From the IMG/VR virus record IMGVR_UViG_3300037834_000041, positions 1,609 to 65,608 of that record: a DNA stretch of 64,000 nt. One strand, given 5' to 3'. Origin of the DNA: a virus. The position numbers were made by a program, and so were the translations under genes. Under the pieces are notes generated by a model, which was not told the DNA's origin, searched no databases, and saw only the letters and a list, made by a program, of their open reading frames with translations. This document shows positions 1 to 64,000 of this stretch, piece by piece. Each line of letters begins with the position of its first letter. The first letter of the stretch is position 1.

Positions 1-113
1 TCAGTAGACTTCCGCCGGGGTGGTCCCGGTGGCCGTGGACGGAGGGCTGGATTCGCTAGCAGCCGGAAGGAGGTTTTTGGATTCGCTGCAATGAACAAGT
101 TGGAGACACTGCA

Positions 114-458
114 ATGAGACAACACAGCAAAGGGCAACAGGAAGCGCAGAAGGTAGTCGTGACGTCGGTGGGGGTGGGGTATTTACTCCCGCCAGAGGCG
201 AAGCCCCCCGCGTGGACGGACAAGATCGAACGCGGAGCCGTGCGCGTCGTCCTCTACGTTGAGAAGTGCCCCATCCGGAACAGCTATCGGTTCCTCATGG
301 CGAACCGGGGATATCGCCCCGAGGTGCCACAGTGGCTACCCACAGACCAAATCCCGAATGCCATCAAGTGCCTTCAGGATGCCCAGAAGGTTGATAAGAA
401 GGCGAAGCGACACCTCGAAGGAGGTATCCTCCGCCGGGTGATTAGGACACTTTTTTAG
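114..458 (+). CDS. Hypothetical protein (114 aa)
   Basis: ORF with ordinary, non-shadow amino-acid composition; no recognised motif. Confidence 0.4.
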   Translation: MRQHSKGQQEAQKVVVTSVGVGYLLPPEAKPPAWTDKIERGAVRVVLYVEKCPIRNSYRFLMANRGYRPEVPQWLPTDQIPNAIKCLQDAQKVDKKAKRHLEGGILRRVIRTLF

Positions 459-1123
459 ATCCCCGCAGAAGCTCGGCCCCAGCCGGGCTTCTGCACTTTT
501 CTAATCCCAAGTCGCATTACCACGTCGGTTTTCCGGCCCGCAAGCGTGTCCGGGCGGGACACTGCCAGCCGGACAGACCTCGCTACCGCTCCTCTTCGGT
601 AAGCCCTTTCGGGGCAAGAGCTAGAGCTCTCCAGCTCGGCTCGGTGCTTACAGAAGGTCGGCAGGTCAACTCCGCGTGCAGTCCGATTTTTCTCGACGAC
701 TCGCCGAGGTGGGCTGGGCCGCGTGTCGGCTTTTCGATTGTTCGCGGGACTCGAAACGAAAAACCCGGCCGGCAAGTATTTGCCGACCGGGGGCGGCGGG
801 AGCCGATTCAGGATCCCGCGCACAAGTGAACGTGAAGACATCCACTATAGCCTGCACGGAGTCGAAGCGCGAGACCTGTCGAGCTACGGCCGCCGACCCT
901 CTGTCGCTACTCTTTTCCGACACAACTCGGTGAGCTCCCTTCGGCTCTCAGCGTCGCGGGCAAGATTATCAATTTCCCAGGATTCGTGGTAATTAACCCC
1001 CGTGTGCGTGCCCAACGACCAGTCGGGACCGGAGGTACCACACCCGTGGTGTCCGCGGTCCCGACTGGATGTTTTTGAGGAGGTTTAGACCTGCTCCATC
1101 CGGCCGATCACCTGGGGCCGTGT

Positions 1124-1687
1124 ATGCCGCGCTTTTACGAGAACGAGTCGGAGGCGGTGCTGTACGCTTTGGACGAGATGGGTAGCCAAGAGCGGGCGCT
1201 CGTTGAGCGGCTCTTCGAGGCGTTCTCGAAGCACCCGCGGCCCGCCGACTGTGTCCCGCTCGTTCCGCCCGTTCCGTTCGATCCGAAGCGCCCCATCGTC
1301 AAGCCGTCTCGCTACGACCAATGGGCGTTGAAGTGGGAGCGGACGATCGCGCGCGACAGAAAACGGGAACGGTGGCGTCGTGTGTGGTGGAACCCGTTGC
1401 GAGATGAGGTCATCCGCTTCCTCCATGACAACGGACACCCGTTCTACGAGGGAAGGCCGCAACAGTGGCTCGAAGACGCGTGGGAGAACGACGCGATCAA
1501 CGTTAACGAAGGCAGGATGTTCATCATCTGGGACATCCTGGTCCACATCCAGGAATGGATCGACACCTTCGTCGGTGACAAGGAGGTCTACCCGGAGTTC
1601 TGGCCGCTTCCCGTGGTGGAACTGAGTATCAGCGAGGCAGAGGGACGCTACTGGGCTGTAGGAATCGCCGCGGGACGAGTCGTCTGA
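1124..1687 (+). CDS. Hypothetical protein (187 aa)
   Basis: ORF with globular, Trp-rich composition and host-like codon usage. Confidence 0.55.
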   Translation: MPRFYENESEAVLYALDEMGSQERALVERLFEAFSKHPRPADCVPLVPPVPFDPKRPIVKPSRYDQWALKWERTIARDRKRERWRRVWWNPLRDEVIRFLHDNGHPFYEGRPQQWLEDAWENDAINVNEGRMFIIWDILVHIQEWIDTFVGDKEVYPEFWPLPVVELSISEAEGRYWAVGIAAGRVV

Positions 1688-1790
1688 TGGAGAACGGTTG
1701 GTTACCGCCGGGTTCAGGACGCCACCGCCCTGAACCCGGCTTCGGATTTTTTCTGAGCACGCACGCGACACCGACTTACCGCTTCGGTTT

Positions 1791-3146
1791 TCAATTCGAA
1801 CGGCGCACACGCCTCTGCCGGTCGGCCCGCTGCCGGAATGATTCTTCGTCATATGCAATTCTCTTGTAAATCGACGATCTGCCGTCAAACACGCCGGAGA
1901 GGTCCGCGACGCAGCACCGATCGAACGGCATCCCGAGTATCGTCGTGACGGCTTCGATCAGTTCCTCACGAGTGACCGAAGAGGGCGATAACTCCGCAAG
2001 CCGGATGTCACAGGCGGCGGTGTAGAGGTTCGGCTCGGAGCGGAACTGGGCGGCGTAGTGGTGCCGGGCGAGGCGAATGTCATCGAGTTGTTTCCGCCGC
2101 AGTCCAGACTTGGTAGACATGCCCGCAAGGCGGCGGGAATGTGAGTAGTGGCTTGCGAGGTAGTAGTACGCGTGCGTCCGGTCGTTCGTACCGCTCAAGA
2201 GTTCCTTTGCCCTCGACAGGTCATTTTGGGCATCGTTCGTTCTTGATTCCAGATTGCTACAGAGTTTGAGCCGAGCGCCGAGAACGATCTGGCGCACCGA
2301 GAAGCCGTCCTCTCTACCGCGGACCCCGAATAGGTAATCAGCCCTCGCGCGGACGTGCTTCAGGAGGCTGAGTTCGATCTTCTCGTCGTCGAAAGCGTCC
2401 GACGGCTGGTGCCACGTCACACCGCTCACGGCTCGTCGCGCCGAAGCATCCACGGGCGAAGAGTGCCCGAGCAGACCGAGGAGCACCGCTGTCTTGCCGC
2501 TCTCGTCCGCCCGGCCCAGCGCTCGCTTCCCAATCGTGTGAACCGCCTTCATGTTCACAGGCGATTCCGTCCCCGCCAGATGCGCGGCCTCAAGCCAAGC
2601 GTGGGCGAGGCTCGCGACGCGGAGCCGCTGTTTGTCGCTACTCCCGCGATCGAGGTGCCCTGCTAGGTCGTGCAGCAGCCGGCGTGCGCGCGTGAGTGAT
2701 TCGCAGATTCCCCACCCGTCTCCCGGAACGACGTAGTAATTTCGAGCCAAGCCGCGCGTCAGGGTTTCGAGATGCTCGTCCACTCGCGAATGGAGTTCGT
2801 CGGCCTCGTGCCGGAGAATGAAGTAGTCGGGTTTGAGCTTGGGCAGCACTTCAGCGATCTCAAGCTGGCTCTCGTGCCCCCGAGCGAGGGCAAGGAACAT
2901 TTCGCACAGGTCTCTCCGCGTGTCCTCGGCTACCCGCTTGTCGGTCCGGAATAACTTTGTCACGGTGTGCGGGCTCTTCAACCGCCCGCCGCGGCGCTTC
3001 CAGTGTGTGATCGCCTCTTGAAGCCCAGATTTGTTCGGGGCGTAGTCAAACCTACGCAGTAGGTCGAGGAGCCGCTCCAAGTGAAGTGGTGCCCGCTCCC
3101 CTTGAACGATAGATCGCCTGCTCTTCGACTGCTGGCTCGCGGTCAT
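1791..3146 (-). CDS. Hypothetical protein, possible N-terminal HTH-like domain plus alpha-helical (TPR-like) repeats
   Basis: Long ORF; likely start MTASQQ at 3146; Ala/Leu-rich helical pattern. Confidence 0.5.
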   Translation of the reverse strand: MTASQQSKSRRSIVQGERAPLHLERLLDLLRRFDYAPNKSGLQEAITHWKRRGGRLKSPHTVTKLFRTDKRVAEDTRRDLCEMFLALARGHESQLEIAEVLPKLKPDYFILRHEADELHSRVDEHLETLTRGLARNYYVVPGDGWGICESLTRARRLLHDLAGHLDRGSSDKQRLRVASLAHAWLEAAHLAGTESPVNMKAVHTIGKRALGRADESGKTAVLLGLLGHSSPVDASARRAVSGVTWHQPSDAFDDEKIELSLLKHVRARADYLFGVRGREDGFSVRQIVLGARLKLCSNLESRTNDAQNDLSRAKELLSGTNDRTHAYYYLASHYSHSRRLAGMSTKSGLRRKQLDDIRLARHHYAAQFRSEPNLYTAACDIRLAELSPSSVTREELIEAVTTILGMPFDRCCVADLSGVFDGRSSIYKRIAYDEESFRQRADRQRRVRRSN

Positions 3147-3452
3147 GGCGTGCCACTCCGGTAAGTCACCTGGTCGGTCAGCCCATCCTACCCGCGCCCT
3201 CAACGCGAATGAAGCGTCAGCGCCGAGTCCGCGCATGTCCGCGCAACGCCGAAAACAGCCATTTACTTGAACTGCGCCCGCGTTGGGACAATGCTGACCT
3301 CGTGGCCGGCGATTCTCCCGCCACTCAATGAACTCCGCCCGATCCGCGTAGGGCTACCCAGCAAGGTGGCTCTCGACTCGCGATCGCGCCAACCGGCGTG
3401 TCGGGGCGTCCACGCGCCTATCGGCCGCGAGACCCCTTCAAGGAGGCAACGC

Positions 3453-3995
3453 ATGTGCTCGTCGAACCGTTCCGATCCAGACCTCGTCGCCTGGCTCCGC
3501 TACCTGGACCGATGGACGTGGCAGAACCGGGCGGTCGTCGTCCCGATCGCCCTCGCCGGACTCGCCGCGGCGGCCGTCGGCCTCGTCGCCCACTTCTTCG
3601 GGCCGACCGACCTCGAGCGGGCCGAATCGGACCTTCGCAAAGCCGGGGCCGTCGTAAACGCGATCGAAGCCGAAGCCCCTCGGCAATTGAAGGACTGGCG
3701 AGAGCACCGCCAGGAGGCCGCCCATTACCGGAAGCTCGCGGACGAGAACAAGGACAGTTCCGACGTCGAGTTTCTGGAGTGGCATCTAGCGACAGCCCGA
3801 GGCCACTCCCGGCTCGCGGGCGCAGCGTCCGACCGGCGCGATCACCTCCTTCGCCTCGCCGCGGAGTACCGACGACTTCTCGCCGAGGCACAGTGCGAAA
3901 TTCTGGAGGCAAAGGAAGCGCGAGAGCGGGGGATGCCTTACGAAGTTGCCCCGCGCGTTCGTGAACTCCTGAAACCCATCCTCACCAACCACTGA
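3453..3995 (+). CDS. Membrane-anchored coiled-coil protein (180 aa)
   Basis: AGGAGG RBS at 3441-3446; TM segment AVVVPIALAGLAAAAVGLVAHFF followed by coiled coil. Confidence 0.6.
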   Translation: MCSSNRSDPDLVAWLRYLDRWTWQNRAVVVPIALAGLAAAAVGLVAHFFGPTDLERAESDLRKAGAVVNAIEAEAPRQLKDWREHRQEAAHYRKLADENKDSSDVEFLEWHLATARGHSRLAGAASDRRDHLLRLAAEYRRLLAEAQCEILEAKEARERGMPYEVAPRVRELLKPILTNH

Positions 3996-4009
3996 CTCCG
4001 GAGGTCTCG

Positions 4010-4306
4010 ATGAACTGGCTCTGGGCCTACTTCCGCCGAAAGACCTTTGAAGCGATCCAAGCCGGTGTTCACGACGCCCTCGTGTCCGGAGCTAACCCCT
4101 CCGGCATGACCAACGAGCAAGCCACGCTCGCGCTCCTCGCTCTCGCCCGCACGCTCGACCCGACCGCAGTGGCAGGAACCGGAGAGCTGAGTCCACCGAC
4201 ACCACCGCAACTTACCGGCCCGACGCCGAGCGGCACCGGAGAGGCGACAGACCAGGTCAGGAGAGGCCCAGGCCGTCCGAGAAAGCACCAGGAGCCACCG
4301 CAATGA
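4010..4306 (+). CDS. Hypothetical protein (98 aa) with an AT-hook-like RRGPGRPRK tail
   Basis: GGAGG RBS upstream; stop overlaps the next start. Confidence 0.55.
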   Translation: MNWLWAYFRRKTFEAIQAGVHDALVSGANPSGMTNEQATLALLALARTLDPTAVAGTGELSPPTPPQLTGPTPSGTGEATDQVRRGPGRPRKHQEPPQ

Positions 4307-4497
4307 ACAACAAGATTTCTCTCACCGCCCGTGATCGCGAGATCGTTCCCGCGCTCCTGCACAAAGTGCCTGCTCATTCAGAGTCAGTCCTCGCGCTTTG
4401 GTGGCCGGATACTGACGACCCGATCACCTCCGCTGACGACACGCCCGCTGCACGCGAGCTCGCAGCTCCGAACTCTCCCGGAGCACTTCCAGATTAA
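4303..4497 (+). pseudogene. Truncated, diverged duplicate of the 5' end of the downstream replication-relaxation gene
   Basis: CCAGGAGCCACCGCAATGAA is identical at 4288-4307 and 4520-4539. Peptide SLTARDREIVPALLHKVPAHSESVLALWWPDTD parallels SITDRDRAILLAVLHKVPILSEAALALWWQDTD. Confidence 0.75.
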
Positions 4498-4534
4498 GTC
4501 GGGCGCGGCCCGGCAAATTCCAGGAGCCACCGCA

Positions 4535-5218
4535 ATGAAGAGATCGTTCTCCATCACCGACCGCGACCGCGCGATCCTCCTCGCGGTTCTGCACAAGGTC
4601 CCCATTCTCTCGGAGGCAGCCCTCGCGCTGTGGTGGCAGGACACGGACTCCAGCCGCGACAACATGAGCCGCCGCCTCTGGCAACTCCGCGAGGCAGGTC
4701 TTCTCGCCCGCTACTCACTGCCGGTCCAAGCAGCACCGCGAGTCGAACTGTTCTACCACTGGGTTCCCGGGATGCCGGAGCCTGACTTCGGTGCGCTCGC
4801 GTGGCAACTGTCTCGACGGTGGCAGTCGCTCGAAACGCGCCGAACGGTCTTCTACACCGCGACGGCAACTGCCGCGAACCGCTACGGGCGAACTGTTCAG
4901 AACCCACTCCGATCGACCTCGGCAATTCCTCACGCGATCTTGCTCGGGCAACTTTTTGCCCAACTCCATCACACGGCTCCGACACTCGCGAGCGGTTGGG
5001 TTGCGGAAGAGGTTGTCGCCGATTCCCGCGGGTACGGGCAGAAGGTAGTTGACTGCCTGATAGTCGATTCCTCTTCAACGCCCGCCCTAGCTCTTGAAAT
5101 CGCAGGCGCATCCTACGCCGCCTCGAATGGCGAGCGCCTCCGCGAGATTCACAAAGATTGCTCAGAACGTGGCTTGCCTTACGAGATGTGGACCGTTCCT
5201 GAAGGGGGTGGGAAATGA
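4535..5218 (+). CDS. Replication-relaxation family-like protein (wHTH plus PD-(D/E)XK-type fold)
   Basis: N-terminal ITDRDRAILLAV...RRLWQLREAGLL; IPHAILLGQLF; KVVDCLIV...ALEIAG. Confidence 0.6.
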   Translation: MKRSFSITDRDRAILLAVLHKVPILSEAALALWWQDTDSSRDNMSRRLWQLREAGLLARYSLPVQAAPRVELFYHWVPGMPEPDFGALAWQLSRRWQSLETRRTVFYTATATAANRYGRTVQNPLRSTSAIPHAILLGQLFAQLHHTAPTLASGWVAEEVVADSRGYGQKVVDCLIVDSSSTPALALEIAGASYAASNGERLREIHKDCSERGLPYEMWTVPEGGGK

Positions 5219-5916
5219 CCGCCGCAGACGAGTACACGAACCTGTCCGAACACGCGCAGCTTGCGGCTGACCATGTCTGCCGACACTGGCTCGCGACGCC
5301 TGACGTTGTGCGCCGGGTAATCTGCCCAACTCTTTCTCTCGACGCAGCACGAAAGTTCCTCGCGCGACTCGTCGAGCGGGGCTGGCTCGTCAGGCACGTG
5401 CTTCCCGAGGGCGAACCGTACTTCGTTCTGGGGAGCAAGGCTGTAGCGGCCTTCGGACTCCGCCGGTCCACTCGGGCGCTCGGCATACAAGCTCTTCTCG
5501 AACACTACGCGGTCCTACTCGCCTGCACGCGGCGGGGGTGCGGGGTCATTACCGAGGACGAGTTCCGCGCCGAGTTCCCGGACCTCTGCGAGCCGGGCCA
5601 GTCGGTGAAGAACTTCTTCGTTGACGAGACTGTCGTGCCGTTCCGCCTGGGTCTCTTCGTCGTCGATCACGACAAGCGGAGCTCCCGCCTCGTCCAGAAA
5701 GTCCGCCAGCGCATCGGCCGGATGATGGATACGGACCGACCCGCTCTCCGCCAGCTCGTTCTAAACGGCGGCCTGTCGGTCTCTGTGCTCACCGCCACCG
5801 AGGGCAAACGTGCGAACCTGGCTGCCGCGTTCGCCCGGAAGCCCCTCCGGTCCGTCGCCGTGACCGTCGAGGCCCACCCCGAACTCGAATCACTCTTCCT
5901 CGTGAACCGGAGGTAA
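5215..5916 (+). CDS. Second replication-relaxation-like protein
   Basis: wHTH motif AARKFLARLVERGWL and EHYAVL; translationally coupled to the upstream gene. Confidence 0.5.
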   Translation: MTAADEYTNLSEHAQLAADHVCRHWLATPDVVRRVICPTLSLDAARKFLARLVERGWLVRHVLPEGEPYFVLGSKAVAAFGLRRSTRALGIQALLEHYAVLLACTRRGCGVITEDEFRAEFPDLCEPGQSVKNFFVDETVVPFRLGLFVVDHDKRSSRLVQKVRQRIGRMMDTDRPALRQLVLNGGLSVSVLTATEGKRANLAAAFARKPLRSVAVTVEAHPELESLFLVNRR

Positions 5917-5921
5917 GCTCC

Positions 5922-7406
5922 ATGGCCCGAGAATGGTCTGCCCGCAAGAAGACGCATCTCGTCAAAGACGCAATCAACCCGTCTGCCTTCCGTGCCGCCT
6001 ATGCGCTCTGGCGGGAAGGCCTCGCGCTGCCCGACGCGAGAATGCTGGTGCTCCGGCTGCTCGTCGCCTACACGCTGATCTTCCTCCCGTTACAGGTCGG
6101 GGTGTACTTCCTCGCGGCCCGCTCGCTTGTTCTCGCCGCCCTGCTCACACTCGCTCTCGCGGCCGCCCTCACCGCAGTCGCCGTAGCAAAGCGGCTCGGC
6201 CTCGAAGAGCTTCTCCAGAAACTCCCGCTTCTCCTCGTCTTGGTGCTGGTCGGAGCCGGCCTCCTCTACCTCGCCGGCGATTCACCCTGGAAGAGGGACG
6301 CGGTCGGCTTCGAGTTCTTCGGCACGTTCTTCATCGTCATCGCCGTGGTCTCCGTCTTGGGGAACCTCTACCAACCGCTCGCCGCCGCCTACCAGACTCT
6401 CACCCTGAAAATTCCGGTCCGGGACCTCGCCCTCGCGGCCGCGGGGCTCCTCGTTGCACTCGCACTGGTCGCGGTGAGCCAGGTGCTTGATCGGTCAGCA
6501 GCCGTCGTTCTCGCCTTCACGCTCGCGGGCGGTTACGCCGCCCTCGTCGTCGCCGAGCACGTGGCCTGGATGCGGGCGAACCCGGCCCGGGGCCTGGACG
6601 AGGACACGCCGGATGCGACGAAACCGGAAAGCGACAGGCACCGCGTCCGCGTGCTCGCAAGCGGCCTCGTGACTGGGTTTTCCTACGGGCTCTTTGTCGT
6701 TCTCGTCATTTGGCCGCCACAGCGGGCACCGTGGACCGATCCCTCGGCGCTCTCAGGAGGGCTCCTCGACGGCACCGCCGTCGTTCGGCTCTGGTGTGTG
6801 GTGTTCTTCTCTCTCGGCCTGTTCGGCATGAACGCCACACTGGGTTCGCTCCGCTTGCCACGCCAGAAGGGCGTGTCTTACCGGCTCCCCTGGGACGCTC
6901 TGGTCGTGTTCCTGACCTACCCCAACACGACGCACCCGCTCTCTTACCGGATCGGCGCGAAGTGGTTGAGGCCGCTGGGGGTGAGGCTCGCTCTTACCGG
7001 CCTCGTGCTCTCGACCTCGACGACCGCCCTCCTGGTTTCCGTCAGGAAGCCCGACGGCGCGGCACACTCTCCCAAAGCAGTCGCCGTCGCACCGCCAGCG
7101 CATGGGGTGAGCTACCCACGTCCGCTCTCCGCCCCAGATAGGCTCTCACCGTACGAGAGATGGCACTCCGATCGTGACAGCGTCCCAGCCGTTTCAGCCG
7201 CGAACCCCGGCCCGGAGCGGGTCCAGCCGCCCGCAGAGGTAGAGTCCGGCTCCTCGTCCGCCGGGGCCTTCGTCGTCTGTGTTTTGATCCTTCTTCTGTT
7301 CCCGCCCTCACTCGTCTACGCGATGGTCTTCACGCTCGGGATGTTGGCGCTCCCGCGCTACCACCACCGCTACGAGGCTCTCCCCAGCAGCGAACCGGCC
7401 AAGTGA
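5922..7406 (+). CDS. Polytopic membrane protein (494 aa)
   Basis: Many hydrophobic segments; lies directly upstream of the coupling-protein-like ATPase. Confidence 0.65.
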   Translation: MAREWSARKKTHLVKDAINPSAFRAAYALWREGLALPDARMLVLRLLVAYTLIFLPLQVGVYFLAARSLVLAALLTLALAAALTAVAVAKRLGLEELLQKLPLLLVLVLVGAGLLYLAGDSPWKRDAVGFEFFGTFFIVIAVVSVLGNLYQPLAAAYQTLTLKIPVRDLALAAAGLLVALALVAVSQVLDRSAAVVLAFTLAGGYAALVVAEHVAWMRANPARGLDEDTPDATKPESDRHRVRVLASGLVTGFSYGLFVVLVIWPPQRAPWTDPSALSGGLLDGTAVVRLWCVVFFSLGLFGMNATLGSLRLPRQKGVSYRLPWDALVVFLTYPNTTHPLSYRIGAKWLRPLGVRLALTGLVLSTSTTALLVSVRKPDGAAHSPKAVAVAPPAHGVSYPRPLSAPDRLSPYERWHSDRDSVPAVSAANPGPERVQPPAEVESGSSSAGAFVVCVLILLLFPPSLVYAMVFTLGMLALPRYHHRYEALPSSEPAK

Positions 7407-7471
7407 CATCGCCCGCGCCAAGCTTGTTCTCTGTTTCCTGCTTCACTCACAACCTCTTCAAGGAGCCCGAC

Positions 7472-9136
7472 ATGACCAGTAGAGAAATCGAAGCGGCCCT
7501 GGCAATCCACCCCGAACGCCTCCGAGCCATCCTGCATCAACTCCACGACGGTGGCCGCCCGCCGACGCCGTGGGACGTAAAGGTCGAGCGGCTGTTAAAC
7601 GGCCTCCGTGACCCGCACCTCTACATCGGCAGGACGGTCCGCGACGGCATCCCATGGCTGCTAGCTCTGGAACTGCTCGCGTCGCACGGCCACATAATCG
7701 GCGGCAGCGGGACGGGGAAGACAGCGCTCTGTCTCACGCCGCTCGCCCTTCAACTCATCGCCCGGGGTGATGCGTCGGTCGTAGTCCTTGATGCCAAGGG
7801 AGACCGCTCCCTTTTCTGGAGTTCATTCATCGAGGCCGCACGAACCGGGCTTCCGTTTCGATGGTTCACCATCGAGCCGGGGTGCGCGAGCTTCTCCTTC
7901 AATCCGCTCACCCAGACCTATGACCAGGATCGCACCTTGAATGCGAGCGCGCAGAGCGAGCTTGCATCATTGAGTCTCGATCACGGCGACGAGTACGGTG
8001 CAAGCTGGTACACGGCTGGACATCTCGAAATCATAACCGCCTTTTTCGAGAGGTTCCCTGACATCCGCTCTTACGCCGACTTCTTGCGGTACGCCGAAGA
8101 GCCTGGCAGTTACATCGCTACGAACACCGACATGGATAGCGCGCGGCACCTCCGAATGGTGCTGCGGCAACTCGCCGCGATAGCGCCGCTCAACATCAGC
8201 GAGTCATCCCGGCCGGCCGCGCGTCCGGAAGTTCTACGGAACGGGATCGATCTCGCTGATGTCGTCACCAGGAAACAGGTGGTTTACTTCAATCTGCCTT
8301 CGTTGGAGGAGAGGATCACGGCGAAGAGCGTGATGAGGCACGCCATGTTCGGCGTGGTGCAGGCGGCCAAGACGGTCAGTCGTACTCGCAAACTGGTACC
8401 GGTCTACCTGATCGTTGACGAGGCCCAGCAGGTGCTCAGCCAGCACACCAAGATCCTCCTCGAAATGGCCCGATCGATGGGCGTGCACCTGATCCTCTCC
8501 CACCAATCTGTCGATCAACTCCGGACCGCACACTGGGACATCGCGAGCGTCGTCGAAGGTTCGACCACGTTCAAGCTGAACTTCGAGGCGAGCTCGCTTG
8601 CGGCACTACAGAGCATGATCGCGTACGGCGGCGAGGAGCGCGTGCCGACTCTCTCCTACACACAACGGCTCCACCCCGGATTCAAGGAAAACGACGACGA
8701 CGCCTTCTCACCACGCCTGGCTCACCCGCGGGGCGAGTTCGAGCCGCCGCTCGCTACGGTCGGAGAAACGTATCGGCCCGTGCTGACGGCGCAACAGATT
8801 CTCGCCGTCAGCGCCCACCCGCTCCGGGCGTTTGCTCGCTCCCGCAGTGACGGCGGCCTCACCCAGTATGCCGGGAAGTGGGTCGAAATCGAGTGCGAAT
8901 TCCCGATCACCAAAGACGAGTACAACCAGCGCAACGAGACGCCGATCCCAGCGGAACACCCACTCTGCATCACGGTGGAGTCTGGTCGTAAAGTCCCACG
9001 GCACGCCCCACTCACGAACAAGCCACTTCCTGTTCAGTCACCGCCTCCCTCAGTGGACCAGGCCATCGCCGCGCGCCTGAAGGCACTTCGTAACTCGATC
9101 CGCGGGAAGCCCTCTGATCCACTCGCGGAGGAGTGA
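7472..9136 (+). CDS. Type IV secretion coupling protein-like ATPase (TraD/VirD4/TrwB family)
   Basis: Walker A HIIGGSGTGKT, VVLDAKGD, Walker B YLIVDEAQ, ILSHQS; AGGAG RBS at 7461-7465. Confidence 0.8.
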   Translation: MTSREIEAALAIHPERLRAILHQLHDGGRPPTPWDVKVERLLNGLRDPHLYIGRTVRDGIPWLLALELLASHGHIIGGSGTGKTALCLTPLALQLIARGDASVVVLDAKGDRSLFWSSFIEAARTGLPFRWFTIEPGCASFSFNPLTQTYDQDRTLNASAQSELASLSLDHGDEYGASWYTAGHLEIITAFFERFPDIRSYADFLRYAEEPGSYIATNTDMDSARHLRMVLRQLAAIAPLNISESSRPAARPEVLRNGIDLADVVTRKQVVYFNLPSLEERITAKSVMRHAMFGVVQAAKTVSRTRKLVPVYLIVDEAQQVLSQHTKILLEMARSMGVHLILSHQSVDQLRTAHWDIASVVEGSTTFKLNFEASSLAALQSMIAYGGEERVPTLSYTQRLHPGFKENDDDAFSPRLAHPRGEFEPPLATVGETYRPVLTAQQILAVSAHPLRAFARSRSDGGLTQYAGKWVEIECEFPITKDEYNQRNETPIPAEHPLCITVESGRKVPRHAPLTNKPLPVQSPPPSVDQAIAARLKALRNSIRGKPSDPLAEE

Positions 9137-9411
9137 CCTTGCCGCTTGCGAGTGAAGTCACGACCTGGGAAGAGCGAGACGCCTCAAGGACTGGCGGCAA
9201 CGAATCACCACGGTTCCGGTCTCGGGTGCGAACGAACGCCGAGCCGGAACGCTTCAAGCAGCGACTTGAGAAGCTCGGCCTCTTCGCGCTCGTGGAGAGC
9301 ATCGAGCGGTATGAGACGAACTGGCACTGGAGCGGGACCGGGCAGGGCTATGAGATCCTCTGGCGGGACGGGACGACCTTCGCCGACCTCCTCCCTCTGG
9401 CCCGACTGTGA
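9133..9411 (+). CDS. Hypothetical protein (92 aa)
   Basis: GTG start overlaps the ATPase stop codon. Confidence 0.4.
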   Translation: MTLPLASEVTTWEERDASRTGGNESPRFRSRVRTNAEPERFKQRLEKLGLFALVESIERYETNWHWSGTGQGYEILWRDGTTFADLLPLARL

Positions 9412-9524
9412 GCCGGAGGCGGAGTTCCGCTTCCTTCCGCCTGTGGAACCTTAAGCCGATCCCAACGTAACTTCTTTCCACGCAGCAACACGGCCGCCAG
9501 CGGCGGAGAGAGTGGGCGACAGCT

Positions 9525-9821
9525 ATGACCCCGCCGAACGACGAACTACTCGTCCGGTTACAGAAGATCGAGACGCTCCTTTCTGCGCTCGTTGAGCAGC
9601 GCACGGTAAAGGAGTGGTACTCGACTGCGGAGCTAGCAACACTTCTCGGACGGGCCGAGTTCACCGTCAGGGAGTGGTGCCGACTCGGCCGCGTCCGGGC
9701 CGAGAAGAAAAAGTGCGGTCGGGGGCCTGCGAGTGAGTGGATCGTCAGCCACGAGGAACTCACTCGCGTGCGGAACGAGGGGCTTCTTCCGGACGCCCGT
9801 TCACCCCGCCCGCTCACGTAA
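9525..9821 (+). CDS. Helix-turn-helix (HTH_17/excisionase-like) protein
   Basis: KEWYSTAELATLLGRAEFTVREWCRLGRVRA pattern. Confidence 0.75.
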   Translation: MTPPNDELLVRLQKIETLLSALVEQRTVKEWYSTAELATLLGRAEFTVREWCRLGRVRAEKKKCGRGPASEWIVSHEELTRVRNEGLLPDARSPRPLT

Positions 9822-9996
9822 GCTCCCACTGGTCTTGTACTTCATTTCGCCCGACACACCTCTTTCCCTCTGAAAAAAATCGCTTCGCTACCGACATCGA
9901 CTTCGCAGCGTCGGAAGTGCGATACTAGGACTGAATGCGTAGACGAACTGGCCGTTATGGCCACCGCGGCGAGAGACTGCGGAGTCACCGCACTGC

Positions 9997-10305
9997 GTGA
10001 GGGAGGATCCCCTTCGACACCGACCAAAGGCTGCCCCGCGCGACTACGAGCCCCTCAACTATGCAAGTCACCGCCCCGCCCGTGGGGGCGCGCAGTACAC
10101 GCGGTATCAGCGTGGGGGTAAGGACGACTTGCTCCGCATCCGCGAAAAGGCCGACACGCAACGCGTCGTACTCAGCGTGTTCCTCGTTCAGCCCGGCGCG
10201 TCAAAGAGCCAGATGACTTCCGAGCAACTCGAACTTCTCGCCGTCACCGAGAACTACTTGATGGAAACCTTCTGCGTTCCCTTCGGCGTCATCACGAGCC
10301 CGTGA
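9997..10305 (+). CDS. Hypothetical protein (102 aa)
   Basis: ORF with plausible composition; no motif. Confidence 0.4.
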   Translation: MREDPLRHRPKAAPRDYEPLNYASHRPARGGAQYTRYQRGGKDDLLRIREKADTQRVVLSVFLVQPGASKSQMTSEQLELLAVTENYLMETFCVPFGVITSP

Positions 10306-10378
10306 CGCTCGGGCGAATCGGAATCGAAAGCGGCTCGCTTCATCCAAGTTCCTGCACCATCGGTTCGTCAGATACGTT

Positions 10379-10397
10379 TGGGGACAAAATGGGGACA
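10379..10397. repeat. TGGGGACA direct-repeat pair, possible integrase arm-type site marking the element end
   Basis: TGGGGACA at 10379-10386 and 10390-10397 (11-bp period). Confidence 0.35.
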
Positions 10398-10582
10398 GCA
10401 CTGCCCCTCTAAATGCAGCACGGCTACAATGTGAGCGAAGCGCGGCTCCAGCCGAGAACGCGGTGATTGCCGGCGATTCAGCACAAAACCAGCGTGAGGA
10501 CGATACGAAGCAAGCCTTGAGAAGGAAGCTTCGAATCCCTCCCTCTCCGTTCCTGCAAGATGGAAAGAGGCATTGCTCGAAA

Positions 10583-10608
10583 GCCCCTGGTGACCCAGGG
10601 GCCTTTTT
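10583..10608 (+). terminator. Rho-independent terminator
   Basis: GCCCCTGG-TGAC-CCAGGGGC stem-loop followed by CTTTTT. Confidence 0.7.
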
Positions 10609-10778
10609 CATACGTAGGGTGCCCTTCCAAGCCGGTCGTCCCTCTTTTGTCCAGGCTCGCCCAGGACCGCTCCCGGAACTCGGTTCGCGCGGCGGGGCGT
10701 GTGCCTTCTATCGTCCCGGAAATTCTTGCAGCCCCACTCGATGTCGAGTAACCTCGGGCGACCCCGAGGGTTACCGCC

Positions 10779-13700
10779 ATGTCCGATTCCACGGGTACCC
10801 AGGCCGCCACCCCGCAGCAAGCGCAACGGTCCGCCGCCCTTTCCTCTCTCGCCGGCGGGGTGGACGCCGCCGACCGGTATCAGCTGCGCGACGAGATCGC
10901 CCGCGGCGGCATGGGCGTCGTCGTCCGCGGGTGGGACAACGTCCTCAAGCGCGAGGTCGCCGTCAAGCTCCTCCACCCGCAGTTGGTCGGATCGGCGGCC
11001 GAGCGGCAGTTCCTGGAGGAGGCGAACGTCACCGGCCAACTCCAGCACCCCGGCATCCCGCCGGTGTACGACCTCGGCACGTTCGCCGACGGCCGCTCGT
11101 TCCTCGCGATGAAGCTCGTCCGCGGCCGGACGCTCGCCGCGCTGTTGAAGGACAGCCCAGGCGACCGCGGCCGGTGGGTCGGGGTGTTCGAGGGGGTCTG
11201 CCAGGCGGTCGGGTACGCCCACCGCGAGGGGGTCGTCCACCGCGACCTGAAGCCGTCGAACGTCATGGTCGGGGAGTTCGGCGAAGTCCAGGTCATGGAC
11301 TGGGGCCTCGCGAAGGTACTGGCCCGCGGCCGGGGCCAACCGGCCGCGGCGACCCCGCCCACGGCCGCGGTCGGTTCCGAGACGGCGTCGGACGGGTCGG
11401 CCACGACCGGGGAGTGGACGCCGGCCGGGGCGGAAGGGACCACGTTCGATTCCACGCGGGACGGGACCGTCCTCGGGTCGCCGGCGTACATGCCGCCGGA
11501 GCAGGCCCGCGGCGAGGTGGCGGGCGTGGGCGAGCGGAGCGACGTGTTCGGCCTCGGCGGCGTCCTGTGCGCGATCCTCACGGGGAAGCCGCCGTTCGCC
11601 GCGCAAACGCCGCAGGCGGCGCTCGAGCGGGCCGCCAGAGCAGACTTGGCCGACGCGGTCGGCCGGCTCGATCAATGTGGGGCCGACCCCGAGTTGGTCG
11701 CGCTGTGCAAGCGGTGCCTGGCGGCGGACCCCGCCGACCGGCCGGCGGACGGCGGGGAGGTGGCGGCGGCCGTGGCGGCGTTCCGACTGGCGACCGAGGA
11801 GCGGGCGCAGCGGGCCGAGCGGGACCGGCACGCGGCCGAAATCCGGGCGGCCGAGCAGGCCCGCCGGCGGCGGGCCGTCCAGCGGTGGGCCGGGGCGGTG
11901 GCCGCCGTCCTTGCCCTCGGCGTGGTCGGGACGGCGTTCGGCCTCGTGCGGGCCGACCGCGCCCGTCGGGCCGCCGTGACGGCGCGGGACAAGGCGGCCG
12001 CTGCCCGCGACCAGGCGCTCGACGCCCTCGACGCCGTCACGTCTGATACCGCACGGGACGCCCTAATCCGTCAGGCGGCAGTCACCCCGGAGCAGCAGAA
12101 GTTTCTGACGACCGTGCTCGACCGGTATCGGGCGCTCGCGGAGGAACAGGCCGACGACGAGGCCGCCCGGTGGCGGGTGGCAAAAGCCCGATTCCAAGTT
12201 GGGACGATCGAGTATCGACTCGGCCGACCGGCCCTCGCGGAGGAAGCATTCCGCATCAGCCGGGAAGAGCTTCGGCGGTTAGCGGAGGAGAACCCGGATC
12301 GTCTGGAGTACCGTAGTCTACTCGGTCGGTCGGCGGGCAACTTGGCCATCGTCCTGCTCGACGCCCGTCGATCGGCGGAGGCGGAGGTCGTACTCCAGGA
12401 GGGATTGCCCGTCTGGGACCGGATGGTGGCGGAAGCCCCGGACGACCCGAAACCGACTTGGGGGCGGGCCAAGACCCGGACGCTGCTCGCCCGCGCGTTG
12501 GGCGACCTCAACCGACGGGACGCCGCGGTGGCCGCCTTCCGCTCGGCCGACTCGGAGCTGAGCGGAGCGTCTGCGTCAAACAAGGCCGACTACCGTATCG
12601 AGCGGGGGGTAAACCTGTCCAACTTCGCGAACGTGCTCGTCCGGTTCGGCCGGGCGGCCGAGGCCGAGGCCGAGGCCGGGAAGGCGGTCGCCGTGCTTCA
12701 GGCGCTCGTCGCCGAACAGCCCGAGGCTGCCATCCCCCGGTCGATGCTGGCGGAAGCCGTATTCGCCTGCGGTGCGGTCCGGCTGGCCCTCGGGCGGTCG
12801 GCGGACGCGGTAGCCGACTTTCAGATGGTAGCGGCCGCCCGCGAGCGGCTCGCCGCTGACTTCCCCGCGGACCCCCTCCACCGGCAGCAGCTGGCCGCGG
12901 CACAAAATGAGACCGGGCGGGCGCACGCGCTCGGCGGGCGGTTGCCGGCCGCCGAGGCCCCGTTTCGGGCCGCCGTCGCCACCGCCGAGCGACTAGCCGC
13001 CGACCACCCAACCAGAGACGAGTACCGACAGGATGTGGCCAAGTACCACAGTAACCTCGGCCAACTGTTGGTTCAACTGAACCGACCGGCCGAGGCCGAA
13101 CCACTCCTCCAGGCGGTAGCCGCGGTCCGTCAGGCGGCGCTGTCGGCGAACCCGGCGTCCGTGCCGGCGCTCATTTCGTTCGCCGAGATTCAGAGCATCC
13201 TCGGCCAGTGCCATCGGGGGCTGCGGCGGTACGATCGGGCGGAGGCAGCGTACCGGGCGGCCCTGGACGCGGCCGAAAAGGTGGCGGCCGCCCGGCCCGC
13301 CGATCCGGGGTCGGTCGTGCGGGTGGCGGGGCTGCTCAGCAACCTCGGGGTGCTGCTCTCCGCCACCGGCCGCCACGCCGAGGCCGTCGCGCTCTTTACC
13401 CGGTCGGCCGACGCCCTCGCCCCGGCGTTCGCGACCGCCCCCAACGATCTGACTGTCCGGATCTACCTGCGGAACGCGAACGGGAATCGGGCGGAGGCGC
13501 TCGGCAAACTCGGCCGGCACGCCGACGCCCTGCCCGCGTGGGACCGGGCGCTGGAACTGGCGTCCCCGGCCGAGGTGCCGAGGATTCGCACCTTCCGGGC
13601 CTACGCCCGCGTACGGGCCGGCCGGTCGGCCGACGCCGTCGCCGAGACGAACGATCTCGCCGCCGACCCGCGCTGCCCGGCCGACCGGCTGTACGCCTTG

Positions 13701-13931
13701 GGGTGTGTTGTCGCCCTGGCGGCGGCCGCCGACCCGGCCCGCCGGGACGAGTACGCCGGCCGCGCGGTCGAGTTGCTCCGACGGGCGAAGGTGGGCGGGT
13801 TCTCGGACCTGGCGCGCATGGCGGCCGACGACGACCTGGCCGTGCTCCGCGACCGGCCCGACTTCCGGTCGTTGACCGCGAGGCGAGAACCCGCCCCGCC
13901 GCCGCGCGAACCCGTGCCCGACGGGAAGTAA
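10779..13931 (+). CDS. Serine/threonine protein kinase with a TM segment and TPR repeats (1050 aa)
   Basis: IARGGMGVV, VAVK, HRDLKPSN, DWG, GSPAYMPPEQ, SDVFGLG; TM segment near aa 370-390; C-terminal TPR-like repeats. Confidence 0.93.
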   Translation: MSDSTGTQAATPQQAQRSAALSSLAGGVDAADRYQLRDEIARGGMGVVVRGWDNVLKREVAVKLLHPQLVGSAAERQFLEEANVTGQLQHPGIPPVYDLGTFADGRSFLAMKLVRGRTLAALLKDSPGDRGRWVGVFEGVCQAVGYAHREGVVHRDLKPSNVMVGEFGEVQVMDWGLAKVLARGRGQPAAATPPTAAVGSETASDGSATTGEWTPAGAEGTTFDSTRDGTVLGSPAYMPPEQARGEVAGVGERSDVFGLGGVLCAILTGKPPFAAQTPQAALERAARADLADAVGRLDQCGADPELVALCKRCLAADPADRPADGGEVAAAVAAFRLATEERAQRAERDRHAAEIRAAEQARRRRAVQRWAGAVAAVLALGVVGTAFGLVRADRARRAAVTARDKAAAARDQALDALDAVTSDTARDALIRQAAVTPEQQKFLTTVLDRYRALAEEQADDEAARWRVAKARFQVGTIEYRLGRPALAEEAFRISREELRRLAEENPDRLEYRSLLGRSAGNLAIVLLDARRSAEAEVVLQEGLPVWDRMVAEAPDDPKPTWGRAKTRTLLARALGDLNRRDAAVAAFRSADSELSGASASNKADYRIERGVNLSNFANVLVRFGRAAEAEAEAGKAVAVLQALVAEQPEAAIPRSMLAEAVFACGAVRLALGRSADAVADFQMVAAARERLAADFPADPLHRQQLAAAQNETGRAHALGGRLPAAEAPFRAAVATAERLAADHPTRDEYRQDVAKYHSNLGQLLVQLNRPAEAEPLLQAVAAVRQAALSANPASVPALISFAEIQSILGQCHRGLRRYDRAEAAYRAALDAAEKVAAARPADPGSVVRVAGLLSNLGVLLSATGRHAEAVALFTRSADALAPAFATAPNDLTVRIYLRNANGNRAEALGKLGRHADALPAWDRALELASPAEVPRIRTFRAYARVRAGRSADAVAETNDLAADPRCPADRLYALGCVVALAAAADPARRDEYAGRAVELLRRAKVGGFSDLARMAADDDLAVLRDRPDFRSLTARREPAPPPREPVPDGK

Positions 13932-14312
13932 CAATTTCCTCCGGCGCGCGCCGGTTTCCGGGACCACGGGTTCCGCGCGCAGGCCCGGCAGTGGAACCGT
14001 GCCGCGACTTCGCCGCCGGTCCACCCCGCGCTCGTCGCCGGTGAAGCAGATCATCGACCGCGTCTTCGTTGTCGGCGGGGACGGTCGGTGTTCAAATGGT
14101 GGCCCGTCACAGGCCCAGGGGTTATCCGTACCACATCCCCATCACGACCGGCTTCGCGGGTGGTTCCGCCGCACGGACGCCCCGGCCCCGGACGACGCCG
14201 CCCCGATGACTTTCGCGAACGTGAGCCGCGGCTCGCAGGAATGACTTCGGGCCACAAAAGATGCAAGCCGCAACAAGTTGCGGCTCGGTGTAGCGACGGG
14301 ACTATTTGTTCA

Positions 14313-14358
14313 GTACACCCGGAGGGATTCGAACCCCCAACCCTCGGTTCCGAAGACC
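14313..14358 (-). repeat. Prophage attachment site: displaced 3' half of tRNA-Arg(UCG)
   Basis: Minus strand reads GGT-CT-TCG-GA-ACCGAG-GGTT-GGGGG-TTCGAAT-CCCTC-CGGGTGT-A: anticodon loop, T-arm and 3' acceptor strand, with no 5' half. It lies 52 bp from the integrase stop. Confidence 0.85.
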
Positions 14359-14410
14359 ATGTTAACTGATTTTTTGTGCGTTAGCATGAATAAAAAGCAG
14401 CGTGCCATCT

Positions 14411-15796
14411 TCATGACTTTTGGCACGTATTCATCGCGTTCAACGGTCGCGGTACACCCTCCGGAACACCCTGACCGGTCAAGGTCTTGATGATCTCGAC
14501 GCAGAGGCGGAGGTTGTTTTCCAGTTCCTCTCGGCTTAGTGTTCGCAGTTCGTCCCCAGCCCCGCCGTCGCCAATGAGCGGGAGCTTGCCCACCGATTCG
14601 GCCAGTTGTCCTTCCCCCACATGGGTGTAGACCGCGAGCGTCAGGGTCGGGTCCGAGTGGCGGGCCAACAACTGAAGCTCCTTCACGCCGATCTTCGCGG
14701 CCGCGAGGCACGAGACGAACGTGTGCCGCAGGGCGTGGAAGTCGAGGCACTTGACGCCCTCGGCCGTCTGCACCTTGTACGCGACGCCGGCGGCCCGGAG
14801 GTCGGCCCGCAGCATCTTCACCGGCTGAAACCGCCACGTCCCCGGCCAAAGCGGACCGTCCTCCTTCCCGGCGAGGTACTCCCGGAACTGTTGGGCGACG
14901 TTGGGCGGTATCGGCTGCCGGACCAACTTTCGGTTCTTCTTCCGCGGGTCGCCGGGCAGGACGACCACCGGGGGCCGGTCGTCGATCGCTAGGTGGCACT
15001 TCGAGAGCCGCGCCAGTTCCGACGCCCGGAACCCGGTTGAGAAGCCGAGCAGGTAGACGTGGTATCGGTCCGCCCCGCTCAGGCCCCGCCACTCCTCCTT
15101 CGAGTTGCGGGCCGCCAGCAACAGGGCCGCCAGCTCCGCCGGCGTCCCGACCCGCCGGAGGTGGACGCGGTTGGCCTTCGGGTCGAAGCCCACCACGTCA
15201 TCGAACAGGTCGGCGCGGACCGGGAGCCGCTTCCGGACTGAGAGCCACCACACGAACCGCTTCGCGGCCTTCCGGTAGAAGTCGGCGCTCTGGTGGCTGA
15301 ACCCGCCGTCCTTCCGGGGCAGCGAGACCCGTTCCAGGAGCCACCGGGCCAGGGCCTTCGGCGCGGCCGCGTTGAGGTTCGAGCAGGTGACGAACTTGCA
15401 TGCGTCCAGCATCGTGCGGACGCGCTGCAGGTTCAGGTCAACTTGTTCGGGCGACGGGAGCCGGGACTTGCCCCGCACCTTGCTGCCCAGACCGACGGCC
15501 ATGTCCTCGCCGAACTCCGGCAGCAGCGCGGCGAGTTGCTTCGCCCCGCCGTTCCGCTCGGGAAGGTCGTGGATGCCCCGTTCCGCGTCGGACACCATCT
15601 TCGCCAACATCGCCTCGGCCACCCGCCGGTCGGCCGACAGCGGGAACCCCTTCTTCGGCGGGAAGCCGGGGACGCCGCGGCCGTACCATTTCCGGGTCTT
15701 GACGTTGAACTTCCGCGCCCCCGGCGCGGCCTTGTCGCACCGGCGGCCGGCCGCGTCCCGGTAAATCGTCTTCGTGATCTTGATGAGCGACGGCAT
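14411..15796 (-). CDS. int: Tyrosine recombinase (prophage integrase)
   Basis: Catalytic motifs STGFRASEL, KKNRK, DFHALRHTF, ARHSD, AVYTH; adjacent to the tRNA fragment. Confidence 0.93.
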   Translation of the reverse strand: MPSLIKITKTIYRDAAGRRCDKAAPGARKFNVKTRKWYGRGVPGFPPKKGFPLSADRRVAEAMLAKMVSDAERGIHDLPERNGGAKQLAALLPEFGEDMAVGLGSKVRGKSRLPSPEQVDLNLQRVRTMLDACKFVTCSNLNAAAPKALARWLLERVSLPRKDGGFSHQSADFYRKAAKRFVWWLSVRKRLPVRADLFDDVVGFDPKANRVHLRRVGTPAELAALLLAARNSKEEWRGLSGADRYHVYLLGFSTGFRASELARLSKCHLAIDDRPPVVVLPGDPRKKNRKLVRQPIPPNVAQQFREYLAGKEDGPLWPGTWRFQPVKMLRADLRAAGVAYKVQTAEGVKCLDFHALRHTFVSCLAAAKIGVKELQLLARHSDPTLTLAVYTHVGEGQLAESVGKLPLIGDGGAGDELRTLSREELENNLRLCVEIIKTLTGQGVPEGVPRPLNAMNTCQKS

Positions 15797-15941
15797 TTCT
15801 CACCTGCGCGCCTTGACGGAACTTCCCCACCCCGGCCATAACGAATCGGCAAAAATTACAACCGGACACTTTGACAGCTTACTGTACGGCTGTATATCTT
15901 TCAAACGGTGCTGCCAATCCGTGTCCTTCTTGGAGCCTGAC

Positions 15942-16340
15942 ATGCCTCTTCAACCCCACGCGAAGATCCGGGACGGCCGGGTCGAGATCGTCGGCCAGTT
16001 GCCGATCCTGCAGGACGTGCAATCCCCGATGCCGCCGCCAACGCCGACGAGCGCCAGGGACAAGGCCACCCACTCCCCCGACTTCACGTCCGTGAACTGG
16101 TTCGGAACCCAGTACGCCTTCAGCCCGACGCAGCGGGCGATCGTGGCGGTGCTGTGGCGGGCCTGGGTCGATGGGTACGAGTGGGTCCACCAAGACACCC
16201 TCCTGGAGAACGCGGACTCGATGTGCGGCCGGCTTCAATCGGTGTTCAAGGGGCACCCGGCCTGGCGGACGATGATCGTTTCGAGCGACGCCTTTCCGGG
16301 GCAGCCGCTGGGGGCCTACAAGTTGAACGCCCCGACGTGA
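15942..16340 (+). CDS. Putative winged-HTH DNA-binding protein (132 aa)
   Basis: GGAG RBS before MPLQPHAK; FSPTQRAIVAVLWRAW...VHQDTLLENAD pattern; followed by a terminator. Confidence 0.55.
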   Translation: MPLQPHAKIRDGRVEIVGQLPILQDVQSPMPPPTPTSARDKATHSPDFTSVNWFGTQYAFSPTQRAIVAVLWRAWVDGYEWVHQDTLLENADSMCGRLQSVFKGHPAWRTMIVSSDAFPGQPLGAYKLNAPT

Positions 16341-16371
16341 GGCCGGACGCCGAGCTATCGCCTACGAGCGG

Positions 16372-16394
16372 CCCCGGAGGAACCGGGGTTTTTT
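16372..16394 (+). terminator. Rho-independent terminator
   Basis: CCCCGG-AGGAA-CCGGGG followed by TTTTTT. Confidence 0.75.
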
Positions 16395-16573
16395 CATTCC
16401 TTCTCGACGGCGGGCGGCTTGGGGTCGCCCTTCAGATACTTGCTCAACTTGTCCCTGGCCGCGCCGTAGAATACGACGGCCAGCACGATCAGGAAGACGG
16501 CGAGGCAACCGCCGATCGTCCCGTTGAACCCCTTCTCGAGACTCGATTCTTCCTTCGGGTCTTTCGCTTCCAT
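16394..16573 (-). CDS. Small single-TM membrane protein (59 aa), possibly superinfection-exclusion-type
   Basis: MEAKDP...TIGGCLAVFLIVLAVVFYGAA; co-oriented with the repressor candidate. Confidence 0.5.
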   Translation of the reverse strand: MEAKDPKEESSLEKGFNGTIGGCLAVFLIVLAVVFYGAARDKLSKYLKGDPKPPAVEKE

Positions 16574-16649
16574 CACAGTCACCCTCAGCAGCACCGTCGG
16601 GGGCGGAACACCGGACCGCTTATCATTCGAGCGTGCCGAGTGCGGCGCG

Positions 16650-16841
16650 TCACTTGTCCTTCTTGGCGTTCTCGCGGGCGCGGATCGCCTCCCTGATGAG
16701 CAAGTTCGCGTGGTACGAGAGGCTATTTTTCTTGCCGATGTCGGGCAGGGCCGCAAGCAGGTCGTACACGTCGCGATCCAACGTGACGCGAACCTGGGCG
16801 GCGGATGGCTTCGGTTCGGCGGGCGGCTTCTTCTTTCCCAT
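16650..16841 (-). CDS. Ribbon-helix-helix (Arc/CopG-like) regulator, candidate phage repressor (63 aa)
   Basis: QVRVTLDRDVYDLLAAL...SLSYHANLLIREAI pattern; divergent from the early operon. Confidence 0.65.
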   Translation of the reverse strand: MGKKKPPAEPKPSAAQVRVTLDRDVYDLLAALPDIGKKNSLSYHANLLIREAIRARENAKKDK

Positions 16842-16906
16842 GGCCAGAATTGAACGGACGGCGCGGGAAGGTGCAAGCCGAATCAGTGAAGATTTCGGGC
16901 TGGAAT

Positions 16907-16971
16907 CGGCTGTGACGGCCGAGGATGGGCTGAGTTAGCCCGTTTCAGGCTAAAGTAGCCCGCGTCAGGCT
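16907..16971. promoter_or_regulatory. Operator array in the divergent switch region: GGCT-N5-AGCC at 20-bp period
   Basis: GGCT at 16908, 16928, 16948 and 16968; (A/G)GCC at 16917, 16937 and 16957; perfect GGGCT-GAGTT-AGCCC at 16927-16941. Confidence 0.65.
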
Positions 16972-17029
16972 GCCGATGGGTAATAGTGTCAGGGCAATCG
17001 CAACGAGCGACGAGAACCGAGGTGATGGG

Positions 17030-17293
17030 ATGCGGGCCGCGAAGAAGATCACCGTGAAGCAGATGCGGGCGATGATCCGGGAGTACACCGACGGGAAAAC
17101 CCGGTCCCTTCCGACGATCCGCCGGTGGCTTCAGAGCGGCGTCCACCTCGACGCGACGAACGAGCTTGTCACCTTGCCCTCGACGACCTGCCCCACAACC
17201 GGCACGCGGGAGATCCTGTACGCGGACGCCGTGGCCTTCTGCGAGAAGGTGTTCGGCAAGAAAGGCAAGGTGGCGAGTGGGCAAGGCGGTTGA
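17030..17293 (+). CDS. Cro-like/HTH early regulator (87 aa)
   Basis: GAGGTG RBS; TVKQMRAMIREYTDGKTRSLPTIRRWLQSG; first gene of the early operon. Confidence 0.55.
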   Translation: MRAAKKITVKQMRAMIREYTDGKTRSLPTIRRWLQSGVHLDATNELVTLPSTTCPTTGTREILYADAVAFCEKVFGKKGKVASGQGG

Positions 17294-17573
17294 ACTGCTC
17301 CGGGAGATTCGAGACGCCCTCGCCGCGCCGAAGAAGTTGCTGCTGACGGCTCGGGAGGCTTCCCAACTCCTGGGTATCTGCGTCGCGTCATTGCACGCCG
17401 GGGAGAATTCGGGCCGGATGCCGGCCGCCGTCGAGACCGTCGGAGGCCCCCGGTGGCGGAGAGAGGAATTAGAGCAATGGGTTCGATCGCTGAAGCCTCG
17501 AAGGAAGAAACGCCCGCGGAACCCCTGGGGCGCGAAAGGCCAACCAAAGACGGTCGAATCCGCGACAGCCTGA
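17277..17573 (+). CDS. AlpA/excisionase-like HTH protein (98 aa)
   Basis: LLLTAREASQLLGICVASL...GRMPAAVETVGGPRWRREELEQWV. Confidence 0.75.
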   Translation: MGKAVELLREIRDALAAPKKLLLTAREASQLLGICVASLHAGENSGRMPAAVETVGGPRWRREELEQWVRSLKPRRKKRPRNPWGAKGQPKTVESATA

Positions 17574-17605
17574 TCCGGGAACTGGCCCGGCTACCCGATC
17601 CCCCG

Positions 17606-17791
17606 ATGGCCGACGAATTGCGGCGGGCTTACCTCCGGGAACTGGTCGCGCATCACGGGCGGCAGCCGAACAAGCTGGCCCCGATACTCGGGGTGTCGTT
17701 GAAGACGGTTTACAACTGGCTCCACGAACTGGAGGCGAAAGGTGAGTATCCCGTCGTCGAGCCGACCGCTGCTGTTGGGTGGGGAATGTAA
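17606..17791 (+). CDS. Fis-type HTH protein (start may lie slightly upstream)
   Basis: YLRELVAHHGRQPNKLAPILGVSLKTVYNWL. Confidence 0.65.
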   Translation: MADELRRAYLRELVAHHGRQPNKLAPILGVSLKTVYNWLHELEAKGEYPVVEPTAAVGWGM

Positions 17792-18041
17792 GCCGGCGAA
17801 GTCGCCGCCACCGCCCGATCCGCTGGACGAGATCATCGGCCAGTGCGAGCGGTTCAAGTGGCTGGCGAACACGCTGGCCTAGATGGAGAACCGACACCGG
17901 GCGGCGGCGCTCCTGCGGTTCATGGTGGACGAGCTGGAAGACTACGCCCGGAAGCTGTTCGACTTCCCGGACGCGACCGCCGACGACGTGCGGCTGTGCG
18001 TCCAGTACGGGTGCGATCCCTCGGAACTACCGAGGTGGTGA
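17775..18041 (+). pseudogene. Small ORF interrupted by an in-frame TAG at 17880-17882, or two coupled mini-ORFs
   Basis: ...DPLDEIIGQCERFKWLANTLA*MENRHRAAALLRFMVDELEDYARKLFDF... with coding-like codon usage on both sides of the stop. Confidence 0.45.
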
Positions 18042-18060
18042 CAGCAAACACAAGCCAGTC

Positions 18061-18185
18061 ACGGCTTGGCCTGGTGCGGCCGGACCTGGCTCGGCGGGGT
18101 GTGGCAGGGCGCGGCGGGGTATGGCAGGGCGTGGCTGGGTGTGGCTCGGCGCGGCTTGGCCTGGCCGGTCGAGGCGCGGCAAGGC
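18061..18185 (+). ncRNA. NN-GGY pentamer array 1 (25 units), candidate non-contiguous guide RNA (vrRNA-like)
   Basis: Strict 5-nt period; 23 of 25 units end in GGC or GGT (exceptions GAC at 18083 and GTC at 18168); NN is variable; intergenic and abuts the RBS of the RAMP-like gene. Confidence 0.8.
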
Positions 18186-18205
18186 TTTTCCACAAAGGAG
18201 TATGT

Positions 18206-18838
18206 ATGAGCAGCAAGACGACGGCGAGAAGCGGCGCGGCCAAGTCGCGGGCCGAAAAAGGCACGCGGGGCATCGTGACTCGGTCCGTGTCGATCGATGG
18301 CATCACCGACGTGATGTTCGACCGGTACCCCGGCGACAACCAAACGGTACTGGAAGCATGGCAAAAGCTCTATTTCGACCCGGCGAACGATCGACACCTC
18401 GTGTTGCCTTCGCAGAATCTCATGTCGTTTCTATCGGCCCAGAACACGGATTCCGCGCCGAAGCGACTCCTGGACGCGAGGACGTACAAGAAGACAGCCC
18501 TGGCGTGCCTGTCGTTCGTGACCATCGGGCCGGCGTACATCCCGTTCCTCCGGGACGGTAAGCCCGTGGCGTTCGGCCGGTTCGAGGGCGACCGCGACCC
18601 GGAATCCGGCGTCTATATCCATCGCAGCGTAGCGCGGCTGGAGAAGGGGATCCCGAACCCGAAGGTCCGGCCGGTGCTGCCGCTGCCGTGGTCGCTGGCG
18701 TTCACCATCACGATCTACCCGAACCCGCACCTGCAAGAACAGCAGCTCATCAACATCTTCGAGGGCGGCGGGATCGCCCTCGGCATCGGGACCTTCCGCG
18801 GGCAGTTCGGCAAGTTCCGAGTTGCATCGTGGGAATGA
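18206..18838 (+). CDS. Stand-alone RAMP/Cas7-like protein (210 aa), candidate Vipr-type RNA-guided effector
   Basis: AAGGAG RBS; beta1 VSIDGITDVMFD, LVLPSQNLMSFL, extended hairpin HRSVARLEKGIPNPKVRP, WSLAFTITI, and C-terminal Gly-rich loop GGGIALGIGTFRGQFGKFRV; flanked by two GGY arrays. Confidence 0.75.
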   Translation: MSSKTTARSGAAKSRAEKGTRGIVTRSVSIDGITDVMFDRYPGDNQTVLEAWQKLYFDPANDRHLVLPSQNLMSFLSAQNTDSAPKRLLDARTYKKTALACLSFVTIGPAYIPFLRDGKPVAFGRFEGDRDPESGVYIHRSVARLEKGIPNPKVRPVLPLPWSLAFTITIYPNPHLQEQQLINIFEGGGIALGIGTFRGQFGKFRVASWE

Positions 18839-18841
18839 TGC

Positions 18842-18946
18842 AGGGCGCGTCGCGGCTCGGTACGGCGTGGCCGGGTAGGGCGGGGCACGGCCCGGCATGG
18901 CGAGGCCGCGCATGGCGCGGCAAGGCGATGCATGGCGTGGCGAGGC
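18842..18946 (+). ncRNA. NN-GGY pentamer array 2 (21 units), candidate guide RNA
   Basis: Starts 4 nt after the RAMP-like stop; 18 of 21 units are GGY (exceptions GTC at 18849, CGC at 18909, TGC at 18929); followed by hairpin TCCTT-ATTTC-AGGGA. Confidence 0.8.
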
Positions 18947-18978
18947 TCCTTATTTCAGGGACCAATACGAGGTTGCAG

Positions 18979-19194
18979 ATGATTAAGACCTACGCGCACC
19001 ACGCCCCCTCAGCATACGGCTTGGAAGCGATCCGCTGTATCCGAGAAGCCTTCTCGGAACTGCATGAGAAGATCGAAGCCGCTTGCCCGGCCTCGCGCGA
19101 GCGGAGTGTCGCACTCACGGAGTTGGAAACCTCCGCGATGTGGGCGATCAAGAGCATTGTTCTGAACGACCCGGATTCCGAGATCACGAAGTAG
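18979..19194 (+). CDS. Acb2/Tad1-like hairpin-domain protein, putative immune second-messenger sponge (71 aa)
   Basis: GAGG RBS; YAHHAPS...CPASRERSVALTELETSAMWAIKSI resembles the SRE-x-S-x-A-x-T-x-LE-x-A-x-MW motif of the Acb2/Tad1 superfamily. Confidence 0.65.
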   Translation: MIKTYAHHAPSAYGLEAIRCIREAFSELHEKIEAACPASRERSVALTELETSAMWAIKSIVLNDPDSEITK

Positions 19195-19201
19195 TTCAGC
19201 T

Positions 19202-19273
19202 TGCGGGGTGGAGAAGAGGTATCTCGCCAGGCTCATAACCTGGAGGTCGCCGGTTCGACCCCGGCCCCCGCAA
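19202..19273 (+). tRNA. tRNA-Met(CAU), initiator-like; CCA not encoded
   Basis: Acceptor TGCGGGG/CCCCGCA, D-stem GAGA/TCTC (A11:U24), anticodon arm CCAGG-CTCATAA-CCTGG, T-arm GCCGG-TTCGACC-CCGGC. Confidence 0.93.
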
Positions 19274-19304
19274 CTTCCCGCGCATCGCGGGGATCAAGAG
19301 GTGA

Positions 19305-19724
19305 GTGATGAAGCGATTCTTGTTGCGGGCCGCGTGCGCGGCCCTGGTGGTGTGCTGCGCCCTCTCGGACGCGCAGGCCGGCCCCCTGAAGCGGCTGCTC
19401 GCCGGGCGGCGGTCGTGTGACGGCCCTGCCCCCCGGCGAATTGCCGAGGTCCGGGCGGAGCGACGCGGCGAATCCCCGTCGTGTTCCACCGGGACCGTGA
19501 CGTTCCGGCAGGTCGCTAGCGTGGCGGTGCTGCCGGTGGCGAAGTTCACGAACGGCGCGCCGGCGGTCCGGGCGGTCGAGATCCCCGTGACCCTACCGTC
19601 GGCCCAGGCCGCGACATTCGACTTCGCAAGCGAGTTCAAGTCCGCGCCGGCGTCGTGCGTGGACTGCCACAAGCAGCCTCAACCGTCTTCCTCGCCACCG
19701 CGGTTCTTCCGCGGGCGGCGGTAA
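19305..19724 (+). CDS. Secreted hypothetical protein with signal peptide
   Basis: MMKRFLLRAACAALVVCCALSDAQA signal peptide; CVDC near the C-terminus. Confidence 0.6.
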   Translation: MMKRFLLRAACAALVVCCALSDAQAGPLKRLLAGRRSCDGPAPRRIAEVRAERRGESPSCSTGTVTFRQVASVAVLPVAKFTNGAPAVRAVEIPVTLPSAQAATFDFASEFKSAPASCVDCHKQPQPSSSPPRFFRGRR

Positions 19725-19778
19725 CCGACCTCCCGGCCCGTGGTGGGGTGCGTTGCCCCAGGGTGTTCGAGGTGACGG

Positions 19779-20009
19779 ATGCCCGCGGAGACCACGGGCC
19801 GGGAGGATTCACCCGTGATCGATTCGAACAAGGTCGAGTTAATCGTCGTCGCCCTGGGCCTGCTCGTGGTCGCGCTACTCGCGGCCCTCGGCGGCCCCGG
19901 CGACGGCCCGGACGAGTCCGAAACAACCCCGGCCGGGGGCGGTCATGTTCCCGTTCCGCCCGCCGCTGCTCTTGGAGTTGGGCAGTGGCACACCGGCCGG
20001 GGTTTCTGA
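19779..20009 (+). CDS. Small membrane protein (start probably ~19816)
   Basis: TM segment LIVVALGLLVVALLAALG. Confidence 0.45.
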   Translation: MPAETTGREDSPVIDSNKVELIVVALGLLVVALLAALGGPGDGPDESETTPAGGGHVPVPPAAALGVGQWHTGRGF

Positions 20010-20024
20010 ACAAGGGGGTTCGTC

Positions 20025-20270
20025 ATGTTGGACACGCTGAACAAGTGCCGGCTCGAAACGCTCTGCGACGCGAAGGGCTGCCGAATGGTGGACGCCCTGG
20101 AGGTGGTGAAGGCCGTGTTCGCCAAGTTCCGCACCGTCGATGCCATGCGGAACGGGGCGAAGGTGGACGGCCAGGACCACAACACGGTCAGCTACGCCCG
20201 GAAGGTCTGTTCGCAGAAGAACCTCCCGTCGGCCGTGGAGGACGCGGTGTGGGCGTTCTTCACGGACTGA
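20025..20270 (+). CDS. Hypothetical protein (81 aa)
   Basis: ORF in operon orientation with an RBS-like GGGGG upstream. Confidence 0.55.
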   Translation: MLDTLNKCRLETLCDAKGCRMVDALEVVKAVFAKFRTVDAMRNGAKVDGQDHNTVSYARKVCSQKNLPSAVEDAVWAFFTD

Positions 20271-20296
20271 AACAGTCAAACACCAAGAGGTTGACG

Positions 20297-20908
20297 ATGG
20301 AAGGTTTCGCATACGTCCTTCGCTCGTGCCCGGCGAGCATGGTCGCACAGAACAATTTCAAGTGGCCTGAAAGCGGCCGGGCCGAGTGCCCGGACTGGAA
20401 CCCGAAGCCCGAATGCGGGAACGGTCTGCACGGTCTACTTTGGGGTATCGGCGACTGGTCTCTCTCCCATCTCTCCGATCCGACCGCGAAATGGCTCGTC
20501 GTCGAGGTGAAGATGGCCGAAGTCGTTGATCTCGTGGACAAGGTCAAGTTCCCGTCCGGCAACGTCGTCTACTGCGGCGGGTTGCCGGGCGCGCAGTCTT
20601 TGATTGCAGAAAAGCGTCTGCTTCATTTGGCATCGACCGCGGGCGAACAGGCTCCGGCATCGACCACGGGCTACAAGGCTCCGGCATCGACCACGGGCGA
20701 ACATTCGGTGGCCTGCTGTCTCAAACAACACGCAGTCGCGAAGTGTGGTCCGAACGGCTCCATCATTCTGTCTTGCTGGGACGGCACGCGACTTCGGCAT
20801 GTCGTCGCTTACGCGGGCGAGAACGGTATTGAGCCTGGCGTTTGGTACGAGTTGTCCCAATCAGGGCAGGTCGTTAAGGCTGCGGACCAAAACCCTTTGT
20901 CGGATTGA
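20297..20908 (+). CDS. Conserved phage protein (DUF7666-like) with three 9-aa repeats
   Basis: GAGG RBS; CPDWNPKPECGNGLHG...WLVVEV...KVKF motif; ASTxGxxAP repeats (27-bp period, 20630-20702). Confidence 0.65.
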   Translation: MEGFAYVLRSCPASMVAQNNFKWPESGRAECPDWNPKPECGNGLHGLLWGIGDWSLSHLSDPTAKWLVVEVKMAEVVDLVDKVKFPSGNVVYCGGLPGAQSLIAEKRLLHLASTAGEQAPASTTGYKAPASTTGEHSVACCLKQHAVAKCGPNGSIILSCWDGTRLRHVVAYAGENGIEPGVWYELSQSGQVVKAADQNPLSD

Positions 20909-20940
20909 ATCTTGGCTCTGGCGGCGGCCCCCTCGCCGCC

Positions 20941-21007
20941 CCCGACTCCGCCGGGCGGTCGCGCGTAGGAGTGAGCGCGGCGTGGGTTCGACTCCCGCGG
21001 GTCGGGT
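20941..21007 (+). ncRNA. tRNA-like element (degenerate tRNA or tRNA mimic)
   Basis: 8-bp acceptor-like stem CCCGACTC/GGGTCGGG and canonical T-arm GTGGG-TTCGACT-CCCGC. The D-arm is vestigial, and a 7-bp stem carries a 10-nt loop with no canonical anticodon loop. Confidence 0.5.
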
Positions 21008-21034
21008 TTCTTTGGCCGGCGGGAACCCCGTGCG

Positions 21035-21613
21035 ATGCAGGCTTCCGAATCGGACGTGTTGCTCGAAAACGAGGAGCGGATCCGCCGGCTGGTCGCGTGC
21101 GTGTTGCAAGGGTCCACGCTCAACCACCTGGAATCGTTCGACGACCTGATGCAAGTCGGGCGGATGGGCTGCTTGGAGGCGTGGCGGAAGTACAACCCCG
21201 ACCTCGGCAAGACGTTCTGGAACTACGCGAACCAGCGGGTGTACGGCGCGGTCGTCGATCACCTGGGGACGTGCGGGCTGGTGAAGCGGAAACACAGGCG
21301 GGCGGGCCGTGAACTGCCCGTCGTATTCGCCAAGCTCGCGGACGAGAAGGGCCAGATGGGCCAGTACGAGCCGTCGTACACCGTCGCCCTCGGCGAGGAG
21401 TCGGACTTCGACGAGTTCTTGGGGTTGGCGTTGCTCCGCAGCCTATCGCGGACGGAGCGGGAGATCCTTGCCGATTATTTCGTGGCCGGCCGGCTGATGA
21501 AGGAGATTGGCGCGGCCCGCGGGGTGAGCGAGTCGCGGATTTCGAACATCGTCCAACGTGTGCTGAGGCAGTTGCGAGAGGAGGCCAATGGTGAACCGGC
21601 AAGCGTTTCTTGA
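21035..21613 (+). CDS. Phage-encoded sigma-70 family factor (FliA/WhiG-like)
   Basis: Region 2 DLMQVGRMGCLEAWRKYNPDLGKTFWNYANQRVYGAVVDHL; region 4 LSRTEREIL...MKEIGAARGVSESRISNI. Confidence 0.85.
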   Translation: MQASESDVLLENEERIRRLVACVLQGSTLNHLESFDDLMQVGRMGCLEAWRKYNPDLGKTFWNYANQRVYGAVVDHLGTCGLVKRKHRRAGRELPVVFAKLADEKGQMGQYEPSYTVALGEESDFDEFLGLALLRSLSRTEREILADYFVAGRLMKEIGAARGVSESRISNIVQRVLRQLREEANGEPASVS

Positions 21614-22469
21614 AGACCGCCGCAAGGGAATAGGGAGCAGCGACGTTGCCAAGGTTCTGGGGCTGTCCCGGTTCGGCACGGCCCTGGACGTGTACCTGAG
21701 CAAGGTCCGGCCGGCCGACGCCACGGAGATGACTACGCATCAGGAGTGGGGCGTTCGTGCGGAACCGATGATCGCGGCCGCGATCTGCGACCACCACGGG
21801 TGGACGTTGAACAAGATTCCGACCGTCATTCACCGCGAGCATCGGTTCCTGCGGGCGTCCCCGGACCGGCTGAATCAATCGGGCGAGGCTGTCGAGATCA
21901 AGACCACGGCCCGCGCCGACGGGTGGGGCGAGCCGGAGACGGACGAGGTCCCCGAAGACTACTGGCTTCAGGCCCAGCACCAGCTTGAAGTTCTCCATGA
22001 GACCTACGGCACGGAAGTGTGCTGGGTGTTCGTGCTGGTCGGCGGCTCGGACTTCCGCCGCTACCGCGTGCCCCGCGACCCCGGCTACCTGGACACGGTG
22101 TTCGACCCGCTCCGGGAGTTCTGGCGGTGCGTCGAGGAGGAGACCCCGCCGCCGCCGGACTGGTCGCACCGGTCAACGCTTGATGCCTTGCAGAAGCTGC
22201 ACACGCCGATCAAGGGCCGGGCCGTGTCGCTCGACGACGAGGCTCAGCGGCTGGCCGACCGGTACTCGGCCCTCGGCGACGAGATTTCCGGGCTGAAGGA
22301 CCAGCGGGACGAGGTGAAGGCCCGGCTCGTCGCGGCCCTCGAAGACGCGGAAACCGGGATGCTGCCCGACGGTCGGCTCGTCGCCCGGAAGGAAGTTCAC
22401 CGCAAAGAGTACACGGTCCAGGCCACCAGTTACTTTGACCTACGAATCAGGAAAGGATGGGCATCGTGA
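21588..22469 (+). CDS. YqaJ-like viral recombinase exonuclease
   Basis: RRKGIGSSDV, ASPDRL, VEIKT, YWLQAQHQL. Confidence 0.9.
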   Translation: MVNRQAFLEDRRKGIGSSDVAKVLGLSRFGTALDVYLSKVRPADATEMTTHQEWGVRAEPMIAAAICDHHGWTLNKIPTVIHREHRFLRASPDRLNQSGEAVEIKTTARADGWGEPETDEVPEDYWLQAQHQLEVLHETYGTEVCWVFVLVGGSDFRRYRVPRDPGYLDTVFDPLREFWRCVEEETPPPPDWSHRSTLDALQKLHTPIKGRAVSLDDEAQRLADRYSALGDEISGLKDQRDEVKARLVAALEDAETGMLPDGRLVARKEVHRKEYTVQATSYFDLRIRKGWAS

Positions 22470-23413
22470 GCCAAGCCATCACGGAGATCGAGGACACCGG
22501 GTCGATGTTGCCGGGGTTCCTCCCGGCGGCCCAGACCGTCAACCACCAGATCCAGCTCGCCGCGGCGCTCCTGGACAAGCGGATCGCGACGGCCCGGAGC
22601 TTCCCGCGGTCGATCGCCCGGTTCAAGGGCGAGGCGACGGAGCTGCTGAAGACGGACATCGACACCGCCCGCAGCGCCGAGTACGCGAAGCCGGTCGGCG
22701 GCGGGAAGGTCGTCGGTCCGTCCGTCCGCCTCGCGGAGCTGGTCGCGATGTGCTGGCAGAACCTGGACATCACCGTCGAGGAGCCGGTCGCCACGGAGAA
22801 GACGGTCAGCGCGAAGGCGTCCGCCTGGGACCTGCAACGCAACCTGCGGCAGGAAGCGGTCGTCACCACGTCGATCCTGAACAAGAACGGCAACCGCTAC
22901 CCGCAGCACCTGATCGAGACGGCGGGCATGGCGTGCCAGGCGAAGGCCCGGCGGAACGCGATCCTGGCCGTCATCCCGCGGGCGTACATCAACGACCTTC
23001 TCGAAGTAGCCCGCGAGGTCGTGAAGGGCAATCAGGAACCGCTCGAAGTGACGCGGAAGAAGATGCTGGAGTTCTTCTCCCGCAGCTACAAGGTCAGCGA
23101 GGAACAGATCTGCAAGGCCCTGGACGTGGCCGGCGTGGACGACATCACGCAAAAGGGCATCGACGACCTGCGGTTGATCGCCAACGGGCTGAAGGAGGGC
23201 GAGCCGTTGGAGGCGTTCTTCGAGCCGCAGACCACGTCCCGACTCGATGGCGTGAAGCAGAAGATCCAGGACCGCCGCGGCAAGGGCGGTGACAAGCCGG
23301 CCGAGAAGAAGCCCGCGGACAAGCCGCCGGAATCGCCGACGGAGCAGCCGGGCGGCGGGAAGCTGTTCGGCGACGGCCCAGAGAAGACGGACATGGACGC
23401 AATCAGGAGGTAG
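22457..23413 (+). CDS. Putative single-strand annealing protein (partner of YqaJ)
   Basis: Directly follows the exonuclease; PVGGGKVVGPSVRLAE motif; disordered C-terminal tail. Confidence 0.55.
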   Translation: MGIVSQAITEIEDTGSMLPGFLPAAQTVNHQIQLAAALLDKRIATARSFPRSIARFKGEATELLKTDIDTARSAEYAKPVGGGKVVGPSVRLAELVAMCWQNLDITVEEPVATEKTVSAKASAWDLQRNLRQEAVVTTSILNKNGNRYPQHLIETAGMACQAKARRNAILAVIPRAYINDLLEVAREVVKGNQEPLEVTRKKMLEFFSRSYKVSEEQICKALDVAGVDDITQKGIDDLRLIANGLKEGEPLEAFFEPQTTSRLDGVKQKIQDRRGKGGDKPAEKKPADKPPESPTEQPGGGKLFGDGPEKTDMDAIRR

Positions 23414-23415
23414 CC

Positions 23416-23799
23416 ATGCCCATCAAGCCGGAGAACCGGGCGAAGTACCCGGCCGACTGGAAGGAGATCCGCGAACGGATTCGGCAGCGGGCCGGGAACT
23501 GTTGCGAGTTCTGCGGGATCGGGAATCACCTGATCGGCTATCGCATATACGGCGGCAGCTTCCGCCGCCTACGCGACGTGAAGCCGGGGACGATGTTAGA
23601 AACGCAAGGCGGGCTGCGGGTGAAGGCTTTCCGGATCGTCTGTACTGTGGCCCACCTGAACCACACGCTGGAAGACCACCGGGACGAGGTGTTGGCGTTC
23701 CTGTGCCAACGGTGTCACCTGGCCCACGACGCCCCGCAGCACGCGGAATCGAGGCGAAAGAACCGAGCGAAGGGGGGGAAGGCGAATGTTAAAGTGTGA
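23416..23799 (+). CDS. HNH-like endonuclease domain protein
   Basis: MPIKPENRAKYPADW, CEFCG, TVAHLNH, LCQRCHLAHD. Confidence 0.75.
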   Translation: MPIKPENRAKYPADWKEIRERIRQRAGNCCEFCGIGNHLIGYRIYGGSFRRLRDVKPGTMLETQGGLRVKAFRIVCTVAHLNHTLEDHRDEVLAFLCQRCHLAHDAPQHAESRRKNRAKGGKANVKV

Positions 23800-24133
23800 C
23801 GAGATCGCAGACCCGAATAGCTGCCTCAACAAGGCGAAGGACGACGAGCGTATCTTCGTCCTGCTCGCCCGCGACCCGGCAGCACCCGCGGCGATCCGGG
23901 CGTGGATCGGCGAGCGGCTCCGGACTGGCAAGAACCAACTGAACGACCCGAAGATTCTGGAGGCTCAGATCTGCGCCCACCATATGAGTACGGCCAGCGG
24001 TGCGGTGTCGCTCGACGAGCTTCGCCGCCTCATCAAAGACCAGCAGGAATTGATCTACAGCATGGGCGAGCAGATCAAGAAGCAAAGCGAACTGCTATCC
24101 AAGAAGGCCGAAGGAGCGCAGATCCGTGCCTGA
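23786..24133 (+). CDS. Conserved phage hypothetical protein
   Basis: SCLNKAKDDERIFVLLARDPAAPAAIRAW; overlaps its neighbours. Confidence 0.65.
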   Translation: MLKCDEIADPNSCLNKAKDDERIFVLLARDPAAPAAIRAWIGERLRTGKNQLNDPKILEAQICAHHMSTASGAVSLDELRRLIKDQQELIYSMGEQIKKQSELLSKKAEGAQIRA

Positions 24134-24647
24134 CGCCACCCCGCACGCCGACCCTCGCGTCCACGGCCCCGCGATCTGCCCTCGCGCCCCGAAGGGCTGC
24201 GAGGCGTGCAGCGGGCAACACCACTGGCTGGAAGCGTTCTGCGATAGCCCTGAAGACGACTTCGACCCGGAAGACAACGCCCGTGAACGAGCCGTCCGCC
24301 TTTGGGACAAGCAACACGGCACTGACCATTCCGGTACGGGGCACTACGGGTGCAAGCACTGCGACACCTGGGCGGAGTCTGACTTCGTTGAGGAGCTGAT
24401 TGAAGCTGATGACGAGGGCGACGAGGGTTTCGAGTGTTGGTGCGGGGCTTCTGGGCCAATTGGCGAGATGCTCGACGACAGCGGACTTGAACTGAACTGC
24501 GGCGGGACAGGTTCGCTGAACTGTGAATGCGGAGGCGATTTCTGCGTCTGCCATTATCACGGTTCGACGGAGTGCCCCGGCTGCGAGGACTGCGAACAGG
24601 ACGACGACGGCTTCGACGAGGACTATCAGGGGGAGGACGACGGGTGA
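24126..24647 (+). CDS. Cys-rich acidic zinc-binding protein
   Basis: Several CxxC/CxC clusters; coupled start and stop. Confidence 0.6.
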   Translation: MPDATPHADPRVHGPAICPRAPKGCEACSGQHHWLEAFCDSPEDDFDPEDNARERAVRLWDKQHGTDHSGTGHYGCKHCDTWAESDFVEELIEADDEGDEGFECWCGASGPIGEMLDDSGLELNCGGTGSLNCECGGDFCVCHYHGSTECPGCEDCEQDDDGFDEDYQGEDDG

Positions 24648-24952
24648 GTATCAGAACAATCACGATTCACGATCGCTGCCAGAAGTGCAACCGCACCCTA
24701 CGCAGCATCCAAGAGGGCGAGCGAGGCAAGTGCGCCGCGTGCTGGGTGTTGGAGATGCCGGCCGACACGATCGGCTCGCTGACGAGGCTGATCGCCACGG
24801 CGCTCAAGTCGTCCACCCAGGCCGAGCGGGACTCGGCCGTGCAGGACGCGATGGAGAAGATCAAGCGGGACGAGCTGCAGGCGCAGCCGCCCGAACCGGA
24901 AATCCAGCGGCTGGCGGACGACGGCTGCCCGCTCGCGAACACGCACTCTTAA
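24644..24952 (+). CDS. Zinc-finger hypothetical protein (102 aa)
   Basis: GTG start overlaps the upstream TGA; CQKC...CAAC. Confidence 0.6.
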   Translation: MSIRTITIHDRCQKCNRTLRSIQEGERGKCAACWVLEMPADTIGSLTRLIATALKSSTQAERDSAVQDAMEKIKRDELQAQPPEPEIQRLADDGCPLANTHS

Positions 24953-24964
24953 TTCGGTGCATAG

Positions 24965-26407
24965 ATGAAACGGTTGATCGTGACAGATCTGTTTTGCGGT
25001 GCGGGCGGCACGTCCACGGGCGTGAGCCAGTTCGCCGAGGCGTCGGGGCGGAAGCTCGAACTGGTGGCCGTGAACCACTGGGAGCGGGCGGTCGAGACGC
25101 ACGCGGCGAACCACCCGCGGGCCGCCCACTTCTGCCAGGACCTGACCCGGCTGAAGCCGGGCGAGGCGGTTCCGGGCGGGAAGCTCGATCTGCTCGTGGC
25201 GTCGCCGGAATGCACGCACCACAGCAACGCCCGTGGCGGGAAGCCGAAGAACGACCAGTCGCGGGCCTCGGCCTGGGTAGTCCTGGAGTGGGTGACGGCG
25301 CTGAAGGTGGACCGCGTCCTGATCGAGAACGTCCCGGAGTTCGTTTCGTGGGGTCCGCTCGGATCGGACGGGAAGGCGCTCGCCAGCAAGAAGGGCGAGA
25401 TTTTCAAGACGTTCATCCGCGCCCTGGAGGCCGCCGGCTACCGGGTCGAGTGGCGGGTTCTGAACGCGGCCGACTTCGGCGCGGCAACGTCCCGACGGCG
25501 GTTATTCATCCAGGCCGTGCGGGGCCGGCGGAAGATCGCGTGGCCGACGCCGACGCACAGCCGCGACGTGCGGGCGAACCTGTTCGGCACGCTCCCGCGG
25601 TGGCGGGCGGCACGGGAGATCATCGACTGGCCGATCCTCGGCGAGAGCATCTTCGCCCGGAAGCGGCCGCTGTCGGAGAACACGCTGAAGCGGATCGAGG
25701 CCGGGTTGAAGAAGTTCGGCGGCGCGGCGGCGGAACCGTTCCTAGTCGCGATGAACTACCTCAAGAGCCGGGAACATGACCAGCGGTACGCCCACGGGAT
25801 GGACGACCCGCTGCCGACGATCACCGGCCAGAGCAACCGGTTCGCGTTCATCATCCCGACGAACTACGGCGAGCGGCCGGGCCAGGCCCCGCGGACGCAC
25901 TCGGCCGAGTCGCCGATGCCGACGATCGTGGCCGGCGGGCAGACGCACGGCGTCGTCGAGGGCTGCATGGTGCAACTGACGCACGCCGGCCGCTACGGGC
26001 TGGTCGAGCCGTTCATCCTCCCCCACCGGCAGTTCGAGAACATGAGCGTTGACGACATCCGCGACCCGCTGCGGACGGTCACTGCCGTGAACGGCGGGTG
26101 TAACGGCGTCGTCCAGCCGTTCATCACGCCGTACTACGGGACTGGCATTCCCGATTCGACCGACGACCCGTTGGCGACCGTCACGTCGAAGGACCGGTTC
26201 GGCCTCGTCGAGCCGGACCGCGTCGCGCTCGACATCCGGTTCCGAATGTTGCAGCCCCACGAACTCAAGGCCGCGATGGGTTTCCCGCGCGACTACAAGA
26301 TCACCGGCAACCGCGGCGAGCAGGTCAAGCAGATCGGTAACGCCGTCGAAGTGAACCAGGCCCGCGCGTTGGCTGGCTCGATGCTGGGGGCAGGATGTAC
26401 CGCGTGA
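24965..26407 (+). CDS. dcm: DNA (cytosine-5) methyltransferase
   Basis: DLFCGAGG, SPECTHHS, IENVPEF, QIGNAV. Confidence 0.92.
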   Translation: MKRLIVTDLFCGAGGTSTGVSQFAEASGRKLELVAVNHWERAVETHAANHPRAAHFCQDLTRLKPGEAVPGGKLDLLVASPECTHHSNARGGKPKNDQSRASAWVVLEWVTALKVDRVLIENVPEFVSWGPLGSDGKALASKKGEIFKTFIRALEAAGYRVEWRVLNAADFGAATSRRRLFIQAVRGRRKIAWPTPTHSRDVRANLFGTLPRWRAAREIIDWPILGESIFARKRPLSENTLKRIEAGLKKFGGAAAEPFLVAMNYLKSREHDQRYAHGMDDPLPTITGQSNRFAFIIPTNYGERPGQAPRTHSAESPMPTIVAGGQTHGVVEGCMVQLTHAGRYGLVEPFILPHRQFENMSVDDIRDPLRTVTAVNGGCNGVVQPFITPYYGTGIPDSTDDPLATVTSKDRFGLVEPDRVALDIRFRMLQPHELKAAMGFPRDYKITGNRGEQVKQIGNAVEVNQARALAGSMLGAGCTA

Positions 26408-26736
26408 TTTCGCTGCGGGGCCTTTGGCCGCACAAGTTGAGCCAGGGCTTCATCTATCTTGGGCGGCCTCACGCCGGGCTGCCGGGCCACGAGTTGGCGA
26501 ACCCGTTCAGGGGCGAGCGGGCGTTGTTGGAGTTCGCGGCGTGGCTGCACGCCCTGCCGGACCTGGCGAAGCGGTTGCAGCGGCTGCGGGCCGAAACGGA
26601 GTGCGGCCGGTTCCCGCTGGCCTGCTGGTGCGGGTACTTCGCCCAGGGTGATCCTCCGCTGCCGTGTCACGCCTACATCGTCGCGCAGGCGATGATCGAG
26701 CGATTCCCCGAAGACATGAAGGGTGGTGAGTGGTGA
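26395..26736 (+). CDS. DUF4326-like protein
   Basis: IYLGR...LANPF, LACWC, PCHAYIV. Confidence 0.7.
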   Translation: MYRVISLRGLWPHKLSQGFIYLGRPHAGLPGHELANPFRGERALLEFAAWLHALPDLAKRLQRLRAETECGRFPLACWCGYFAQGDPPLPCHAYIVAQAMIERFPEDMKGGEW

Positions 26737-27263
26737 GCCTCACGATCAAATACGCCGACATTTACCGAGCCGCGGTCATCAGCCTCTGCACGAACTACCG
26801 GTACGAGCTGACGCGGACCTGGGACCGGTCCAAGAAGCCGGTCCTCTTCGTGATGTTAAACCCAAGCACGGCCGATTCGCGGATCGACGACCCGACGATT
26901 CGCCGGTGCATGGGCTTCGCGCAGGCGTGGGGGAAGGGCGGGATAATCGTCGTGAACCTGTTCGCGTGGCGGGCGACGGACCCGCGGTCCCTGTATAAGC
27001 TCGCGAAGGCCGAGGCGGTCGGGCCGGACAACGACAGGCACATTGTCGCGGCGTGCCTCCGGGCGGACCTGCACGTCGCGGCCTGGGGCACGCACGGCCG
27101 GCTGTGCGGCCGGGATCGGGAAGTCGTCGAGCTGGCGAACCACGCGATCATCAGCAACGGCGTCGGCCCTGGCATGACGGCGTTGAAAGCCACGAAGAAC
27201 GGCGACCCGATGCACCCGCTGTACCTCCGAGCCGACCTGGAACCGACCATCGCACTGGCCTGA
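26730..27263 (+). CDS. DUF1643 family protein
   Basis: YRYELTRTW, FVMLNPSTAD, DDPTIRRC, AAWG, PMHPLY. Confidence 0.85.
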   Translation: MVSLTIKYADIYRAAVISLCTNYRYELTRTWDRSKKPVLFVMLNPSTADSRIDDPTIRRCMGFAQAWGKGGIIVVNLFAWRATDPRSLYKLAKAEAVGPDNDRHIVAACLRADLHVAAWGTHGRLCGRDREVVELANHAIISNGVGPGMTALKATKNGDPMHPLYLRADLEPTIALA

Positions 27264-27282
27264 ACCGAAAGGCGGATCCGAC

Positions 27283-27891
27283 GTGACCCAGACGACGATC
27301 GGCGTGGAAGCCTTCCCGCTCCAGTGGCCGCTGAACAAGCCGCGGACGCCCGGCCACCGGCGGGAGCGGTCCCGGTTCGAGACGAGCTTCACGGTGGCGC
27401 GGGACACGCTGCTGAAGGAGATCAAGCTGCTACGGGGGCGGGCCGTCGTCATCTCGACGAACGTGAGCCTCCGCCGCGATGGGCTGCCGCTCGCCGGCCA
27501 GCGGACGCCCGACGATCCCGGCGTGGCGGTGTACTTCCTGGACAAGAACGGGAAGCAAAAGTGCGTCGCTTGCGACCGGTGGAACAAGGTCGAGGACAAC
27601 ATTCAGTCGATCCGGAAGACGATCGAGGCCCTCCGCGGGATCGACCGCTGGGGCACGGGGGACATGGTCGAGGCGGCGTTCAGCGGGTTCACCGCCCTCC
27701 CGCCCGCGCCGCCCGTTCGGAAGTGGTGGCATGTTCTGAACGTCGAACCGCACTGGCCGACAACGACGATCCACGACCGGTACAAGGAACTCGCGCTGCA
27801 GCGCCATCCCGACCGCGGCGGCAGTCATGAGGCGATGTCCACCCTGAACACGGCCTACGAGGAGTTCAAGCGTGAACGCGGCATCCCCTGA
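27283..27891 (+). CDS. Phage J-domain (DnaJ-like) protein
   Basis: C-terminal LALQRHPDRGGSHEAMSTLNTAYEE with HPD motif; DDPGVAVYF...CDRW N-terminal domain. Confidence 0.85.
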   Translation: MTQTTIGVEAFPLQWPLNKPRTPGHRRERSRFETSFTVARDTLLKEIKLLRGRAVVISTNVSLRRDGLPLAGQRTPDDPGVAVYFLDKNGKQKCVACDRWNKVEDNIQSIRKTIEALRGIDRWGTGDMVEAAFSGFTALPPAPPVRKWWHVLNVEPHWPTTTIHDRYKELALQRHPDRGGSHEAMSTLNTAYEEFKRERGIP

Positions 27892-28210
27892 GACCGGCCC
27901 GACCAGCAAGCCGAAGCCGACCTTGGAAGAAGCCTTCCGCCGGTTCCATGCGGCGAACCCGGAGGTGTTCCGGCTGTTCCGGAAGTTCGCCTATCAGGTC
28001 CTGAACAACGGCCTGGACCACTACAGCGCCGACGCAATCCTCCACCGGATCCGCTGGCACATGGACATCGATGTCAAGGAGCGGGACGGTGAATTCCGTT
28101 TGAACAACAACCACGCCGCGTACTACGCGCGGCTGCTGATGCAGGAGGAGCCAATGTTCGAGGGCTTTTTCACCACCCGCGAGACCAAGAGCGAAGGAGC
28201 GACGCCGTGA
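27872..28210 (+). CDS. Conserved phage hypothetical protein
   Basis: FHAANPEVF...YSADAILHRIRW...LNNNHAAYYARL. Confidence 0.65.
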   Translation: MNAASPETGPTSKPKPTLEEAFRRFHAANPEVFRLFRKFAYQVLNNGLDHYSADAILHRIRWHMDIDVKERDGEFRLNNNHAAYYARLLMQEEPMFEGFFTTRETKSEGATP

Positions 28211-28443
28211 GCATGAAGTGTTCCCTGTCCGGCCTCACGAAGAACGCGGCCCGGTGCATCGACGATTTGGTCCAGGAACTTCGGAACCACCTCACCGAAG
28301 AGGAGATGAACGACATCTGCCAGGAACATCAGCCGGGGTACTACTCCGCCTGCCTCCTGGAACTGAGCCACCACGCCCGCGAAACGAAGGGCGGCAAACA
28401 CACCGTCGATGAGTTCGCGGATTGTTACGACCTGAAGAAGTAG
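28207..28443 (+). CDS. Hypothetical protein (78 aa)
   Basis: Start is coupled to the upstream stop codon. Confidence 0.55.
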   Translation: MSMKCSLSGLTKNAARCIDDLVQELRNHLTEEEMNDICQEHQPGYYSACLLELSHHARETKGGKHTVDEFADCYDLKK

Positions 28444-28479
28444 CCACACCAGGCCCACAGAAACCTACGAGAACCTGTC

Positions 28480-29733
28480 ATGAAGATCGTGCAACTGACC
28501 GCGGAGAACGTGAAGAAGCTGAAGGTCGTCGAGATCACGCCGACTAGCGACTTCATCCAGATCACGGGGAAGAACGGGTCGGGCAAGACCAGCGTGCTTG
28601 ACTCGATCTTCTGGGCGCTCGCCGGCAAGGACGGCATCCAGGACCGGCCCATCCGGAACGGCGAGGAACGCGCCCGCGTCCGGCTGAACCTCGGGGAGAT
28701 CACCGTCGAGCGGCGGTTCACGCCGAACGGCACGACGCTGATCGTCGAGAACGCGGAGGGCGCTCGCTACCCGTCCCCGCAAGCCATGCTGGACGGCCTG
28801 ATCGGGGAGTTGTCGTTCGACCCGCTCGCGTTCGCCCACATGAAGCCGCGGGACCAGTACGACGAGCTGAAGCGGGTGGCGAAGATCGACCTGGACCTGG
28901 ACGCGATCGAGGGTCAGAACAAGGCCGACGCCGACCGCCGGCGGGACCGGAACCGCGAGGCGAAGGAGGCCCGGACGCGGGCCGAGGCGATCACGATCAA
29001 GTTCCCGGACATGGACGCGCCGATCGACGTGAAGCAGCTCCTCGCCAAGATCGAGGCGGCCAGCAAGGCGAACGCGGCGGCGAACAACGAGCTGATGCGC
29101 CAGGAGCGGGTACGCCACTTGGAGGCCGGCCTGCTCCGGGAGGTCGAGACCGCCCGGAAGGAACTGGCCCAGGCCGAAGTGAACCTCCGTGTGGTCCAGG
29201 AGAAGATCGCGGCCTTCGAGCCGATCCCGCCCGTCATCAACCTGCGGCCGTTCCACGACGAAATCGAGTTGGCCGAACACAAGAACGCCGACTTCCGCAA
29301 CCGCGCCGCCCTCGCCGAACTGACCGACCGGGCGGCCCAGCTCGAAGCGGATTCCGAGGCGATCAGCGAGCGGATCGAAGCCCGGAACGCGGCGAAGGCG
29401 AAGGCCCTGGAGTCCGCGGCGATGCCGATCCCCGGCCTGACCCTCGGCGACGGCCGCGTGTTCCTGAACGGCGTGCCGTTCGACCAGTGCTCCTCGGCCG
29501 AGCAGCTCCGCGCGTCCGTCGCGATCGCGATGGCCGCCAACCCGAAGCTGCGGGTGATCCGCATCAAGGACGGCTCCCTGCTCGACGACGACGGCCTGCG
29601 GACGATCGCGGACCTGGCCGCCGCCCAGGACTATCAGGTCTGGGTGGAGCGGGTGGACAACTCGGGCAAGATCGGGATCGTCATGGAGGACGGTGCGGTT
29701 GTGACGAACAACGACGCCGCGGCCGTCGCGTAA
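28480..29733 (+). CDS. SMC/RecF-like AAA ATPase with coiled coil
   Basis: Walker A ITGKNGSGKTS, coiled coil, SSAEQ signature, variant Walker B IRIKDGSLLD. Confidence 0.85.
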   Translation: MKIVQLTAENVKKLKVVEITPTSDFIQITGKNGSGKTSVLDSIFWALAGKDGIQDRPIRNGEERARVRLNLGEITVERRFTPNGTTLIVENAEGARYPSPQAMLDGLIGELSFDPLAFAHMKPRDQYDELKRVAKIDLDLDAIEGQNKADADRRRDRNREAKEARTRAEAITIKFPDMDAPIDVKQLLAKIEAASKANAAANNELMRQERVRHLEAGLLREVETARKELAQAEVNLRVVQEKIAAFEPIPPVINLRPFHDEIELAEHKNADFRNRAALAELTDRAAQLEADSEAISERIEARNAAKAKALESAAMPIPGLTLGDGRVFLNGVPFDQCSSAEQLRASVAIAMAANPKLRVIRIKDGSLLDDDGLRTIADLAAAQDYQVWVERVDNSGKIGIVMEDGAVVTNNDAAAVA

Positions 29734-29767
29734 CCCAGGCCAACCCCTACTTTCGGGCGGACTTTCC

Positions 29768-30043
29768 ATGCGAGACTTCTTTCGCCGGCGGGAGTGCTAC
29801 GCGATCGGCTGCGCGGCGGGCGACGAGGACCCGTACTCCGGGTGCGTGCGGTGCGGGACCCCGGCCGGGGCCGAGGGCTGGCGGTTCGGCTGGTACTGGC
29901 AGGTCCGGTTCTGGCTGATCGAACTCGGGCTGTACCTCGGCAGCCGGTGCGCGGACTGCGGCCGCCGGCTGTGGCCGTGGCGAAAGCGGGTCGGCCACCG
30001 GTTCTGTTCCGCCGCGTGTCTCGAAGCCAACATCCCGTTCTGA
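29768..30043 (+). CDS. Small Cys-rich zinc-finger protein
   Basis: CVRCG, CADCG, FCSAAC. Confidence 0.55.
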   Translation: MRDFFRRRECYAIGCAAGDEDPYSGCVRCGTPAGAEGWRFGWYWQVRFWLIELGLYLGSRCADCGRRLWPWRKRVGHRFCSAACLEANIPF

Positions 30044-30044
30044 G

Positions 30045-30626
30045 GTGGAAGTGCAACAACGCGCCGAAGGTGCAAGGGTGGCATACCCGCTGTTCCAGGT
30101 GGGAGGGGGCGGTTCGAGTCCGACCTCGGCGCTTCAACTGACGTTCGAGCGGGTGCGGTTTGATACGGCGATGGAACTGAACCGGCTTTGGCATTCCCGG
30201 CTTCCCCGGATGGGGACCGGGGCCATCAAGAACCCGGAACGGCGGTTCACCTGCTTCTGCGGCATCTACGGCGGCCTGATCTACTGCGTCGGCATCTGGT
30301 CGTTGCCGGCAGCGCGAGCCTTGCCCCAGGACGGGACGTGGTTGGAACTACGGAGGTACGCGATTGCCCCAGACGCTCCCAAGAACACGGGCAGTCGGGG
30401 CTTGCGAGTGATGGAACTCCTGATCCGTCGCCAGTTACCGGCCGTCCGCCGGCTGTGCAGCTCGCAGGACACCGAGGCTCACACCGGCTGCATCTACCGC
30501 GCGGCCGGGTGGAAGCCTGCCCGACTCAGCGATGGCGGCGAATGGGACACGCCGGCACGAAGACGGCCGAAGGTCCAAAGCGACGCCCCGAAGCAACGGT
30601 GGGACAAGGTCATCCATGCAGGCTGA
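30045..30626 (+). CDS. Mom-family (GNAT-fold) adenine-modification protein
   Basis: GIWSLPAAR, WLELRRYAIAPDAPKNTGSR, QDTEAHTGCIYRAAGW. Confidence 0.7.
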   Translation: MEVQQRAEGARVAYPLFQVGGGGSSPTSALQLTFERVRFDTAMELNRLWHSRLPRMGTGAIKNPERRFTCFCGIYGGLIYCVGIWSLPAARALPQDGTWLELRRYAIAPDAPKNTGSRGLRVMELLIRRQLPAVRRLCSSQDTEAHTGCIYRAAGWKPARLSDGGEWDTPARRRPKVQSDAPKQRWDKVIHAG

Positions 30627-31638
30627 GTTACTCGATCATCGGAAGTTCCTCCGCCTCGTCCGACTGCTGGGCGAGCCGACGCCGCACGTCCTCGGCTACC
30701 TGATGCTGATGTGGCGGCGCGGGTATCAGACCGGATCCCCGGTCGTCGGCGACGACTTGGACGTTGAGGCGGCCGCGGAGTTCACCGGCGAGTCGGGGCG
30801 GTTCGCGAAGGCGGCGAAGGCGGCCGGGTTCGTCGATCAAGGGCCGGACGGGTTGTACCGGATACACGACCTGTGGGACCACGCGCCGGAGTACGCCCGG
30901 AAGCGGATGGCCCGCGCGGGCAACCTGCCGGCGGGCATGGATAGCTACTGCGGCATCAAGCCGGGCGGACGCCGCGCGGCGGCGAAAACGGCGAAACAGA
31001 CGCCGCGCGGCGGCGAAAACGGCGAAACAGACGCCGCGCGGCACACAGAGATCAGAGATCAGAGATCAGAGGTCAGAGGTCAGAGGTCAGAGAGGGAAGA
31101 AGAAGAGAAATCTTGCTCGGAGCCGCCGAAGCCGGCGGCGTCCGAGCCGGCGGCGACGCCACCCCCGCCGCCGGTGCTGACCATCCCGGCCGTCGGGGAG
31201 GGGGATCAGGAGTGGCCGCTGACCCAGGCCAAGATCGACGAGTGGGGGGAGGCGTACCCCGGCGTGGACGTGCTGGCCGAGTGCCGGAAGGCCCGGCAGT
31301 GGTGCATCGACAATCCCACCCGCCGCAAGACGGCGAAGGGGATGCCCCGGTTTCTCTCGACGTGGCTGTCCCGAGCGCAGGACCAGGCCCCCAGGACGAC
31401 GCAGCATGGACCCGATCGCCGAGGCGATGCAAAGGCTGTTGGAAACGGCCCGGCTGCGGGAGGCGGCCGGATCGTCGCCCCCGCCACCGACTACGCCGCC
31501 GCCGAAGCCCGGCACGTTCGCGTCGGGGGTGTTGACGCTGGCCCGCCCGCACGCGCGTCTCCGCCCGGACAAGCCGCGGCGGGCGAAGCTGGTCCCGAAG
31601 GATCTCCGGGAGCGGATCGCGGCGGCGTGCCGTGGTGA
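30616..31638 (+). CDS. Phage replication initiator (lambda O-like) containing iteron-like repeats
   Basis: N-terminal wHTH (VLGYLMLMW...IHDLWDH); C-terminal WGEAYPGVDVLAECRKARQWCIDNPTRRKT...RFLSTWL. Confidence 0.75.
   Translation: MQAELLDHRKFLRLVRLLGEPTPHVLGYLMLMWRRGYQTGSPVVGDDLDVEAAAEFTGESGRFAKAAKAAGFVDQGPDGLYRIHDLWDHAPEYARKRMARAGNLPAGMDSYCGIKPGGRRAAAKTAKQTPRGGENGETDAARHTEIRDQRSEVRGQRSEREEEEKSCSEPPKPAASEPAATPPPPPVLTIPAVGEGDQEWPLTQAKIDEWGEAYPGVDVLAECRKARQWCIDNPTRRKTAKGMPRFLSTWLSRAQDQAPRTTQHGPDRRGDAKAVGNGPAAGGGRIVAPATDYAAAEARHVRVGGVDAGPPARASPPGQAAAGEAGPEGSPGADRGGVPW
30968..31094 (+). repeat. Probable phage replication origin: 31-bp tandem repeat (2.4 copies) plus seven 7-bp CAGAG(A/G)T units
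   Basis: GACGCCGCGCGGCGGCGAAAACGGCGAAACA at 30968 and 30999, partial copy at 31030; 7-mers at 31046-31094. Confidence 0.7.
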
Positions 31639-32053
31639 ATCCCCGTGGCCGCTGACGCTCCACGGGCTGCCGGGGCGGGGAAAGTCCTCGGCGGCGCTGC
31701 TGCTGCTCGACTGCGTCCGGGACGGGGTGTACATGACCGGCCGGGAGTGCGTGGACGCCGAGTTCGGCACCGGCGAGCAGACGGCGAACCAGTTCCGATA
31801 TCGCTGGAAGCGGGCGGACCTGTGCGTGATCGATCAGTTCGGCATGGACTGCCGGCCCGGATCGCCCTGCCCGCCGGCGAAGCTGCAGGTGTTCGTGGAC
31901 CTGATCGACTACCGCGAGGGCAAGCCGCTCGTGCTGGTGTCGAACCACACGCCCGCGGCCCTCGGCGAGTTGTTCGACGCGCAGATCCGCGACCGGATCG
32001 AGGGCGGGACGATCATCGAACTTTGCGGCCCGTCGCTGCGGGCGAACCGATAG
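31406..32053 (+). CDS. DnaC/IstB-like helicase loader ATPase
   Basis: Walker A LHGLPGRGKS, variant Walker B LCVIDQFG, LVLVSNH, RDRI. Confidence 0.8.
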   Translation: MDPIAEAMQRLLETARLREAAGSSPPPPTTPPPKPGTFASGVLTLARPHARLRPDKPRRAKLVPKDLRERIAAACRGESPWPLTLHGLPGRGKSSAALLLLDCVRDGVYMTGRECVDAEFGTGEQTANQFRYRWKRADLCVIDQFGMDCRPGSPCPPAKLQVFVDLIDYREGKPLVLVSNHTPAALGELFDAQIRDRIEGGTIIELCGPSLRANR

Positions 32054-32064
32054 GCGGAACACGG

Positions 32065-32277
32065 ATGACGCCGGAACAGATCGTGATCGCAGGGCAAGCC
32101 GTCCTGAACGCCGTGCTGGTGGCGGGCGGGTTCTACCTCCTCGGCCGGTGCTGGCGGTCGGAGGAGGCGGCGGAATCATGGCGGCGGGATTACGAGTGGC
32201 TCCGCGCGAGTGCGGGCCGCCCCGCGGCCGACGAAACGGGAACGTGCCAAGGGTGGCCGGGCATGTACGGCCACTGA
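32065..32277 (+). CDS. Small membrane protein (70 aa)
   Basis: TM segment AVLNAVLVAGGFYLLG. Confidence 0.5.
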   Translation: MTPEQIVIAGQAVLNAVLVAGGFYLLGRCWRSEEAAESWRRDYEWLRASAGRPAADETGTCQGWPGMYGH

Positions 32278-32292
32278 AACGGGAGGTGAACG

Positions 32293-32625
32293 GTGAAGCA
32301 GATTCTGGGCGGGGACACGCTCGCCAAGCTGAACGACGGCTACTTCGGGAAGATCACCGACGAAGCCTTACGCCAGGTGATGAAGGACATCCAGGAGCGG
32401 GGCCACGACGGGAAGAAGCGGACGATCACGATCAAGGTCACGCTCGCCCCGGACGGCGAGACTGGGCAGGTGAAGATCGACACGGAGGTCGGGTACAAGC
32501 TGCCGAGCTACGTCCCGCCGACGACGATCGGGAAGTACAACGCGGCGGTCGGCGGGGTCGTCTTCCGCGACGACGCCCCGGAGAACCCGGACCAGACGAC
32601 CACGAACGACCTGATGGAGAAGTAA
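32293..32625 (+). CDS. Conserved phage hypothetical protein (110 aa)
   Basis: GGAGG RBS; KKRTITIKVTLAP. Confidence 0.65.
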   Translation: MKQILGGDTLAKLNDGYFGKITDEALRQVMKDIQERGHDGKKRTITIKVTLAPDGETGQVKIDTEVGYKLPSYVPPTTIGKYNAAVGGVVFRDDAPENPDQTTTNDLMEK

Positions 32626-32703
32626 CCCCGCCGCGGGACCGCCCCGCGGCCGACGCAAGACACCACCGCCCATTCAAAACTTTCAAACGCGAACGGAGAT
32701 GCC

Positions 32704-33498
32704 ATGCTGACGGAGAAGTTCGTTTCGGAGATCGCGGGCCTGGCCGTGAAGGCCAACGGCAACCGCGTCTTCAAGGCCCCCGACGAACCGGACCACGTCT
32801 ATCACACTATTGACGCGGACGGCAAGTTGACGAAACACGCGACGGAGCCGAAGCCCGAGAACAACGTCGTTTACGACTTCGAGTCGGTCGCGAAAGTGCA
32901 GGCCGAGAGCAAGGCCGGCGAGACGTGGTACCACGAGGGCGGTGTTCACGTCGTCCACGACGTGGAGACCCGGCGCGACGCGACGAAGCTGCACCTCACT
33001 CATTCCGAGCCGCTCGCCAAGCTGCGGGAGTGGAAGGACCAGAAGGCGGCGAAGCTGAAGCAGATCGAGGTGTACCACCTGCTCCGGACGACGTTCGCCG
33101 GCTGCCTCAACGTCCACCCGACCATCGTGAACGACCTGCGGAAGGTGGACGTGAAGAAGGTGCAGGAGGCGACCGGCATCGTCCAGAAGGCGAACGTCTC
33201 CATGTCCCGCTCGATGGTGGCCGAGGCGAGCGGGGCGGACAAGCTGCCCGACGTGCTGACGTTCGAGGTCCCGTACTGGGCGGAGGCCCTCGCGCCGCTC
33301 AAGGTCCGCGTCCGCGTCGCGTTCGACCTGGACCCGGAGGCCGAGGTGTTCCGGTTCGTGATTCTTCCCGGCGAGATCGAGAAGGCGGAGTTCGAGGCCG
33401 CGTCCTTCGTCCACCGCCGGCTCCTCTCGGCGCTGACGGAGGCGGGCGTGAAGCCGGAGGAAGTGGAAAAGGTCCTGATGCACGGCTGGCCGGGCTAA
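32704..33498 (+). CDS. Phage hypothetical protein, possibly DUF2303/YfdQ-like
   Basis: GGAG RBS; strongly coding codon usage; the family call is tentative. Confidence 0.55.
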   Translation: MLTEKFVSEIAGLAVKANGNRVFKAPDEPDHVYHTIDADGKLTKHATEPKPENNVVYDFESVAKVQAESKAGETWYHEGGVHVVHDVETRRDATKLHLTHSEPLAKLREWKDQKAAKLKQIEVYHLLRTTFAGCLNVHPTIVNDLRKVDVKKVQEATGIVQKANVSMSRSMVAEASGADKLPDVLTFEVPYWAEALAPLKVRVRVAFDLDPEAEVFRFVILPGEIEKAEFEAASFVHRRLLSALTEAGVKPEEVEKVLMHGWPG

Positions 33499-33513
33499 CC
33501 AGCGGGGTTCGCG

Positions 33514-34485
33514 ATGGGAATTGATCCCGCGTGGGAAGAGGTGCTGATCCGGGGCGGGCACATCGAGGCCCGCCCCGCTTCGACCGCTGCCGCTTTACCG
33601 ATACCCGAAAGGCCACCGATGATCGCTGGTGGGGTGTGCGAGCATTTTGAACCTGGCAGGTATCTGGCGGAAGTACCCTTGGAACGCTTGGTGGTGAGAG
33701 ACACCCACTACGGCGAGCCGGTCCCGAAGCAACGTCCCAGGCTCGGGAGGAACGGTCGTGTGTATACTCCGGGATCGACGAAGGATCACCAAAGGGAACT
33801 GGCTGATCTGGTCCGGAGCCGCCTCGTGGGAGCGGAGCCTGATGGCGAATGGGCATATGGAATTCGAGCCGTTTTCTACGTGCAAACCCACCAACGTAAG
33901 GACGTAGACAACATGTTGAAGACGGTTCTCGATGCCATGAACCGCTTGATTTTCTGCGATGACTCGCAGGTAAAAGAATTGATGGGATGGAGTGTTTACG
34001 ATGGCGAAAGCCCGCGGACGGAGTTCGTAGTTTACCGGCTCCATCCGATTTGCCGGGAGTCCGGAACCTGCAACGTATGCGGCAAACGGTTCCGACTCTA
34101 CAAGTCCTGGCGGATGCGCGTTTATTGTTCCCGCAAGTGCTACATGGTTAGCACCATGCGATCCGCCGCCTTCAACTGTACGCACTGCGGCCGCGAATTT
34201 ATTCGAAAGCGAAGCGTCGAGAAGAAGAGTAAAACCGGCGACCACTTTTGCAGCGTGGCGTGCAAAGGTAAACACTCCCGACGACGAGCAAAGTGCGATG
34301 TTTGTGGTAACGCCATCAATAGGCCGAATTCTTGGTCAAGGCCAGGGCAAGTAAAGAACTACTGCTCACAGGTGTGTTACCATGCTGGCCCGAAGCCTTC
34401 GCGGGTGAAACCTCTAACAACCGAAGAACTCAGAGCGATCGCCAAGAAGGGCTGGGAAACGAGGCGCAAGGCTGATTCCAAATGA
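33514..34485 (+). CDS. RusA-family Holliday junction resolvase fused to three CxxC...CSxxC zinc-binding repeats
   Basis: PVPKQRPR, KDVDNMLKTVLDAMN, DDSQV; C-terminal CNVCGKRF...YCSRKC, CTHCGREF...FCSVAC, CDVCG...YCSQVC; lower GC than flanks. Confidence 0.8.
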   Translation: MGIDPAWEEVLIRGGHIEARPASTAAALPIPERPPMIAGGVCEHFEPGRYLAEVPLERLVVRDTHYGEPVPKQRPRLGRNGRVYTPGSTKDHQRELADLVRSRLVGAEPDGEWAYGIRAVFYVQTHQRKDVDNMLKTVLDAMNRLIFCDDSQVKELMGWSVYDGESPRTEFVVYRLHPICRESGTCNVCGKRFRLYKSWRMRVYCSRKCYMVSTMRSAAFNCTHCGREFIRKRSVEKKSKTGDHFCSVACKGKHSRRRAKCDVCGNAINRPNSWSRPGQVKNYCSQVCYHAGPKPSRVKPLTTEELRAIAKKGWETRRKADSK

Positions 34486-34598
34486 TAACGATCTGCTCGC
34501 TGATGGGCGTGGAAGACGGCAGCGAGAATTGGGTCTGCACCGTGGGCCAGGAGCCGGGCGGGTTGCGCGGCGTCCGCATCCAGTTGAGGGCCGCGTGA
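34482..34598 (+). CDS. Mini-ORF (38 aa), translationally coupled at both ends
   Basis: ATGA overlap at 34482-34485 and GTGA overlap at 34595-34598. Confidence 0.4.
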   Translation: MITICSLMGVEDGSENWVCTVGQEPGGLRGVRIQLRAA

Positions 34599-34831
34599 AG
34601 AAGCAAATCGTTTTGAAGAACGTGCCCTACTGGAAGGGGAAGAAGCGGCCGCGGCAGCAGTCGCGGGCGAAGAAACTCAGCACGACGGAACTCGGAACTG
34701 AGTACACCGCCGACGACATGGAGTTCCTGAAAGCTGTGGAAGAGTTCAAGAGGAAGAACAAGGTGAAATTTCCGACTCACCTCGACATCCTCACCATCGC
34801 GAAGTCGCTCGGCTACCGGAAGGTAATATGA
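34595..34831 (+). CDS. Small planctomycete-type conserved protein (78 aa)
   Basis: EYTADDMEFLKAVEEFKRKNKVKFPTHLDILTIAKSLGYRK. Confidence 0.6.
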   Translation: MKKQIVLKNVPYWKGKKRPRQQSRAKKLSTTELGTEYTADDMEFLKAVEEFKRKNKVKFPTHLDILTIAKSLGYRKVI

Positions 34832-35013
34832 CCGCCGAGGAACTGAAGGCCCGGAACCCGTGCGGCTGCGGATGGTGTAACGCCTGCGGCATATTCTGGG
34901 CGGCCCCGCGGCCGAAACCCGCGGCCCCCGTCGTACAGCCGAAGCAGGAGCCGCCGGCGGATAAGCAGAAACCCGCAACCCTGTTCGACGGGATCGACCG
35001 CAACGATGGATGA
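34828..35013 (+). CDS. Hypothetical protein (61 aa)
   Basis: Coupled start; CGCGWCNAC. Confidence 0.5.
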   Translation: MTAEELKARNPCGCGWCNACGIFWAAPRPKPAAPVVQPKQEPPADKQKPATLFDGIDRNDG

Positions 35014-35341
35014 CACCGTGCCCCTGCTGATTTCCGTCGCCTGCTGTGCCGGGTTCACGGTGGGGCTGTACTGCGGCTACCAACTGAGGAAGTACGATGA
35101 GAGCGACGAACGAAACGAGAGGGCACGGGCAATGAGTTACTCTGGCTACGTCCACCTGGAAGAGTGCAAGATCCTCCGCACCCGCGAGAAGGCGATCCAG
35201 ATTCTGTACCAGGGCGAACGCCACTGGATTCCCCGTTCCCAGATGGCCGACGACGACCAGTACGAGGAAGGCCAGGACGGGGTTACCGTGTCGATCTCGG
35301 AATGGATCGCGAGCGAGAAAGGAATCGAAGTCGATGAATGA
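35006..35341 (+). CDS. Hypothetical protein; N-terminal TM segment, possible internal start at MSYSGY
   Basis: HWIPRSQM...ISEWIASEKG C-terminal domain. Confidence 0.55.
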   Translation: MDDTVPLLISVACCAGFTVGLYCGYQLRKYDESDERNERARAMSYSGYVHLEECKILRTREKAIQILYQGERHWIPRSQMADDDQYEEGQDGVTVSISEWIASEKGIEVDE

Positions 35342-36182
35342 CACCGCCCCGAAAATCAAATGCCTATCGCCCTGGGCCGGGTCGAAGCGGCAGCTCGCCC
35401 CGCGAATCGTCGAGCTGCTCGGCCCGCACACCGGCTACTTCGAGCCGTTCTTCGGCGGCGGGGCGGTGCTGTTCGCGAAGGAGCCTTGCCGGTTCGAGGT
35501 GGTGAACGACCTGAACGGCGACCTGACGAACCTCTGCTGGGTCTTGCAGGATGCCAAGCTGAAACGCCGGCTGCTGGCCCGGCTGCACGACACGATCTGT
35601 TCCGAGCGGCTGTACCACGCGGCACGCGATGAGTTCCTGAAGCCGTTCGCGGCGGATGAGTCGAAGCCGGACCTGCGGCGGTCGTACCTCGCGCTCGTGG
35701 TGTGGTGGCTGGGGCGGAACGGCACGGCCGGGACGATGAAGTACAACACGAACTTCTGCGCGCGGTTCAGCACGAAGGGCGGGTCGGGCGGCGTGCGGTT
35801 CGCCTCGGTTCTGGAATCCCTGCCCTGGCTGATGGACCGGATGCGGCGGGTGGACGTGTTGAACCGCGACGCCTTCGAGGTGATCGACAACATCCAGGAC
35901 CAGGCCGGGACCGCGATCTACGTGGACCCGCCCTACGTGAAGAAGTCGTTCAAGTATGAACACGACTTCGCCCCGGCCGATCACGAACGCCTCGCGGCGG
36001 CGCTCGCCCGGTTCAAGCAGGCCCGCGTGGTCGTGAGCTACTATCCCGACCCGATGCTGGACGCGCTGTACCACTCGGCCCGGTGGGAGTGCCTCGCGCC
36101 GCAGGTGCAGAAGAACATGACCAACACGGGCCGTAGCCCGATCACCGCGCAAACCGAATTACTGTTCCGAAATCTGGTGTGA
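35334..36182 (+). CDS. dam: DNA adenine methyltransferase (D12/Dam class)
   Basis: WAGSKRQLA, YFEPFFGGGAV, EVVNDLNGDL, IYVDPPY. Confidence 0.92.
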   Translation: MNDTAPKIKCLSPWAGSKRQLAPRIVELLGPHTGYFEPFFGGGAVLFAKEPCRFEVVNDLNGDLTNLCWVLQDAKLKRRLLARLHDTICSERLYHAARDEFLKPFAADESKPDLRRSYLALVVWWLGRNGTAGTMKYNTNFCARFSTKGGSGGVRFASVLESLPWLMDRMRRVDVLNRDAFEVIDNIQDQAGTAIYVDPPYVKKSFKYEHDFAPADHERLAAALARFKQARVVVSYYPDPMLDALYHSARWECLAPQVQKNMTNTGRSPITAQTELLFRNLV

Positions 36183-36185
36183 GCC

Positions 36186-36451
36186 ATGCCCGTCACGATC
36201 ATGTTGAAAGACCTCGTGTCCGTCCCCGGCTGCGAGAAGTTCTTCCCGGAGAAGTTCGCCGGGCTGGTGGCGGCCGTCGAGGAGTTGCCGAACGACACCA
36301 ACCGCATCAAGGTTCTCCGCGACTGGTGCGAGGAGAGCGGCGAGGACGAACTGGCCGTGGCGTGCAAGTGGCTGGCGAATCGGCCGGAACTGTATGTCAC
36401 AGTTTTCTGGAAGAGATTCGACGGCCCGCCTGCCTGGAGGGTGGAAAAATC
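36186..36451 (+). pseudogene. 5' part of a 123-aa gene (TIGR02996-like domain) interrupted by the ISL3 element
   Basis: LPNDTNRIKVLRDWCEESGEDELA; joins in frame to 38938-39043 when the IS and one TSD copy are removed. Confidence 0.75.
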
Positions 36452-36499
36452 GGCTATCCGGAAACGACTGTGGGGTAAATCGCCGTGATTGACCGCACC

Positions 36500-36566
36500 G
36501 AAACCGGAATTCGCTGTGGATGTCCGGTCTGTTCTGCCGTATACTACCACAGTGGTTTCCGGTTTC
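36500..36566 (+). promoter_or_regulatory. IS-internal promoter (-10 TATACT at 36540-36545) bracketed by an inverted repeat resembling the IR
   Basis: GAAACCGGAATTCGCTGTGG (36500-36519) is inverted against CCACAGTGGTTTCCGGTTTC (36547-36566). Confidence 0.55.
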
Positions 36567-36584
36567 TTCTCGGAGTGCTACGGG

Positions 36585-36854
36585 ATGAAGACGACGACCG
36601 TTCACCGCACGACCATCGTGGGCAAGTGCCCCCACGGGTGCCCGGACGTGTACGAGGCCGAGTTCCACATCGAGAACCGGGTCGTCACGGTGGAGTCCAT
36701 CCAAGCGGAGATCGACCGGGCGACAGAGGCCCCGATCTACCAAGAGTCGCTGACGCAAACGCTCGCCGACCGGATCGGGTGCCCGGTGGTCACGAGCGGG
36801 GCACACGGACGGTTCATGACGGAGTGCCGGGCGGTCCCCCAGACCGAGGGCTGA
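36585..36854 (+). CDS. Short QueF-like (T-fold) protein, IS passenger (89 aa)
   Basis: GKCPHGCPDVY...TVESIQAEI...IYQESLTQTLA...TSGAHG resembles QueF CPxTGxPD/E/H motifs. Confidence 0.55.
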   Translation: MKTTTVHRTTIVGKCPHGCPDVYEAEFHIENRVVTVESIQAEIDRATEAPIYQESLTQTLADRIGCPVVTSGAHGRFMTECRAVPQTEG

Positions 36855-36857
36855 GCC

Positions 36858-37550
36858 GTGTTGGTCTACCTCGCCAGTCCGAACACGCAGCAGCAGGCCG
36901 AGCACGTCGCCGGGATGCCGGTGTTGCTCTCCTACGCCTGCTACTCGGACTGGCTGGGCAAGGGCTACCAGCAGTCGTTTGACCGCATCCTGATCGACAG
37001 CGGGGCGTTCAGCGAGTTCAGCAGCGGCAAGAAGATCGACCTGACCGCCTACGCCGAGTGGGCCGAGCGATGGGACGGTCACGCCGACGCTGTGGCCGGC
37101 CTCGACGACATCGCCGGGGACTGGCGGCGGTCCCTCCGCAACTACGAGGCGTTCCCGCTGGGGTTCCCCACCTTCCACGAGAGCGACCCGCCGGAACTGC
37201 TGGACGACCTCGTGGCGATCGCCAAAGAGCGAACTCGCTGGATCGGGTTGGGACTGCTGCCGCCGAGGGCCGGCAAGGAGCGGTGGGTGCGCGCCGCCTT
37301 GGACCGGATACCAGACGGGCTGCACGTCCACGGCTGGGCCATGCGGGGGTACACCCACTGTCGGCGGCTGGACAGCGTGGACTCTACGAACTGGTGGCGG
37401 GACGCCATGAAGCTTCGCACAATAGCCGACCTGTCGCACCTGACGTTCGGCGAGTGCCTCGCCATCGTGGTGAAGCGGTATCAGCGGTGGACACGGAACA
37501 TCACCGAGCCGGCGAAGGAACCGTTGTCCCTGTTCGACCTTGCGGAGTAG
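36858..37550 (+). CDS. tRNA-guanine transglycosylase (TGT)/DpdA-like protein, IS passenger (230 aa)
   Basis: ILIDSGAFS, AGLDDI, PTFH, HVHGW, DSVDSTNW. Confidence 0.75.
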   Translation: MLVYLASPNTQQQAEHVAGMPVLLSYACYSDWLGKGYQQSFDRILIDSGAFSEFSSGKKIDLTAYAEWAERWDGHADAVAGLDDIAGDWRRSLRNYEAFPLGFPTFHESDPPELLDDLVAIAKERTRWIGLGLLPPRAGKERWVRAALDRIPDGLHVHGWAMRGYTHCRRLDSVDSTNWWRDAMKLRTIADLSHLTFGECLAIVVKRYQRWTRNITEPAKEPLSLFDLAE

Positions 37551-37553
37551 GCC

Positions 37554-38876
37554 GTGAGCTTCCTGAACCTCCCGAACTGGGATGTCGTGGAGGTGAAGGA
37601 GTCGCCCACCGACTACCACGTCACGGCCACCATCGGCCTCGAACCGAAGGGGTGCCCGCACTGCCGCACGCTGTTCGAGAAGCTGCACCGCCACGGGACT
37701 TACGGGCAGGACATTGCCGACCTGCCGAGCCACGGCAAGCGGGTGACGATCCACTTGAAGCGGAAGCGATACCGCTGCCAGAACTGCGGCAAGACGCTCC
37801 TGCAACCTCTCCTGTACGTGGACGAGCGGAGGCAGATGACCTCCCGGCTGGCTCTCTGGGTCGGGGAGCAGAGCATCGCCCGCACCTTCGCCAGCGTGGC
37901 TCAGGACGCCGGCTTGGACGAGAAGATGGTGCGGCTGCTGTTCGACCAGCGGGTGAAGCACTTGGAGGAGACGACCCGGTTCATCACCCCGGAGTGGCTG
38001 GGGATCGACGAGCTTCACCTGCTCGGCAAGGCCCGGTGCGTGCTGACCAACCCGGCGGAACGGACGATCATCGGCGTGCTGGAAGACCGCACCAAGAAGA
38101 CGGTGCTGGCCCACTTCGAGCAGATGCCCGACCGGGAGAAGGTGAAGGTCGTGACGATGGACATGGCCCGCACCTACGCCGACGTGGTGCGGGCGACCAT
38201 CCCCCACGCCGCCGTGGTCGTGGACAAGTTCCATGTCGTTCGCATGGCGTCGGTTGCGATGGAGACCATCCGCAAGTCGCAGCGGGGTCAGTTGGAGGCC
38301 AAGTTCCGCCGCAAGCTGATGCACGACCGCTTCATCCTCCTGAGCCGGCCCCACGACCTTCGGGACGACCAGAAGGCCACGATGGAGAGTTGGTTCGCCC
38401 AGTTCCCGGTGTTGGCCGAGGCGTACCGGCTCAAAGAAGCCTTCTACCGCATCTACGACGAACCTGACCGGGACAGCGCCTTCAAGGCTTACGTCGAGTG
38501 GGAGACGAGCATCAAGGGCACCGAACTGATCTCGGCCTTCAAGTCGCTGCTGACCGCCATGAGGAACTGGCAGACCGAGGTGTTCGCCTATTGGGAGTAC
38601 CCCGTGACCAACGCCATCACCGAGACGCTGAACGGCATCGCCAAAGTCATCGCCCGCAATGGTCGGGGGTACAGCTTCAAGGCCATCCGGGCCAAGATGC
38701 TGTTCACCCCGACGCTGCACAAGTTGCCGCCGACGCCCCGCCAGTCGGGCAAGCGGGGGAGCCTGCTGCCGGCGTACATACCCCCGGAACCCGTCCTCGG
38801 AACCGACGTGGATGCGCTGCTCGCCGGCCTGTTGGAAGACGCTGGCCGGCGGGAGCGGCCCACAGGCCGGCGATAG
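37554..38876 (+). CDS. ISL3-family transposase
   Basis: CPHC zinc finger, KRYRCQNCGK, LGIDE, VVTMDM, VVVDKFHVV, TNAITETLNGIAK. Confidence 0.93.
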   Translation: MSFLNLPNWDVVEVKESPTDYHVTATIGLEPKGCPHCRTLFEKLHRHGTYGQDIADLPSHGKRVTIHLKRKRYRCQNCGKTLLQPLLYVDERRQMTSRLALWVGEQSIARTFASVAQDAGLDEKMVRLLFDQRVKHLEETTRFITPEWLGIDELHLLGKARCVLTNPAERTIIGVLEDRTKKTVLAHFEQMPDREKVKVVTMDMARTYADVVRATIPHAAVVVDKFHVVRMASVAMETIRKSQRGQLEAKFRRKLMHDRFILLSRPHDLRDDQKATMESWFAQFPVLAEAYRLKEAFYRIYDEPDRDSAFKAYVEWETSIKGTELISAFKSLLTAMRNWQTEVFAYWEYPVTNAITETLNGIAKVIARNGRGYSFKAIRAKMLFTPTLHKLPPTPRQSGKRGSLLPAYIPPEPVLGTDVDALLAGLLEDAGRRERPTGRR

Positions 38877-38937
38877 TCGAACGGTGCTACTCGTCATCCT
38901 TGGTTTCCAACAGCGGTTTCCGGATAGCCGAAAAATC

Positions 38938-39043
38938 TGACAAAGCGTTTGGGATACAATGTGGCCCAGAACTAACCGGGTTCGCCGGCCTGCTCGGGCG
39001 GATCGCCGACCGCATCCAGGAACTGAAGGCGCTGACGGAGTGA
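38938..39043 (+). pseudogene. 3' part of the IS-interrupted gene
   Basis: Continues ...RVEKS-DKAFGIQCGPELTGFAGLLGRIADRIQELKALTE*. Confidence 0.7.
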
Positions 39044-39088
39044 AGAGAGTACAATTTAGACGGCACTGCTGCCACGGGAGAATCAACA

Positions 39089-39325
39089 ATGGAGCGCCTA
39101 ACGCAATCCTTCACAGCCACCGACGCCGCGGGGAACGAACACCGACTGCACGTATACACGGAGTTTCTTCGATCTCAGGAGTTAAGTGGGGAAACCTTTG
39201 AACATGAAGGATTGAAATCCATCCGCACGCCGTCGGGCGGACACGTCAACCGCCTCAGCAAGGGAAAGTATCTGTGCTTCAAAACGCAAACCGAACTCAC
39301 ATCTAACGACCCAGCAGCCCCGTAG
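39089..39325 (+). CDS. Hypothetical protein (78 aa), lower GC
   Basis: GGAG RBS; compact beta-rich composition. Confidence 0.55.
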   Translation: MERLTQSFTATDAAGNEHRLHVYTEFLRSQELSGETFEHEGLKSIRTPSGGHVNRLSKGKYLCFKTQTELTSNDPAAP

Positions 39326-39331
39326 CAACCC

Positions 39332-39793
39332 ATGCCCGACGAACCGCGCCGCCTCCATCGCCCCCGCGCCCCCCGCAACCGCGGCACGACCACGGAGCGG
39401 GGCTACGGGTCCGTCTGGCAGCGGTTCCGCAAGGCATGGTTCGCGCAGGAACCCCGCTTGTGCGCCGAGTGTGCCAGGCGGGGCCGGATCGTCCCCGCGA
39501 CGGTGGCCGACCACGTCCGCCCGCACAAGGGCGACCCGGCGTTGTTCTGGGACCGGGAGAATCTCCAGGGCTTGTGCGCGTCCTGCCACAGCGTGAAGAC
39601 GGCAAACGAAGACGGGGGCTTCGGCCGTCCCGTCCAGGAACAGCCGACGCCCCCGCCCCCGTGCGGCATTTCCGATTTATTTCTCCGGCTTCGGAACCAA
39701 AGCCTCGATCAGAACGGCCCCCAGGTACAGCACCCCGGCCAGGACGAGACCGGCCAGGGCGAGCAGCCCGACGACTACAGCGACTATTATTGA
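39332..39793 (+). CDS. Packaging-associated HNH endonuclease
   Basis: RGYGSVWQRFR, LCAEC, ATVADHVRPHKGD, NLQGLCASCHSVKT. Confidence 0.9.
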   Translation: MPDEPRRLHRPRAPRNRGTTTERGYGSVWQRFRKAWFAQEPRLCAECARRGRIVPATVADHVRPHKGDPALFWDRENLQGLCASCHSVKTANEDGGFGRPVQEQPTPPPPCGISDLFLRLRNQSLDQNGPQVQHPGQDETGQGEQPDDYSDYY

Positions 39794-39804
39794 CTCCCCG
39801 GATT

Positions 39805-40314
39805 TCATGTGAGATCCTCCGGGGGTTCGCAGGCCGAGGACAGTTCGGCGACTGCCGACCTGTACCACGCGGCGATGACCTCTTGAACCTGCCTCACCCG
39901 TTTTTCCGCCCCATTCTCATTCCACGGAACCCACTTCCAGATTGCCGGGCCGCACGGGTCGAACTCGCGGAACCAACGGAACATTTCCTGCCGCGAATCG
40001 AACAACTCCGCGAAAGTCTGCTGCGGCTCGTTCGGATAGACAGAGTTGAACAGGATGACGCCGAGGTGTTTCGGTGGCATCGTTGCCGGCGTGTAAACCC
40101 TCAGAACGAAATACCTTTTGAACGCCGGACCCGCCTTCTTACCGGCGGGCACGTCATCGGGTGGCAAGCTAGTTGCCTCGGCGACGAGTGAACCCATGAA
40201 CCGCATCGGGCGTTTGCCCGTGGGCGTGACGACATGAATACCGGACACGGTAGAACCCTCCGCCCGGAACGCGCCGGGTCCGCCGGCGGGATCGGCTCGC
40301 CGTCCGTGTCGCAC
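39805..40314 (-). CDS. Hypothetical protein (moron-like)
   Basis: Antisense to the phage operon; lower GC. Confidence 0.5.
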   Translation of the reverse strand: MRHGRRADPAGGPGAFRAEGSTVSGIHVVTPTGKRPMRFMGSLVAEATSLPPDDVPAGKKAGPAFKRYFVLRVYTPATMPPKHLGVILFNSVYPNEPQQTFAELFDSRQEMFRWFREFDPCGPAIWKWVPWNENGAEKRVRQVQEVIAAWYRSAVAELSSACEPPEDLT

Positions 40315-40371
40315 TAGCGACGAAGCCCCGTGCCGGACGCGAACCCGGCGTGACGCTGGCGGGGCGGGTAG

Positions 40372-40983
40372 TCACATGCTTGCTATCACCCGCAGCAGCG
40401 TCTCCCGATTGGAATAGGGCAACTCCGCGTACTGCCGGCACAACTCCCGGCGTTCGGCGAATTCCTCGGCGGAAATGTTCGCCTCGTTCTGCCGCAGGTA
40501 GTCGTTTTTCCTTGCGTCCTTAACCGCTTCTTCCCAGCACGGCCCGTAGCGGAGGACGTATACCCTGTCTCCAGACCGCCGATACCACGCGTATTGACCG
40601 AGTCCACGGTATTTGCCCCAGTGGTCGCCAAACGTCGGCGAGTCCGTCTCGGGGGCCAGCCACCAGTCAAAATTGGTTTCGTAGGCCACGGGCGCGAGCG
40701 ACAATTCCAGGGCGAACCGTTGTCGAGTCGTTGCGGCCTGAGCCAGAGTCGTTTCGTTGGCCGGCTCCAGCGAGGCTTCGCTTTCTGAGACGCTGACGAC
40801 GCGGACATATCGGACGTAACCAACTTCGCCACCGAAATCGTCCGTATCCTCTCGCTCCTCGCGAGACACGTACCTCGTTCGCTCGGCAATTATCTTGCGG
40901 CACTGGGTCCGACCGAACTCGTCAACGACGACACGGACGGTGCCGACCGGGTCGTTAGATTCGGACCAGAATTCAGGTTGCAT
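40372..40983 (-). CDS. Hypothetical protein (203 aa, moron-like)
   Basis: GGGAG RBS on the minus strand; lower GC. Confidence 0.6.
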   Translation of the reverse strand: MQPEFWSESNDPVGTVRVVVDEFGRTQCRKIIAERTRYVSREEREDTDDFGGEVGYVRYVRVVSVSESEASLEPANETTLAQAATTRQRFALELSLAPVAYETNFDWWLAPETDSPTFGDHWGKYRGLGQYAWYRRSGDRVYVLRYGPCWEEAVKDARKNDYLRQNEANISAEEFAERRELCRQYAELPYSNRETLLRVIASM

Positions 40984-41170
40984 GACTATCTCTCCCGTGT
41001 GGTGTCACCTGTGCTTGTCGGCCGGGCGGCGTGTGTGACAGGTTCCGCGCCCGGCGGCCGAGAATTTCCCGGCAGTGTACCGCGCCGCACGCGCGGCGCG
41101 AAGGATCGACGTTTCCGAAATCAGTTCAGCGGCATCACGAGATAACGGGACACGGAGAACTCGCCCCGCA

Positions 41171-41509
41171 TCACGAGTGGGTGGCCGTCTGGTAAGCCAC
41201 TTGCTTGACCTCGTCCGCCGCGCCGTTCACGACGGATTCGAACCGGCGGGACGCCTTGTCCGCGCCCGTCTGCCGGCCGCCCAGCTTCCCGTGGTCGGCC
41301 GATTCCGTCACGGCGTTCAAAGCTGCCCACGCCGTTCGTCGGCGCGTCGTACCGGGACAGAACGTCTTCCATCAGCGCCGCCCGTTTGTCGATTTCGCGT
41401 TGCACGCGGGCGCGTTCCATGCGGGACCCGTCCGCCAACGGCCGGCGTTCCGCACGCCGGAAGCGGTCCCGTCGTGGTTGCCCCACGGGACCACGGGGCG
41501 AACGGTCAC
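41171..41509 (-). pseudogene. Heavily deleted, frameshifted DUF932/DUF945-like gene remnant
   Basis: Three frames give WGNHDGT, EIDKRAALMEDVLSRY and AWAALNAVTESADH...RRFESVVNGAADEVKQVAY*. Confidence 0.5.
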
Positions 41510-41745
41510 TCCGCGGCGAGCAACTCGCCCACGCCGTCCGGCGTCAGGCCGGCCGCGGCCAGACCGTCGTCCGTCACCCGGTCCACCAGCCACAGCGCGG
41601 CCGCCGTGTGCGCGGCCGCCAGCTCCCGCAGGTACTCGGCCGCCGCGTCGTGCCCGGCCCGGCGCTCAGCCCGCGCGTCGGCGGTCAGGGCACGGGCGGA
41701 CCGGAGCAGGCGGACGGCACAGCGGGCGTTGGCGTAGGTCGTCAT
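41506..41745 (-). CDS. Hypothetical protein (79 aa)
   Basis: GAGG RBS on the minus strand; Ala-rich helical composition. Confidence 0.45.
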   Translation of the reverse strand: MTTYANARCAVRLLRSARALTADARAERRAGHDAAAEYLRELAAAHTAAALWLVDRVTDDGLAAAGLTPDGVGELLAAE

Positions 41746-41884
41746 CGGTAGCACCTCTGCCCACGCACCCGGCGGGGCCACGGCCGGCCCGCACCGCGGC
41801 CCGGTGCGTCCAGTGTAGGGACCAGGCTAGCCGCGTCAAGCCCCGGCTAGCCAGTTCTCATGAATCTCTCACAATTGGGCGCGT

Positions 41885-41990
41885 GTACACCAGGGGGGGG
41901 TTGCGACCCGGACGGCCCGAACCCCTGACCACACCGGGTGGCGTGCGTTTTTCGAGCAAAAAACAAAAACGGGCCATGTGTTATACTTAG
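41885..41990 (+). promoter_or_regulatory. Candidate cos/packaging-initiation region and late promoter
   Basis: G8 run at 41892, T and A tracts, extended -10 TG-T-TATACT at 41979-41987, immediately upstream of terS. Confidence 0.4.
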
Positions 41991-42019
41991 TACGACCATG
42001 CAAGGGGCGGGGGCTGTTC

Positions 42020-42370
42020 GTGCTGGACGAAGAAACGCCGTCGGTGTCCGAGTTCGGCGTTCACGGGCGTTATTTGTGGAACTTACTCAAGAGCCGGGGG
42101 AAGGAGTTCCTGACGGCGCTCGACGCCCCGTCGATGGAGATCGTCTGCCTGCTGTACGACAGGTTGCACGGGAAGATGAAGGCCGCCGAGCCGAAGGCGG
42201 ACATCGGGATCGGGATTATGATCGACAAGTGGTTGTTGATGTCGGCCAAGTTCGGCATGACGCCGGCCGACCGAAAGGCCCTCGGGGTTAAGGAGGGTAA
42301 GAAGCGGGCCGAGAAGCCCAAGACCAAGCTCGACGGACTGACGCCGGAGGACTTCGGGGCGAAGACGTGA
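42020..42370 (+). CDS. terS: Terminase small subunit (P27-like)
   Basis: C-terminal KFGMTPADRKAL motif; coupled to terL; start uncertain (41978 or 42020). Confidence 0.75.
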   Translation: MLDEETPSVSEFGVHGRYLWNLLKSRGKEFLTALDAPSMEIVCLLYDRLHGKMKAAEPKADIGIGIMIDKWLLMSAKFGMTPADRKALGVKEGKKRAEKPKTKLDGLTPEDFGAKT

Positions 42371-44043
42371 TCGCGTGCATCGACACGGACACCAAGAACT
42401 GGATCCTGGACGCCTCCGACGACAGAGCAGCCCGCGCCGGCTGCGTGATGGACCTGGAAGCCGCCGAGCGGGTCATCGACTGGATCGAAACGCACTGCCG
42501 GCTGTACGAGGGCGAGGGGGCGGGCGAGTTGATCCGGCTGCTGACGTACCAGAAGCTGTTCATCATCCGCCTGTTCGGGTGGCGGCGGTGGAACAAGCTG
42601 AGAAAACGGTGGGTCCGGCGGTTCCGGCAGGCCAGTTTGTGGGCCGCGAAGAAGAACGGGAAGTCGCCGTTCATGGCCGCGCTCGAGTTGTACGTGCTGA
42701 TCGGCGACGGGGAGCCGGGCCAGAAGGTCTACGCGGCGGCGAAGGACGGCGAGCAGGCCCGAATTTCCCAGCGGCACGCCGTGAAGATGGTGGAACAGTC
42801 CCCGGAACTGTCCGAGGACTGCAAAATCTACGCGAACACGCTGGAAATCCAGCATTTGCCGTCGGATTCGCGGATGACGGTCCTGTCCGCGGCCAGTTCG
42901 AGCAACCGGCAGTCGAAGGAAGGGTTAAATGGGTCCGTTTTCTGGGATGAATACCACGTTGTCTCTGAAGAACTTTATCGCCGTACTAGCCGGGCCGGGA
43001 TTTCGCGTGCCGAACCTCTCGACGTTTCAGTATCGACTGCTGGAGACGATCCTACTTGCGAGGGGAAGCGCCGGTTCGACTACGGCCGGCAGGTCGCGAG
43101 GGGCGAGCGGGACGACCTGTCCTTCCTCCACGTCGAATACTGCTGCCCGGACGAAATCACGGAAGAGGTTTTTGCCCAAGACCCTGTCAAGCACGGCCAA
43201 CAGGCGAACCCGGCGTGGAACGAGATCGTCGATCCGCAAGAGTACCTCGACGACTTTAACCGCAGCCGCGGCGAACCGGCGAGCTTTAGCGCGTTCCTCC
43301 AGTACCGCGGCAACCTGTGGGTCTCTTCCACTGCCCGTTGGCTCGACATCTTCGGGTGGGCGGAGGGCTGCCGGAAGTACACGCTCGATGATCTGCGTGG
43401 GCGAGATTGCTGGGGCGGCCTCGATCTGAGCCGGACGCGGGACATGACCGCGTTCGTGATGGTCTTCCCGTGGCCGGAGGACGGCCCGGAGTGCCTCCGG
43501 TTGTGGCCGATGTTCTGGCTCCCGGAGAAGACGGCGCGGAAGCGGGACCGGCTGTTCCCGTTCCTGACCTGGGCGAGCCGCGGCTTCCTGACGCTCACGG
43601 ACGGGTCGCGGGTGGACTACACGCGGGTCAAGAACGACATCCGGGAGGTCCGCCAAGTCGTGAACCTCCGCGGCCTGTACTACGATCCGGCGCTGGCCGA
43701 GGAACTGACGCAGAGCTTGGTCGAGGGCGAGTTGGCGAAGGACGGCAGCACGATCGCCGAGGGCCTCGGATGCGACCGGACGCTGTTCGAGCAGACCATT
43801 ACCGCCTTCACCGGCCCGTCGCAAGAATGGGACCGGCTCGTGCAGGACGGGTTGATCCAACACCCCGGCAACGCCGTGATGTCCTGGCAGGTCGGGCACG
43901 TCGAGGTGAAACGCGACGTGAACCAGAACGTCCGGCCGGTGAAGCCGGACCGGTGGTCCGGGAAGTCGGTGGACGGCGTGGTCGGCGGGATCATGGCGCT
44001 CCGCGGCGTGCTGGACAACCGGAACCACCAGTACGTGTACTGA
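42367..44043 (+). CDS. terL: Terminase large subunit
   Basis: LLTYQKLFI, Walker A AAKKNGKS, Walker B VFWDEYH, STAG, GGLDLS, YYDP, SVDGVVGGIMA. Confidence 0.93.
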   Translation: MIACIDTDTKNWILDASDDRAARAGCVMDLEAAERVIDWIETHCRLYEGEGAGELIRLLTYQKLFIIRLFGWRRWNKLRKRWVRRFRQASLWAAKKNGKSPFMAALELYVLIGDGEPGQKVYAAAKDGEQARISQRHAVKMVEQSPELSEDCKIYANTLEIQHLPSDSRMTVLSAASSSNRQSKEGLNGSVFWDEYHVVSEELYRRTSRAGISRAEPLDVSVSTAGDDPTCEGKRRFDYGRQVARGERDDLSFLHVEYCCPDEITEEVFAQDPVKHGQQANPAWNEIVDPQEYLDDFNRSRGEPASFSAFLQYRGNLWVSSTARWLDIFGWAEGCRKYTLDDLRGRDCWGGLDLSRTRDMTAFVMVFPWPEDGPECLRLWPMFWLPEKTARKRDRLFPFLTWASRGFLTLTDGSRVDYTRVKNDIREVRQVVNLRGLYYDPALAEELTQSLVEGELAKDGSTIAEGLGCDRTLFEQTITAFTGPSQEWDRLVQDGLIQHPGNAVMSWQVGHVEVKRDVNQNVRPVKPDRWSGKSVDGVVGGIMALRGVLDNRNHQYVY

Positions 44044-44050
44044 GGACCCC

Positions 44051-44230
44051 ATGACGCTGACGATCACGACCCGCGACGTTGGATTCTTCGGCGGCCTACT
44101 GGCGTTCGTCGCCGGGGCCTACGCGACGTTCGGGTTCGGCCCGCTCCTGATGATCGTGGGCGCGGCCGGGGCCGCGGCCGCGAAGTTCCTGGAGGTTGCC
44201 CCTTGTCGTTCGTCGAACGCATCGGCCTGA
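44051..44230 (+). CDS. Small membrane protein between terL and portal (59 aa)
   Basis: MTLTITTRDVGFFGGLLAFVAGAYATFGFGPLLMIVGAAG...; GAGG RBS. Confidence 0.55.
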   Translation: MTLTITTRDVGFFGGLLAFVAGAYATFGFGPLLMIVGAAGAAAAKFLEVAPCRSSNASA

Positions 44231-45858
44231 AGCGGTTCTCGGCCGCCACCGAGGACGAGATCCTGACCGGGACGGCGCACCCGCGGGTCGGGCACGACCG
44301 CATGTTGCGGTCGCCGTTCGCGCCGGGCGAGGGCACGGACCCGGAGTCGCTCCTGCCGGACGACTGCTACCTGTACAGCCCGTGGTGGCGGGCGGTCGTG
44401 ATCGTCGGGTTCCTCGTCGCGCGGACGCCGCTTCAGGTCAAGAAGGTGACCCGCGGCAAGTCGGGGGAGAGCAAGGAACCGGACCGGGACCACCCGGCGT
44501 ACTTCGCGCTCGCGGGGCAGGCGAACCTCCGGTACACGGCCGGGGAGATGAAGTTCCGCCTCGTGCAGCTCATGCTCACCCACGGGACCGGCCGGGCCGT
44601 GATCCAGCGGCGGCCGAAGGACAAGGGCGGAATCCTGATCCACCCGACGCAGCCGGGCGAGTTGGAGTTCCGCATCTCCGACGGCGAGCCGTGGTACTTC
44701 CGGGTGGCGAACGTCGAGGAGGAGAAGCCGGGCGTGCGGTACGACGCGGCGTTCCCGGCCCGCGACGTGATCGACCTGACGCTCCTCCGGGCGCGGAACG
44801 GCCTGTCCGTCCTCCCGCCGTGGCAGCACGCCCGGTTCTCGGTGGCCGAGGGGATCGGCGGCACGAAGGTCCGGTCCGTGCGGGCCAAGAACGGCGGCCG
44901 GCCGGCGATCGCGCTCATGACCGAGAAGACGGTCACGAAGGAGACCCGCGAGCGGATCCAGGCGGACTTCCGGGACCGGCACGCCGGGTACGAGCAGAGC
45001 GGCAACCCGATCATCCTCGGGGACAACCTGAAGGCCGAGACGCTCGACTACAGCCCGGAGTACCAGGCCGAGGCCGAGTTGTCCCGGATCCCGATCCGGG
45101 ACGTGTCGAACTACACCGGCGTCCCGTCGAGCCTGCTCGGGGACACGGACAACGACAGCGGGGAGTCCCTCGAAGCCAAGATCCGGGCGTTCTACCAGTT
45201 CGGGATCGGGAACTACCTCTGGGCGTTCGCCGACCAAGCCCAGGCGAAGTGCCTGAGCGACGAGGAGCGCCGCGGGGAAACCCACGTCTGCGAGTTCAAC
45301 GTCTCGAAGCTGGAGTGGGCGACGGTCCGCGACCTGGCCGAGATGATCCGCGCGTACGGGGCCGGGACGCCGATCGCGACGCCGAACGGCATCCTGAACC
45401 GCCTCGGCGAGCCGCCGATCGACGACCCGGAGGCGGACAAGCTCCACATCCCGAAGAACGTCGGCAAGGACGGGCAGAACAACACCCCGTCGCCCGGCGA
45501 CACCAAGCCCGCCGGCCGGCCGCGGAAGAAGGCGGCGGCCGAGGCCCTCGAAACGCTCGTCAAGCGGGCCGTGCAGACGTGCGAGCGGCGGGCGTCGAGC
45601 GGCCGGGCGTACATGCAGTTCGTCAGTTGGCTGACCCGCGACGCCGAGTTCGTCCGGGTGGTCCGGGAGCAGGTCGCGTCCGCCGGCATCATGCGCGACG
45701 GCGCGGCGGAGGCGGCGGTCGCGGTGCTGGCCGAGAAGCTGTTGGCCGTCGCCGAGTGCCACGAGGCCGAGCTTCACAACCGGGTGAACGAGCGCTACCC
45801 GGTGCTGCTGATTACCCTTCCCGAGGACATGGCCGCGGCCGCGGCGGGAGACGAGTGA
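44203..45858 (+). CDS. Phage portal protein (HK97 family)
   Basis: VVIVGFLVARTPL, MLTHGTG, GLSVL, SNYTGVPSSLLG, TPNGILNRLGEPP. Confidence 0.88.
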   Translation: MSFVERIGLKRFSAATEDEILTGTAHPRVGHDRMLRSPFAPGEGTDPESLLPDDCYLYSPWWRAVVIVGFLVARTPLQVKKVTRGKSGESKEPDRDHPAYFALAGQANLRYTAGEMKFRLVQLMLTHGTGRAVIQRRPKDKGGILIHPTQPGELEFRISDGEPWYFRVANVEEEKPGVRYDAAFPARDVIDLTLLRARNGLSVLPPWQHARFSVAEGIGGTKVRSVRAKNGGRPAIALMTEKTVTKETRERIQADFRDRHAGYEQSGNPIILGDNLKAETLDYSPEYQAEAELSRIPIRDVSNYTGVPSSLLGDTDNDSGESLEAKIRAFYQFGIGNYLWAFADQAQAKCLSDEERRGETHVCEFNVSKLEWATVRDLAEMIRAYGAGTPIATPNGILNRLGEPPIDDPEADKLHIPKNVGKDGQNNTPSPGDTKPAGRPRKKAAAEALETLVKRAVQTCERRASSGRAYMQFVSWLTRDAEFVRVVREQVASAGIMRDGAAEAAVAVLAEKLLAVAECHEAELHNRVNERYPVLLITLPEDMAAAAAGDE

Positions 45859-46724
45859 TGTACTTCGAGCAAATCCTTCAGACGTTCTACGGCACGCACT
45901 GGGCGATTCTCCCGGAGCGGCTGTACGAAATGGAAACCGTCCTCCTGCGCGTCATCGCGGACCGGTTTGAAGGCCGCGTTGCGGCATACCCGGTTCCGGG
46001 CCATGAAGCCCAACAGCCGCGAGACTACGCCGCGCCGGGGGACGTGGCCGTGATCCCCGTGCGGGGCACGATCTACCCCCGCGGCGGGGCGAGTCCGGCG
46101 AGCGGGCTGACGACGGCGGAGTACGTCGGGAAGCAAATCGACGGGGCGGCGGCGAACTCGCAGATCGGGCACATCGTTCTCGACATGGACACGCCGGGCG
46201 GGGCCGTATCGGGCGTCCCGGAGTTGGCCGCGAAGGTCCGGGCGGCGGCCGGCCGGAAGCCGGTGACCGCCGTGGCGAACCACCTGAGCGCGAGCGCCGG
46301 CTACTGGCTGATGGCCCAGGCGACGGAGGCCGTCGTCACGCCGTCCGGGTCGGTCGGATCGATCGGCGTGAAGTACACGCACATCGACCGGTCGAAGGCC
46401 CTCGAAGACGCCGGCGTGCGGGTCACGGAGCTGACGACCAGCCCGCTCAAGGCCCTCGGCAGCCCGTTCCGGCCGCTGTCGGACGAGGCCCGCGCGTCGA
46501 TCCAGGCCATGATCCTGAAGTTCCACGCCATGTTCGTCGGGGACGTGGCCCGCGGCCGGCGGGTGACCGTGGACCGGGTGGAGTCAGGGTTCGGCCGCGG
46601 GGACGTGCTGACGGCCGAGGACGCGCGGGCGGCCGGGATGGTGGACCGGGTCGCCACCCTGGAGGACGTGATCGCGGACATCCGGGCCAAGTCCGCCCGC
46701 CGGCGGGCCGCGGCGATGGCGTGA
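45858..46724 (+). CDS. S49-family prohead protease
   Basis: VIPVRGTI, LDMDTPGG, SASAGYW, GSIGV, FVGDVARGR, AGMVD. Confidence 0.92.
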   Translation: MYFEQILQTFYGTHWAILPERLYEMETVLLRVIADRFEGRVAAYPVPGHEAQQPRDYAAPGDVAVIPVRGTIYPRGGASPASGLTTAEYVGKQIDGAAANSQIGHIVLDMDTPGGAVSGVPELAAKVRAAAGRKPVTAVANHLSASAGYWLMAQATEAVVTPSGSVGSIGVKYTHIDRSKALEDAGVRVTELTTSPLKALGSPFRPLSDEARASIQAMILKFHAMFVGDVARGRRVTVDRVESGFGRGDVLTAEDARAAGMVDRVATLEDVIADIRAKSARRRAAAMA

Positions 46725-46729
46725 TCCGC

Positions 46730-46766
46730 TTGACACCCGCGGATCGTAGTGTAGTGTTGGTATTAC
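46730..46766 (+). promoter_or_regulatory. Promoter(s) upstream of the capsid gene
   Basis: TTGACA at 46730-46735 with TAGTGT at 46752-46757 (16-bp spacer); also TG-G-TATTAC at 46758-46766. Confidence 0.55.
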
Positions 46767-46901
46767 GAAGTTAAACCAATCTGTTTGACCCGTTCGCGTG
46801 AGGCGGCGGTCAGCCAGCGAAACCCCTGTTTCGCCGGTGTGGCCGCCGCCGCGTCGCTTACCAAGATCGCTCGCCCCGGCTCACCCGGCCGGGAGCGAGC
46901 C

Positions 46902-48455
46902 ATGTCGATCGAAGCCGAACTGCCGATCCTGAAGACCGCCCGCGAGACCGCCAAGCACGACTTCCAGGAGTTCGGCGCGAAGATCAACGCCGACGGGTAC
47001 GCGGCCACGAAGGAGGACCTCGACAAGTTCGAGGCGCTCCACGCCGGGTACAAGAAGGCGAACGAGGAGTACGAGTCCGCCCTCAGCAAGCGGGAAGACC
47101 AGCGGGGCCGGGACGACCGGCTGAACGCGCTGAAGGCGATCGCCGACCACGACGAGAAGTTCAAGGCGTACGACTATAAGCCGCGGGACGGCAGCGAGCG
47201 GCCGGGCAACACGAACCGGGCCGCGGACATCGACCGGGCGTTCGCGGCGTGGGCGGCCGGGGCCAGCCCGGACCTCATCACGGAAGAGGACGTGCGGGCG
47301 GCGAAGCGGGCTGGGATCAACGTGTTCGCCGAGGAGATCACGCCCCTCCCGACGGCCGTGGTGGAACTGCCCAGCGGCGAGCGGGTGAAGGTGGCCGACC
47401 GCCGGGCCGACGGGGGCATGTTCGACGGCCACCGGGCGTACATCGACGGCCTGCACCGGCACGCCGTCCGGTACGGGGGGAACTACGCGACCGAGTACCA
47501 GGCGGCCGCGGACCCGACCGGGGACAGCCGGGACACGGACGGGTACGGCCGGCTGAACCGGCTGCCGACGGTGCTGGCGACGCTCGAACAGAACATGTAC
47601 ACGTACGGCGGCATCCTCGATCACCCGATCACGATCACCGTCACGGACGACTACGAGGACATCCGCCAGGACGTGTTCGACGACACGGCCAACGTCGGCC
47701 GGCAGGTCCGCGAGGCGGCCACGATCGGCGAGAACAAGCGGGCCGTCCTGGACACGATCGTCTGGCGGTACTTCGACTACACCAGCGACGACTTCGAGTT
47801 AACGAACCGCCAAATCGAGCGGTCCCGGTACGCCATGCCGACCATCGCCGGCCAAGCCCTCGGGGAGCGGCTCGGCCGCTGCTTCGGCACGGTGCTGACG
47901 ACCGGCAACGGCGTCAACGAGCCGGACGGGGCGCAGACGGCCACCCTTCGCGTGTTCAAAAACGACGCGAACCACCGCGGCAGCGCGAAGGTGAAGACCG
48001 CCGCGTCCGCGACCGTCATTGCCGTGGACGAACTCGGCGGGTCCGGCCCGGAATACCTGCTCGATCAGATGTGGACGAACGGCCCGTCGGTCGGCTGGTC
48101 GATGCACCGGTCCATCCTCGGCTACCTCGAAACGCTGAAGGACCTCCAGGGCCGCCCGTTCTTCAACCTCGGGCAGGAGACGACGAGCAACCGGCGGACA
48201 CTCCGGAACTACCCGATCTTCTTCAACTACGCCCTGGCCTCGACGCGGGCGGCCAACAACTACGTCGCGGCGTTCGGGGACTGGTCGAAGATCGTCCTGC
48301 GCCGGGCGGGCGGCGGCGTGCCGGTCCTGATCCGGGACGTGACGAGCAAGCGGCGGCAACTCATCACGATCTTCACCGCCCTGATGAGCCTGGACCAGCG
48401 GCTGAAGAACCTCGGCAACATGCCGATTTCCTGGCTCCGCATGGCCGCGGCGTAA
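46902..48455 (+). CDS. Major capsid protein (HK97 fold) with N-terminal scaffold domain
   Basis: Coiled-coil N-terminus; TLEQNM, RLGRCFG...GNGVNEPDG, LKDLQGRP, GDWSK. Confidence 0.88.
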   Translation: MSIEAELPILKTARETAKHDFQEFGAKINADGYAATKEDLDKFEALHAGYKKANEEYESALSKREDQRGRDDRLNALKAIADHDEKFKAYDYKPRDGSERPGNTNRAADIDRAFAAWAAGASPDLITEEDVRAAKRAGINVFAEEITPLPTAVVELPSGERVKVADRRADGGMFDGHRAYIDGLHRHAVRYGGNYATEYQAAADPTGDSRDTDGYGRLNRLPTVLATLEQNMYTYGGILDHPITITVTDDYEDIRQDVFDDTANVGRQVREAATIGENKRAVLDTIVWRYFDYTSDDFELTNRQIERSRYAMPTIAGQALGERLGRCFGTVLTTGNGVNEPDGAQTATLRVFKNDANHRGSAKVKTAASATVIAVDELGGSGPEYLLDQMWTNGPSVGWSMHRSILGYLETLKDLQGRPFFNLGQETTSNRRTLRNYPIFFNYALASTRAANNYVAAFGDWSKIVLRRAGGGVPVLIRDVTSKRRQLITIFTALMSLDQRLKNLGNMPISWLRMAAA

Positions 48456-48469
48456 CCGACCAACCCTCT

Positions 48470-48493
48470 CCCTCCCCCGTGAGGGGGGGAGGG
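48470..48493 (+). terminator. GC-rich hairpin after the capsid gene
   Basis: CCCTCCCCC-GTGA-GGGGGGAGGG; no clear U tract. Confidence 0.35.
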
Positions 48494-48530
48494 ACACCAC
48501 CCGACCGCCACACCCCGAACCGAGCCGAAC

Positions 48531-48974
48531 ATGGAACGAAACTTCAAGAGCGATTTCAAGCCGGTGCTGCTGATGGCCCTGCAAGCGGCCGGCGTGACGG
48601 CCGTGGACACCAGCGTGATCGACATGGGCGCGGGCCAGGGGGCCGCGGAACTGACCGGCCTGTTCTACCTGCCCACGATCGTGGACGGGGCGAACGTCGA
48701 GGTCGAGGTGTACTCGGCGGCGGCCTCCGACAAGTCCGGGGCCGTCCTGGAGGGCACGACGGGCGTGATCGCCGTGACTTCCGCCGACAACGGGAAGCTG
48801 CTCGCCGTCAGCTTCGACCGGGTCAGCCAGCGGTACGCCTACTTCAAGGTGAAGCGGACCACGCAGAACATCACCGTCGGGGCCGGGGTCGGCCTGGTCG
48901 GGAAGCAGTTCCGCGAGGCGGCCGACAACAGCGGGTTGATCGGCGGCAAGGCGCACCTCGTCCTCGGCGTGTAA
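48531..48974 (+). CDS. Putative head decoration/auxiliary capsid protein
   Basis: Position after the capsid gene; beta-rich; VDTSVIDM motif. Confidence 0.55.
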   Translation: MERNFKSDFKPVLLMALQAAGVTAVDTSVIDMGAGQGAAELTGLFYLPTIVDGANVEVEVYSAAASDKSGAVLEGTTGVIAVTSADNGKLLAVSFDRVSQRYAYFKVKRTTQNITVGAGVGLVGKQFREAADNSGLIGGKAHLVLGV

Positions 48975-48987
48975 GGCCCGCTGACCC

Positions 48988-49578
48988 ATGCCCTCCTCGA
49001 TCGACATCACCCGGCCCGCGGCCCCCGCCGACCTGTGCGTCACGGTCGGCGAGGTGAAGGCGAACGCGGGCGGGGTGGAGGGCACGGGCGAGGACGCGCT
49101 GATCGCGGCGATGATCCGGGCCGCCCAACGGTACGTAGAGACGCGGGCCGACACGGTCCTCTGCCCGGCGACGGTCGCGGAGCGGTTCGGCGGGTTCCCG
49201 TGCGGGGCCCTGCGGCTCGGCCGGGAGCCGGTCCGGTCCGTCACGACCGTGGCCTACAAGGACCGGGACGGGGCCGAGGCGACGCTGGCGGCCGACGCCC
49301 GGCAGGAGTGGTTGACGCACAACCCGCCGCTCGTCACGCCGCTCGCCGACCAGCCCTGGCCGGAGACGAAGCCGGGGGCGCTCGGGGCCGTGACGGTGAC
49401 CTACGAGGCGGGGCCGGCGGTCGCGACGGCCGCGCGGGACGGGTTCAAGATGGCGGTCGTGATGATCGCGACCGCGACCTACGAACACCGGGACGCCTTC
49501 GTGAAGGCCGGCGAACTGAAGGTCCCGGCGGTCGTGAACCAGTTCATCGACGCCGAGGCGAAGCGAGGCTACCCGTGA
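48988..49578 (+). CDS. Head-tail connector (gp6/gp15-like)
   Basis: VTVGEVKA, EDALIAAMIRAAQRYVE, VTVTYEAG, AVVMIATATYEHR. Confidence 0.85.
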   Translation: MPSSIDITRPAAPADLCVTVGEVKANAGGVEGTGEDALIAAMIRAAQRYVETRADTVLCPATVAERFGGFPCGALRLGREPVRSVTTVAYKDRDGAEATLAADARQEWLTHNPPLVTPLADQPWPETKPGALGAVTVTYEAGPAVATAARDGFKMAVVMIATATYEHRDAFVKAGELKVPAVVNQFIDAEAKRGYP

Positions 49579-50381
49579 CGACCTTCTACGTCGGCCTGAC
49601 GGCCGGGGTCTGGGCGGCCGGGACGCCGGGGCAGTTCCTGCCGGGGGCGGACGGCCGGGCGACGCTCGCCGAGGCCCTCGACGACGCCGCGGACGGGGAC
49701 GTGATCCAACTGGCCCCCGGCGAACACGAGTTGCCGGCGTCGCTCGACGTGTCGGTGCGAATCGTCGGGCACGCGGCCGAGACGGTGACCCTGACGACCG
49801 CGACGCCGGTGTCCGTCGTCCCGGAGGGCGTGAGCCTGCGGCTCGAACTGCTCACGCTGGCCGGCGGGCTGCCGCTGCGGGTGAACGGGACGTTGGCCTG
49901 CTACCGCTGCGCGACGGCGGCGGACAGCTTGGCCGAGGTCTCGCCGGGCGGGGCCGGGGTCGCGGTGTGGTGCGGGAAGCCGATTTCGGCGATGGCCGGG
50001 GCCGCGGTCGGGAACCACCCGCAGCCGGCCCGGACGACCCCCGGCGGCGAGGCCGGCGGGCGGATCGGCGGCTACCGGCACCGGGTGGAGTTGCAGGCCG
50101 CGGCGAAGCGGCAGAAGGCGTCCGGCCAACAGGCCGCGGAGGAGTGGCTCACGTTCGCGGACCTCCGGGTGACCTTCGACGAGCGGCCGGGCCGCCAGGG
50201 GATCCAGGAGCGGTTGATCGTCGCGAACGCGACCGGGCTGGCCTACTGCCGCGGGGGGGTCCCGGTCCACCCGACGATGCGGCTGCTGCACAACGGCCGG
50301 GCGCTCGGCATCCAGGGCGTGGCCCTCAGCAAGCCGCCCCGGAACGAGTTGGAAATCCTGTACGCGGAGCGGGTGGCGTGA
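49575..50381 (+). CDS. Head-closure protein fused to an N-terminal beta-helix-like domain
   Basis: N-terminal ATLAEALDDAADGDVIQLAPGEH; C-terminal GGYRHRVELQ...W...TMRLLHNGRALGIQGV. Confidence 0.7.
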   Translation: MTTFYVGLTAGVWAAGTPGQFLPGADGRATLAEALDDAADGDVIQLAPGEHELPASLDVSVRIVGHAAETVTLTTATPVSVVPEGVSLRLELLTLAGGLPLRVNGTLACYRCATAADSLAEVSPGGAGVAVWCGKPISAMAGAAVGNHPQPARTTPGGEAGGRIGGYRHRVELQAAAKRQKASGQQAAEEWLTFADLRVTFDERPGRQGIQERLIVANATGLAYCRGGVPVHPTMRLLHNGRALGIQGVALSKPPRNELEILYAERVA

Positions 50382-51061
50382 AGAACCTCCGGGTCAGGGT
50401 GTCGGGCGTGGCGCAGGTGCGGGAGGCGCTCCGGGCGGTCAAGGACGAGGTGGCCGGGCCGCTCATGCTCCGCGGCGTTCAGGCCGGTTGCCGGAAGGTC
50501 GTGCCGGTCGTCCGGCAGAACCTGAGCCGCAACCGGCTGACGAGCGCGACGACGCGGTCCATCGGGGTGAAGGTGCAGAAGTTCCGGGACGGGCAGGGGG
50601 CGATCGGGCTGGTGGGGCCGCGGCGGTATCACCGGATCCTGCACCCGGCGTTCGGCTACCGGTCCCGCGGGCTGTGGCGGCAGACGAACCCCGGCACGAC
50701 GGACCCGCCGAAGATCCTGCACCTGATCGAGGGCGGGCGGAAGGCGGTCCGGCCGACGAAGGCCAAAGTGCTGGCGCTCGTCGTCCCGCGGCTGGACGGC
50801 CGCCGCAAGCCGGGGATCGCGATCGCGGGCGGGGAGGCCCGCAAGTTGGGCAAGAAGCCGACCCCGCCGAAGCGGGTCCCCGGCGGCTTCCTGATCTTCG
50901 CCCGGTCCGCCGGGCCGGCGCGGGAGTTTCGCCCGATGCGGAACAGCCTGCCCGCCATGCAGCAGAACGCGGTGGCCGGCGTGGTGGCCTTGGTGCAACG
51001 CGACCTGCCCCGGATCGCGGCGAAGGCCGCCGCCCGCGGCCGGTCGATCTTCCGAGGCTGA
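50378..51061 (+). CDS. HK97 gp10-like tail-completion protein
   Basis: VRVSGVAQVREAL, HLIEGG, FRPMRNS. Confidence 0.7.
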   Translation: MKNLRVRVSGVAQVREALRAVKDEVAGPLMLRGVQAGCRKVVPVVRQNLSRNRLTSATTRSIGVKVQKFRDGQGAIGLVGPRRYHRILHPAFGYRSRGLWRQTNPGTTDPPKILHLIEGGRKAVRPTKAKVLALVVPRLDGRRKPGIAIAGGEARKLGKKPTPPKRVPGGFLIFARSAGPAREFRPMRNSLPAMQQNAVAGVVALVQRDLPRIAAKAAARGRSIFRG

Positions 51062-51062
51062 C

Positions 51063-51515
51063 GTGACCCTGAAGGAAGCCCTCGCGACGAAGCTCCGCGC
51101 GGCCCTGGCGACGTGCCAGGTGTACCCGAACTTCGTGGCGATGAACAAGGACGGGACGTTCGACCACCTGCCGGCCGCGGCGTACCGGCTGGTCGGCGGC
51201 AAGCACTACGCGGCCGGCGACATCGGCCGGACCGGGTTCGGCCAGGAGACGTTCCTGGTCGAGGTGTTCGACGAGGACGCGACGTGCTGCGAGCGGTTGC
51301 GGAAGGACCTCGAAGACGCCTTCCCCGGCCGGACCAAGAAGAACGACGCGGAGCAGTCCGCCCCGGTGAAGTGGGGGCCGGCGGCCGACCCCGGCCCGTG
51401 GGTGTACTGGGCCGAGGCGAGCGACCCGGAGAGCGACGGGTCCGTGCCCCAGACCGACGCGCACAACACGCTGCACTTCGAGCAGCTGCTGGTGACCGTC
51501 TCTTTCCAGGAGTGA
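51063..51515 (+). CDS. Tail terminator-like protein
   Basis: Position; PAAAYRLVG...FLVEVF. Confidence 0.65.
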   Translation: MTLKEALATKLRAALATCQVYPNFVAMNKDGTFDHLPAAAYRLVGGKHYAAGDIGRTGFGQETFLVEVFDEDATCCERLRKDLEDAFPGRTKKNDAEQSAPVKWGPAADPGPWVYWAEASDPESDGSVPQTDAHNTLHFEQLLVTVSFQE

Positions 51516-51521
51516 CGACCG

Positions 51522-52064
51522 ATGGCCGACGAAATGCTCCCGAGCAGCGGTTACCTGTTCCACTACACGACGACCGACGCCGACTTCCTGGGGGCCGTGG
51601 CCGCCGGCAGCCTGCCGTCCCCGGTCCCGGCCGCCGTCCCGTACCCGATCCCGTCCGACTCCGCGGACTGGACCCGAATCAAGTGCATCAGCCGGCCGTC
51701 CGGGATCGCGAACGCCGAGGTCGAGACGACCGAACACCGCTGCGGTGACCCGGAGGCGGCCGTCGTCGAGGACTTCGCCACCGGGTTCAAGCGGCTGAAC
51801 CCGGTCGGGCTGATGACCACGTACACGGACGACGGGGACAAGTTCGACGACCTGAACGCGATCAAGGACAACCGGACGCTGTTGGCATTCCTGTTCACGT
51901 TCCCCCTGTTGGGCGGGCAGACCCGCCCGGCCCGGTTCGTCCAGCGCGCGTACCTCACGAAGTGCAACCTGATCTTCGACGACAACGGCGCGCCGATCAT
52001 GATGGAACTCGAATTCAAGCCGACGCTGGATGTCGGCAAGTTCGCGAAGGCGGCCACGTCGTAA
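51522..52064 (+). CDS. Major tail tube protein
   Basis: Position; IKCISRPSG...VETTEH; beta-rich; precedes the chaperone genes. Confidence 0.7.
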   Translation: MADEMLPSSGYLFHYTTTDADFLGAVAAGSLPSPVPAAVPYPIPSDSADWTRIKCISRPSGIANAEVETTEHRCGDPEAAVVEDFATGFKRLNPVGLMTTYTDDGDKFDDLNAIKDNRTLLAFLFTFPLLGGQTRPARFVQRAYLTKCNLIFDDNGAPIMMELEFKPTLDVGKFAKAATS

Positions 52065-52101
52065 CGGCGGCCCGCCCGGATTCGCCCCCACCGGAGTCCC
52101 C

Positions 52102-52461
52102 ATGTCCACGGTCCGATCGAAGTTCCTGCAAGCCCTCGGCACGCCCCGGTTCCGGGACGTGGAAACCCCCTGGGGCACGGTCCGCGTCTTCTGCCTCCGC
52201 GGGAGCCAGTACGACGAGCTGCAGAAGAAGCGGGAGAAGACGACGAGCCGCGTCCGGGATCACGCGATGCTCGTCATCGCGACCTGCTTCGACCCGGAGA
52301 CGGCCAAGCCGCTGTTCACCGACAAGGACCTGGACGACCTGGCCGACGGGAACGCCGCCGAGGTCCGGTTCCTGGCCGAGATCGCGGCCGACGTGAACAC
52401 GGTCGAGGAGGGCGGGCCGGCGGGAAACGGGACGCCCGCGCCGCCAACTGGCGCAAGCTAG
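52102..52461 (+). CDS. Tail assembly chaperone (lambda gpG-like)
   Basis: GGAG RBS; slippery G-GGA-AAC near the 3' end. Confidence 0.8.
   Translation: MSTVRSKFLQALGTPRFRDVETPWGTVRVFCLRGSQYDELQKKREKTTSRVRDHAMLVIATCFDPETAKPLFTDKDLDDLADGNAAEVRFLAEIAADVNTVEEGGPAGNGTPAPPTGAS
52422..52428 (+). other. Programmed -1 ribosomal frameshift site (GGGAAAC)
   Basis: X-XXY-YYZ in frame (GCG GGA AAC); the -1 frame is open to 52781. Confidence 0.85.
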
Positions 52462-52781
52462 CGCGGCACTTCGGCTGGCCGGCCGACGTGCTGAAGGAGT
52501 TGATGACCGAGCAGGAGTTCCGGTCGCACGTCGCCGACGTGAACGCGGGCGACGAGCCGCTGGACCAGATCCTGCACTTCACGCGGGTCACCGCCAAGCT
52601 GCTGAACCTCATCGCGTCGTCGCCGTTCCTGCTCGGGAAGCCGCCGTTCCGGGACGAGGCCGTTAACCCGTTCACGAAGCGGGCCGACCGCGACCCGGAC
52701 GCCCGGCTGTCGGACGCCGAGTACGCGGCCGCGGTCGAACGGCGGGTGGCGCAGAATCAAAACTGCCAGGTCCGGGAATGA
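52428..52781 (+). CDS. Tail assembly chaperone extension (gpGT-like), -1 frame
   Basis: RDARAANWRKLARHFGWPADVLKELMTEQEFRSH...; ends overlapping the tape measure start. Confidence 0.75.
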   Translation, partial: RDARAANWRKLARHFGWPADVLKELMTEQEFRSHVADVNAGDEPLDQILHFTRVTAKLLNLIASSPFLLGKPPFRDEAVNPFTKRADRDPDARLSDAEYAAAVERRVAQNQNCQVRE

Positions 52782-55700
52782 GCCGCATCAACGTCGGAAC
52801 CGTGTCGCTGGGGGTCGTCGCCGACGCGAGCGGCGTCGGCCCCGGCGTGGACGAGGCGACGAAGGAGATCAACAAGCTCCCGAAGGCGGCCGACGACGCC
52901 AGCCGGAAGCTCGACAAGATCACGCAGTCCTTCGTGGACCTCGCCCGCGCGACGAAGCTGGCGAAGGAGGCGGCCGCGCAGTTCCGCACGAAGGGCGTCG
53001 GGCCGGGCGGCCCCTCGCCGCTCCGGGGCGGGTTGGGGGGCCGCGGCAGCCGCCCGATCTTCCCGGACATCGAGTCCGCCACCTCTTCCGCGATTCTCGC
53101 CGACGCAAAGCGCGAACTGGACCAGACGAAGGAGGCCGAGAAGGTATACGCCGACGCCCGCCGCCGCGGGCAAAAGCTCCTCCGCGAATCGAAATCCACC
53201 TTCTACGCCCTCGCCCCCGGCCGCACGACCCGCGGCCAGCGGGCGTTCCTGTCCGACCAACGCGAGGCCGAACGGGTCGGCCGCCGGAGCCTGCTCACGG
53301 CCGACACTTACGACCTGCTACCCGAGGACGGCGTGAGCGCCGACGAGCGGCGGCAGCAGCGCCGCCGGGACCGGGACGAGCGGCGGGCGGCGGCCCGGCG
53401 GCTCGAACGCTTCCGCTCCGCCAGCGTCCAGCGGCGGATCAACGCCTTGCTCGCCGAGGCCGGCGACGCGACCAGCGAGGGGCAAGCCGCGGCAGCGCCC
53501 GCGGCGACGGGCGGCGGACTTCGCGGGCGGCTGCGGGCGGGGGCTGTGACCGCGGGCGGGGCGGCGAGCGGCGCGGCGGGGTCCGCGGCGTCGTTCTTCG
53601 CGAACCAAACGCTCGGCATCGCGAGCGGCGCGGCCGGTTTCTTCCGGGGCATCGTCGAACGCGCCCTCGGCTACGCCCTCGGCCGGCTGATCGGCGAGGT
53701 GGCCGGCGGGATCGTCGGCCTCGCGCAAACGGCCCTCGACACCACGCGGAAGTACGAGGAGCAACTCGTCTCGTTCGGCGTCCTCACCGGCAGCCCGGCC
53801 CGCGGGACGGCCCTCGTCGGCTCGCTGCAACAACTCGCCGTCGAGACGCCGTTCAAGTCGTCCGAACTCCTGGACCAGGCGAAGTTGCTGCTGTCCTACG
53901 GCGTCGCCGTGGACGACGTCCGCGGCACGCTCTCGCGGCTGGGCGACGTCGCGAGCGGGACCGGCGCGGACCTGAACCGGCTGTCGCTCGCCTACGGGCA
54001 GGTGATCGCGAAGGGGCGGTTGCAGGGCGGGGAGCTGCGGCAGTTCACCGAAGCCGGGGTCGGCGTGGGCGACTTCGCATCAGCCTACAACGAGACGACC
54101 GGCAAGAACGTCGGCGTCGCCGGGTTCCTCGGCCTCGTCGAGCAGGGGCAGGTCGGCGCGAACGTCATCGAGCGGGCGTTCCAGCGGATGACCGGCGCGG
54201 GCGGCCGGTTCTTCGGCCTGATGGAGGCCCGCAGCCAGACGGTCAGCGGCCGCATCCAGGCCCTGAGCGAGTCGATCGAACTCTTCACGCAGCGGGTCGG
54301 GACGAGCTTCTTCCAGAACACCGGCCTCGGCAAGTTCCTGGACCAGACCGGCAAGGACATCCGCAACATCGACCTGGGCCGGCTGGACCAGTTCTTCCAG
54401 GGCCTGGACCGCACGGCCGGGCCGTTCCTCGGTCGCGTCGGCCGGGGGGTCGGCAGCCTGTTCGGGACGCCGGGGATGCCGGACTGGAACTCGCTCGACG
54501 CCGCGCTCAAGGGCCTGACCGAGAAGACGATCCCGGACCTGCTCGACGGCGGGAAGGTCGTCCTGAACGCCTTCCTGGAGATCACCCGCGGGGCGCTGAT
54601 GGCCGCGGACGCGCTCTTCCGGATCGGCGGGTTCGTGTACGACCACCTGCCGGACCAGAAGTACACCGGCGAAATCCTCGCCGGGGCCGCGGGCGCGGCG
54701 GCGGTCAGCGGCCGCCTGGGGCGGGCCGGCACGCTCGGGGCGAAGGGCGCGGGCCGGCTCATCCCCGGCGTCGGGTGGGCGATCCTGGCCTACGAGGCTT
54801 ACGACTACCTGATGGGCGGCGGGCAGGGCGGCGGGGCCCCCGACAACCCGTTCGGCACGGGCGTCGTCGGCGGGAACTTCCGGGCGGCGGCGGTCCCCGG
54901 CCCGGCCGCGGCTGCCGGCGGGCGGGTCCTCCCGGACCTCGCCGCCCGGATCGGCCGCCAGCAGGCCGCCCTCCGCAACGCCTCGCCCAGCGACCTGTTC
55001 CGGCAGGCGGCGGGCGGCCAGTGGTCCGTCCCGGTGTTCGGCGAGGTCCCCGGCAACGTGCAGTCGGCCGTCGAGACGACCGCAGGCGTCCTCGGCAAGG
55101 TGTTCGCCGACCCGAAGAACGTGAGCGCCCGCCTCGAGGCAGACCGGCTCAACGCCCTGAACGCGATCGGGACGAGCGGCGTCACGGGTTGGCGGACGCC
55201 GCGGCAGCCGCGGGACTACCGGTCCCGGATGATCGCCGCCGGGATCATCTCGGACCCGAAACAGCCGCTGTACGACGCCGGGATCCTCAACGACCCCCGG
55301 CCGAAGAAGCCGGTCAACGTCACCGAGCGGGACGTGATCCTGGCGAACGGCTACCTGAACAAGTTCGGCGAGAGCCTGAAGGGGGTCGGCCAGCAACTGG
55401 ACAAGCTGGCGGAGGCGGCGTTGCCGGGTTTCGGGAAGCGGATGGAGGACATCAAGGCCGAGGTCGCGGCCCCGGCGGACCGCCCGTTCGACGCATTCAA
55501 GAACCGGATGGACGACATCAACATGGGCGTCCTCCGGCAGAAGCTGACCGGGCCGGAGGCCGACCGCGCCCGGTTTCTCGCGTTCGACGCGCTCCGGGAC
55601 AAGATGGGCGCGACCCTCGGCGGCCCGCCCCAACTCATGCGGGCCGGGACCCAGGACGCGGAAACGGCCCTCACGAAGGCGATGAACGAGTTCGAGCGGA

Positions 55701-55867
55701 ACCGCAAGCCGACCGAGGAGGAGATCCGCGACCTCGTGAAGATGGCGTACGACCGCCAGGAGGAGCAACTGAAGGCCGAGACGGAAATCTCCAAGACGCT
55801 GAAGGACATTGCCAAAAAGCCGGGCGGGTTCAACTTCGTCGGCATCCAGTTCGGAGGCGGGCGGTAA
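52778..55867 (+). CDS. Tape measure protein (1029 aa)
   Basis: Tape-measure domain LAVETPF...LSRLGDVASG...LAYGQVIAKGRLQGGELRQF. Confidence 0.92.
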   Translation: MSRINVGTVSLGVVADASGVGPGVDEATKEINKLPKAADDASRKLDKITQSFVDLARATKLAKEAAAQFRTKGVGPGGPSPLRGGLGGRGSRPIFPDIESATSSAILADAKRELDQTKEAEKVYADARRRGQKLLRESKSTFYALAPGRTTRGQRAFLSDQREAERVGRRSLLTADTYDLLPEDGVSADERRQQRRRDRDERRAAARRLERFRSASVQRRINALLAEAGDATSEGQAAAAPAATGGGLRGRLRAGAVTAGGAASGAAGSAASFFANQTLGIASGAAGFFRGIVERALGYALGRLIGEVAGGIVGLAQTALDTTRKYEEQLVSFGVLTGSPARGTALVGSLQQLAVETPFKSSELLDQAKLLLSYGVAVDDVRGTLSRLGDVASGTGADLNRLSLAYGQVIAKGRLQGGELRQFTEAGVGVGDFASAYNETTGKNVGVAGFLGLVEQGQVGANVIERAFQRMTGAGGRFFGLMEARSQTVSGRIQALSESIELFTQRVGTSFFQNTGLGKFLDQTGKDIRNIDLGRLDQFFQGLDRTAGPFLGRVGRGVGSLFGTPGMPDWNSLDAALKGLTEKTIPDLLDGGKVVLNAFLEITRGALMAADALFRIGGFVYDHLPDQKYTGEILAGAAGAAAVSGRLGRAGTLGAKGAGRLIPGVGWAILAYEAYDYLMGGGQGGGAPDNPFGTGVVGGNFRAAAVPGPAAAAGGRVLPDLAARIGRQQAALRNASPSDLFRQAAGGQWSVPVFGEVPGNVQSAVETTAGVLGKVFADPKNVSARLEADRLNALNAIGTSGVTGWRTPRQPRDYRSRMIAAGIISDPKQPLYDAGILNDPRPKKPVNVTERDVILANGYLNKFGESLKGVGQQLDKLAEAALPGFGKRMEDIKAEVAAPADRPFDAFKNRMDDINMGVLRQKLTGPEADRARFLAFDALRDKMGATLGGPPQLMRAGTQDAETALTKAMNEFERNRKPTEEEIRDLVKMAYDRQEEQLKAETEISKTLKDIAKKPGGFNFVGIQFGGGR

Positions 55868-56886
55868 TGGCGCTGCACCCGGCGATTGAAAAGATCAACC
55901 GCGAGCCGATGCACGAGGCCCTCATCACCTCGGGCTTCCAGCGGCAAAGCTCGCTGTTCGTGAAGATCCTGCTCAAGAAAGAATACTGGGGCGCGGTCGA
56001 TCCGATGGACCTGCTGACGGACGACCGGCTGCCGGCCGCCTATTCCGCTTGGCCCGTCCACCCCTACCCGCAGACGGACCACGAGGGGACTCTCCTCGCC
56101 GCCTACGCGGTCAAGGACGCCCTGCGAATCTTGCAGAGCGTGTCACTGACCTCGCGGAACACGCACTCGTCGGTGGAGTTGCGGTACGACTACGAATCGA
56201 ACCCGGCCGTCCCCGCCGGCTACCTCCCGGCGGCCCTCCGGCAAGACCCGGCCGGCTCGCCCGCGGGCGGCGACCTCGGGTACAAGATCGCTTACGACAA
56301 GGAAGAGATCGAGGTCCCGTACACGATCGACGCGCTGAACGCGAAGGTCCAAATCTCGTCCGGGGAACGCCCGGTCCCGCTGCCGACCCGGAAGCTCATG
56401 ATCCGCGTGTGCCGGATCACCCGGCTCGAACCGAATCACGCGATCGACTGGCACGACACGTTCGCGTACACGCTCAACAACGCGACCTGGAACGGGCGGC
56501 CGCAGGAAACCGTGTGCTGTTTCCCCGTCACGTACAGCGACTGGCAGGAGATCGGGGGCGCGCTGTGGTGGCCGGTGAACTACGAGTTCCGCTGGCTCGC
56601 GAAGGACAACGCGCCGGGCGACCTGCGACCGACGCACTCCGCGGTGGACTTCTGGCGGGACATCATCCTGTCGATGAGCCTGAACCAGAAGGTGGCGGCC
56701 GGCGGGGTCAAGCCGATCATCCTCAACGGGAACCGGTTCACGGAGCCGCAGGGCCTGGACGCGGACGGCCACTTCATCAACCCGCCCGGCAGCGCCGCCC
56801 CGCACCAAACGACGTTCCGCAAGATCGCGACCAAGAGCTTCGCCCCGCTCAACATCACCCTCCCCGCCCAGTACACCCCGCCATGA
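55867..56886 (+). CDS. Distal tail/baseplate-hub-like protein (339 aa)
   Basis: TAATG coupling after the TMP; beta-rich; TLNNATWNG motif. Confidence 0.6.
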   Translation: MALHPAIEKINREPMHEALITSGFQRQSSLFVKILLKKEYWGAVDPMDLLTDDRLPAAYSAWPVHPYPQTDHEGTLLAAYAVKDALRILQSVSLTSRNTHSSVELRYDYESNPAVPAGYLPAALRQDPAGSPAGGDLGYKIAYDKEEIEVPYTIDALNAKVQISSGERPVPLPTRKLMIRVCRITRLEPNHAIDWHDTFAYTLNNATWNGRPQETVCCFPVTYSDWQEIGGALWWPVNYEFRWLAKDNAPGDLRPTHSAVDFWRDIILSMSLNQKVAAGGVKPIILNGNRFTEPQGLDADGHFINPPGSAAPHQTTFRKIATKSFAPLNITLPAQYTPP

Positions 56887-58562
56887 GCGAGATCGTTGGA
56901 TTCCGGAACGCGGGCGACGCCCGGCGGATGGCCGCGGCCGTGGGCCGGTTCGTCGCGTCCGAGGGCGCGGCCGACCCGAACCGCGCGATCGCCGAGCAGG
57001 TGGAGATCGTGGAGAACCTCGGCGGCCAGGACGCCGGGGTCGGGACGACGGGCCGCATGATGGTTTGGTCGTCCGCGGAGGGGAAGGCCGAGGAGGGCGA
57101 CCCGGTCCGCGTGCTGGAACAGCCGCTCGGCCGGTTCGTCGGGTACGACGAGGACGACACCCCGATCTTCGTCACCGCGCCGGCCGGGGTGGAGGTCAAG
57201 GTCACGGGCGAGATCGCGAGCGGGATGTACCCGGCCGTCCGGACGCTCCGCAACCCGGCGACGCTGCTGTACGCCGACGGGTCGGGCGAACTGAGGGCCG
57301 TGCCCGTGGGCGGCGGGACGCTCCAAACCGGACGCCGGTACCACGGCCGGATCATCGGCAAGGTGACGATCAGCTCGACGGAGTACGACCTGGCCGAGGT
57401 GGTCGGCGACGCGAACCCGACGGCATTCAGCGGGGCGGCGGAAACCGCGTGGGCCGGGGGCTTGGTCTCGGCGGACGAGCAGTCCTTCAAGGGGGAGAAG
57501 TTTTTTCGCGACACGCTGACGGTGTCGAGCAACGTGTTCAACGACTACATCGAGTTGAATCCGGTCCCATGCAAGCTGACGCTACAAGTCGCGGGGGACA
57601 CCGGCCTCCCGCCCCCGTTCGACAAGCGGGGCGTGACGTGGCTGACGCCGGCCGGCATTGGGTCACCGGTTTTCTGGTCGCAGTTGCCCGGTGATTACTT
57701 GGCCGTCGGTATCGGCTTCTCGAACGAAGACCTGAGTAAGTTTGGGTACTCCGGAACCGTCGTGGGGATGGGTCGAAGTGTTGGAAGCACTTTGCTCATG
57801 GATAACGGCAGTGTCACGCTAGGTTTTAAGTGCCGATCAAACGGAGGGTTCGCCGTCCAGCGGCCCGGCGATACCGGCGGCTATCCGGGCTGGCGGGACG
57901 GGATCGACCTGAACATTCAGGTCGGCAGTCGCTTTTTGGAGTTCCGCGGCGGGATTCTCGTCAGCGACTCCACGGTCCCGCCGCCGCCCGGCCCGATCCC
58001 GCCGCCGCCGCCGGCGTCGGCCGGTCTGGACATCAGCGCCCCGGCGTTTCCGGACGCGACGATCACCGTTTCCAACGGGCTGACGACGACCAGCTACCCG
58101 CTGGACGGGGACGGCCTCGCGACGATCTCGGACCTGTTCCCCTACGGCACGTACACGGTCACTCTGGAAGGCGCGGCCTATTGGGAGTCGGAGACGGACC
58201 CTGGCGGCGTGGTGGACAGCTTCGCGAACGACACGGCGACGATCACGTTCAGCGGGGCCGACACCGGCGGCACGGTCGAGTTCTTCGACGAGGTTCCGCC
58301 GGACGGGTACAGCGTCGAGGGGTTCGCCCTGGACCTGATTACCAGCCTACCGGCGGGGACGACAATCGCCCTGTACGACGGGGCCACGCTGGTAGACACC
58401 GTGAGCGTGGCCGGTGGGGACGGGTCGTTCGTGTTCTCGAACGTGCCGGACGGGACGTACACGATGGAAATTCCAGGGTCCGACTACCTGCCGGCCGGCC
58501 CGTTCGTCGTCAGCGGGGTGAACCTCGACGTCGGCACGGTCTACTTCAGCGAACCGATGTGA
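56883..58562 (+). CDS. Tail tip/receptor-binding protein with Pro linker and C-terminal Ig-like (carboxypeptidase-regulatory-like) domains
   Basis: ATGA coupling; PPPPGPIPPPPP linker; GTYTVT and GSFVFSNVPDGTYTM motifs. Confidence 0.6.
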   Translation: MSEIVGFRNAGDARRMAAAVGRFVASEGAADPNRAIAEQVEIVENLGGQDAGVGTTGRMMVWSSAEGKAEEGDPVRVLEQPLGRFVGYDEDDTPIFVTAPAGVEVKVTGEIASGMYPAVRTLRNPATLLYADGSGELRAVPVGGGTLQTGRRYHGRIIGKVTISSTEYDLAEVVGDANPTAFSGAAETAWAGGLVSADEQSFKGEKFFRDTLTVSSNVFNDYIELNPVPCKLTLQVAGDTGLPPPFDKRGVTWLTPAGIGSPVFWSQLPGDYLAVGIGFSNEDLSKFGYSGTVVGMGRSVGSTLLMDNGSVTLGFKCRSNGGFAVQRPGDTGGYPGWRDGIDLNIQVGSRFLEFRGGILVSDSTVPPPPGPIPPPPPASAGLDISAPAFPDATITVSNGLTTTSYPLDGDGLATISDLFPYGTYTVTLEGAAYWESETDPGGVVDSFANDTATITFSGADTGGTVEFFDEVPPDGYSVEGFALDLITSLPAGTTIALYDGATLVDTVSVAGGDGSFVFSNVPDGTYTMEIPGSDYLPAGPFVVSGVNLDVGTVYFSEPM

Positions 58563-58651
58563 CGGCCCGGTTTTTCCTAACGCCGCCCAAATGCGCCCGC
58601 GGGTGGCGCGAACCACATTCGCGCCCGTCCCGGCATGGAGTGGCTTGCGTC

Positions 58652-58999
58652 ATGAGGAAGTCCCGTCGCGCGTGGGTTACGCTGCTGTTCGTCACCGGCC
58701 TCGCGGCCGCGGCGGGCGTGGTTTGCCGCCCGGCCCCGAATCCGGACGGCCCCGCCGCGGTCGAACTGCTGAGCAACCGGGGCCGGCTCGCCCTGGTCCG
58801 GCCCCAGACCTTCGCCGACGCCGGCCGCCGGGTGACCGTCGTGGAAGTGGTCCTGGCCGAACCCTCGCTTCGGCTCGCGTTCCTCGCCACGCCCGAACAG
58901 GTGGAGGAACTCGAATCCCTCCGGGGCCGGGTCGTGACCGTGACGTACACGGAGGCGGACGGGGTGAAGGGGCGGCTGGTCTCCGTGGCCGCCGAGTGA
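58652..58999 (+). CDS. Secreted/membrane-anchored hypothetical protein (OB-fold-like)
   Basis: MRKSRRAWVTLLFVTGLAAAAGVVC N-terminus. Confidence 0.5.
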   Translation: MRKSRRAWVTLLFVTGLAAAAGVVCRPAPNPDGPAAVELLSNRGRLALVRPQTFADAGRRVTVVEVVLAEPSLRLAFLATPEQVEELESLRGRVVTVTYTEADGVKGRLVSVAAE

Positions 59000-59022
59000 C
59001 CCCGCAGCGGAATCAAAACGTG

Positions 59023-59031
59023 TGGTATAAC
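59023..59031 (+). promoter_or_regulatory. Extended -10 element TG-G-TATAAC
   Basis: AT-rich intergenic island; same motif at 61954-61962. Confidence 0.5.
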
Positions 59032-59040
59032 TAGGTTATA

Positions 59041-59427
59041 ATGTCCTGCAATCGGCTCGAACCGTTGGCGATGGGCCGGCCGTACACGCTCCTCCTGGAC
59101 GCGATGCGGCCGGACAACGCCTACGTCGATTTCGCGACGACGAAGGGGTACGTGTTCCTCGTCTCGAAGACGCACCGGGTGCGGTGGGACTGGGAGCCGG
59201 GCGGCGGGGCGAACCTCGGCGCGCCGGAGACGATCGACGGCGTCCCGACGCTCGCGTTCCGGATCCCGGCCGAGTGGACGCGGGACTCGGACAACTTCCC
59301 GGTCACGGAAGCGACCGAGTACGAACTGACCTTCCACGTCGGCGAGTTGTCGGGGACGAGCGGGTTCGGGGCGGAAGTGGGCACGATCACCGTACACCCG
59401 CTGGCGGACGGCCAGCCAGTGAGTTGA
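59041..59427 (+). CDS. Phage structural/hypothetical protein (BppU-like adaptor?)
   Basis: Beta-rich; YELTFHVG...GTITV; the family call is tentative. Confidence 0.5.
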   Translation: MSCNRLEPLAMGRPYTLLLDAMRPDNAYVDFATTKGYVFLVSKTHRVRWDWEPGGGANLGAPETIDGVPTLAFRIPAEWTRDSDNFPVTEATEYELTFHVGELSGTSGFGAEVGTITVHPLADGQPVS

Positions 59428-59430
59428 CCT

Positions 59431-59757
59431 ATGGGATACACGGTCCGAGTGCGGAACGTCGCCGGATCGCCCGTCGTGGTCACGATCCACGCCGGGGCCG
59501 CGGGGAAGGACGGCTCAAGCGGCGGCGGCGGCGGGGCGGGCGTCGTCTTCAGCGAGACGCCCAGCGGCAGCGTGAACGGGTCGAATGCGACGTTCACGAC
59601 GCTCAACGACTTCGTCCCCGGCAGCGTGTCGGTGCGGGTCAACGGCCTGTCCCAGCGGCCGGGCACGGACTTCACGACCAGCGGCGTCCGGACGATCGCG
59701 CTGACCTCCTCGCCGACGCCGGGCGAGTCCATCCAGGTCGATTACACGAGGGGCTGA
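59431..59757 (+). CDS. Fibre/decoration module protein
   Basis: ETPSGSVNGSNATFTT...VNGLSQRPGTDFT domain, repeated in the next gene. Confidence 0.6.
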   Translation: MGYTVRVRNVAGSPVVVTIHAGAAGKDGSSGGGGGAGVVFSETPSGSVNGSNATFTTLNDFVPGSVSVRVNGLSQRPGTDFTTSGVRTIALTSSPTPGESIQVDYTRG

Positions 59758-60584
59758 TGGCAACGACTCAGATCGCACAACGGCAGATCGCGGACGGCGC
59801 GATCAACAACGCGAAGGTCGCGGCCGGGGCGGGAATCGACACCTCGAAGCTCGCTGACGGGGCGAACTTCTTGAAGAAGGACGGCAGCGTAACGGCGACC
59901 GGGAACCTCGACCTCGGCAACAACCGGATCACGAACGTCGCCACCCCGAGCGGCGGGAACGACGCGGCGAACAAGTCCTACGTGGACACCGCGATCGGCA
60001 GCCTGAACTCGCTGTTCGACGCGAAGGGCAGCGTCCGGGCGGCGACGACGGCGAACGTCACCGTCTCCAACCCCGGCACGTCCACGTTCGACGGCGTCAC
60101 GCTGTCCAACGGCGACCGGCTGCTGCTGAAGTCGCAGTCGTCGGCCGCCGAGAACGGCATCTACCAGTTCAACGGGTCGTCCTCGGCGCTCACCCGCGTG
60201 ACGGACATGGACGCCTGGGCGGAAGTGCCCGGCGCGCTGGTCACAGTCGAGGAAGGCACGACGAACGCGGACACGCTCTGGCTCTGCACGTCGAACGCCG
60301 GCGGCACGCTCGGCTCGACGGCGATCAACTGGACGCAGCTCGTCGCCGGCGGGTACTCGAACTCGAACTTCGTGGACAAGGAGACGCCGAGCGGCAGTGT
60401 GAACGGCAGCAACACGACGTTCACGCTCGCGAACACCCCGACGACCGGCAGCGAACACGTGTACCTGAACGGCGTCCTGCAGGAGTCGGGGTCCGGCAAC
60501 GACTACACGATCAGCAGCGCGACGATCACCATGCTCACGGCCCCGATCAGCGGGGACAAGCTCCGCGTCTCCTACCGGAAGTAA
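59757..60584 (+). CDS. Tail/head fibre protein (275 aa)
   Basis: TGATG coupling; LDLGNNRITNVATP...DAANKSYVD, VRAATTAN, GDRLLLKSQ...ENGIY, ETPSGSVNGSNTTFT. Confidence 0.75.
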   Translation: MATTQIAQRQIADGAINNAKVAAGAGIDTSKLADGANFLKKDGSVTATGNLDLGNNRITNVATPSGGNDAANKSYVDTAIGSLNSLFDAKGSVRAATTANVTVSNPGTSTFDGVTLSNGDRLLLKSQSSAAENGIYQFNGSSSALTRVTDMDAWAEVPGALVTVEEGTTNADTLWLCTSNAGGTLGSTAINWTQLVAGGYSNSNFVDKETPSGSVNGSNTTFTLANTPTTGSEHVYLNGVLQESGSGNDYTISSATITMLTAPISGDKLRVSYRK

Positions 60585-60587
60585 CCG

Positions 60588-61352
60588 ATGCCCGCGACCG
60601 TCTTGGCTTCACGGCAAGTGCCGGCGGGCGGCGGCGGCGGGAACGCCGTCACCCGCGGCACGTTCGTCGGCTCCCGGCCGGCGTCCCCTTCCGCGGGCGA
60701 TCAATACCTCTGCACGGACGCCCCGTTCACGGAGGTCTACACCGGCTCGGCGTGGGAGGTGCGGTACGACGGGATCGTTGTGAAACCGCCACCGACGAGC
60801 GGTTGGACGTGGGCGAATCAGGGGACGGCCGCCGTCGCGACTGCCGGCGGCCTGGTCACGCTCTCTGACGCCGGACACCTGGGGGCCGCGAACCGCTGGT
60901 ACTACCGGTCCGCCCCGGCCGCCCCGTTTACGATCACCTTCGGCCTCTGCGCCCTCGGCTTGACCAGTTATTTCAACGCGGGTGTCGCGTTCCGGAGCAG
61001 CGGCGGAAAGTACGTCTTGGCCTACGCGGGCGGGAGCGGGAGCAGCTTTTACGGCGGGCAGTGGGCGGTCAACAAGTACGACAACAGTACCGATTACAAC
61101 AGCAATTACCGGGCGAAAAACGGGTTCTGTCCGGCGATGAACAGATTCTGGATGCGGCTCGTGGACGACAACACGAACCGCGAAATTTGGGCGAGCTACG
61201 ACCGCCGGACGTGGACGCGACTGCATCAAGTCGGCCGGACCGACTTCCTCACCGCGAACGGCGTGTCACTGTATCTGAACACCCGCGACGACGAGGGGAG
61301 CGGGGCCGAGGTCGGTGGGTCCGTGTCGTTGTTCGACTACGAGGATGCGTGA
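60588..61352 (+). CDS. Fibre protein with ConA-like lectin domain
   Basis: PSAGDQYLCTD, FWMRLVDDNTNREIWASYDRRTW. Confidence 0.6.
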   Translation: MPATVLASRQVPAGGGGGNAVTRGTFVGSRPASPSAGDQYLCTDAPFTEVYTGSAWEVRYDGIVVKPPPTSGWTWANQGTAAVATAGGLVTLSDAGHLGAANRWYYRSAPAAPFTITFGLCALGLTSYFNAGVAFRSSGGKYVLAYAGGSGSSFYGGQWAVNKYDNSTDYNSNYRAKNGFCPAMNRFWMRLVDDNTNREIWASYDRRTWTRLHQVGRTDFLTANGVSLYLNTRDDEGSGAEVGGSVSLFDYEDA

Positions 61353-61929
61353 CGTGCTGACCCTGTACCGCCGAGCGTCCGGGTCGTTCGGCTTCCGCCG
61401 GAGCGCCGTCGAACTGGCGGCTCACCCGTTGCCCGCAGACGTGGCCGAGGCGCTCACGCTTTCGCCCGAGGATAACCCGGCGCTTGCCGCGGCACTGGCC
61501 GTCTCGACGGAGGGCTACGCGCTGTCTGGCGGCGTCGTGACGCTGGGCGGTCAGCCGGTCGCCGTGAACCCCGACTTGTCGGCGCAGCGGGCGGCAATGG
61601 CCGCGGCCGCCTTGCTTCAGTCCGGCGACCCCGTGCCGCGGGCGGTCCGGGCGTCGGACAGCGTGGGGTACGAGCTGCGGAACAACGTCGCCGAGTTGCT
61701 CGGCGTCGTGATTGACCACCTCGAAGAACTGGCCGCCCTGCCGCGGGCCGAGCGGTCCGCCGCGCTCGTCGCGTGGGTCGCCGCGGACCGGGCCGCGTGG
61801 GAGGCGGCCGGGGGCGTGTGGGCGCTGGAGCCGCCGGCCCCGGCCGCCGTCGTCGCCACCGGCGCGGACCGGGTCCAAGCCGACGAGCTGCTGCCGCTCG
61901 TCGGGGCGGCCGTGGCCGCCGGAGCGTAA
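61345..61929 (+). CDS. Hypothetical protein (194 aa)
   Basis: GAGG RBS; overlaps the upstream stop. Confidence 0.55.
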   Translation: MRDVLTLYRRASGSFGFRRSAVELAAHPLPADVAEALTLSPEDNPALAAALAVSTEGYALSGGVVTLGGQPVAVNPDLSAQRAAMAAAALLQSGDPVPRAVRASDSVGYELRNNVAELLGVVIDHLEELAALPRAERSAALVAWVAADRAAWEAAGGVWALEPPAPAAVVATGADRVQADELLPLVGAAVAAGA

Positions 61930-61953
61930 TGCCTATCGCCTGTTTGTTTTACT

Positions 61954-61962
61954 TGGTATAAC
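61954..61962 (+). promoter_or_regulatory. Extended -10 element TG-G-TATAAC
   Basis: AT-rich intergenic island upstream of the secreted-protein/protease module. Confidence 0.5.
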
Positions 61963-62008
61963 GTGTTAAACTGTGATGACACCGTTTCGTCAACACAGTG
62001 GGCACGTC

Positions 62009-62716
62009 ATGTTCACCCCCTTTTTGGTTGCGTTGCTCGTCTCCCCGTCGCAAGCCCCGACGCCGCCGAAGGTCGAAGAGGTCGTCGCCGTCCCCGCGGC
62101 GAAGGCCGAGGAGGTGACCGCCCGCGTCGGCCAGTTGAAGCGGCTGCGGAGCGCGGACGCGAAGGCCCGGTGGGAACTGAAGGCTGGGACGGTCGGGGCG
62201 GAGATCATCACCGACGGCCAGGGCGGGTGCGCGTTCTCGGCCGAGCATCCGGGGCAATACACGCTCGTCTGCTACACGACCGGCCCCTGTACGTGGGTCG
62301 TCGTCACCGTCGGCCCCGCCGTCCCCGGCCCGACGCCGCCGGCCCCGCCCGGCCCCGTCGTCCCGCCGAAGCCCGACCCGATCGTCCTGGCAATCAAGGA
62401 CGGGTTCAAGACTGACGGCGGCCCGACGGCGGCGAACAAACTGGACGCGGCGAAGCTGTCCGGGTTGTGGGAGGCGGGCGCGGGGCACTGCGACAACAAG
62501 GACGTGGCGACCGCCGGCGCGCTGCTGGACCAAATCCGGAAGGTGGCCGAGAAGGAGTTGCCCGCCTCGCACCTCTCGGCCACGCGGAAGGCGATCGGCG
62601 AGGCCACGCTAAAGCTGTTCGGCTCCCCGGACGCGGCCCTGACCGACGACCGGCGGGCGGCCGCCAAGCAACTGTTCAACTTGTTCGCGACCACCCTTGA
62701 GGACCTCAGCAAGTGA
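62009..62716 (+). CDS. Secreted hypothetical protein with Pro-rich linker
   Basis: Signal peptide MFTPFLVALLVSPSQA; PGPTPPAPPGPVVPPKPDP. Confidence 0.65.
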   Translation: MFTPFLVALLVSPSQAPTPPKVEEVVAVPAAKAEEVTARVGQLKRLRSADAKARWELKAGTVGAEIITDGQGGCAFSAEHPGQYTLVCYTTGPCTWVVVTVGPAVPGPTPPAPPGPVVPPKPDPIVLAIKDGFKTDGGPTAANKLDAAKLSGLWEAGAGHCDNKDVATAGALLDQIRKVAEKELPASHLSATRKAIGEATLKLFGSPDAALTDDRRAAAKQLFNLFATTLEDLSK

Positions 62717-63888
62717 GCCAGCCCAACAATTGCCCGGCCCCGAAGAAGCGATACCGGTTGACGCCGTTCGCGTTCGCGGCCGCTTGCCTCGGCCTGAGCC
62801 TGTCCGCGGTCGTCGCGGTCGTCTTCCTGTTGCTCCCGCCCGCGCCGGTGAAGGACGACGCCCCGCCGCCGGCCCCGGTCGCATCCGCCCCGGCCGCCGC
62901 GCCCGGCGAGGACGCCCACTACTTCGGCGGCTGGCTTGACATCCCGGAGGGCCGCGAGGAAGTCCGGACCGCGCTGCCGCCCGAGGAGCGTTGGTTCGGC
63001 GACACGCCGGCCGGCCGCGCCGTGATGGGCGACGATCAGGACGTGTTGTTGTCGGACGGGGTCAGGAAGTTCTTGGGCCAACACCTGCCGGCCCGCGATC
63101 AGGGTCGGGTCGGGTCGTGCGTGAGCTTTGGCAGCACAACGGCGATCGAATACCTCATCATCCTCCAAGCCCTTTCGCAGGGGCTGCCGCTGGACGCGCA
63201 CAAGGAACTCGTCCAGGAGGCCATGTACGGGTTGTCCCGCGTGGAGATCGGCGGCGGCCGGATCCGCGGGGACGGGAGCGTGACGGCGTGGGCCGGCGAA
63301 GCCGCCAAGCGATACGGCGTGCTGCCGAAAGGCGTGTACGGCCGTTTGGACCTGACCCGGTACGACGAGAACCGTTGCCGCGACTGGGGCCGGTCCGGGC
63401 TGCCGGATGAACTGGAACCGATCACCAAGCAGTCGCCGGTCAAGGGCATCTCGTTCGCCCGGAGCGCGGACGAGATGGCGAAGGCGATCCGCCAGGCGTA
63501 CCCGATCGCGATCGGCTCCCGCGTCGGCTTCGGCTCCCGCGGCCCTTGGACGCGCGACAAGGACGGCTTCCTTCGCGCGTCCGGGACGTGGGGGCACTGC
63601 ATGGCCGTAGTCGGCGTCATCGGCGGCCCGCGGCCCGGCTTCCTGTTCGTGAACTCGTGGGGCACGGACTGGGTCCGCGGCCCGACGGGGAAGTACGACA
63701 TGCCGCCGGGCAGCTTCTTCGTCGATTGGGCCACCGCGGACCGGATGGCCCGCGAGGGCGACTGCATCGTCTTCAGTGACGCCGTCGGGTTCCCGACCCG
63801 CAACCCCTGGTTCATCCTCAAAGACGTTCCCGCCCCGGCGCGTGGCCGGGGCCGGGACGTTGTCTTCGCCCCGGAGCTTGCGCCGTGA
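62713..63888 (+). CDS. Membrane-anchored papain-like cysteine peptidase (C1A)
   Basis: N-terminal TM; RDQGRVGSCVSF (Gln/Cys), WGHCMAVVG (His), FVNSWG (Asn). Confidence 0.85.
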   Translation: MSQPNNCPAPKKRYRLTPFAFAAACLGLSLSAVVAVVFLLLPPAPVKDDAPPPAPVASAPAAAPGEDAHYFGGWLDIPEGREEVRTALPPEERWFGDTPAGRAVMGDDQDVLLSDGVRKFLGQHLPARDQGRVGSCVSFGSTTAIEYLIILQALSQGLPLDAHKELVQEAMYGLSRVEIGGGRIRGDGSVTAWAGEAAKRYGVLPKGVYGRLDLTRYDENRCRDWGRSGLPDELEPITKQSPVKGISFARSADEMAKAIRQAYPIAIGSRVGFGSRGPWTRDKDGFLRASGTWGHCMAVVGVIGGPRPGFLFVNSWGTDWVRGPTGKYDMPPGSFFVDWATADRMAREGDCIVFSDAVGFPTRNPWFILKDVPAPARGRGRDVVFAPELAP

Positions 63889-64000
63889 AGAACGCGATTC
63901 CCGTTTCGGCCCTGTGCTGGGCCGCCATGCTGTTCGTCGCCCTCCTCGCCTTCGGCTGCGTGGCCGCCGCGTCCGACCCCGTGAAGGAGAAGGCCAAGAC
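63885..64000 (+). CDS. Secreted/membrane protein, truncated by the window edge
   Basis: GTGA coupling; MKNAIPVSALCWAAMLFVALLAFGC. Confidence 0.5.
   Translation, partial: MKNAIPVSALCWAAMLFVALLAFGCVAAASDPVKEKAK

What the first reader, a model, noticed from the sequence alone, without database searches (positions are those of the whole stretch)
18842..18961. Array 2: a second, different guide string with a 3' hairpin
Seen: NN string AG GC GC TC AC GT CG AG GG AC CC AT GA CG AT GC AA GA AT GT GA; deviant units GTC, CGC and TGC. The 5-nt register extends back into the stop codon (GA-TGC at 18837-18841). The array is followed by TCCTT-ATTTC-AGGGA (18947-18961), so both arrays end in a small stem-loop. 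The string differs from array 1, which argues against simple duplication. Inference: one effector with at least two independent targets.
Basis: partly seen in the sequence, partly recalled or inferred. Interest (0 to 1): 0.7.

Follow-up and report, generated by a model that had tools for sequence, protein, structure and literature searches.

The report
Second VIPR guide array in prophage
This tract of 5-base repeats is very probably a guide-RNA gene of a VIPR system, a CRISPR-like phage weapon first described in 2026 preprints, so it is a new example of a known kind, and its DNA target is still unknown.

Summary
Window 18839-18948 (+) is a strict 5-nt array of 22 units: 18 GGY plus TGC, GTC, CGC and TGC. 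A different 25-unit array (18063-18185) lies upstream of the same 210-aa gene (18206-18838).

That gene encodes a Vipr protein. A family profile hits PDB 36pp "SUSP1 Vipr protein" at E 2.4e-9. The AF2 model (pLDDT 94.6) matches Cas7-type proteins (Csm3, Cmr4) at Z up to 12.2.

Across 27 related loci, 48 such arrays lie on the vipr strand and none on the opposite strand. In 1.07 Mb of unrelated loci there are none. GGY is conserved and NN differs in every relative. Two near-identical contigs differ only at N positions and by one 5-nt unit.

The locus is therefore a VIPR system (bioRxiv 10.64898/2026.04.26.720920 and .720927) in a planctomycete-type provirus. Array 2 most likely encodes one or more vrRNAs.

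Three things are not supported:
- The 3' hairpin folds no better than shuffled sequence, and its sequence was not found elsewhere.
- No target was found under the published 1-nt-skip rule.
- No RNA data exist.

This scan has already found VIPR loci on other DNA. Verdict: new member of a known kind.

The parts
18839..18948 (+). Array 2: 22 units of GGY-NN (18 GGY; deviants TGC u1, GTC u3, CGC u15, TGC u19). Candidate vrRNA gene or genes. The longest uninterrupted GGY run is u4-u14 (18854-18908).
   Evidence: arrays in the same position and on the same strand downstream of vipr in 19 of 27 related loci
18947..18961 (+). 3' tail with possible 5-bp hairpin UCCUU/AGGGA. It is T-rich, as in many relatives. 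No function shown.
   Evidence: dG -6.2, z +0.35; no exact copy in IMG/VR; clade 3' motif
18206..18838 (+). vipr gene, 210 aa (P0002): minimal Cas7-like RAMP with G-loop GIGTFRGQFGKF
   Evidence: (PDB 36pp SUSP1 Vipr, E 2.4e-9)
18063..18185 (+). Array 1: 25 GGY-NN units (23 GGY; GAC u5, GTC u22), ending AA-GGC-TT. Its tail TTTTCCACAAAGGAG overlaps the vipr ribosome-binding site.
18979..19194 (+). 71-aa Acb2/Tad1-hairpin protein gene (P0003), starting 31 nt after array 2's last NN (18948). Neighbour, not a conserved part of the system.
   Evidence: PF24729, E 4.6e-12, above the curated cut-off; no homologue beside vipr in 27 other loci
17477..17791 (+). 104-aa helix-turn-helix protein gene (P0004) upstream. 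Possible but unproven accessory (vap-like) gene.
   Evidence: HTH_23 E 2.3e-5, just under the cut-off; not conserved beside vipr elsewhere
14411..15796 (-). Tyrosine integrase that marks the prophage end. The VIPR locus lies about 2.3 kb inside it, in the early or immunity region.
   Evidence: PF00589 E 3e-11; record is an IMG/VR provirus

Best explanation
Array 2 is a vrRNA-coding array of a VIPR (Viral Interference Programmable Repeat) system carried by a provirus. The model below is taken from the published SUSP1 and P. fulva systems; none of its steps is shown for this locus. The array is transcribed with, or next to, vipr. Vipr protomers bind the RNA one per 5-nt unit and hold each GGY in protein pockets. 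The filament displays the 21-22 NN dinucleotides, which pair with double-stranded DNA that carries the same dinucleotides separated by one skipped base, (xNN)n, about 63-66 bp here. Binding silences transcription of a rival mobile element. Array 1 carries a different NN string, so the one Vipr protein would be directed to at least two sites. Shown here: the repeat anatomy, the homology and fold of the protein, and the link of arrays to vipr across relatives, always on the same strand, with conserved GGY and hypervariable NN. Inferred: expression, processing, filament formation on this RNA, the targeting rule and the biological target.
For: (1) Protein. A profile of 77 family members hits PDB 36pp 'SUSP1 Vipr protein' at E 2.4e-9, with the G-loop aligned. 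The single sequence gives E 0.066, and SUSP1 R138, W178 and R179 (named as RNA contacts in the paper) align to R155, F197 and R198. R198 and G202 are invariant and R155 is at least 90% conserved in the family. The AF2 model has pLDDT 94.6. Its best structural matches are Cas7-family RAMPs: Foldseek E 5e-5 at probability 1.0; VIA Z 12.2, rmsd 4.1, 157 residues aligned to Csm3; all 30 chains with Z of 8 or more are CRISPR RAMPs. (2) Array. 22 units with 18 GGY, and periodic matches 40 against 3.45 expected. (3) Link to vipr. In 27 non-redundant vipr loci (219 kb) there are 48 arrays of 9 or more units on the vipr strand and 0 on the other strand, with 46 within 700 nt of vipr. In 129 unrelated loci (1.07 Mb) there are none. 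(4) Guide-like variation. Over 46 arrays the triplets are GGC 697, GGT 58 and about 9% single-base deviants of the same kinds as here, while NN differs in every locus, even at 77% protein identity. Two contigs that are 99.7% identical over 2,493 bp differ only by 3 substitutions at N positions and one 5-nt unit. (5) Context. IMG/VR provirus, 2.3 kb from the integrase, as for most published VIPRs. (6) No self-target in the window, as published for natural guides. (7) A trimer model gives a head-to-tail interface that includes the G-loop: ipSAE 0.51, best of 3 controls 0.00; the mark was reached by 20 of 30 proteins solved as pairs of one chain and by 1 of 23 solved as single chains; the runs agree in at least 70% of contacts and partner pLDDT is at least 83. 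This may reflect the model's memory of solved Cas7 filaments.
Against: Expression was not testable with the data at hand, so transcription and processing are not shown. Four of 22 units are not GGY, and the paper reports that perturbing GGY motifs abolishes silencing, although its methods also note 'frequently observed internal degeneracy'. At 22 units the array is longer than the 9-16 repeats described for the characterised clades. It has no recognisable conserved structured tail. No conserved accessory (vap) gene lies beside vipr in this clade. The mechanism rests on 2026 preprints about distant relatives; sequence similarity to SUSP1 Vipr is detectable only with a profile.
Confidence: 0.85

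Rival explanations
1. Array 2 is a decayed or inactive vrRNA array. It descends from a VIPR guide, but the units TGC, GTC, CGC and TGC break the filament, so it no longer guides anything, or only the 11-unit run u4-u14 does.
For: 4 of 22 units are not GGY. GGY perturbation abolishes silencing in SUSP1 (paper). The last NN is GA rather than the clade's usual AA.
Against: The same single-base deviants (GTC, TGC, CGC, GAC, AGC, GGA) make up about 9% of units across 46 arrays of the clade, and the authors note frequent internal degeneracy. vipr itself is intact and highly conserved.
Confidence: 0.1
2. Cis-acting leader only. The GGC triplets spaced by 2 nt are binding sites for an oligomeric protein that controls translation of the gene that follows, as 11 G/UAG triplets with 2-3-nt spacers bind TRAP in Bacillus (my own knowledge). 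There would be no trans guide function.
For: Array 1 ends 20 nt before the vipr ATG and its tail can pair with the ribosome-binding site. Array 2's last NN (18948) lies 30 nt before the ATG of the Acb2-like gene (18979). 13 of 27 loci have an array just upstream of vipr.
Against: The protein is a Vipr homologue whose relatives use such RNAs as trans guides. NN hypervariability with focused turnover is not expected for mere spacers. Many downstream arrays are followed by other arrays or tails, not by a gene start. This reading could hold in addition to guide function.
Confidence: 0.04
3. Non-functional simple sequence, or a DNA-level structure (slippage microsatellite, G-rich R-loop or two-tier G-quadruplex tract).
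For: GG recurs every 5 nt on one strand. There are internal duplications of units (TRF period 10 at 18910-18941 and period 20 in array 1).
Against: Placement always on the vipr strand and next to vipr in 20 of 27 loci from different phyla, against none in 1.07 Mb of control DNA. The third base C/T is conserved while the next two bases vary freely, which slippage does not produce.
Confidence: 0.01

Closest known systems
VIPR systems, type II references: Escherichia phage SUSP1 and a Pseudomonas fulva prophage (bioRxiv 10.64898/2026.04.26.720920, 10.64898/2026.04.26.720927, 10.64898/2026.10.15.759431; PDB 36pp)
   Same: A lone Vipr RAMP of about 200 aa with a G-loop. GGY-NN tandem repeats in the intergenic DNA on both sides of vipr, on its strand. 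Conserved GGY and hypervariable NN. Several different arrays for one protein. Prophage location. No self-target.
   Different: Similarity to SUSP1 Vipr is detectable only with a profile (E 2.4e-9; G-loop D177 is T196 here). There are 22 and 25 units here, and 9-40 in the clade, against 9-16. No pseudoknot-like conserved tail was found. No conserved vap neighbour. The arrays abut the ribosome-binding sites of vipr and of an Acb2-like gene. Expression, target and VIPR type (I-VII) are undetermined.
Class 1 CRISPR Cas7 backbone on crRNA (Csm3, Cmr4, Cas7)
   Same: Same RAMP fold (Z up to 12.2). By analogy, one protomer per fixed RNA step, with a thumb that interrupts pairing.
   Different: No CRISPR repeats, no cas1/cas2, no other cas genes. 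The RNA step is 5 nt with 2 informative bases, not 6 nt with 5. The guide is non-contiguous.
Homologue in cultured Burkholderia phage vB_E436 (PQ789831.1, vBE436_00039, annotated hypothetical protein)
   Same: 59% identical Vipr over 89% of P0002, with an array of about 15 units directly upstream of the gene. It is the nearest relative in a deposited phage genome.
   Different: Its units alternate GGC and GGA. It has no downstream array; the next gene starts 3 nt after vipr.
TRAP-trp leader RNA of Bacillus (my own knowledge, resemblance only)
   Same: Conserved triplets separated by 2 free bases, bound one per protein subunit, located over a ribosome-binding site.
   Different: Unrelated protein fold and a ring instead of a helical filament. 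TRAP spacers carry no information. Not a family relationship.

Membership tests
VIPR system | Vipr protein: small single-RRM RAMP with glycine-rich loop and thumb, homologous to published Vipr | tested here: met
   Profile against PDB: 36pp SUSP1 Vipr, E 2.4e-9. AF2 pLDDT 94.6. Cas7-family matches: Foldseek E 5e-5; VIA Z 12.2, rmsd 4.1, 157 aligned. G-loop GIGTFRGQFGKF aligns to GVGDWRPRFGRF.
VIPR system | Tandem 5-nt GGY-NN (YNNGG) repeats, at least 4 units, in intergenic DNA flanking vipr on its strand | tested here: met
   22 units (18 GGY) at 18839-18948 and 25 units (23 GGY) at 18063-18185, both on the + strand.
VIPR system | GGY conserved and NN hypervariable among related loci | tested here: met
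   46 arrays in 25 loci: GGC 697, GGT 58, about 9% deviants. NN differs in every locus. In the L032/L033 pair all differences are at N positions plus one unit indel.
VIPR system | Invariable, structured 3' tail after the repeats (a pseudoknot in the SUSP1 clade) | tested here: inconclusive
   The hairpins are at shuffle level (z +0.35 and +0.28). There is no exact copy of the tail in IMG/VR. Tails are alike within a locus but differ between loci. The clade motif AA-GGC-AA-GGY plus a T-run is only partly present in array 2.
VIPR system | Adjacent accessory gene (vap1-6), typical of most types | tested here: inconclusive
   No neighbour family is shared across 28 vipr loci at BLASTP E 1e-5. An HTH protein gene lies 415 nt upstream (17477-17791). 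The paper lists six vap genes for seven types, so one type may lack a vap.
VIPR system | Encoded mainly by phages and prophages | tested here: met
   IMG/VR provirus record, integrase 2.3 kb away, 20 relatives in IMG/VR contigs.
VIPR system | Stable vrRNA of about 100 nt that co-purifies with Vipr | not testable with these tools
   No RNA-derived data could be examined for this locus; needs small-RNA sequencing and Vipr pull-down.
VIPR system | Natural DNA target matching the NN string under the 1-nt-skip rule (at least 80% NN match) | tested here: inconclusive
   Only chance-level matches in the window and related loci, IMG/VR seeds u4-11, u8-15, u15-22, the metagenome seed u4-12, and 401 Planctomycetota genomes with u4-16 and up to 3 mismatches. 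The seeds needed 8-9 perfect units, so diverged targets would be missed.
CRISPR-Cas | CRISPR repeat-spacer array and further cas genes (cas1/cas2, large subunit, Cas5/Cas6) | tested here: not met
   No repeat-spacer array in the tandem-repeat list. The neighbouring genes are an HTH protein, a 52-aa ORF, an Acb2-like protein and a tRNA.

The most novel reading that the evidence does not exclude
In this vap-less clade the arrays have a second role as cis-regulatory leaders. Vipr assembling on array 1, whose tail overlaps the vipr ribosome-binding site, would feed back on its own translation. Assembly on array 2, whose last NN lies 30 nt before the start codon of the Acb2/Tad1-like sponge gene, would tie expression of an anti-CBASS/anti-Thoeris gene to the state of the RNA-guided silencer. 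Guides of 20-40 units would also give footprints of 60-120 bp, far longer than those described.
Probability: 0.15. Interest if true: 0.6.

Novelty: new member of a known kind. Interest (0 to 1): 0.35.

Why it matters
VIPR was described only in 2026 and has been tested in two proteobacterial clades. This locus belongs to a large, well-conserved Vipr clade: more than 1,200 clusters at 90% identity, from Planctomycetota, Burkholderiales and Ignavibacteriaceae MAGs, viral contigs and one cultured Burkholderia phage. The clade has long arrays, no conserved accessory gene, and here an anti-defence sponge gene directly behind the array. It offers test material for three open questions: how long a vrRNA can be, whether degenerate units are tolerated, and how NN strings turn over. 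The L032/L033 pair shows change confined to N positions and whole units. As a finding in itself it is an instance of a published system, not a new principle.

Tried and rejected
My first ideas, before reading the papers, were a TRAP-like ring-binding track, a pac or ori site, and a G4 or R-loop tract. The Vipr homology and NN variation set them aside.

Target searches, all at chance level:
- Both arrays against the window and 20 related loci with skips of 0-3 bases.
- IMG/VR exact seeds for array 2: u4-11, u8-15, u15-22 (best extension 28 of 44).
- Metagenome contigs, seed u4-12.
- Array 1 seeds (best 29 of 50).
- All 12-unit windows of all arrays against all loci held, 1.26 Mb, looking for guides aimed at rival vipr genes.
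- 401 Planctomycetota genomes, u4-16 with up to 3 mismatches.
- A positive control with a relative's 20-unit array from L003: best 28 of 40, not convincing. So the 1-nt-skip rule is not confirmed for this clade either.

Other dead ends:
- Exact tail sequence in IMG/VR: none.
- Reading array 2 as codons gives, on the reverse strand, a peptide that looked HTH-like to me. Pfam gave no hit for it, for the forward peptide, or for two shuffles. The peptide was too short for the large protein search. It stays an impression only.
- Rfam over 16500-21500: no ribozyme or other family in the arrays.
- Sequencing runs: no RNA holder listed; the only holder is the probable source DNA run.
- Sigma-70-type promoter and terminator scan: nothing useful near the arrays.
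- Host family: a host-flank protein gave only 35-36% identity in 401 genomes, so no family-level genome set could be chosen.
- The paper's supplementary tables are not held, so the VIPR type could not be assigned.

Full report
**1. What is there.**
Between the stop codon of a 210-aa gene (18206-18838, P0002) and the start of a 71-aa gene (18979-19194, P0003) lies a strict 5-nt array on the + strand. Read from 18839 it has 22 triplets in phase: 16 GGC, 2 GGT, and TGC, GTC, CGC, TGC. Each triplet is followed by two free bases.

A four-unit GGC pattern with one mismatch allowed matches 40 times in the window against 3.45 expected. Of these, 34 fall in this array and in a second one at 18063-18185, all on the + strand.

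The second array has 25 units with a different NN string. It ends 20 nt before the ATG of P0002, at a good ribosome-binding site. No further array exists on either strand of the window.

**2. The protein between the arrays.**
P0002 has no Pfam family. It belongs to a large family: 1,276 clusters at E ≤ 0.001, the best 120 of them 60-77% identical, and 258 representatives at 50% clustering.

- A profile of 77 members hits PDB 36pp, "SUSP1 Vipr protein", at E 2.4e-9 over the C-terminal half including the glycine-rich loop.
- The single sequence already aligns GIGTFRGQFGKF to GVGDWRPRFGRF, and R155 to R138.
- In the structural preprint, R138, W178 and R179 contact the GGY bases. Here they align to R155 (at least 90% conserved in the family), F197, and R198 (invariant). 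D177 aligns to T196.
- The AF2 model is confident (pLDDT 94.6).
- Its structural neighbours are only CRISPR RAMPs of the Cas7 group: Foldseek E 5e-5, and VIA Z 12.2, rmsd 4.1, 157 residues aligned to Csm3, with every chain at Z of 8 or more a RAMP.
- A three-copy model gives an asymmetric head-to-tail interface that includes the G-loop. The score is ipSAE 0.51, best of 3 controls 0.00. The mark was reached by 20 of 30 proteins solved as pairs of one chain and by 1 of 23 solved as single chains. The runs agree in at least 70% of contacts and partner pLDDT is at least 83. The model may simply recall Cas7 filaments.

**3. The arrays travel with the gene.**
I examined 27 non-redundant loci with a homologue: IMG/VR contigs; MAGs of Pirellulales, Planctomycetaceae, Castellaniella and Ignavibacteriaceae; Logan contigs; and Burkholderia phage vB_E436.

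- They hold 48 arrays of 9 or more GGY units on the vipr strand and none on the opposite strand.
- 46 of the 48 lie within 700 nt of the gene.
- 129 unrelated loci (1.07 Mb) hold none.
- The loci below the threshold mostly carry shorter or variant arrays, for example GGC/GGA alternation in the Burkholderia phage.
- Array length is 9-40 units, median 15.
- Deviant triplets are single-base variants of GGC, of the same kinds as in the window, at about 9% of units.
- No neighbouring protein is conserved across these loci, so gene plus arrays form a self-contained cassette.

**4. NN behaves like guide sequence.**
NN strings share nothing between loci, even at 77% protein identity. Two contigs from sister samples encode the identical protein and are 99.7% identical over 2,493 bp. 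They differ only inside one array: three substitutions, all at N positions, and one indel of exactly one 5-nt unit. This is one pair of short-read contigs, so an assembly effect in a repeat cannot be excluded. Three other near-identical pairs have identical arrays.

**5. Tail.**
The same holds for array 1 (z +0.28). The tail sequence has no exact copy in IMG/VR. Tails are alike within a locus but differ between loci.

What the clade shares is AA-GGC-AA-GGY followed by a T-rich stretch. Array 1 fits it (AA-GGC-TT-TTCC). Array 2 fits loosely (GA-GGC-TC-CTTATTTC).

**6. What it is.**
They describe Viral Interference Programmable Repeat systems with these features:

- a lone ancestral RAMP (Vipr);
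- vrRNAs made of GGY/NN repeats plus a tail;
- one protomer per repeat in a helical filament;
- the NN bases pairing with DNA in which every third base is skipped;
- transcriptional silencing of rival phages and satellites;
- a location mostly in prophages.

The locus meets the testable defining features (protein, array, variation pattern, context). The tail, the vap gene and the target are left open, and expression cannot be tested here.

**7. Target.**
I used the published ungapped informative-position scoring with shuffled-guide nulls and found no self-target. No target turned up for array 2 or array 1 in IMG/VR, JGI metagenome contigs or 401 Planctomycetota genomes. These searches were limited by the need for 8-9 perfect seed units, or at most 3 mismatches. 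A positive control with a relative's array also failed. The targeting rule is therefore inferred for this clade, not shown.

**8. Verdict.**
It is a new member of a known kind. This scan has already met VIPR loci on other DNA. The modest points of difference are long arrays, no conserved accessory gene, arrays placed against ribosome-binding sites, and an Acb2/Tad1-like sponge gene directly downstream.

Noticed in passing
window 18979-19194 (+): The 71-aa protein P0003 matches Pfam Acb2_Tad1_hairpin (PF24729, E 4.6e-12, 46.4 bits against a cut-off of 27) and phrog_1454. It is a likely anti-CBASS/anti-Thoeris nucleotide sponge directly behind the guide array. No homologue lies beside vipr in the 27 other loci.
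   Followed up: partly
L032:2987-3054 vs L033:2045-2117: Two contigs 99.7% identical over 2,493 bp, encoding an identical Vipr protein, differ only in one array: 3 substitutions, all at N positions, and one whole-unit (5-nt) indel. This suggests fast, unit-wise turnover of guides, or an assembly effect in a repeat.
   Followed up: partly
window 18088-18155 (array 1); L004:2762-2934; L002:3602-3799: Long arrays contain internal duplications of blocks of units: TRF period 20 in array 1, and repeated 8-9-unit NN blocks in L004. Long arrays may therefore grow by block duplication, or may hold staggered guides.
   Followed up: no
L134 (Burkholderia phage vB_E436, PQ789831.1, record 30424-31038 and upstream): A cultured phage carries a 59%-identical Vipr homologue annotated as a hypothetical protein. 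An array of about 15 units directly upstream alternates GGC and GGA. This could be a laboratory model for the clade.
   Followed up: partly
L009:3007-3621 and 4730-5341: One viral contig carries two vipr paralogues, each with its own arrays (4558-4660 and 5974-6016).
   Followed up: no
window 20911-21007 (+): ARAGORN calls a 97-nt tRNA-Gly(tcc) here. Rfam finds no tRNA or other family at E of 1 or less in 16500-21500, apart from the tRNA-Met at 19202-19273.
   Followed up: partly
window 21035-23413 (+): Early-region genes downstream: a sigma-70-family factor (regions 2 and 4, 21035-21613) and a YqaJ-type exonuclease (21588-22469). A host-like Ser/Thr kinase-TPR gene (10779-13931) lies outside the integrase end.
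   Followed up: no
46 arrays in 25 related loci: NN usage is skewed: the first base is A or G in about 74% of units, CT is 1% and AA is 18%. The AA excess is partly due to the 3' AA-GGC-AA motif. The purine excess would fit guides identical to the sense strand of coding targets (codon position 1), but this was not tested.
   Followed up: no

What the first reader, a model, noticed from the sequence alone, without database searches (positions are those of the whole stretch)
18979..19194. Acb2/Tad1-like sponge gene directly behind the guide array
Seen: 71-aa ORF with CPASRERSVALTELETSAMWAIKSI. Established: Tad1 and Acb2 are small helical phage proteins that sequester Thoeris and CBASS signalling nucleotides and share this hairpin motif. 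Inference: an anti-defence gene co-transcribed with the RAMP system and the tRNA, forming an early conflict island against both host immunity and rival elements. Ligand specificity cannot be read from sequence.
Basis: partly seen in the sequence, partly recalled or inferred. Interest (0 to 1): 0.6.

Follow-up and report, generated by a model that had tools for sequence, protein, structure and literature searches.

The report
Prophage Acb2 immune-signal sponge gene
This small prophage gene is an ordinary member of the known Acb2 family of phage proteins that soak up bacterial immune alarm molecules, and its position next to a guide-RNA (VIPR) system is not repeated in related phages, so it looks like a chance neighbour.

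Summary
The 71-aa ORF at 18979-19194 (+) is real and belongs to the Acb2 sponge family, not Tad1.

Evidence: Pfam PF24729 at E 4.6e-12, above the curated cut-off. The closest solved structure is Acb2 homolog 43 (9PTQ; TM 0.77, Z 8.7). It is 50% identical to Acb2_10, a published, plaque-validated inhibitor of 3'3'-cGAMP CBASS. The known pocket positions are kept: H7/R22 (dinucleotide site), R40/T47 (trinucleotide site) and H8/R22/K58 (the 3'cADPR contacts of Acb2_43).

Best reading: a homo-oligomeric sponge, most likely for CBASS cyclic dinucleotides (about 65%). Thoeris 3'cADPR binding is possible (about 30%, not exclusive).

The gene sits 30 nt after the second GGY-NN array of a VIPR locus and 7 nt before an initiator-like tRNA-Met, in the early region of a probable Gemmataceae prophage. 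Co-transcription is plausible but untested. The 'conflict island' is not conserved: 0 of 81 Vipr loci carry Acb2, 0 of 97 Acb2 loci carry Vipr, and whole-record searches gave 0/19 and 0/37, with working positive controls.

The scan noted a similar protein in another genome. Verdict: new member of a known family, low interest.

The parts
18979..19194 (+). acb2-family gene, 71 aa; predicted beta1-alpha1-alpha2-beta2 helical hairpin; pocket residues H7, H8, R22, R40, T47, K58
18969..18973 (+). Shine-Dalgarno-like GAGGT, 5 nt before the ATG
   Evidence: sequence
18844..18948 (+). Downstream GGY-NN array (vrRNA) of the neighbouring VIPR locus; context only, not conserved next to acb2
18947..18961 (+). 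Small stem-loop closing the array, just upstream of the acb2 ribosome-binding site
   Evidence: in the minimum-energy fold; the region as a whole folds no better than shuffles, z 0.33
18206..18838 (+). Vipr (RAMP/Cas7-like) gene, 210 aa; context only
   Evidence: 1276 homologs; most related viral loci carry GGY-NN arrays; architecture as in bioRxiv 10.64898/2026.04.26.720920
18063..18187 (+). Upstream GGY-NN array of the VIPR locus; context only
19202..19274 (+). tRNA-Met(CAT), initiator-like by A11-U24 and a GCGGGG acceptor arm (my reading); no encoded CCA; 7 nt after the acb2 stop
   Evidence: Rfam RF00005, 64.1 bits

Best explanation
The gene encodes an Acb2-family sponge. The 71-residue helical hairpin self-associates, probably into the hexamer seen in all solved Acb2 proteins. 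The pockets between subunits then trap host immune messengers without cutting them, so CBASS (and possibly type I Thoeris) effectors are not switched on during lytic growth or after induction. The most likely ligands are CBASS cyclic dinucleotides such as 3'3'-cGAMP (about 65%). 3'cADPR is possible (about 30%, not exclusive), and the R40/T47 pair leaves cyclic trinucleotide binding open. It is an independent accessory gene of the prophage early region that happens to lie behind a VIPR array. Shown here: gene, family, fold, residue conservation and lack of conserved linkage. Inferred: hexamer, ligand, expression timing and co-transcription.
For: PF24729 above cut-off. A profile of the family hits 9PTQ Acb2 homolog 43 at E 3.7e-7. 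The AF2 model (pLDDT 93.9) has 9PTQ, T4 Vs.4 and Acb2 8H2X as its top Foldseek rows (TM 0.77, rmsd 2.0; E 0.012, so under Foldseek's 0.001 mark). 9PTQ is first among 48,161 chains in VIA-align (Z 8.7, rmsd 2.1, 67 aligned, 27% identity; the next, unrelated chain has Z 7.3). Loci L105/L106 encode the same sequence as Acb2_10 of Hadary et al. Table S2 (compared by eye), and P0001 is 33/66 = 50% identical to it. Acb2_10 inhibited 3'3'-cGAMP CBASS in plaque assays and did not inhibit Thoeris I, II, IV or Pycsar. By my count 35 of 44 tested Acb2 homologs had validated activity, 29 of them against cGAMP CBASS. R40 and T47 align with JBD67 R82/T89 and CbTad1 R90/T97; they are present in 88/89 and 89/89 relatives, and R22 in 88/89. 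Self-association model (4 copies): score 0.74, best of 3 controls 0.01; that mark was reached by 20 of 30 proteins solved as pairs and 1 of 23 single chains; runs agree in at least 78% of contacts, partner pLDDT at least 70. This may reflect likeness to solved Acb2 structures. Linkage tests were negative with positive controls. CD-NTase (SMODS) hits occur in 14 of 151 genomes of the probable host family.
Against: No binding or phage assay exists for this protein. About 1 in 5 tested Acb2 homologs showed no validated activity. The tyrosine that stacks on cGAMP in PaMx33 Acb2 (Y11) is histidine here (H7), although the tested H7 homologs Acb2_6, _20 and _33 did inhibit cGAMP CBASS (manual alignment). 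The closest solved structure is the Thoeris-specific Acb2_43. A two-helix hairpin gives modest fold scores by itself. The hexamer could not be modelled (4-copy limit), and the host genome is not held, so the actual target system is unknown.
Confidence: 0.85

Rival explanations
1. Same family, but mainly an anti-Thoeris sponge that binds 3'cADPR like Acb2_43, alone or together with cyclic dinucleotides.
For: 9PTQ is the best sequence and fold match. The model has N- and C-terminal beta-strands (residues 7-9 and 68-70), which the authors link to 3'cADPR binding. Acb2_43's contacts H5, K19 and K55 align with H8, R22 and K58. Among tested homologs, H8 together with K58 occurs only in Acb2_3 and Acb2_43, both anti-Thoeris (manual alignment). 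The closest tested homolog, Acb2_10, has F at position 8, so its negative Thoeris result may not carry over. ThsB-type TIR hits occur in 32 of 151 host-family genomes, many probably not Thoeris.
Against: Identity to Acb2_43 is only 26-27%, against 50% to Acb2_10, which did not inhibit Thoeris. H8 alone does not predict Thoeris activity (3 of 12 tested H8 homologs, manual count), and the two-protein pattern is too small a sample.
Confidence: 0.3
2. The gene is a dedicated accessory of the VIPR system (a Vap-like partner), or part of a selected VIPR + sponge + tRNA conflict cassette.
For: It is directly adjacent on the same strand with no terminator-like site in between. VIPR loci often carry one accessory gene.
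Against: 0 of 81 distinct Vipr loci (56 with at least 600 nt downstream) carry an Acb2 hit, and 0 of 97 Acb2 loci (92 with at least 900 nt upstream) carry Vipr. 0 of 19 Vipr virus records have PF24729 and 0 of 37 Acb2 virus records have Vipr (controls). The gene after the array falls into 47 clusters in 53 loci. The described vap1-6 are DNA-binding or DNA-acting proteins. The two VIPR preprints searched do not mention Acb2 or sponges.
Confidence: 0.06
3. An Acb2-fold protein that binds a signal outside the tested panel (for example only cyclic trinucleotides, type III CRISPR cA3, or a host housekeeping nucleotide), or an inactive relic.
For: R40/T47 are almost invariant in this clade. 9 of 44 tested homologs had no validated activity, and trinucleotide-based CBASS was not in that panel. 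Trinucleotide binding also depends on helix geometry, not just these residues.
Against: A clade member at 50% identity is active against cGAMP CBASS. The frame is intact and under purifying selection.
Confidence: 0.12

Closest known systems
Acb2_10 of Hadary et al. 2025 (bioRxiv 10.1101/2025.08.24.671296, Table S2), validated inhibitor of 3'3'-cGAMP CBASS
   Same: 50% identity over 66 residues; nearly identical second helix; basic residue at 22 and the R40/T47/K58 equivalents shared. Close relatives of P0001 (AYHKPS motif) are also in that paper's Table S1 Acb2 set.
   Different: Acb2_10 has Y/F at positions 7/8 where this protein has H/H, and longer N- and C-terminal tails.
Acb2 homolog 43 (PDB 9PTQ), 3'cADPR sponge inhibiting type I Thoeris
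   Same: Closest solved fold (TM 0.77; Z 8.7, rmsd 2.1 over 67 residues); beta1-alpha1-alpha2-beta2 layout; H5/K19/K55 correspond to H8/R22/K58.
   Different: Only 26-27% identity; T4, L6 and V7 are replaced by H7, A9 and P10.
Canonical Acb2 (Pseudomonas phages PaMx33 and JBD67; T4 Vs.4)
   Same: Two-helix hairpin; Y11/K26 spacing kept as H7/R22 (manual, by spacing); R67/T74 kept as R40/T47.
   Different: About 16-18% identity; much shorter hairpin without the long helical extension; His instead of Tyr at the adenine-stacking position.
Tad1 (CbTad1, SBSphiJ7 Tad1)
   Same: Shares the second-helix motif, including R90/T97 (R40/T47 here), and the Pfam family PF24729.
   Different: Tad1 chains are about 123-138 aa; only 21 residues match (E about 0.09), and TM by query is about 0.4.
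VIPR systems (bioRxiv 10.64898/2026.04.26.720920), the upstream neighbour
   Same: Stand-alone RAMP gene flanked by GGY-NN arrays in a provirus.
   Different: The acb2 gene is not one of the described vap1-6 accessory types and is not linked to Vipr in relatives.

Membership tests
Acb2 | Acb2/Tad1 hairpin profile PF24729 above the curated cut-off | tested here: met
   46.4 bits vs 27, E 4.6e-12
Acb2 | Small stand-alone protein with two antiparallel helices matching solved Acb2 structures | tested here: met
   AF2 pLDDT 93.9; 9PTQ top in Foldseek (TM 0.77) and VIA-align (Z 8.7, rmsd 2.1, 67 aligned); profile E 3.7e-7
Acb2 | Falls within the sequence set of experimentally tested Acb2 homologs | tested here: met
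   50% identity to Acb2_10; clade motif present in Table S1
Acb2 | Dinucleotide pocket residues (PaMx33 Y11, K26) | tested here: inconclusive
   R22 conserved in 88/89; position 7 is H here, Y in 64/89 relatives. Mapping is by spacing and by the 9PTQ alignment, not a direct alignment to PaMx33.
Acb2 | Trinucleotide pocket residues (PaMx33 R67, T74) | tested here: met
   R40/T47 align with JBD67 R82/T89 (weak alignment, E 0.11) and CbTad1 R90/T97. The residues alone do not guarantee binding.
Acb2 | Homo-hexamer | tested here: inconclusive
   A 4-copy model supports self-association (0.74 vs best control 0.01; 20/30 solved pairs and 1/23 single chains reach the mark), possibly by likeness to solved structures; a hexamer could not be run
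Acb2 | Sequesters immune nucleotides and blocks CBASS or Thoeris | not testable with these tools
   Needs binding and phage assays; inferred from Acb2_10
Acb2 | Encoded by a phage or prophage | tested here: met
   The record is classed as a provirus; integrase, terminase and portal are in the window
Tad1 | Full-length match to the roughly 120-aa Tad1 protein, including the region N-terminal to the hairpin | tested here: not met
   71 aa; only residues 39-59 match, E 0.08-0.1; TM by query about 0.4 over 41-45 columns
VIPR accessory protein (Vap) | Recurrent genetic linkage with vipr and vrRNA arrays | tested here: not met
   0/81, 0/97, 0/19, 0/37, with positive controls
VIPR accessory protein (Vap) | Predicted DNA-binding or DNA-acting function | tested here: inconclusive
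   No such Pfam or PHROG family was found; the best matches are sponge proteins

The most novel reading that the evidence does not exclude
This Acb2 clade (H8, R22, R40, T47, K58 nearly invariant) is an unusually broad sponge that takes cyclic dinucleotides, cyclic trinucleotides and 3'cADPR. In this prophage its mRNA is cut out of the early transcript by vrRNA processing at the 5' end and tRNA processing at the 3' end, coupling host-immunity suppression to VIPR expression.
Probability: 0.08. Interest if true: 0.45.

Novelty: new member of a known kind. Interest (0 to 1): 0.2.

Why it matters
Modestly. It places an Acb2 sponge in a probable Planctomycete (Gemmataceae) prophage, a host group whose family carries CD-NTase and TIR genes. 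It also shows one phage carrying both an anti-rival system (VIPR) and an anti-host-immunity gene side by side. The H7-H8/K58 form was not among the tested Acb2 homologs and combines features of the anti-CBASS and anti-Thoeris members, so it is a cheap test case for what sets Acb2 ligand choice. It does not define a new system.

Tried and rejected
1) Conserved VIPR-Acb2 cassette: rejected by tblastn, profile and whole-record tests. The records are often fragments, and my own profile may miss distant Acb2 clades, but the Pfam model was also used.
2) Tad1 membership: rejected.
3) Guides aimed at the acb2/tRNA region or the prophage itself under the 1-nt skip rule: best matches were no better than shuffled guides (25/44 vs null mean 25; 18/28 vs 18.3). 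No target was found in any fetched locus.
4) A longer upstream start (GTG, 85 aa) is unlikely, since homologs begin at the same Met.
5) Promoter scan: one weak sigma-70-like site inside vipr, at chance level; no promoter or terminator between vipr and acb2. The scan may not suit this host.
6) Conserved acb2-tRNA pairing: 3 of 93 loci within 500 nt. This is a weak pattern, roughly compatible with chance by my estimate.
7) Automatic alignment with JBD67 Acb2 misplaced the N-terminus, so the H7/R22 mapping rests on spacing and on 9PTQ.
8) The longer 130 kb source contig and the host genome were not available.
10) Searches were input slips and were rerun.

Full report
Observation. The + strand of 18979-19194 gives a 71-residue open frame with the quoted motif. 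A GAGGT motif lies 5 nt before the ATG. The protein has 96 database relatives at 46-75% identity and of similar length, and mismatches against 19 homologous loci concentrate at third codon positions (0.40/0.23/0.64). It is a real, conserved gene.

Setting. The source record is a provirus of 66.7 kb. It has an integrase at 14411-15796 and terminase and portal genes further right. A flanking kinase is 63% identical to one in Limnoglobus roseus, and Gemmataceae genomes also hold homologs of both acb2 and vipr. That points to a Gemmataceae host, but it is an inference. The gene lies in a long run of rightward early-type genes. Immediately upstream is a 210-aa RAMP-like gene (18206-18838) flanked by two GGY-NN arrays (18063-18187 and 18844-18948). 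This is the architecture of VIPR systems (bioRxiv 10.64898/2026.04.26.720920). Seven nt downstream is a tRNA-Met(CAT).

Family. Pfam PF24729 (Acb2/Tad1 hairpin) matches at 46.4 bits against a cut-off of 27. A profile of 89 relatives hits Acb2 homolog 43 (9PTQ) at E 3.7e-7 over most of its length, but Tad1 only over 21 residues at E about 0.09. The AlphaFold2 model (pLDDT 93.9) is a short strand, two helices and a short strand. Its best fold match is 9PTQ in Foldseek (TM 0.77, E 0.012; followed by T4 Vs.4 and Acb2 8H2X) and in VIA-align (Z 8.7, rmsd 2.1, 67 aligned, next chain Z 7.3). Fold scores for a two-helix hairpin are weak alone, but they agree with the sequence evidence. The profile finds 7,323 cluster representatives at E up to 0.001, so the family is large and common. 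A four-copy model supports self-association: 0.74 against a best control of 0.01, a mark reached by 20 of 30 solved pairs and 1 of 23 single chains, with runs agreeing in at least 78% of contacts and pLDDT at least 70. This may come from likeness to solved Acb2 structures. The protein is an Acb2, not a Tad1.

Function and ligand. Hadary et al. (bioRxiv 10.1101/2025.08.24.671296) tested Acb2 homologs against seven systems. By my count of the 44 Acb2 rows in their Table S2, 35 had plaque-validated activity: 29 against 3'3'-cGAMP CBASS and 10 against type I Thoeris. Loci L105 and L106 encode their Acb2_10 (matched by eye), which is 50% identical to this protein. Acb2_10 blocked cGAMP CBASS, gave an unvalidated signal on cUA CBASS, and did not block Thoeris or Pycsar.

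Pocket residues. PaMx33 Acb2 binds dinucleotides with Y11 and K26 and trinucleotides with R67 and T74 (PMC10312549). These correspond to H7, R22, R40 and T47 here. R40 and T47 align with JBD67 Acb2 and with CbTad1 R90/T97; H7 and R22 are placed by spacing. In the clade, R22, R40 and T47 are 88, 88 and 89 of 89, and position 7 is Y in 64 and H in 16. Tested homologs with H at position 7 (Acb2_6, _20, _33) inhibited cGAMP CBASS, by manual alignment. On the other side, Acb2_43 contacts 3'cADPR with H5, K19 and K55, which align with H8, R22 and K58. Acb2_10 lacks that histidine, and the only tested proteins with both H8 and K58 are two anti-Thoeris ones. I put cyclic dinucleotide binding at about 65% and 3'cADPR binding at about 30%, not exclusive. 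Trinucleotide binding is open, because it also depends on helix geometry. Both kinds of target are plausible in the probable host family: SMODS hits in 14 of 151 genomes and ThsB-type TIR hits in 32 of 151, many of the latter probably not Thoeris.

Is it part of an island with VIPR? Co-transcription is plausible from strand and spacing, and no terminator-like site lies between vipr and acb2, but it was not shown. As a conserved unit the idea fails. Profile searches found Acb2 in 0 of 81 distinct Vipr loci and Vipr in 0 of 97 distinct Acb2 loci, and none of 80 Acb2 viral loci had a GGY-NN array within 4 kb. In whole virus records, 0 of 19 Vipr carriers had PF24729 and 0 of 37 Acb2 carriers had Vipr, while positive controls rang 5 of 5 each. 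The gene following the Vipr array falls into 47 clusters among 53 loci. The closest Vipr relative has no PF24729 gene within the fetched flanks, and the closest Acb2 relatives sit among varied phage genes. The decoded guides match neither the acb2 region nor the prophage better than shuffles. A tRNA follows acb2 within 500 nt in 3 of 93 related loci, two of them within about 10 nt, which is only a weak pattern.

Mechanism, step by step. Shown by tools: intact gene, Acb2 family and fold, conserved pocket residues, no conserved link to VIPR. From established knowledge: Acb2 proteins form hexamers and sequester CBASS or Thoeris signals, and can trigger Panoptes. Inferred: this protein does the same early after induction or infection, most likely against CBASS, and is read from the same early transcript as its neighbours.

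Verdict. Observation confirmed; interpretation partly supported. New member of a known family, with an incidental VIPR neighbour. Interest 0.2.

Noticed in passing
window 19202-19274; L061:4217-4304, L137:2545-2629, L012:4356-4430: A tRNA directly follows the acb2 stop here (7 nt) and in two other loci (tRNA-Leu TAA, about 6-8 nt), and lies about 140 nt downstream in a third. tRNA clusters also lie 0.6-1 kb upstream of Acb2_10-like genes in L109, L111 and L112. A weak recurring pairing.
   Followed up: partly
window 19202-19274: The tRNA-Met(CAT) looks initiator-like (A11-U24, GCGGGG acceptor arm, two of three anticodon-stem G-C pairs, U1:A72) and has no encoded CCA.
   Followed up: partly
window about 14326-14358 (- strand): 3' half of a tRNA-Arg(TCG)-like sequence next to the integrase, probably the attachment-site remnant; no second copy in the 66.7 kb record.
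   Followed up: partly
window 20911-21007: ARAGORN calls a tRNA-Gly(TCC) here, but Rfam finds no tRNA at its gathering score; an atypical tRNA-like element just before a sigma-factor gene (21035-21613).
   Followed up: no
window 9525-9821 and 1124-10305: Genes left of the host-like kinase, including an excisionase-like ORF, look like a second mobile element rather than host housekeeping genes (impression from translations only).
   Followed up: no
window 20297-20908: DUF7666 protein with three 27-nt internal repeats.
   Followed up: no
L149:6001-6228: An Acb2 homolog lies antisense between a terminase gene and a portal gene, with the terminase and portal each called as two pieces.
   Followed up: no
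L089:5688-6338 (also L204): A second, very divergent Vipr-like ORF (22% identity) with its own GGY-NN arrays lies 1.2 kb downstream of the first Vipr gene.
   Followed up: no
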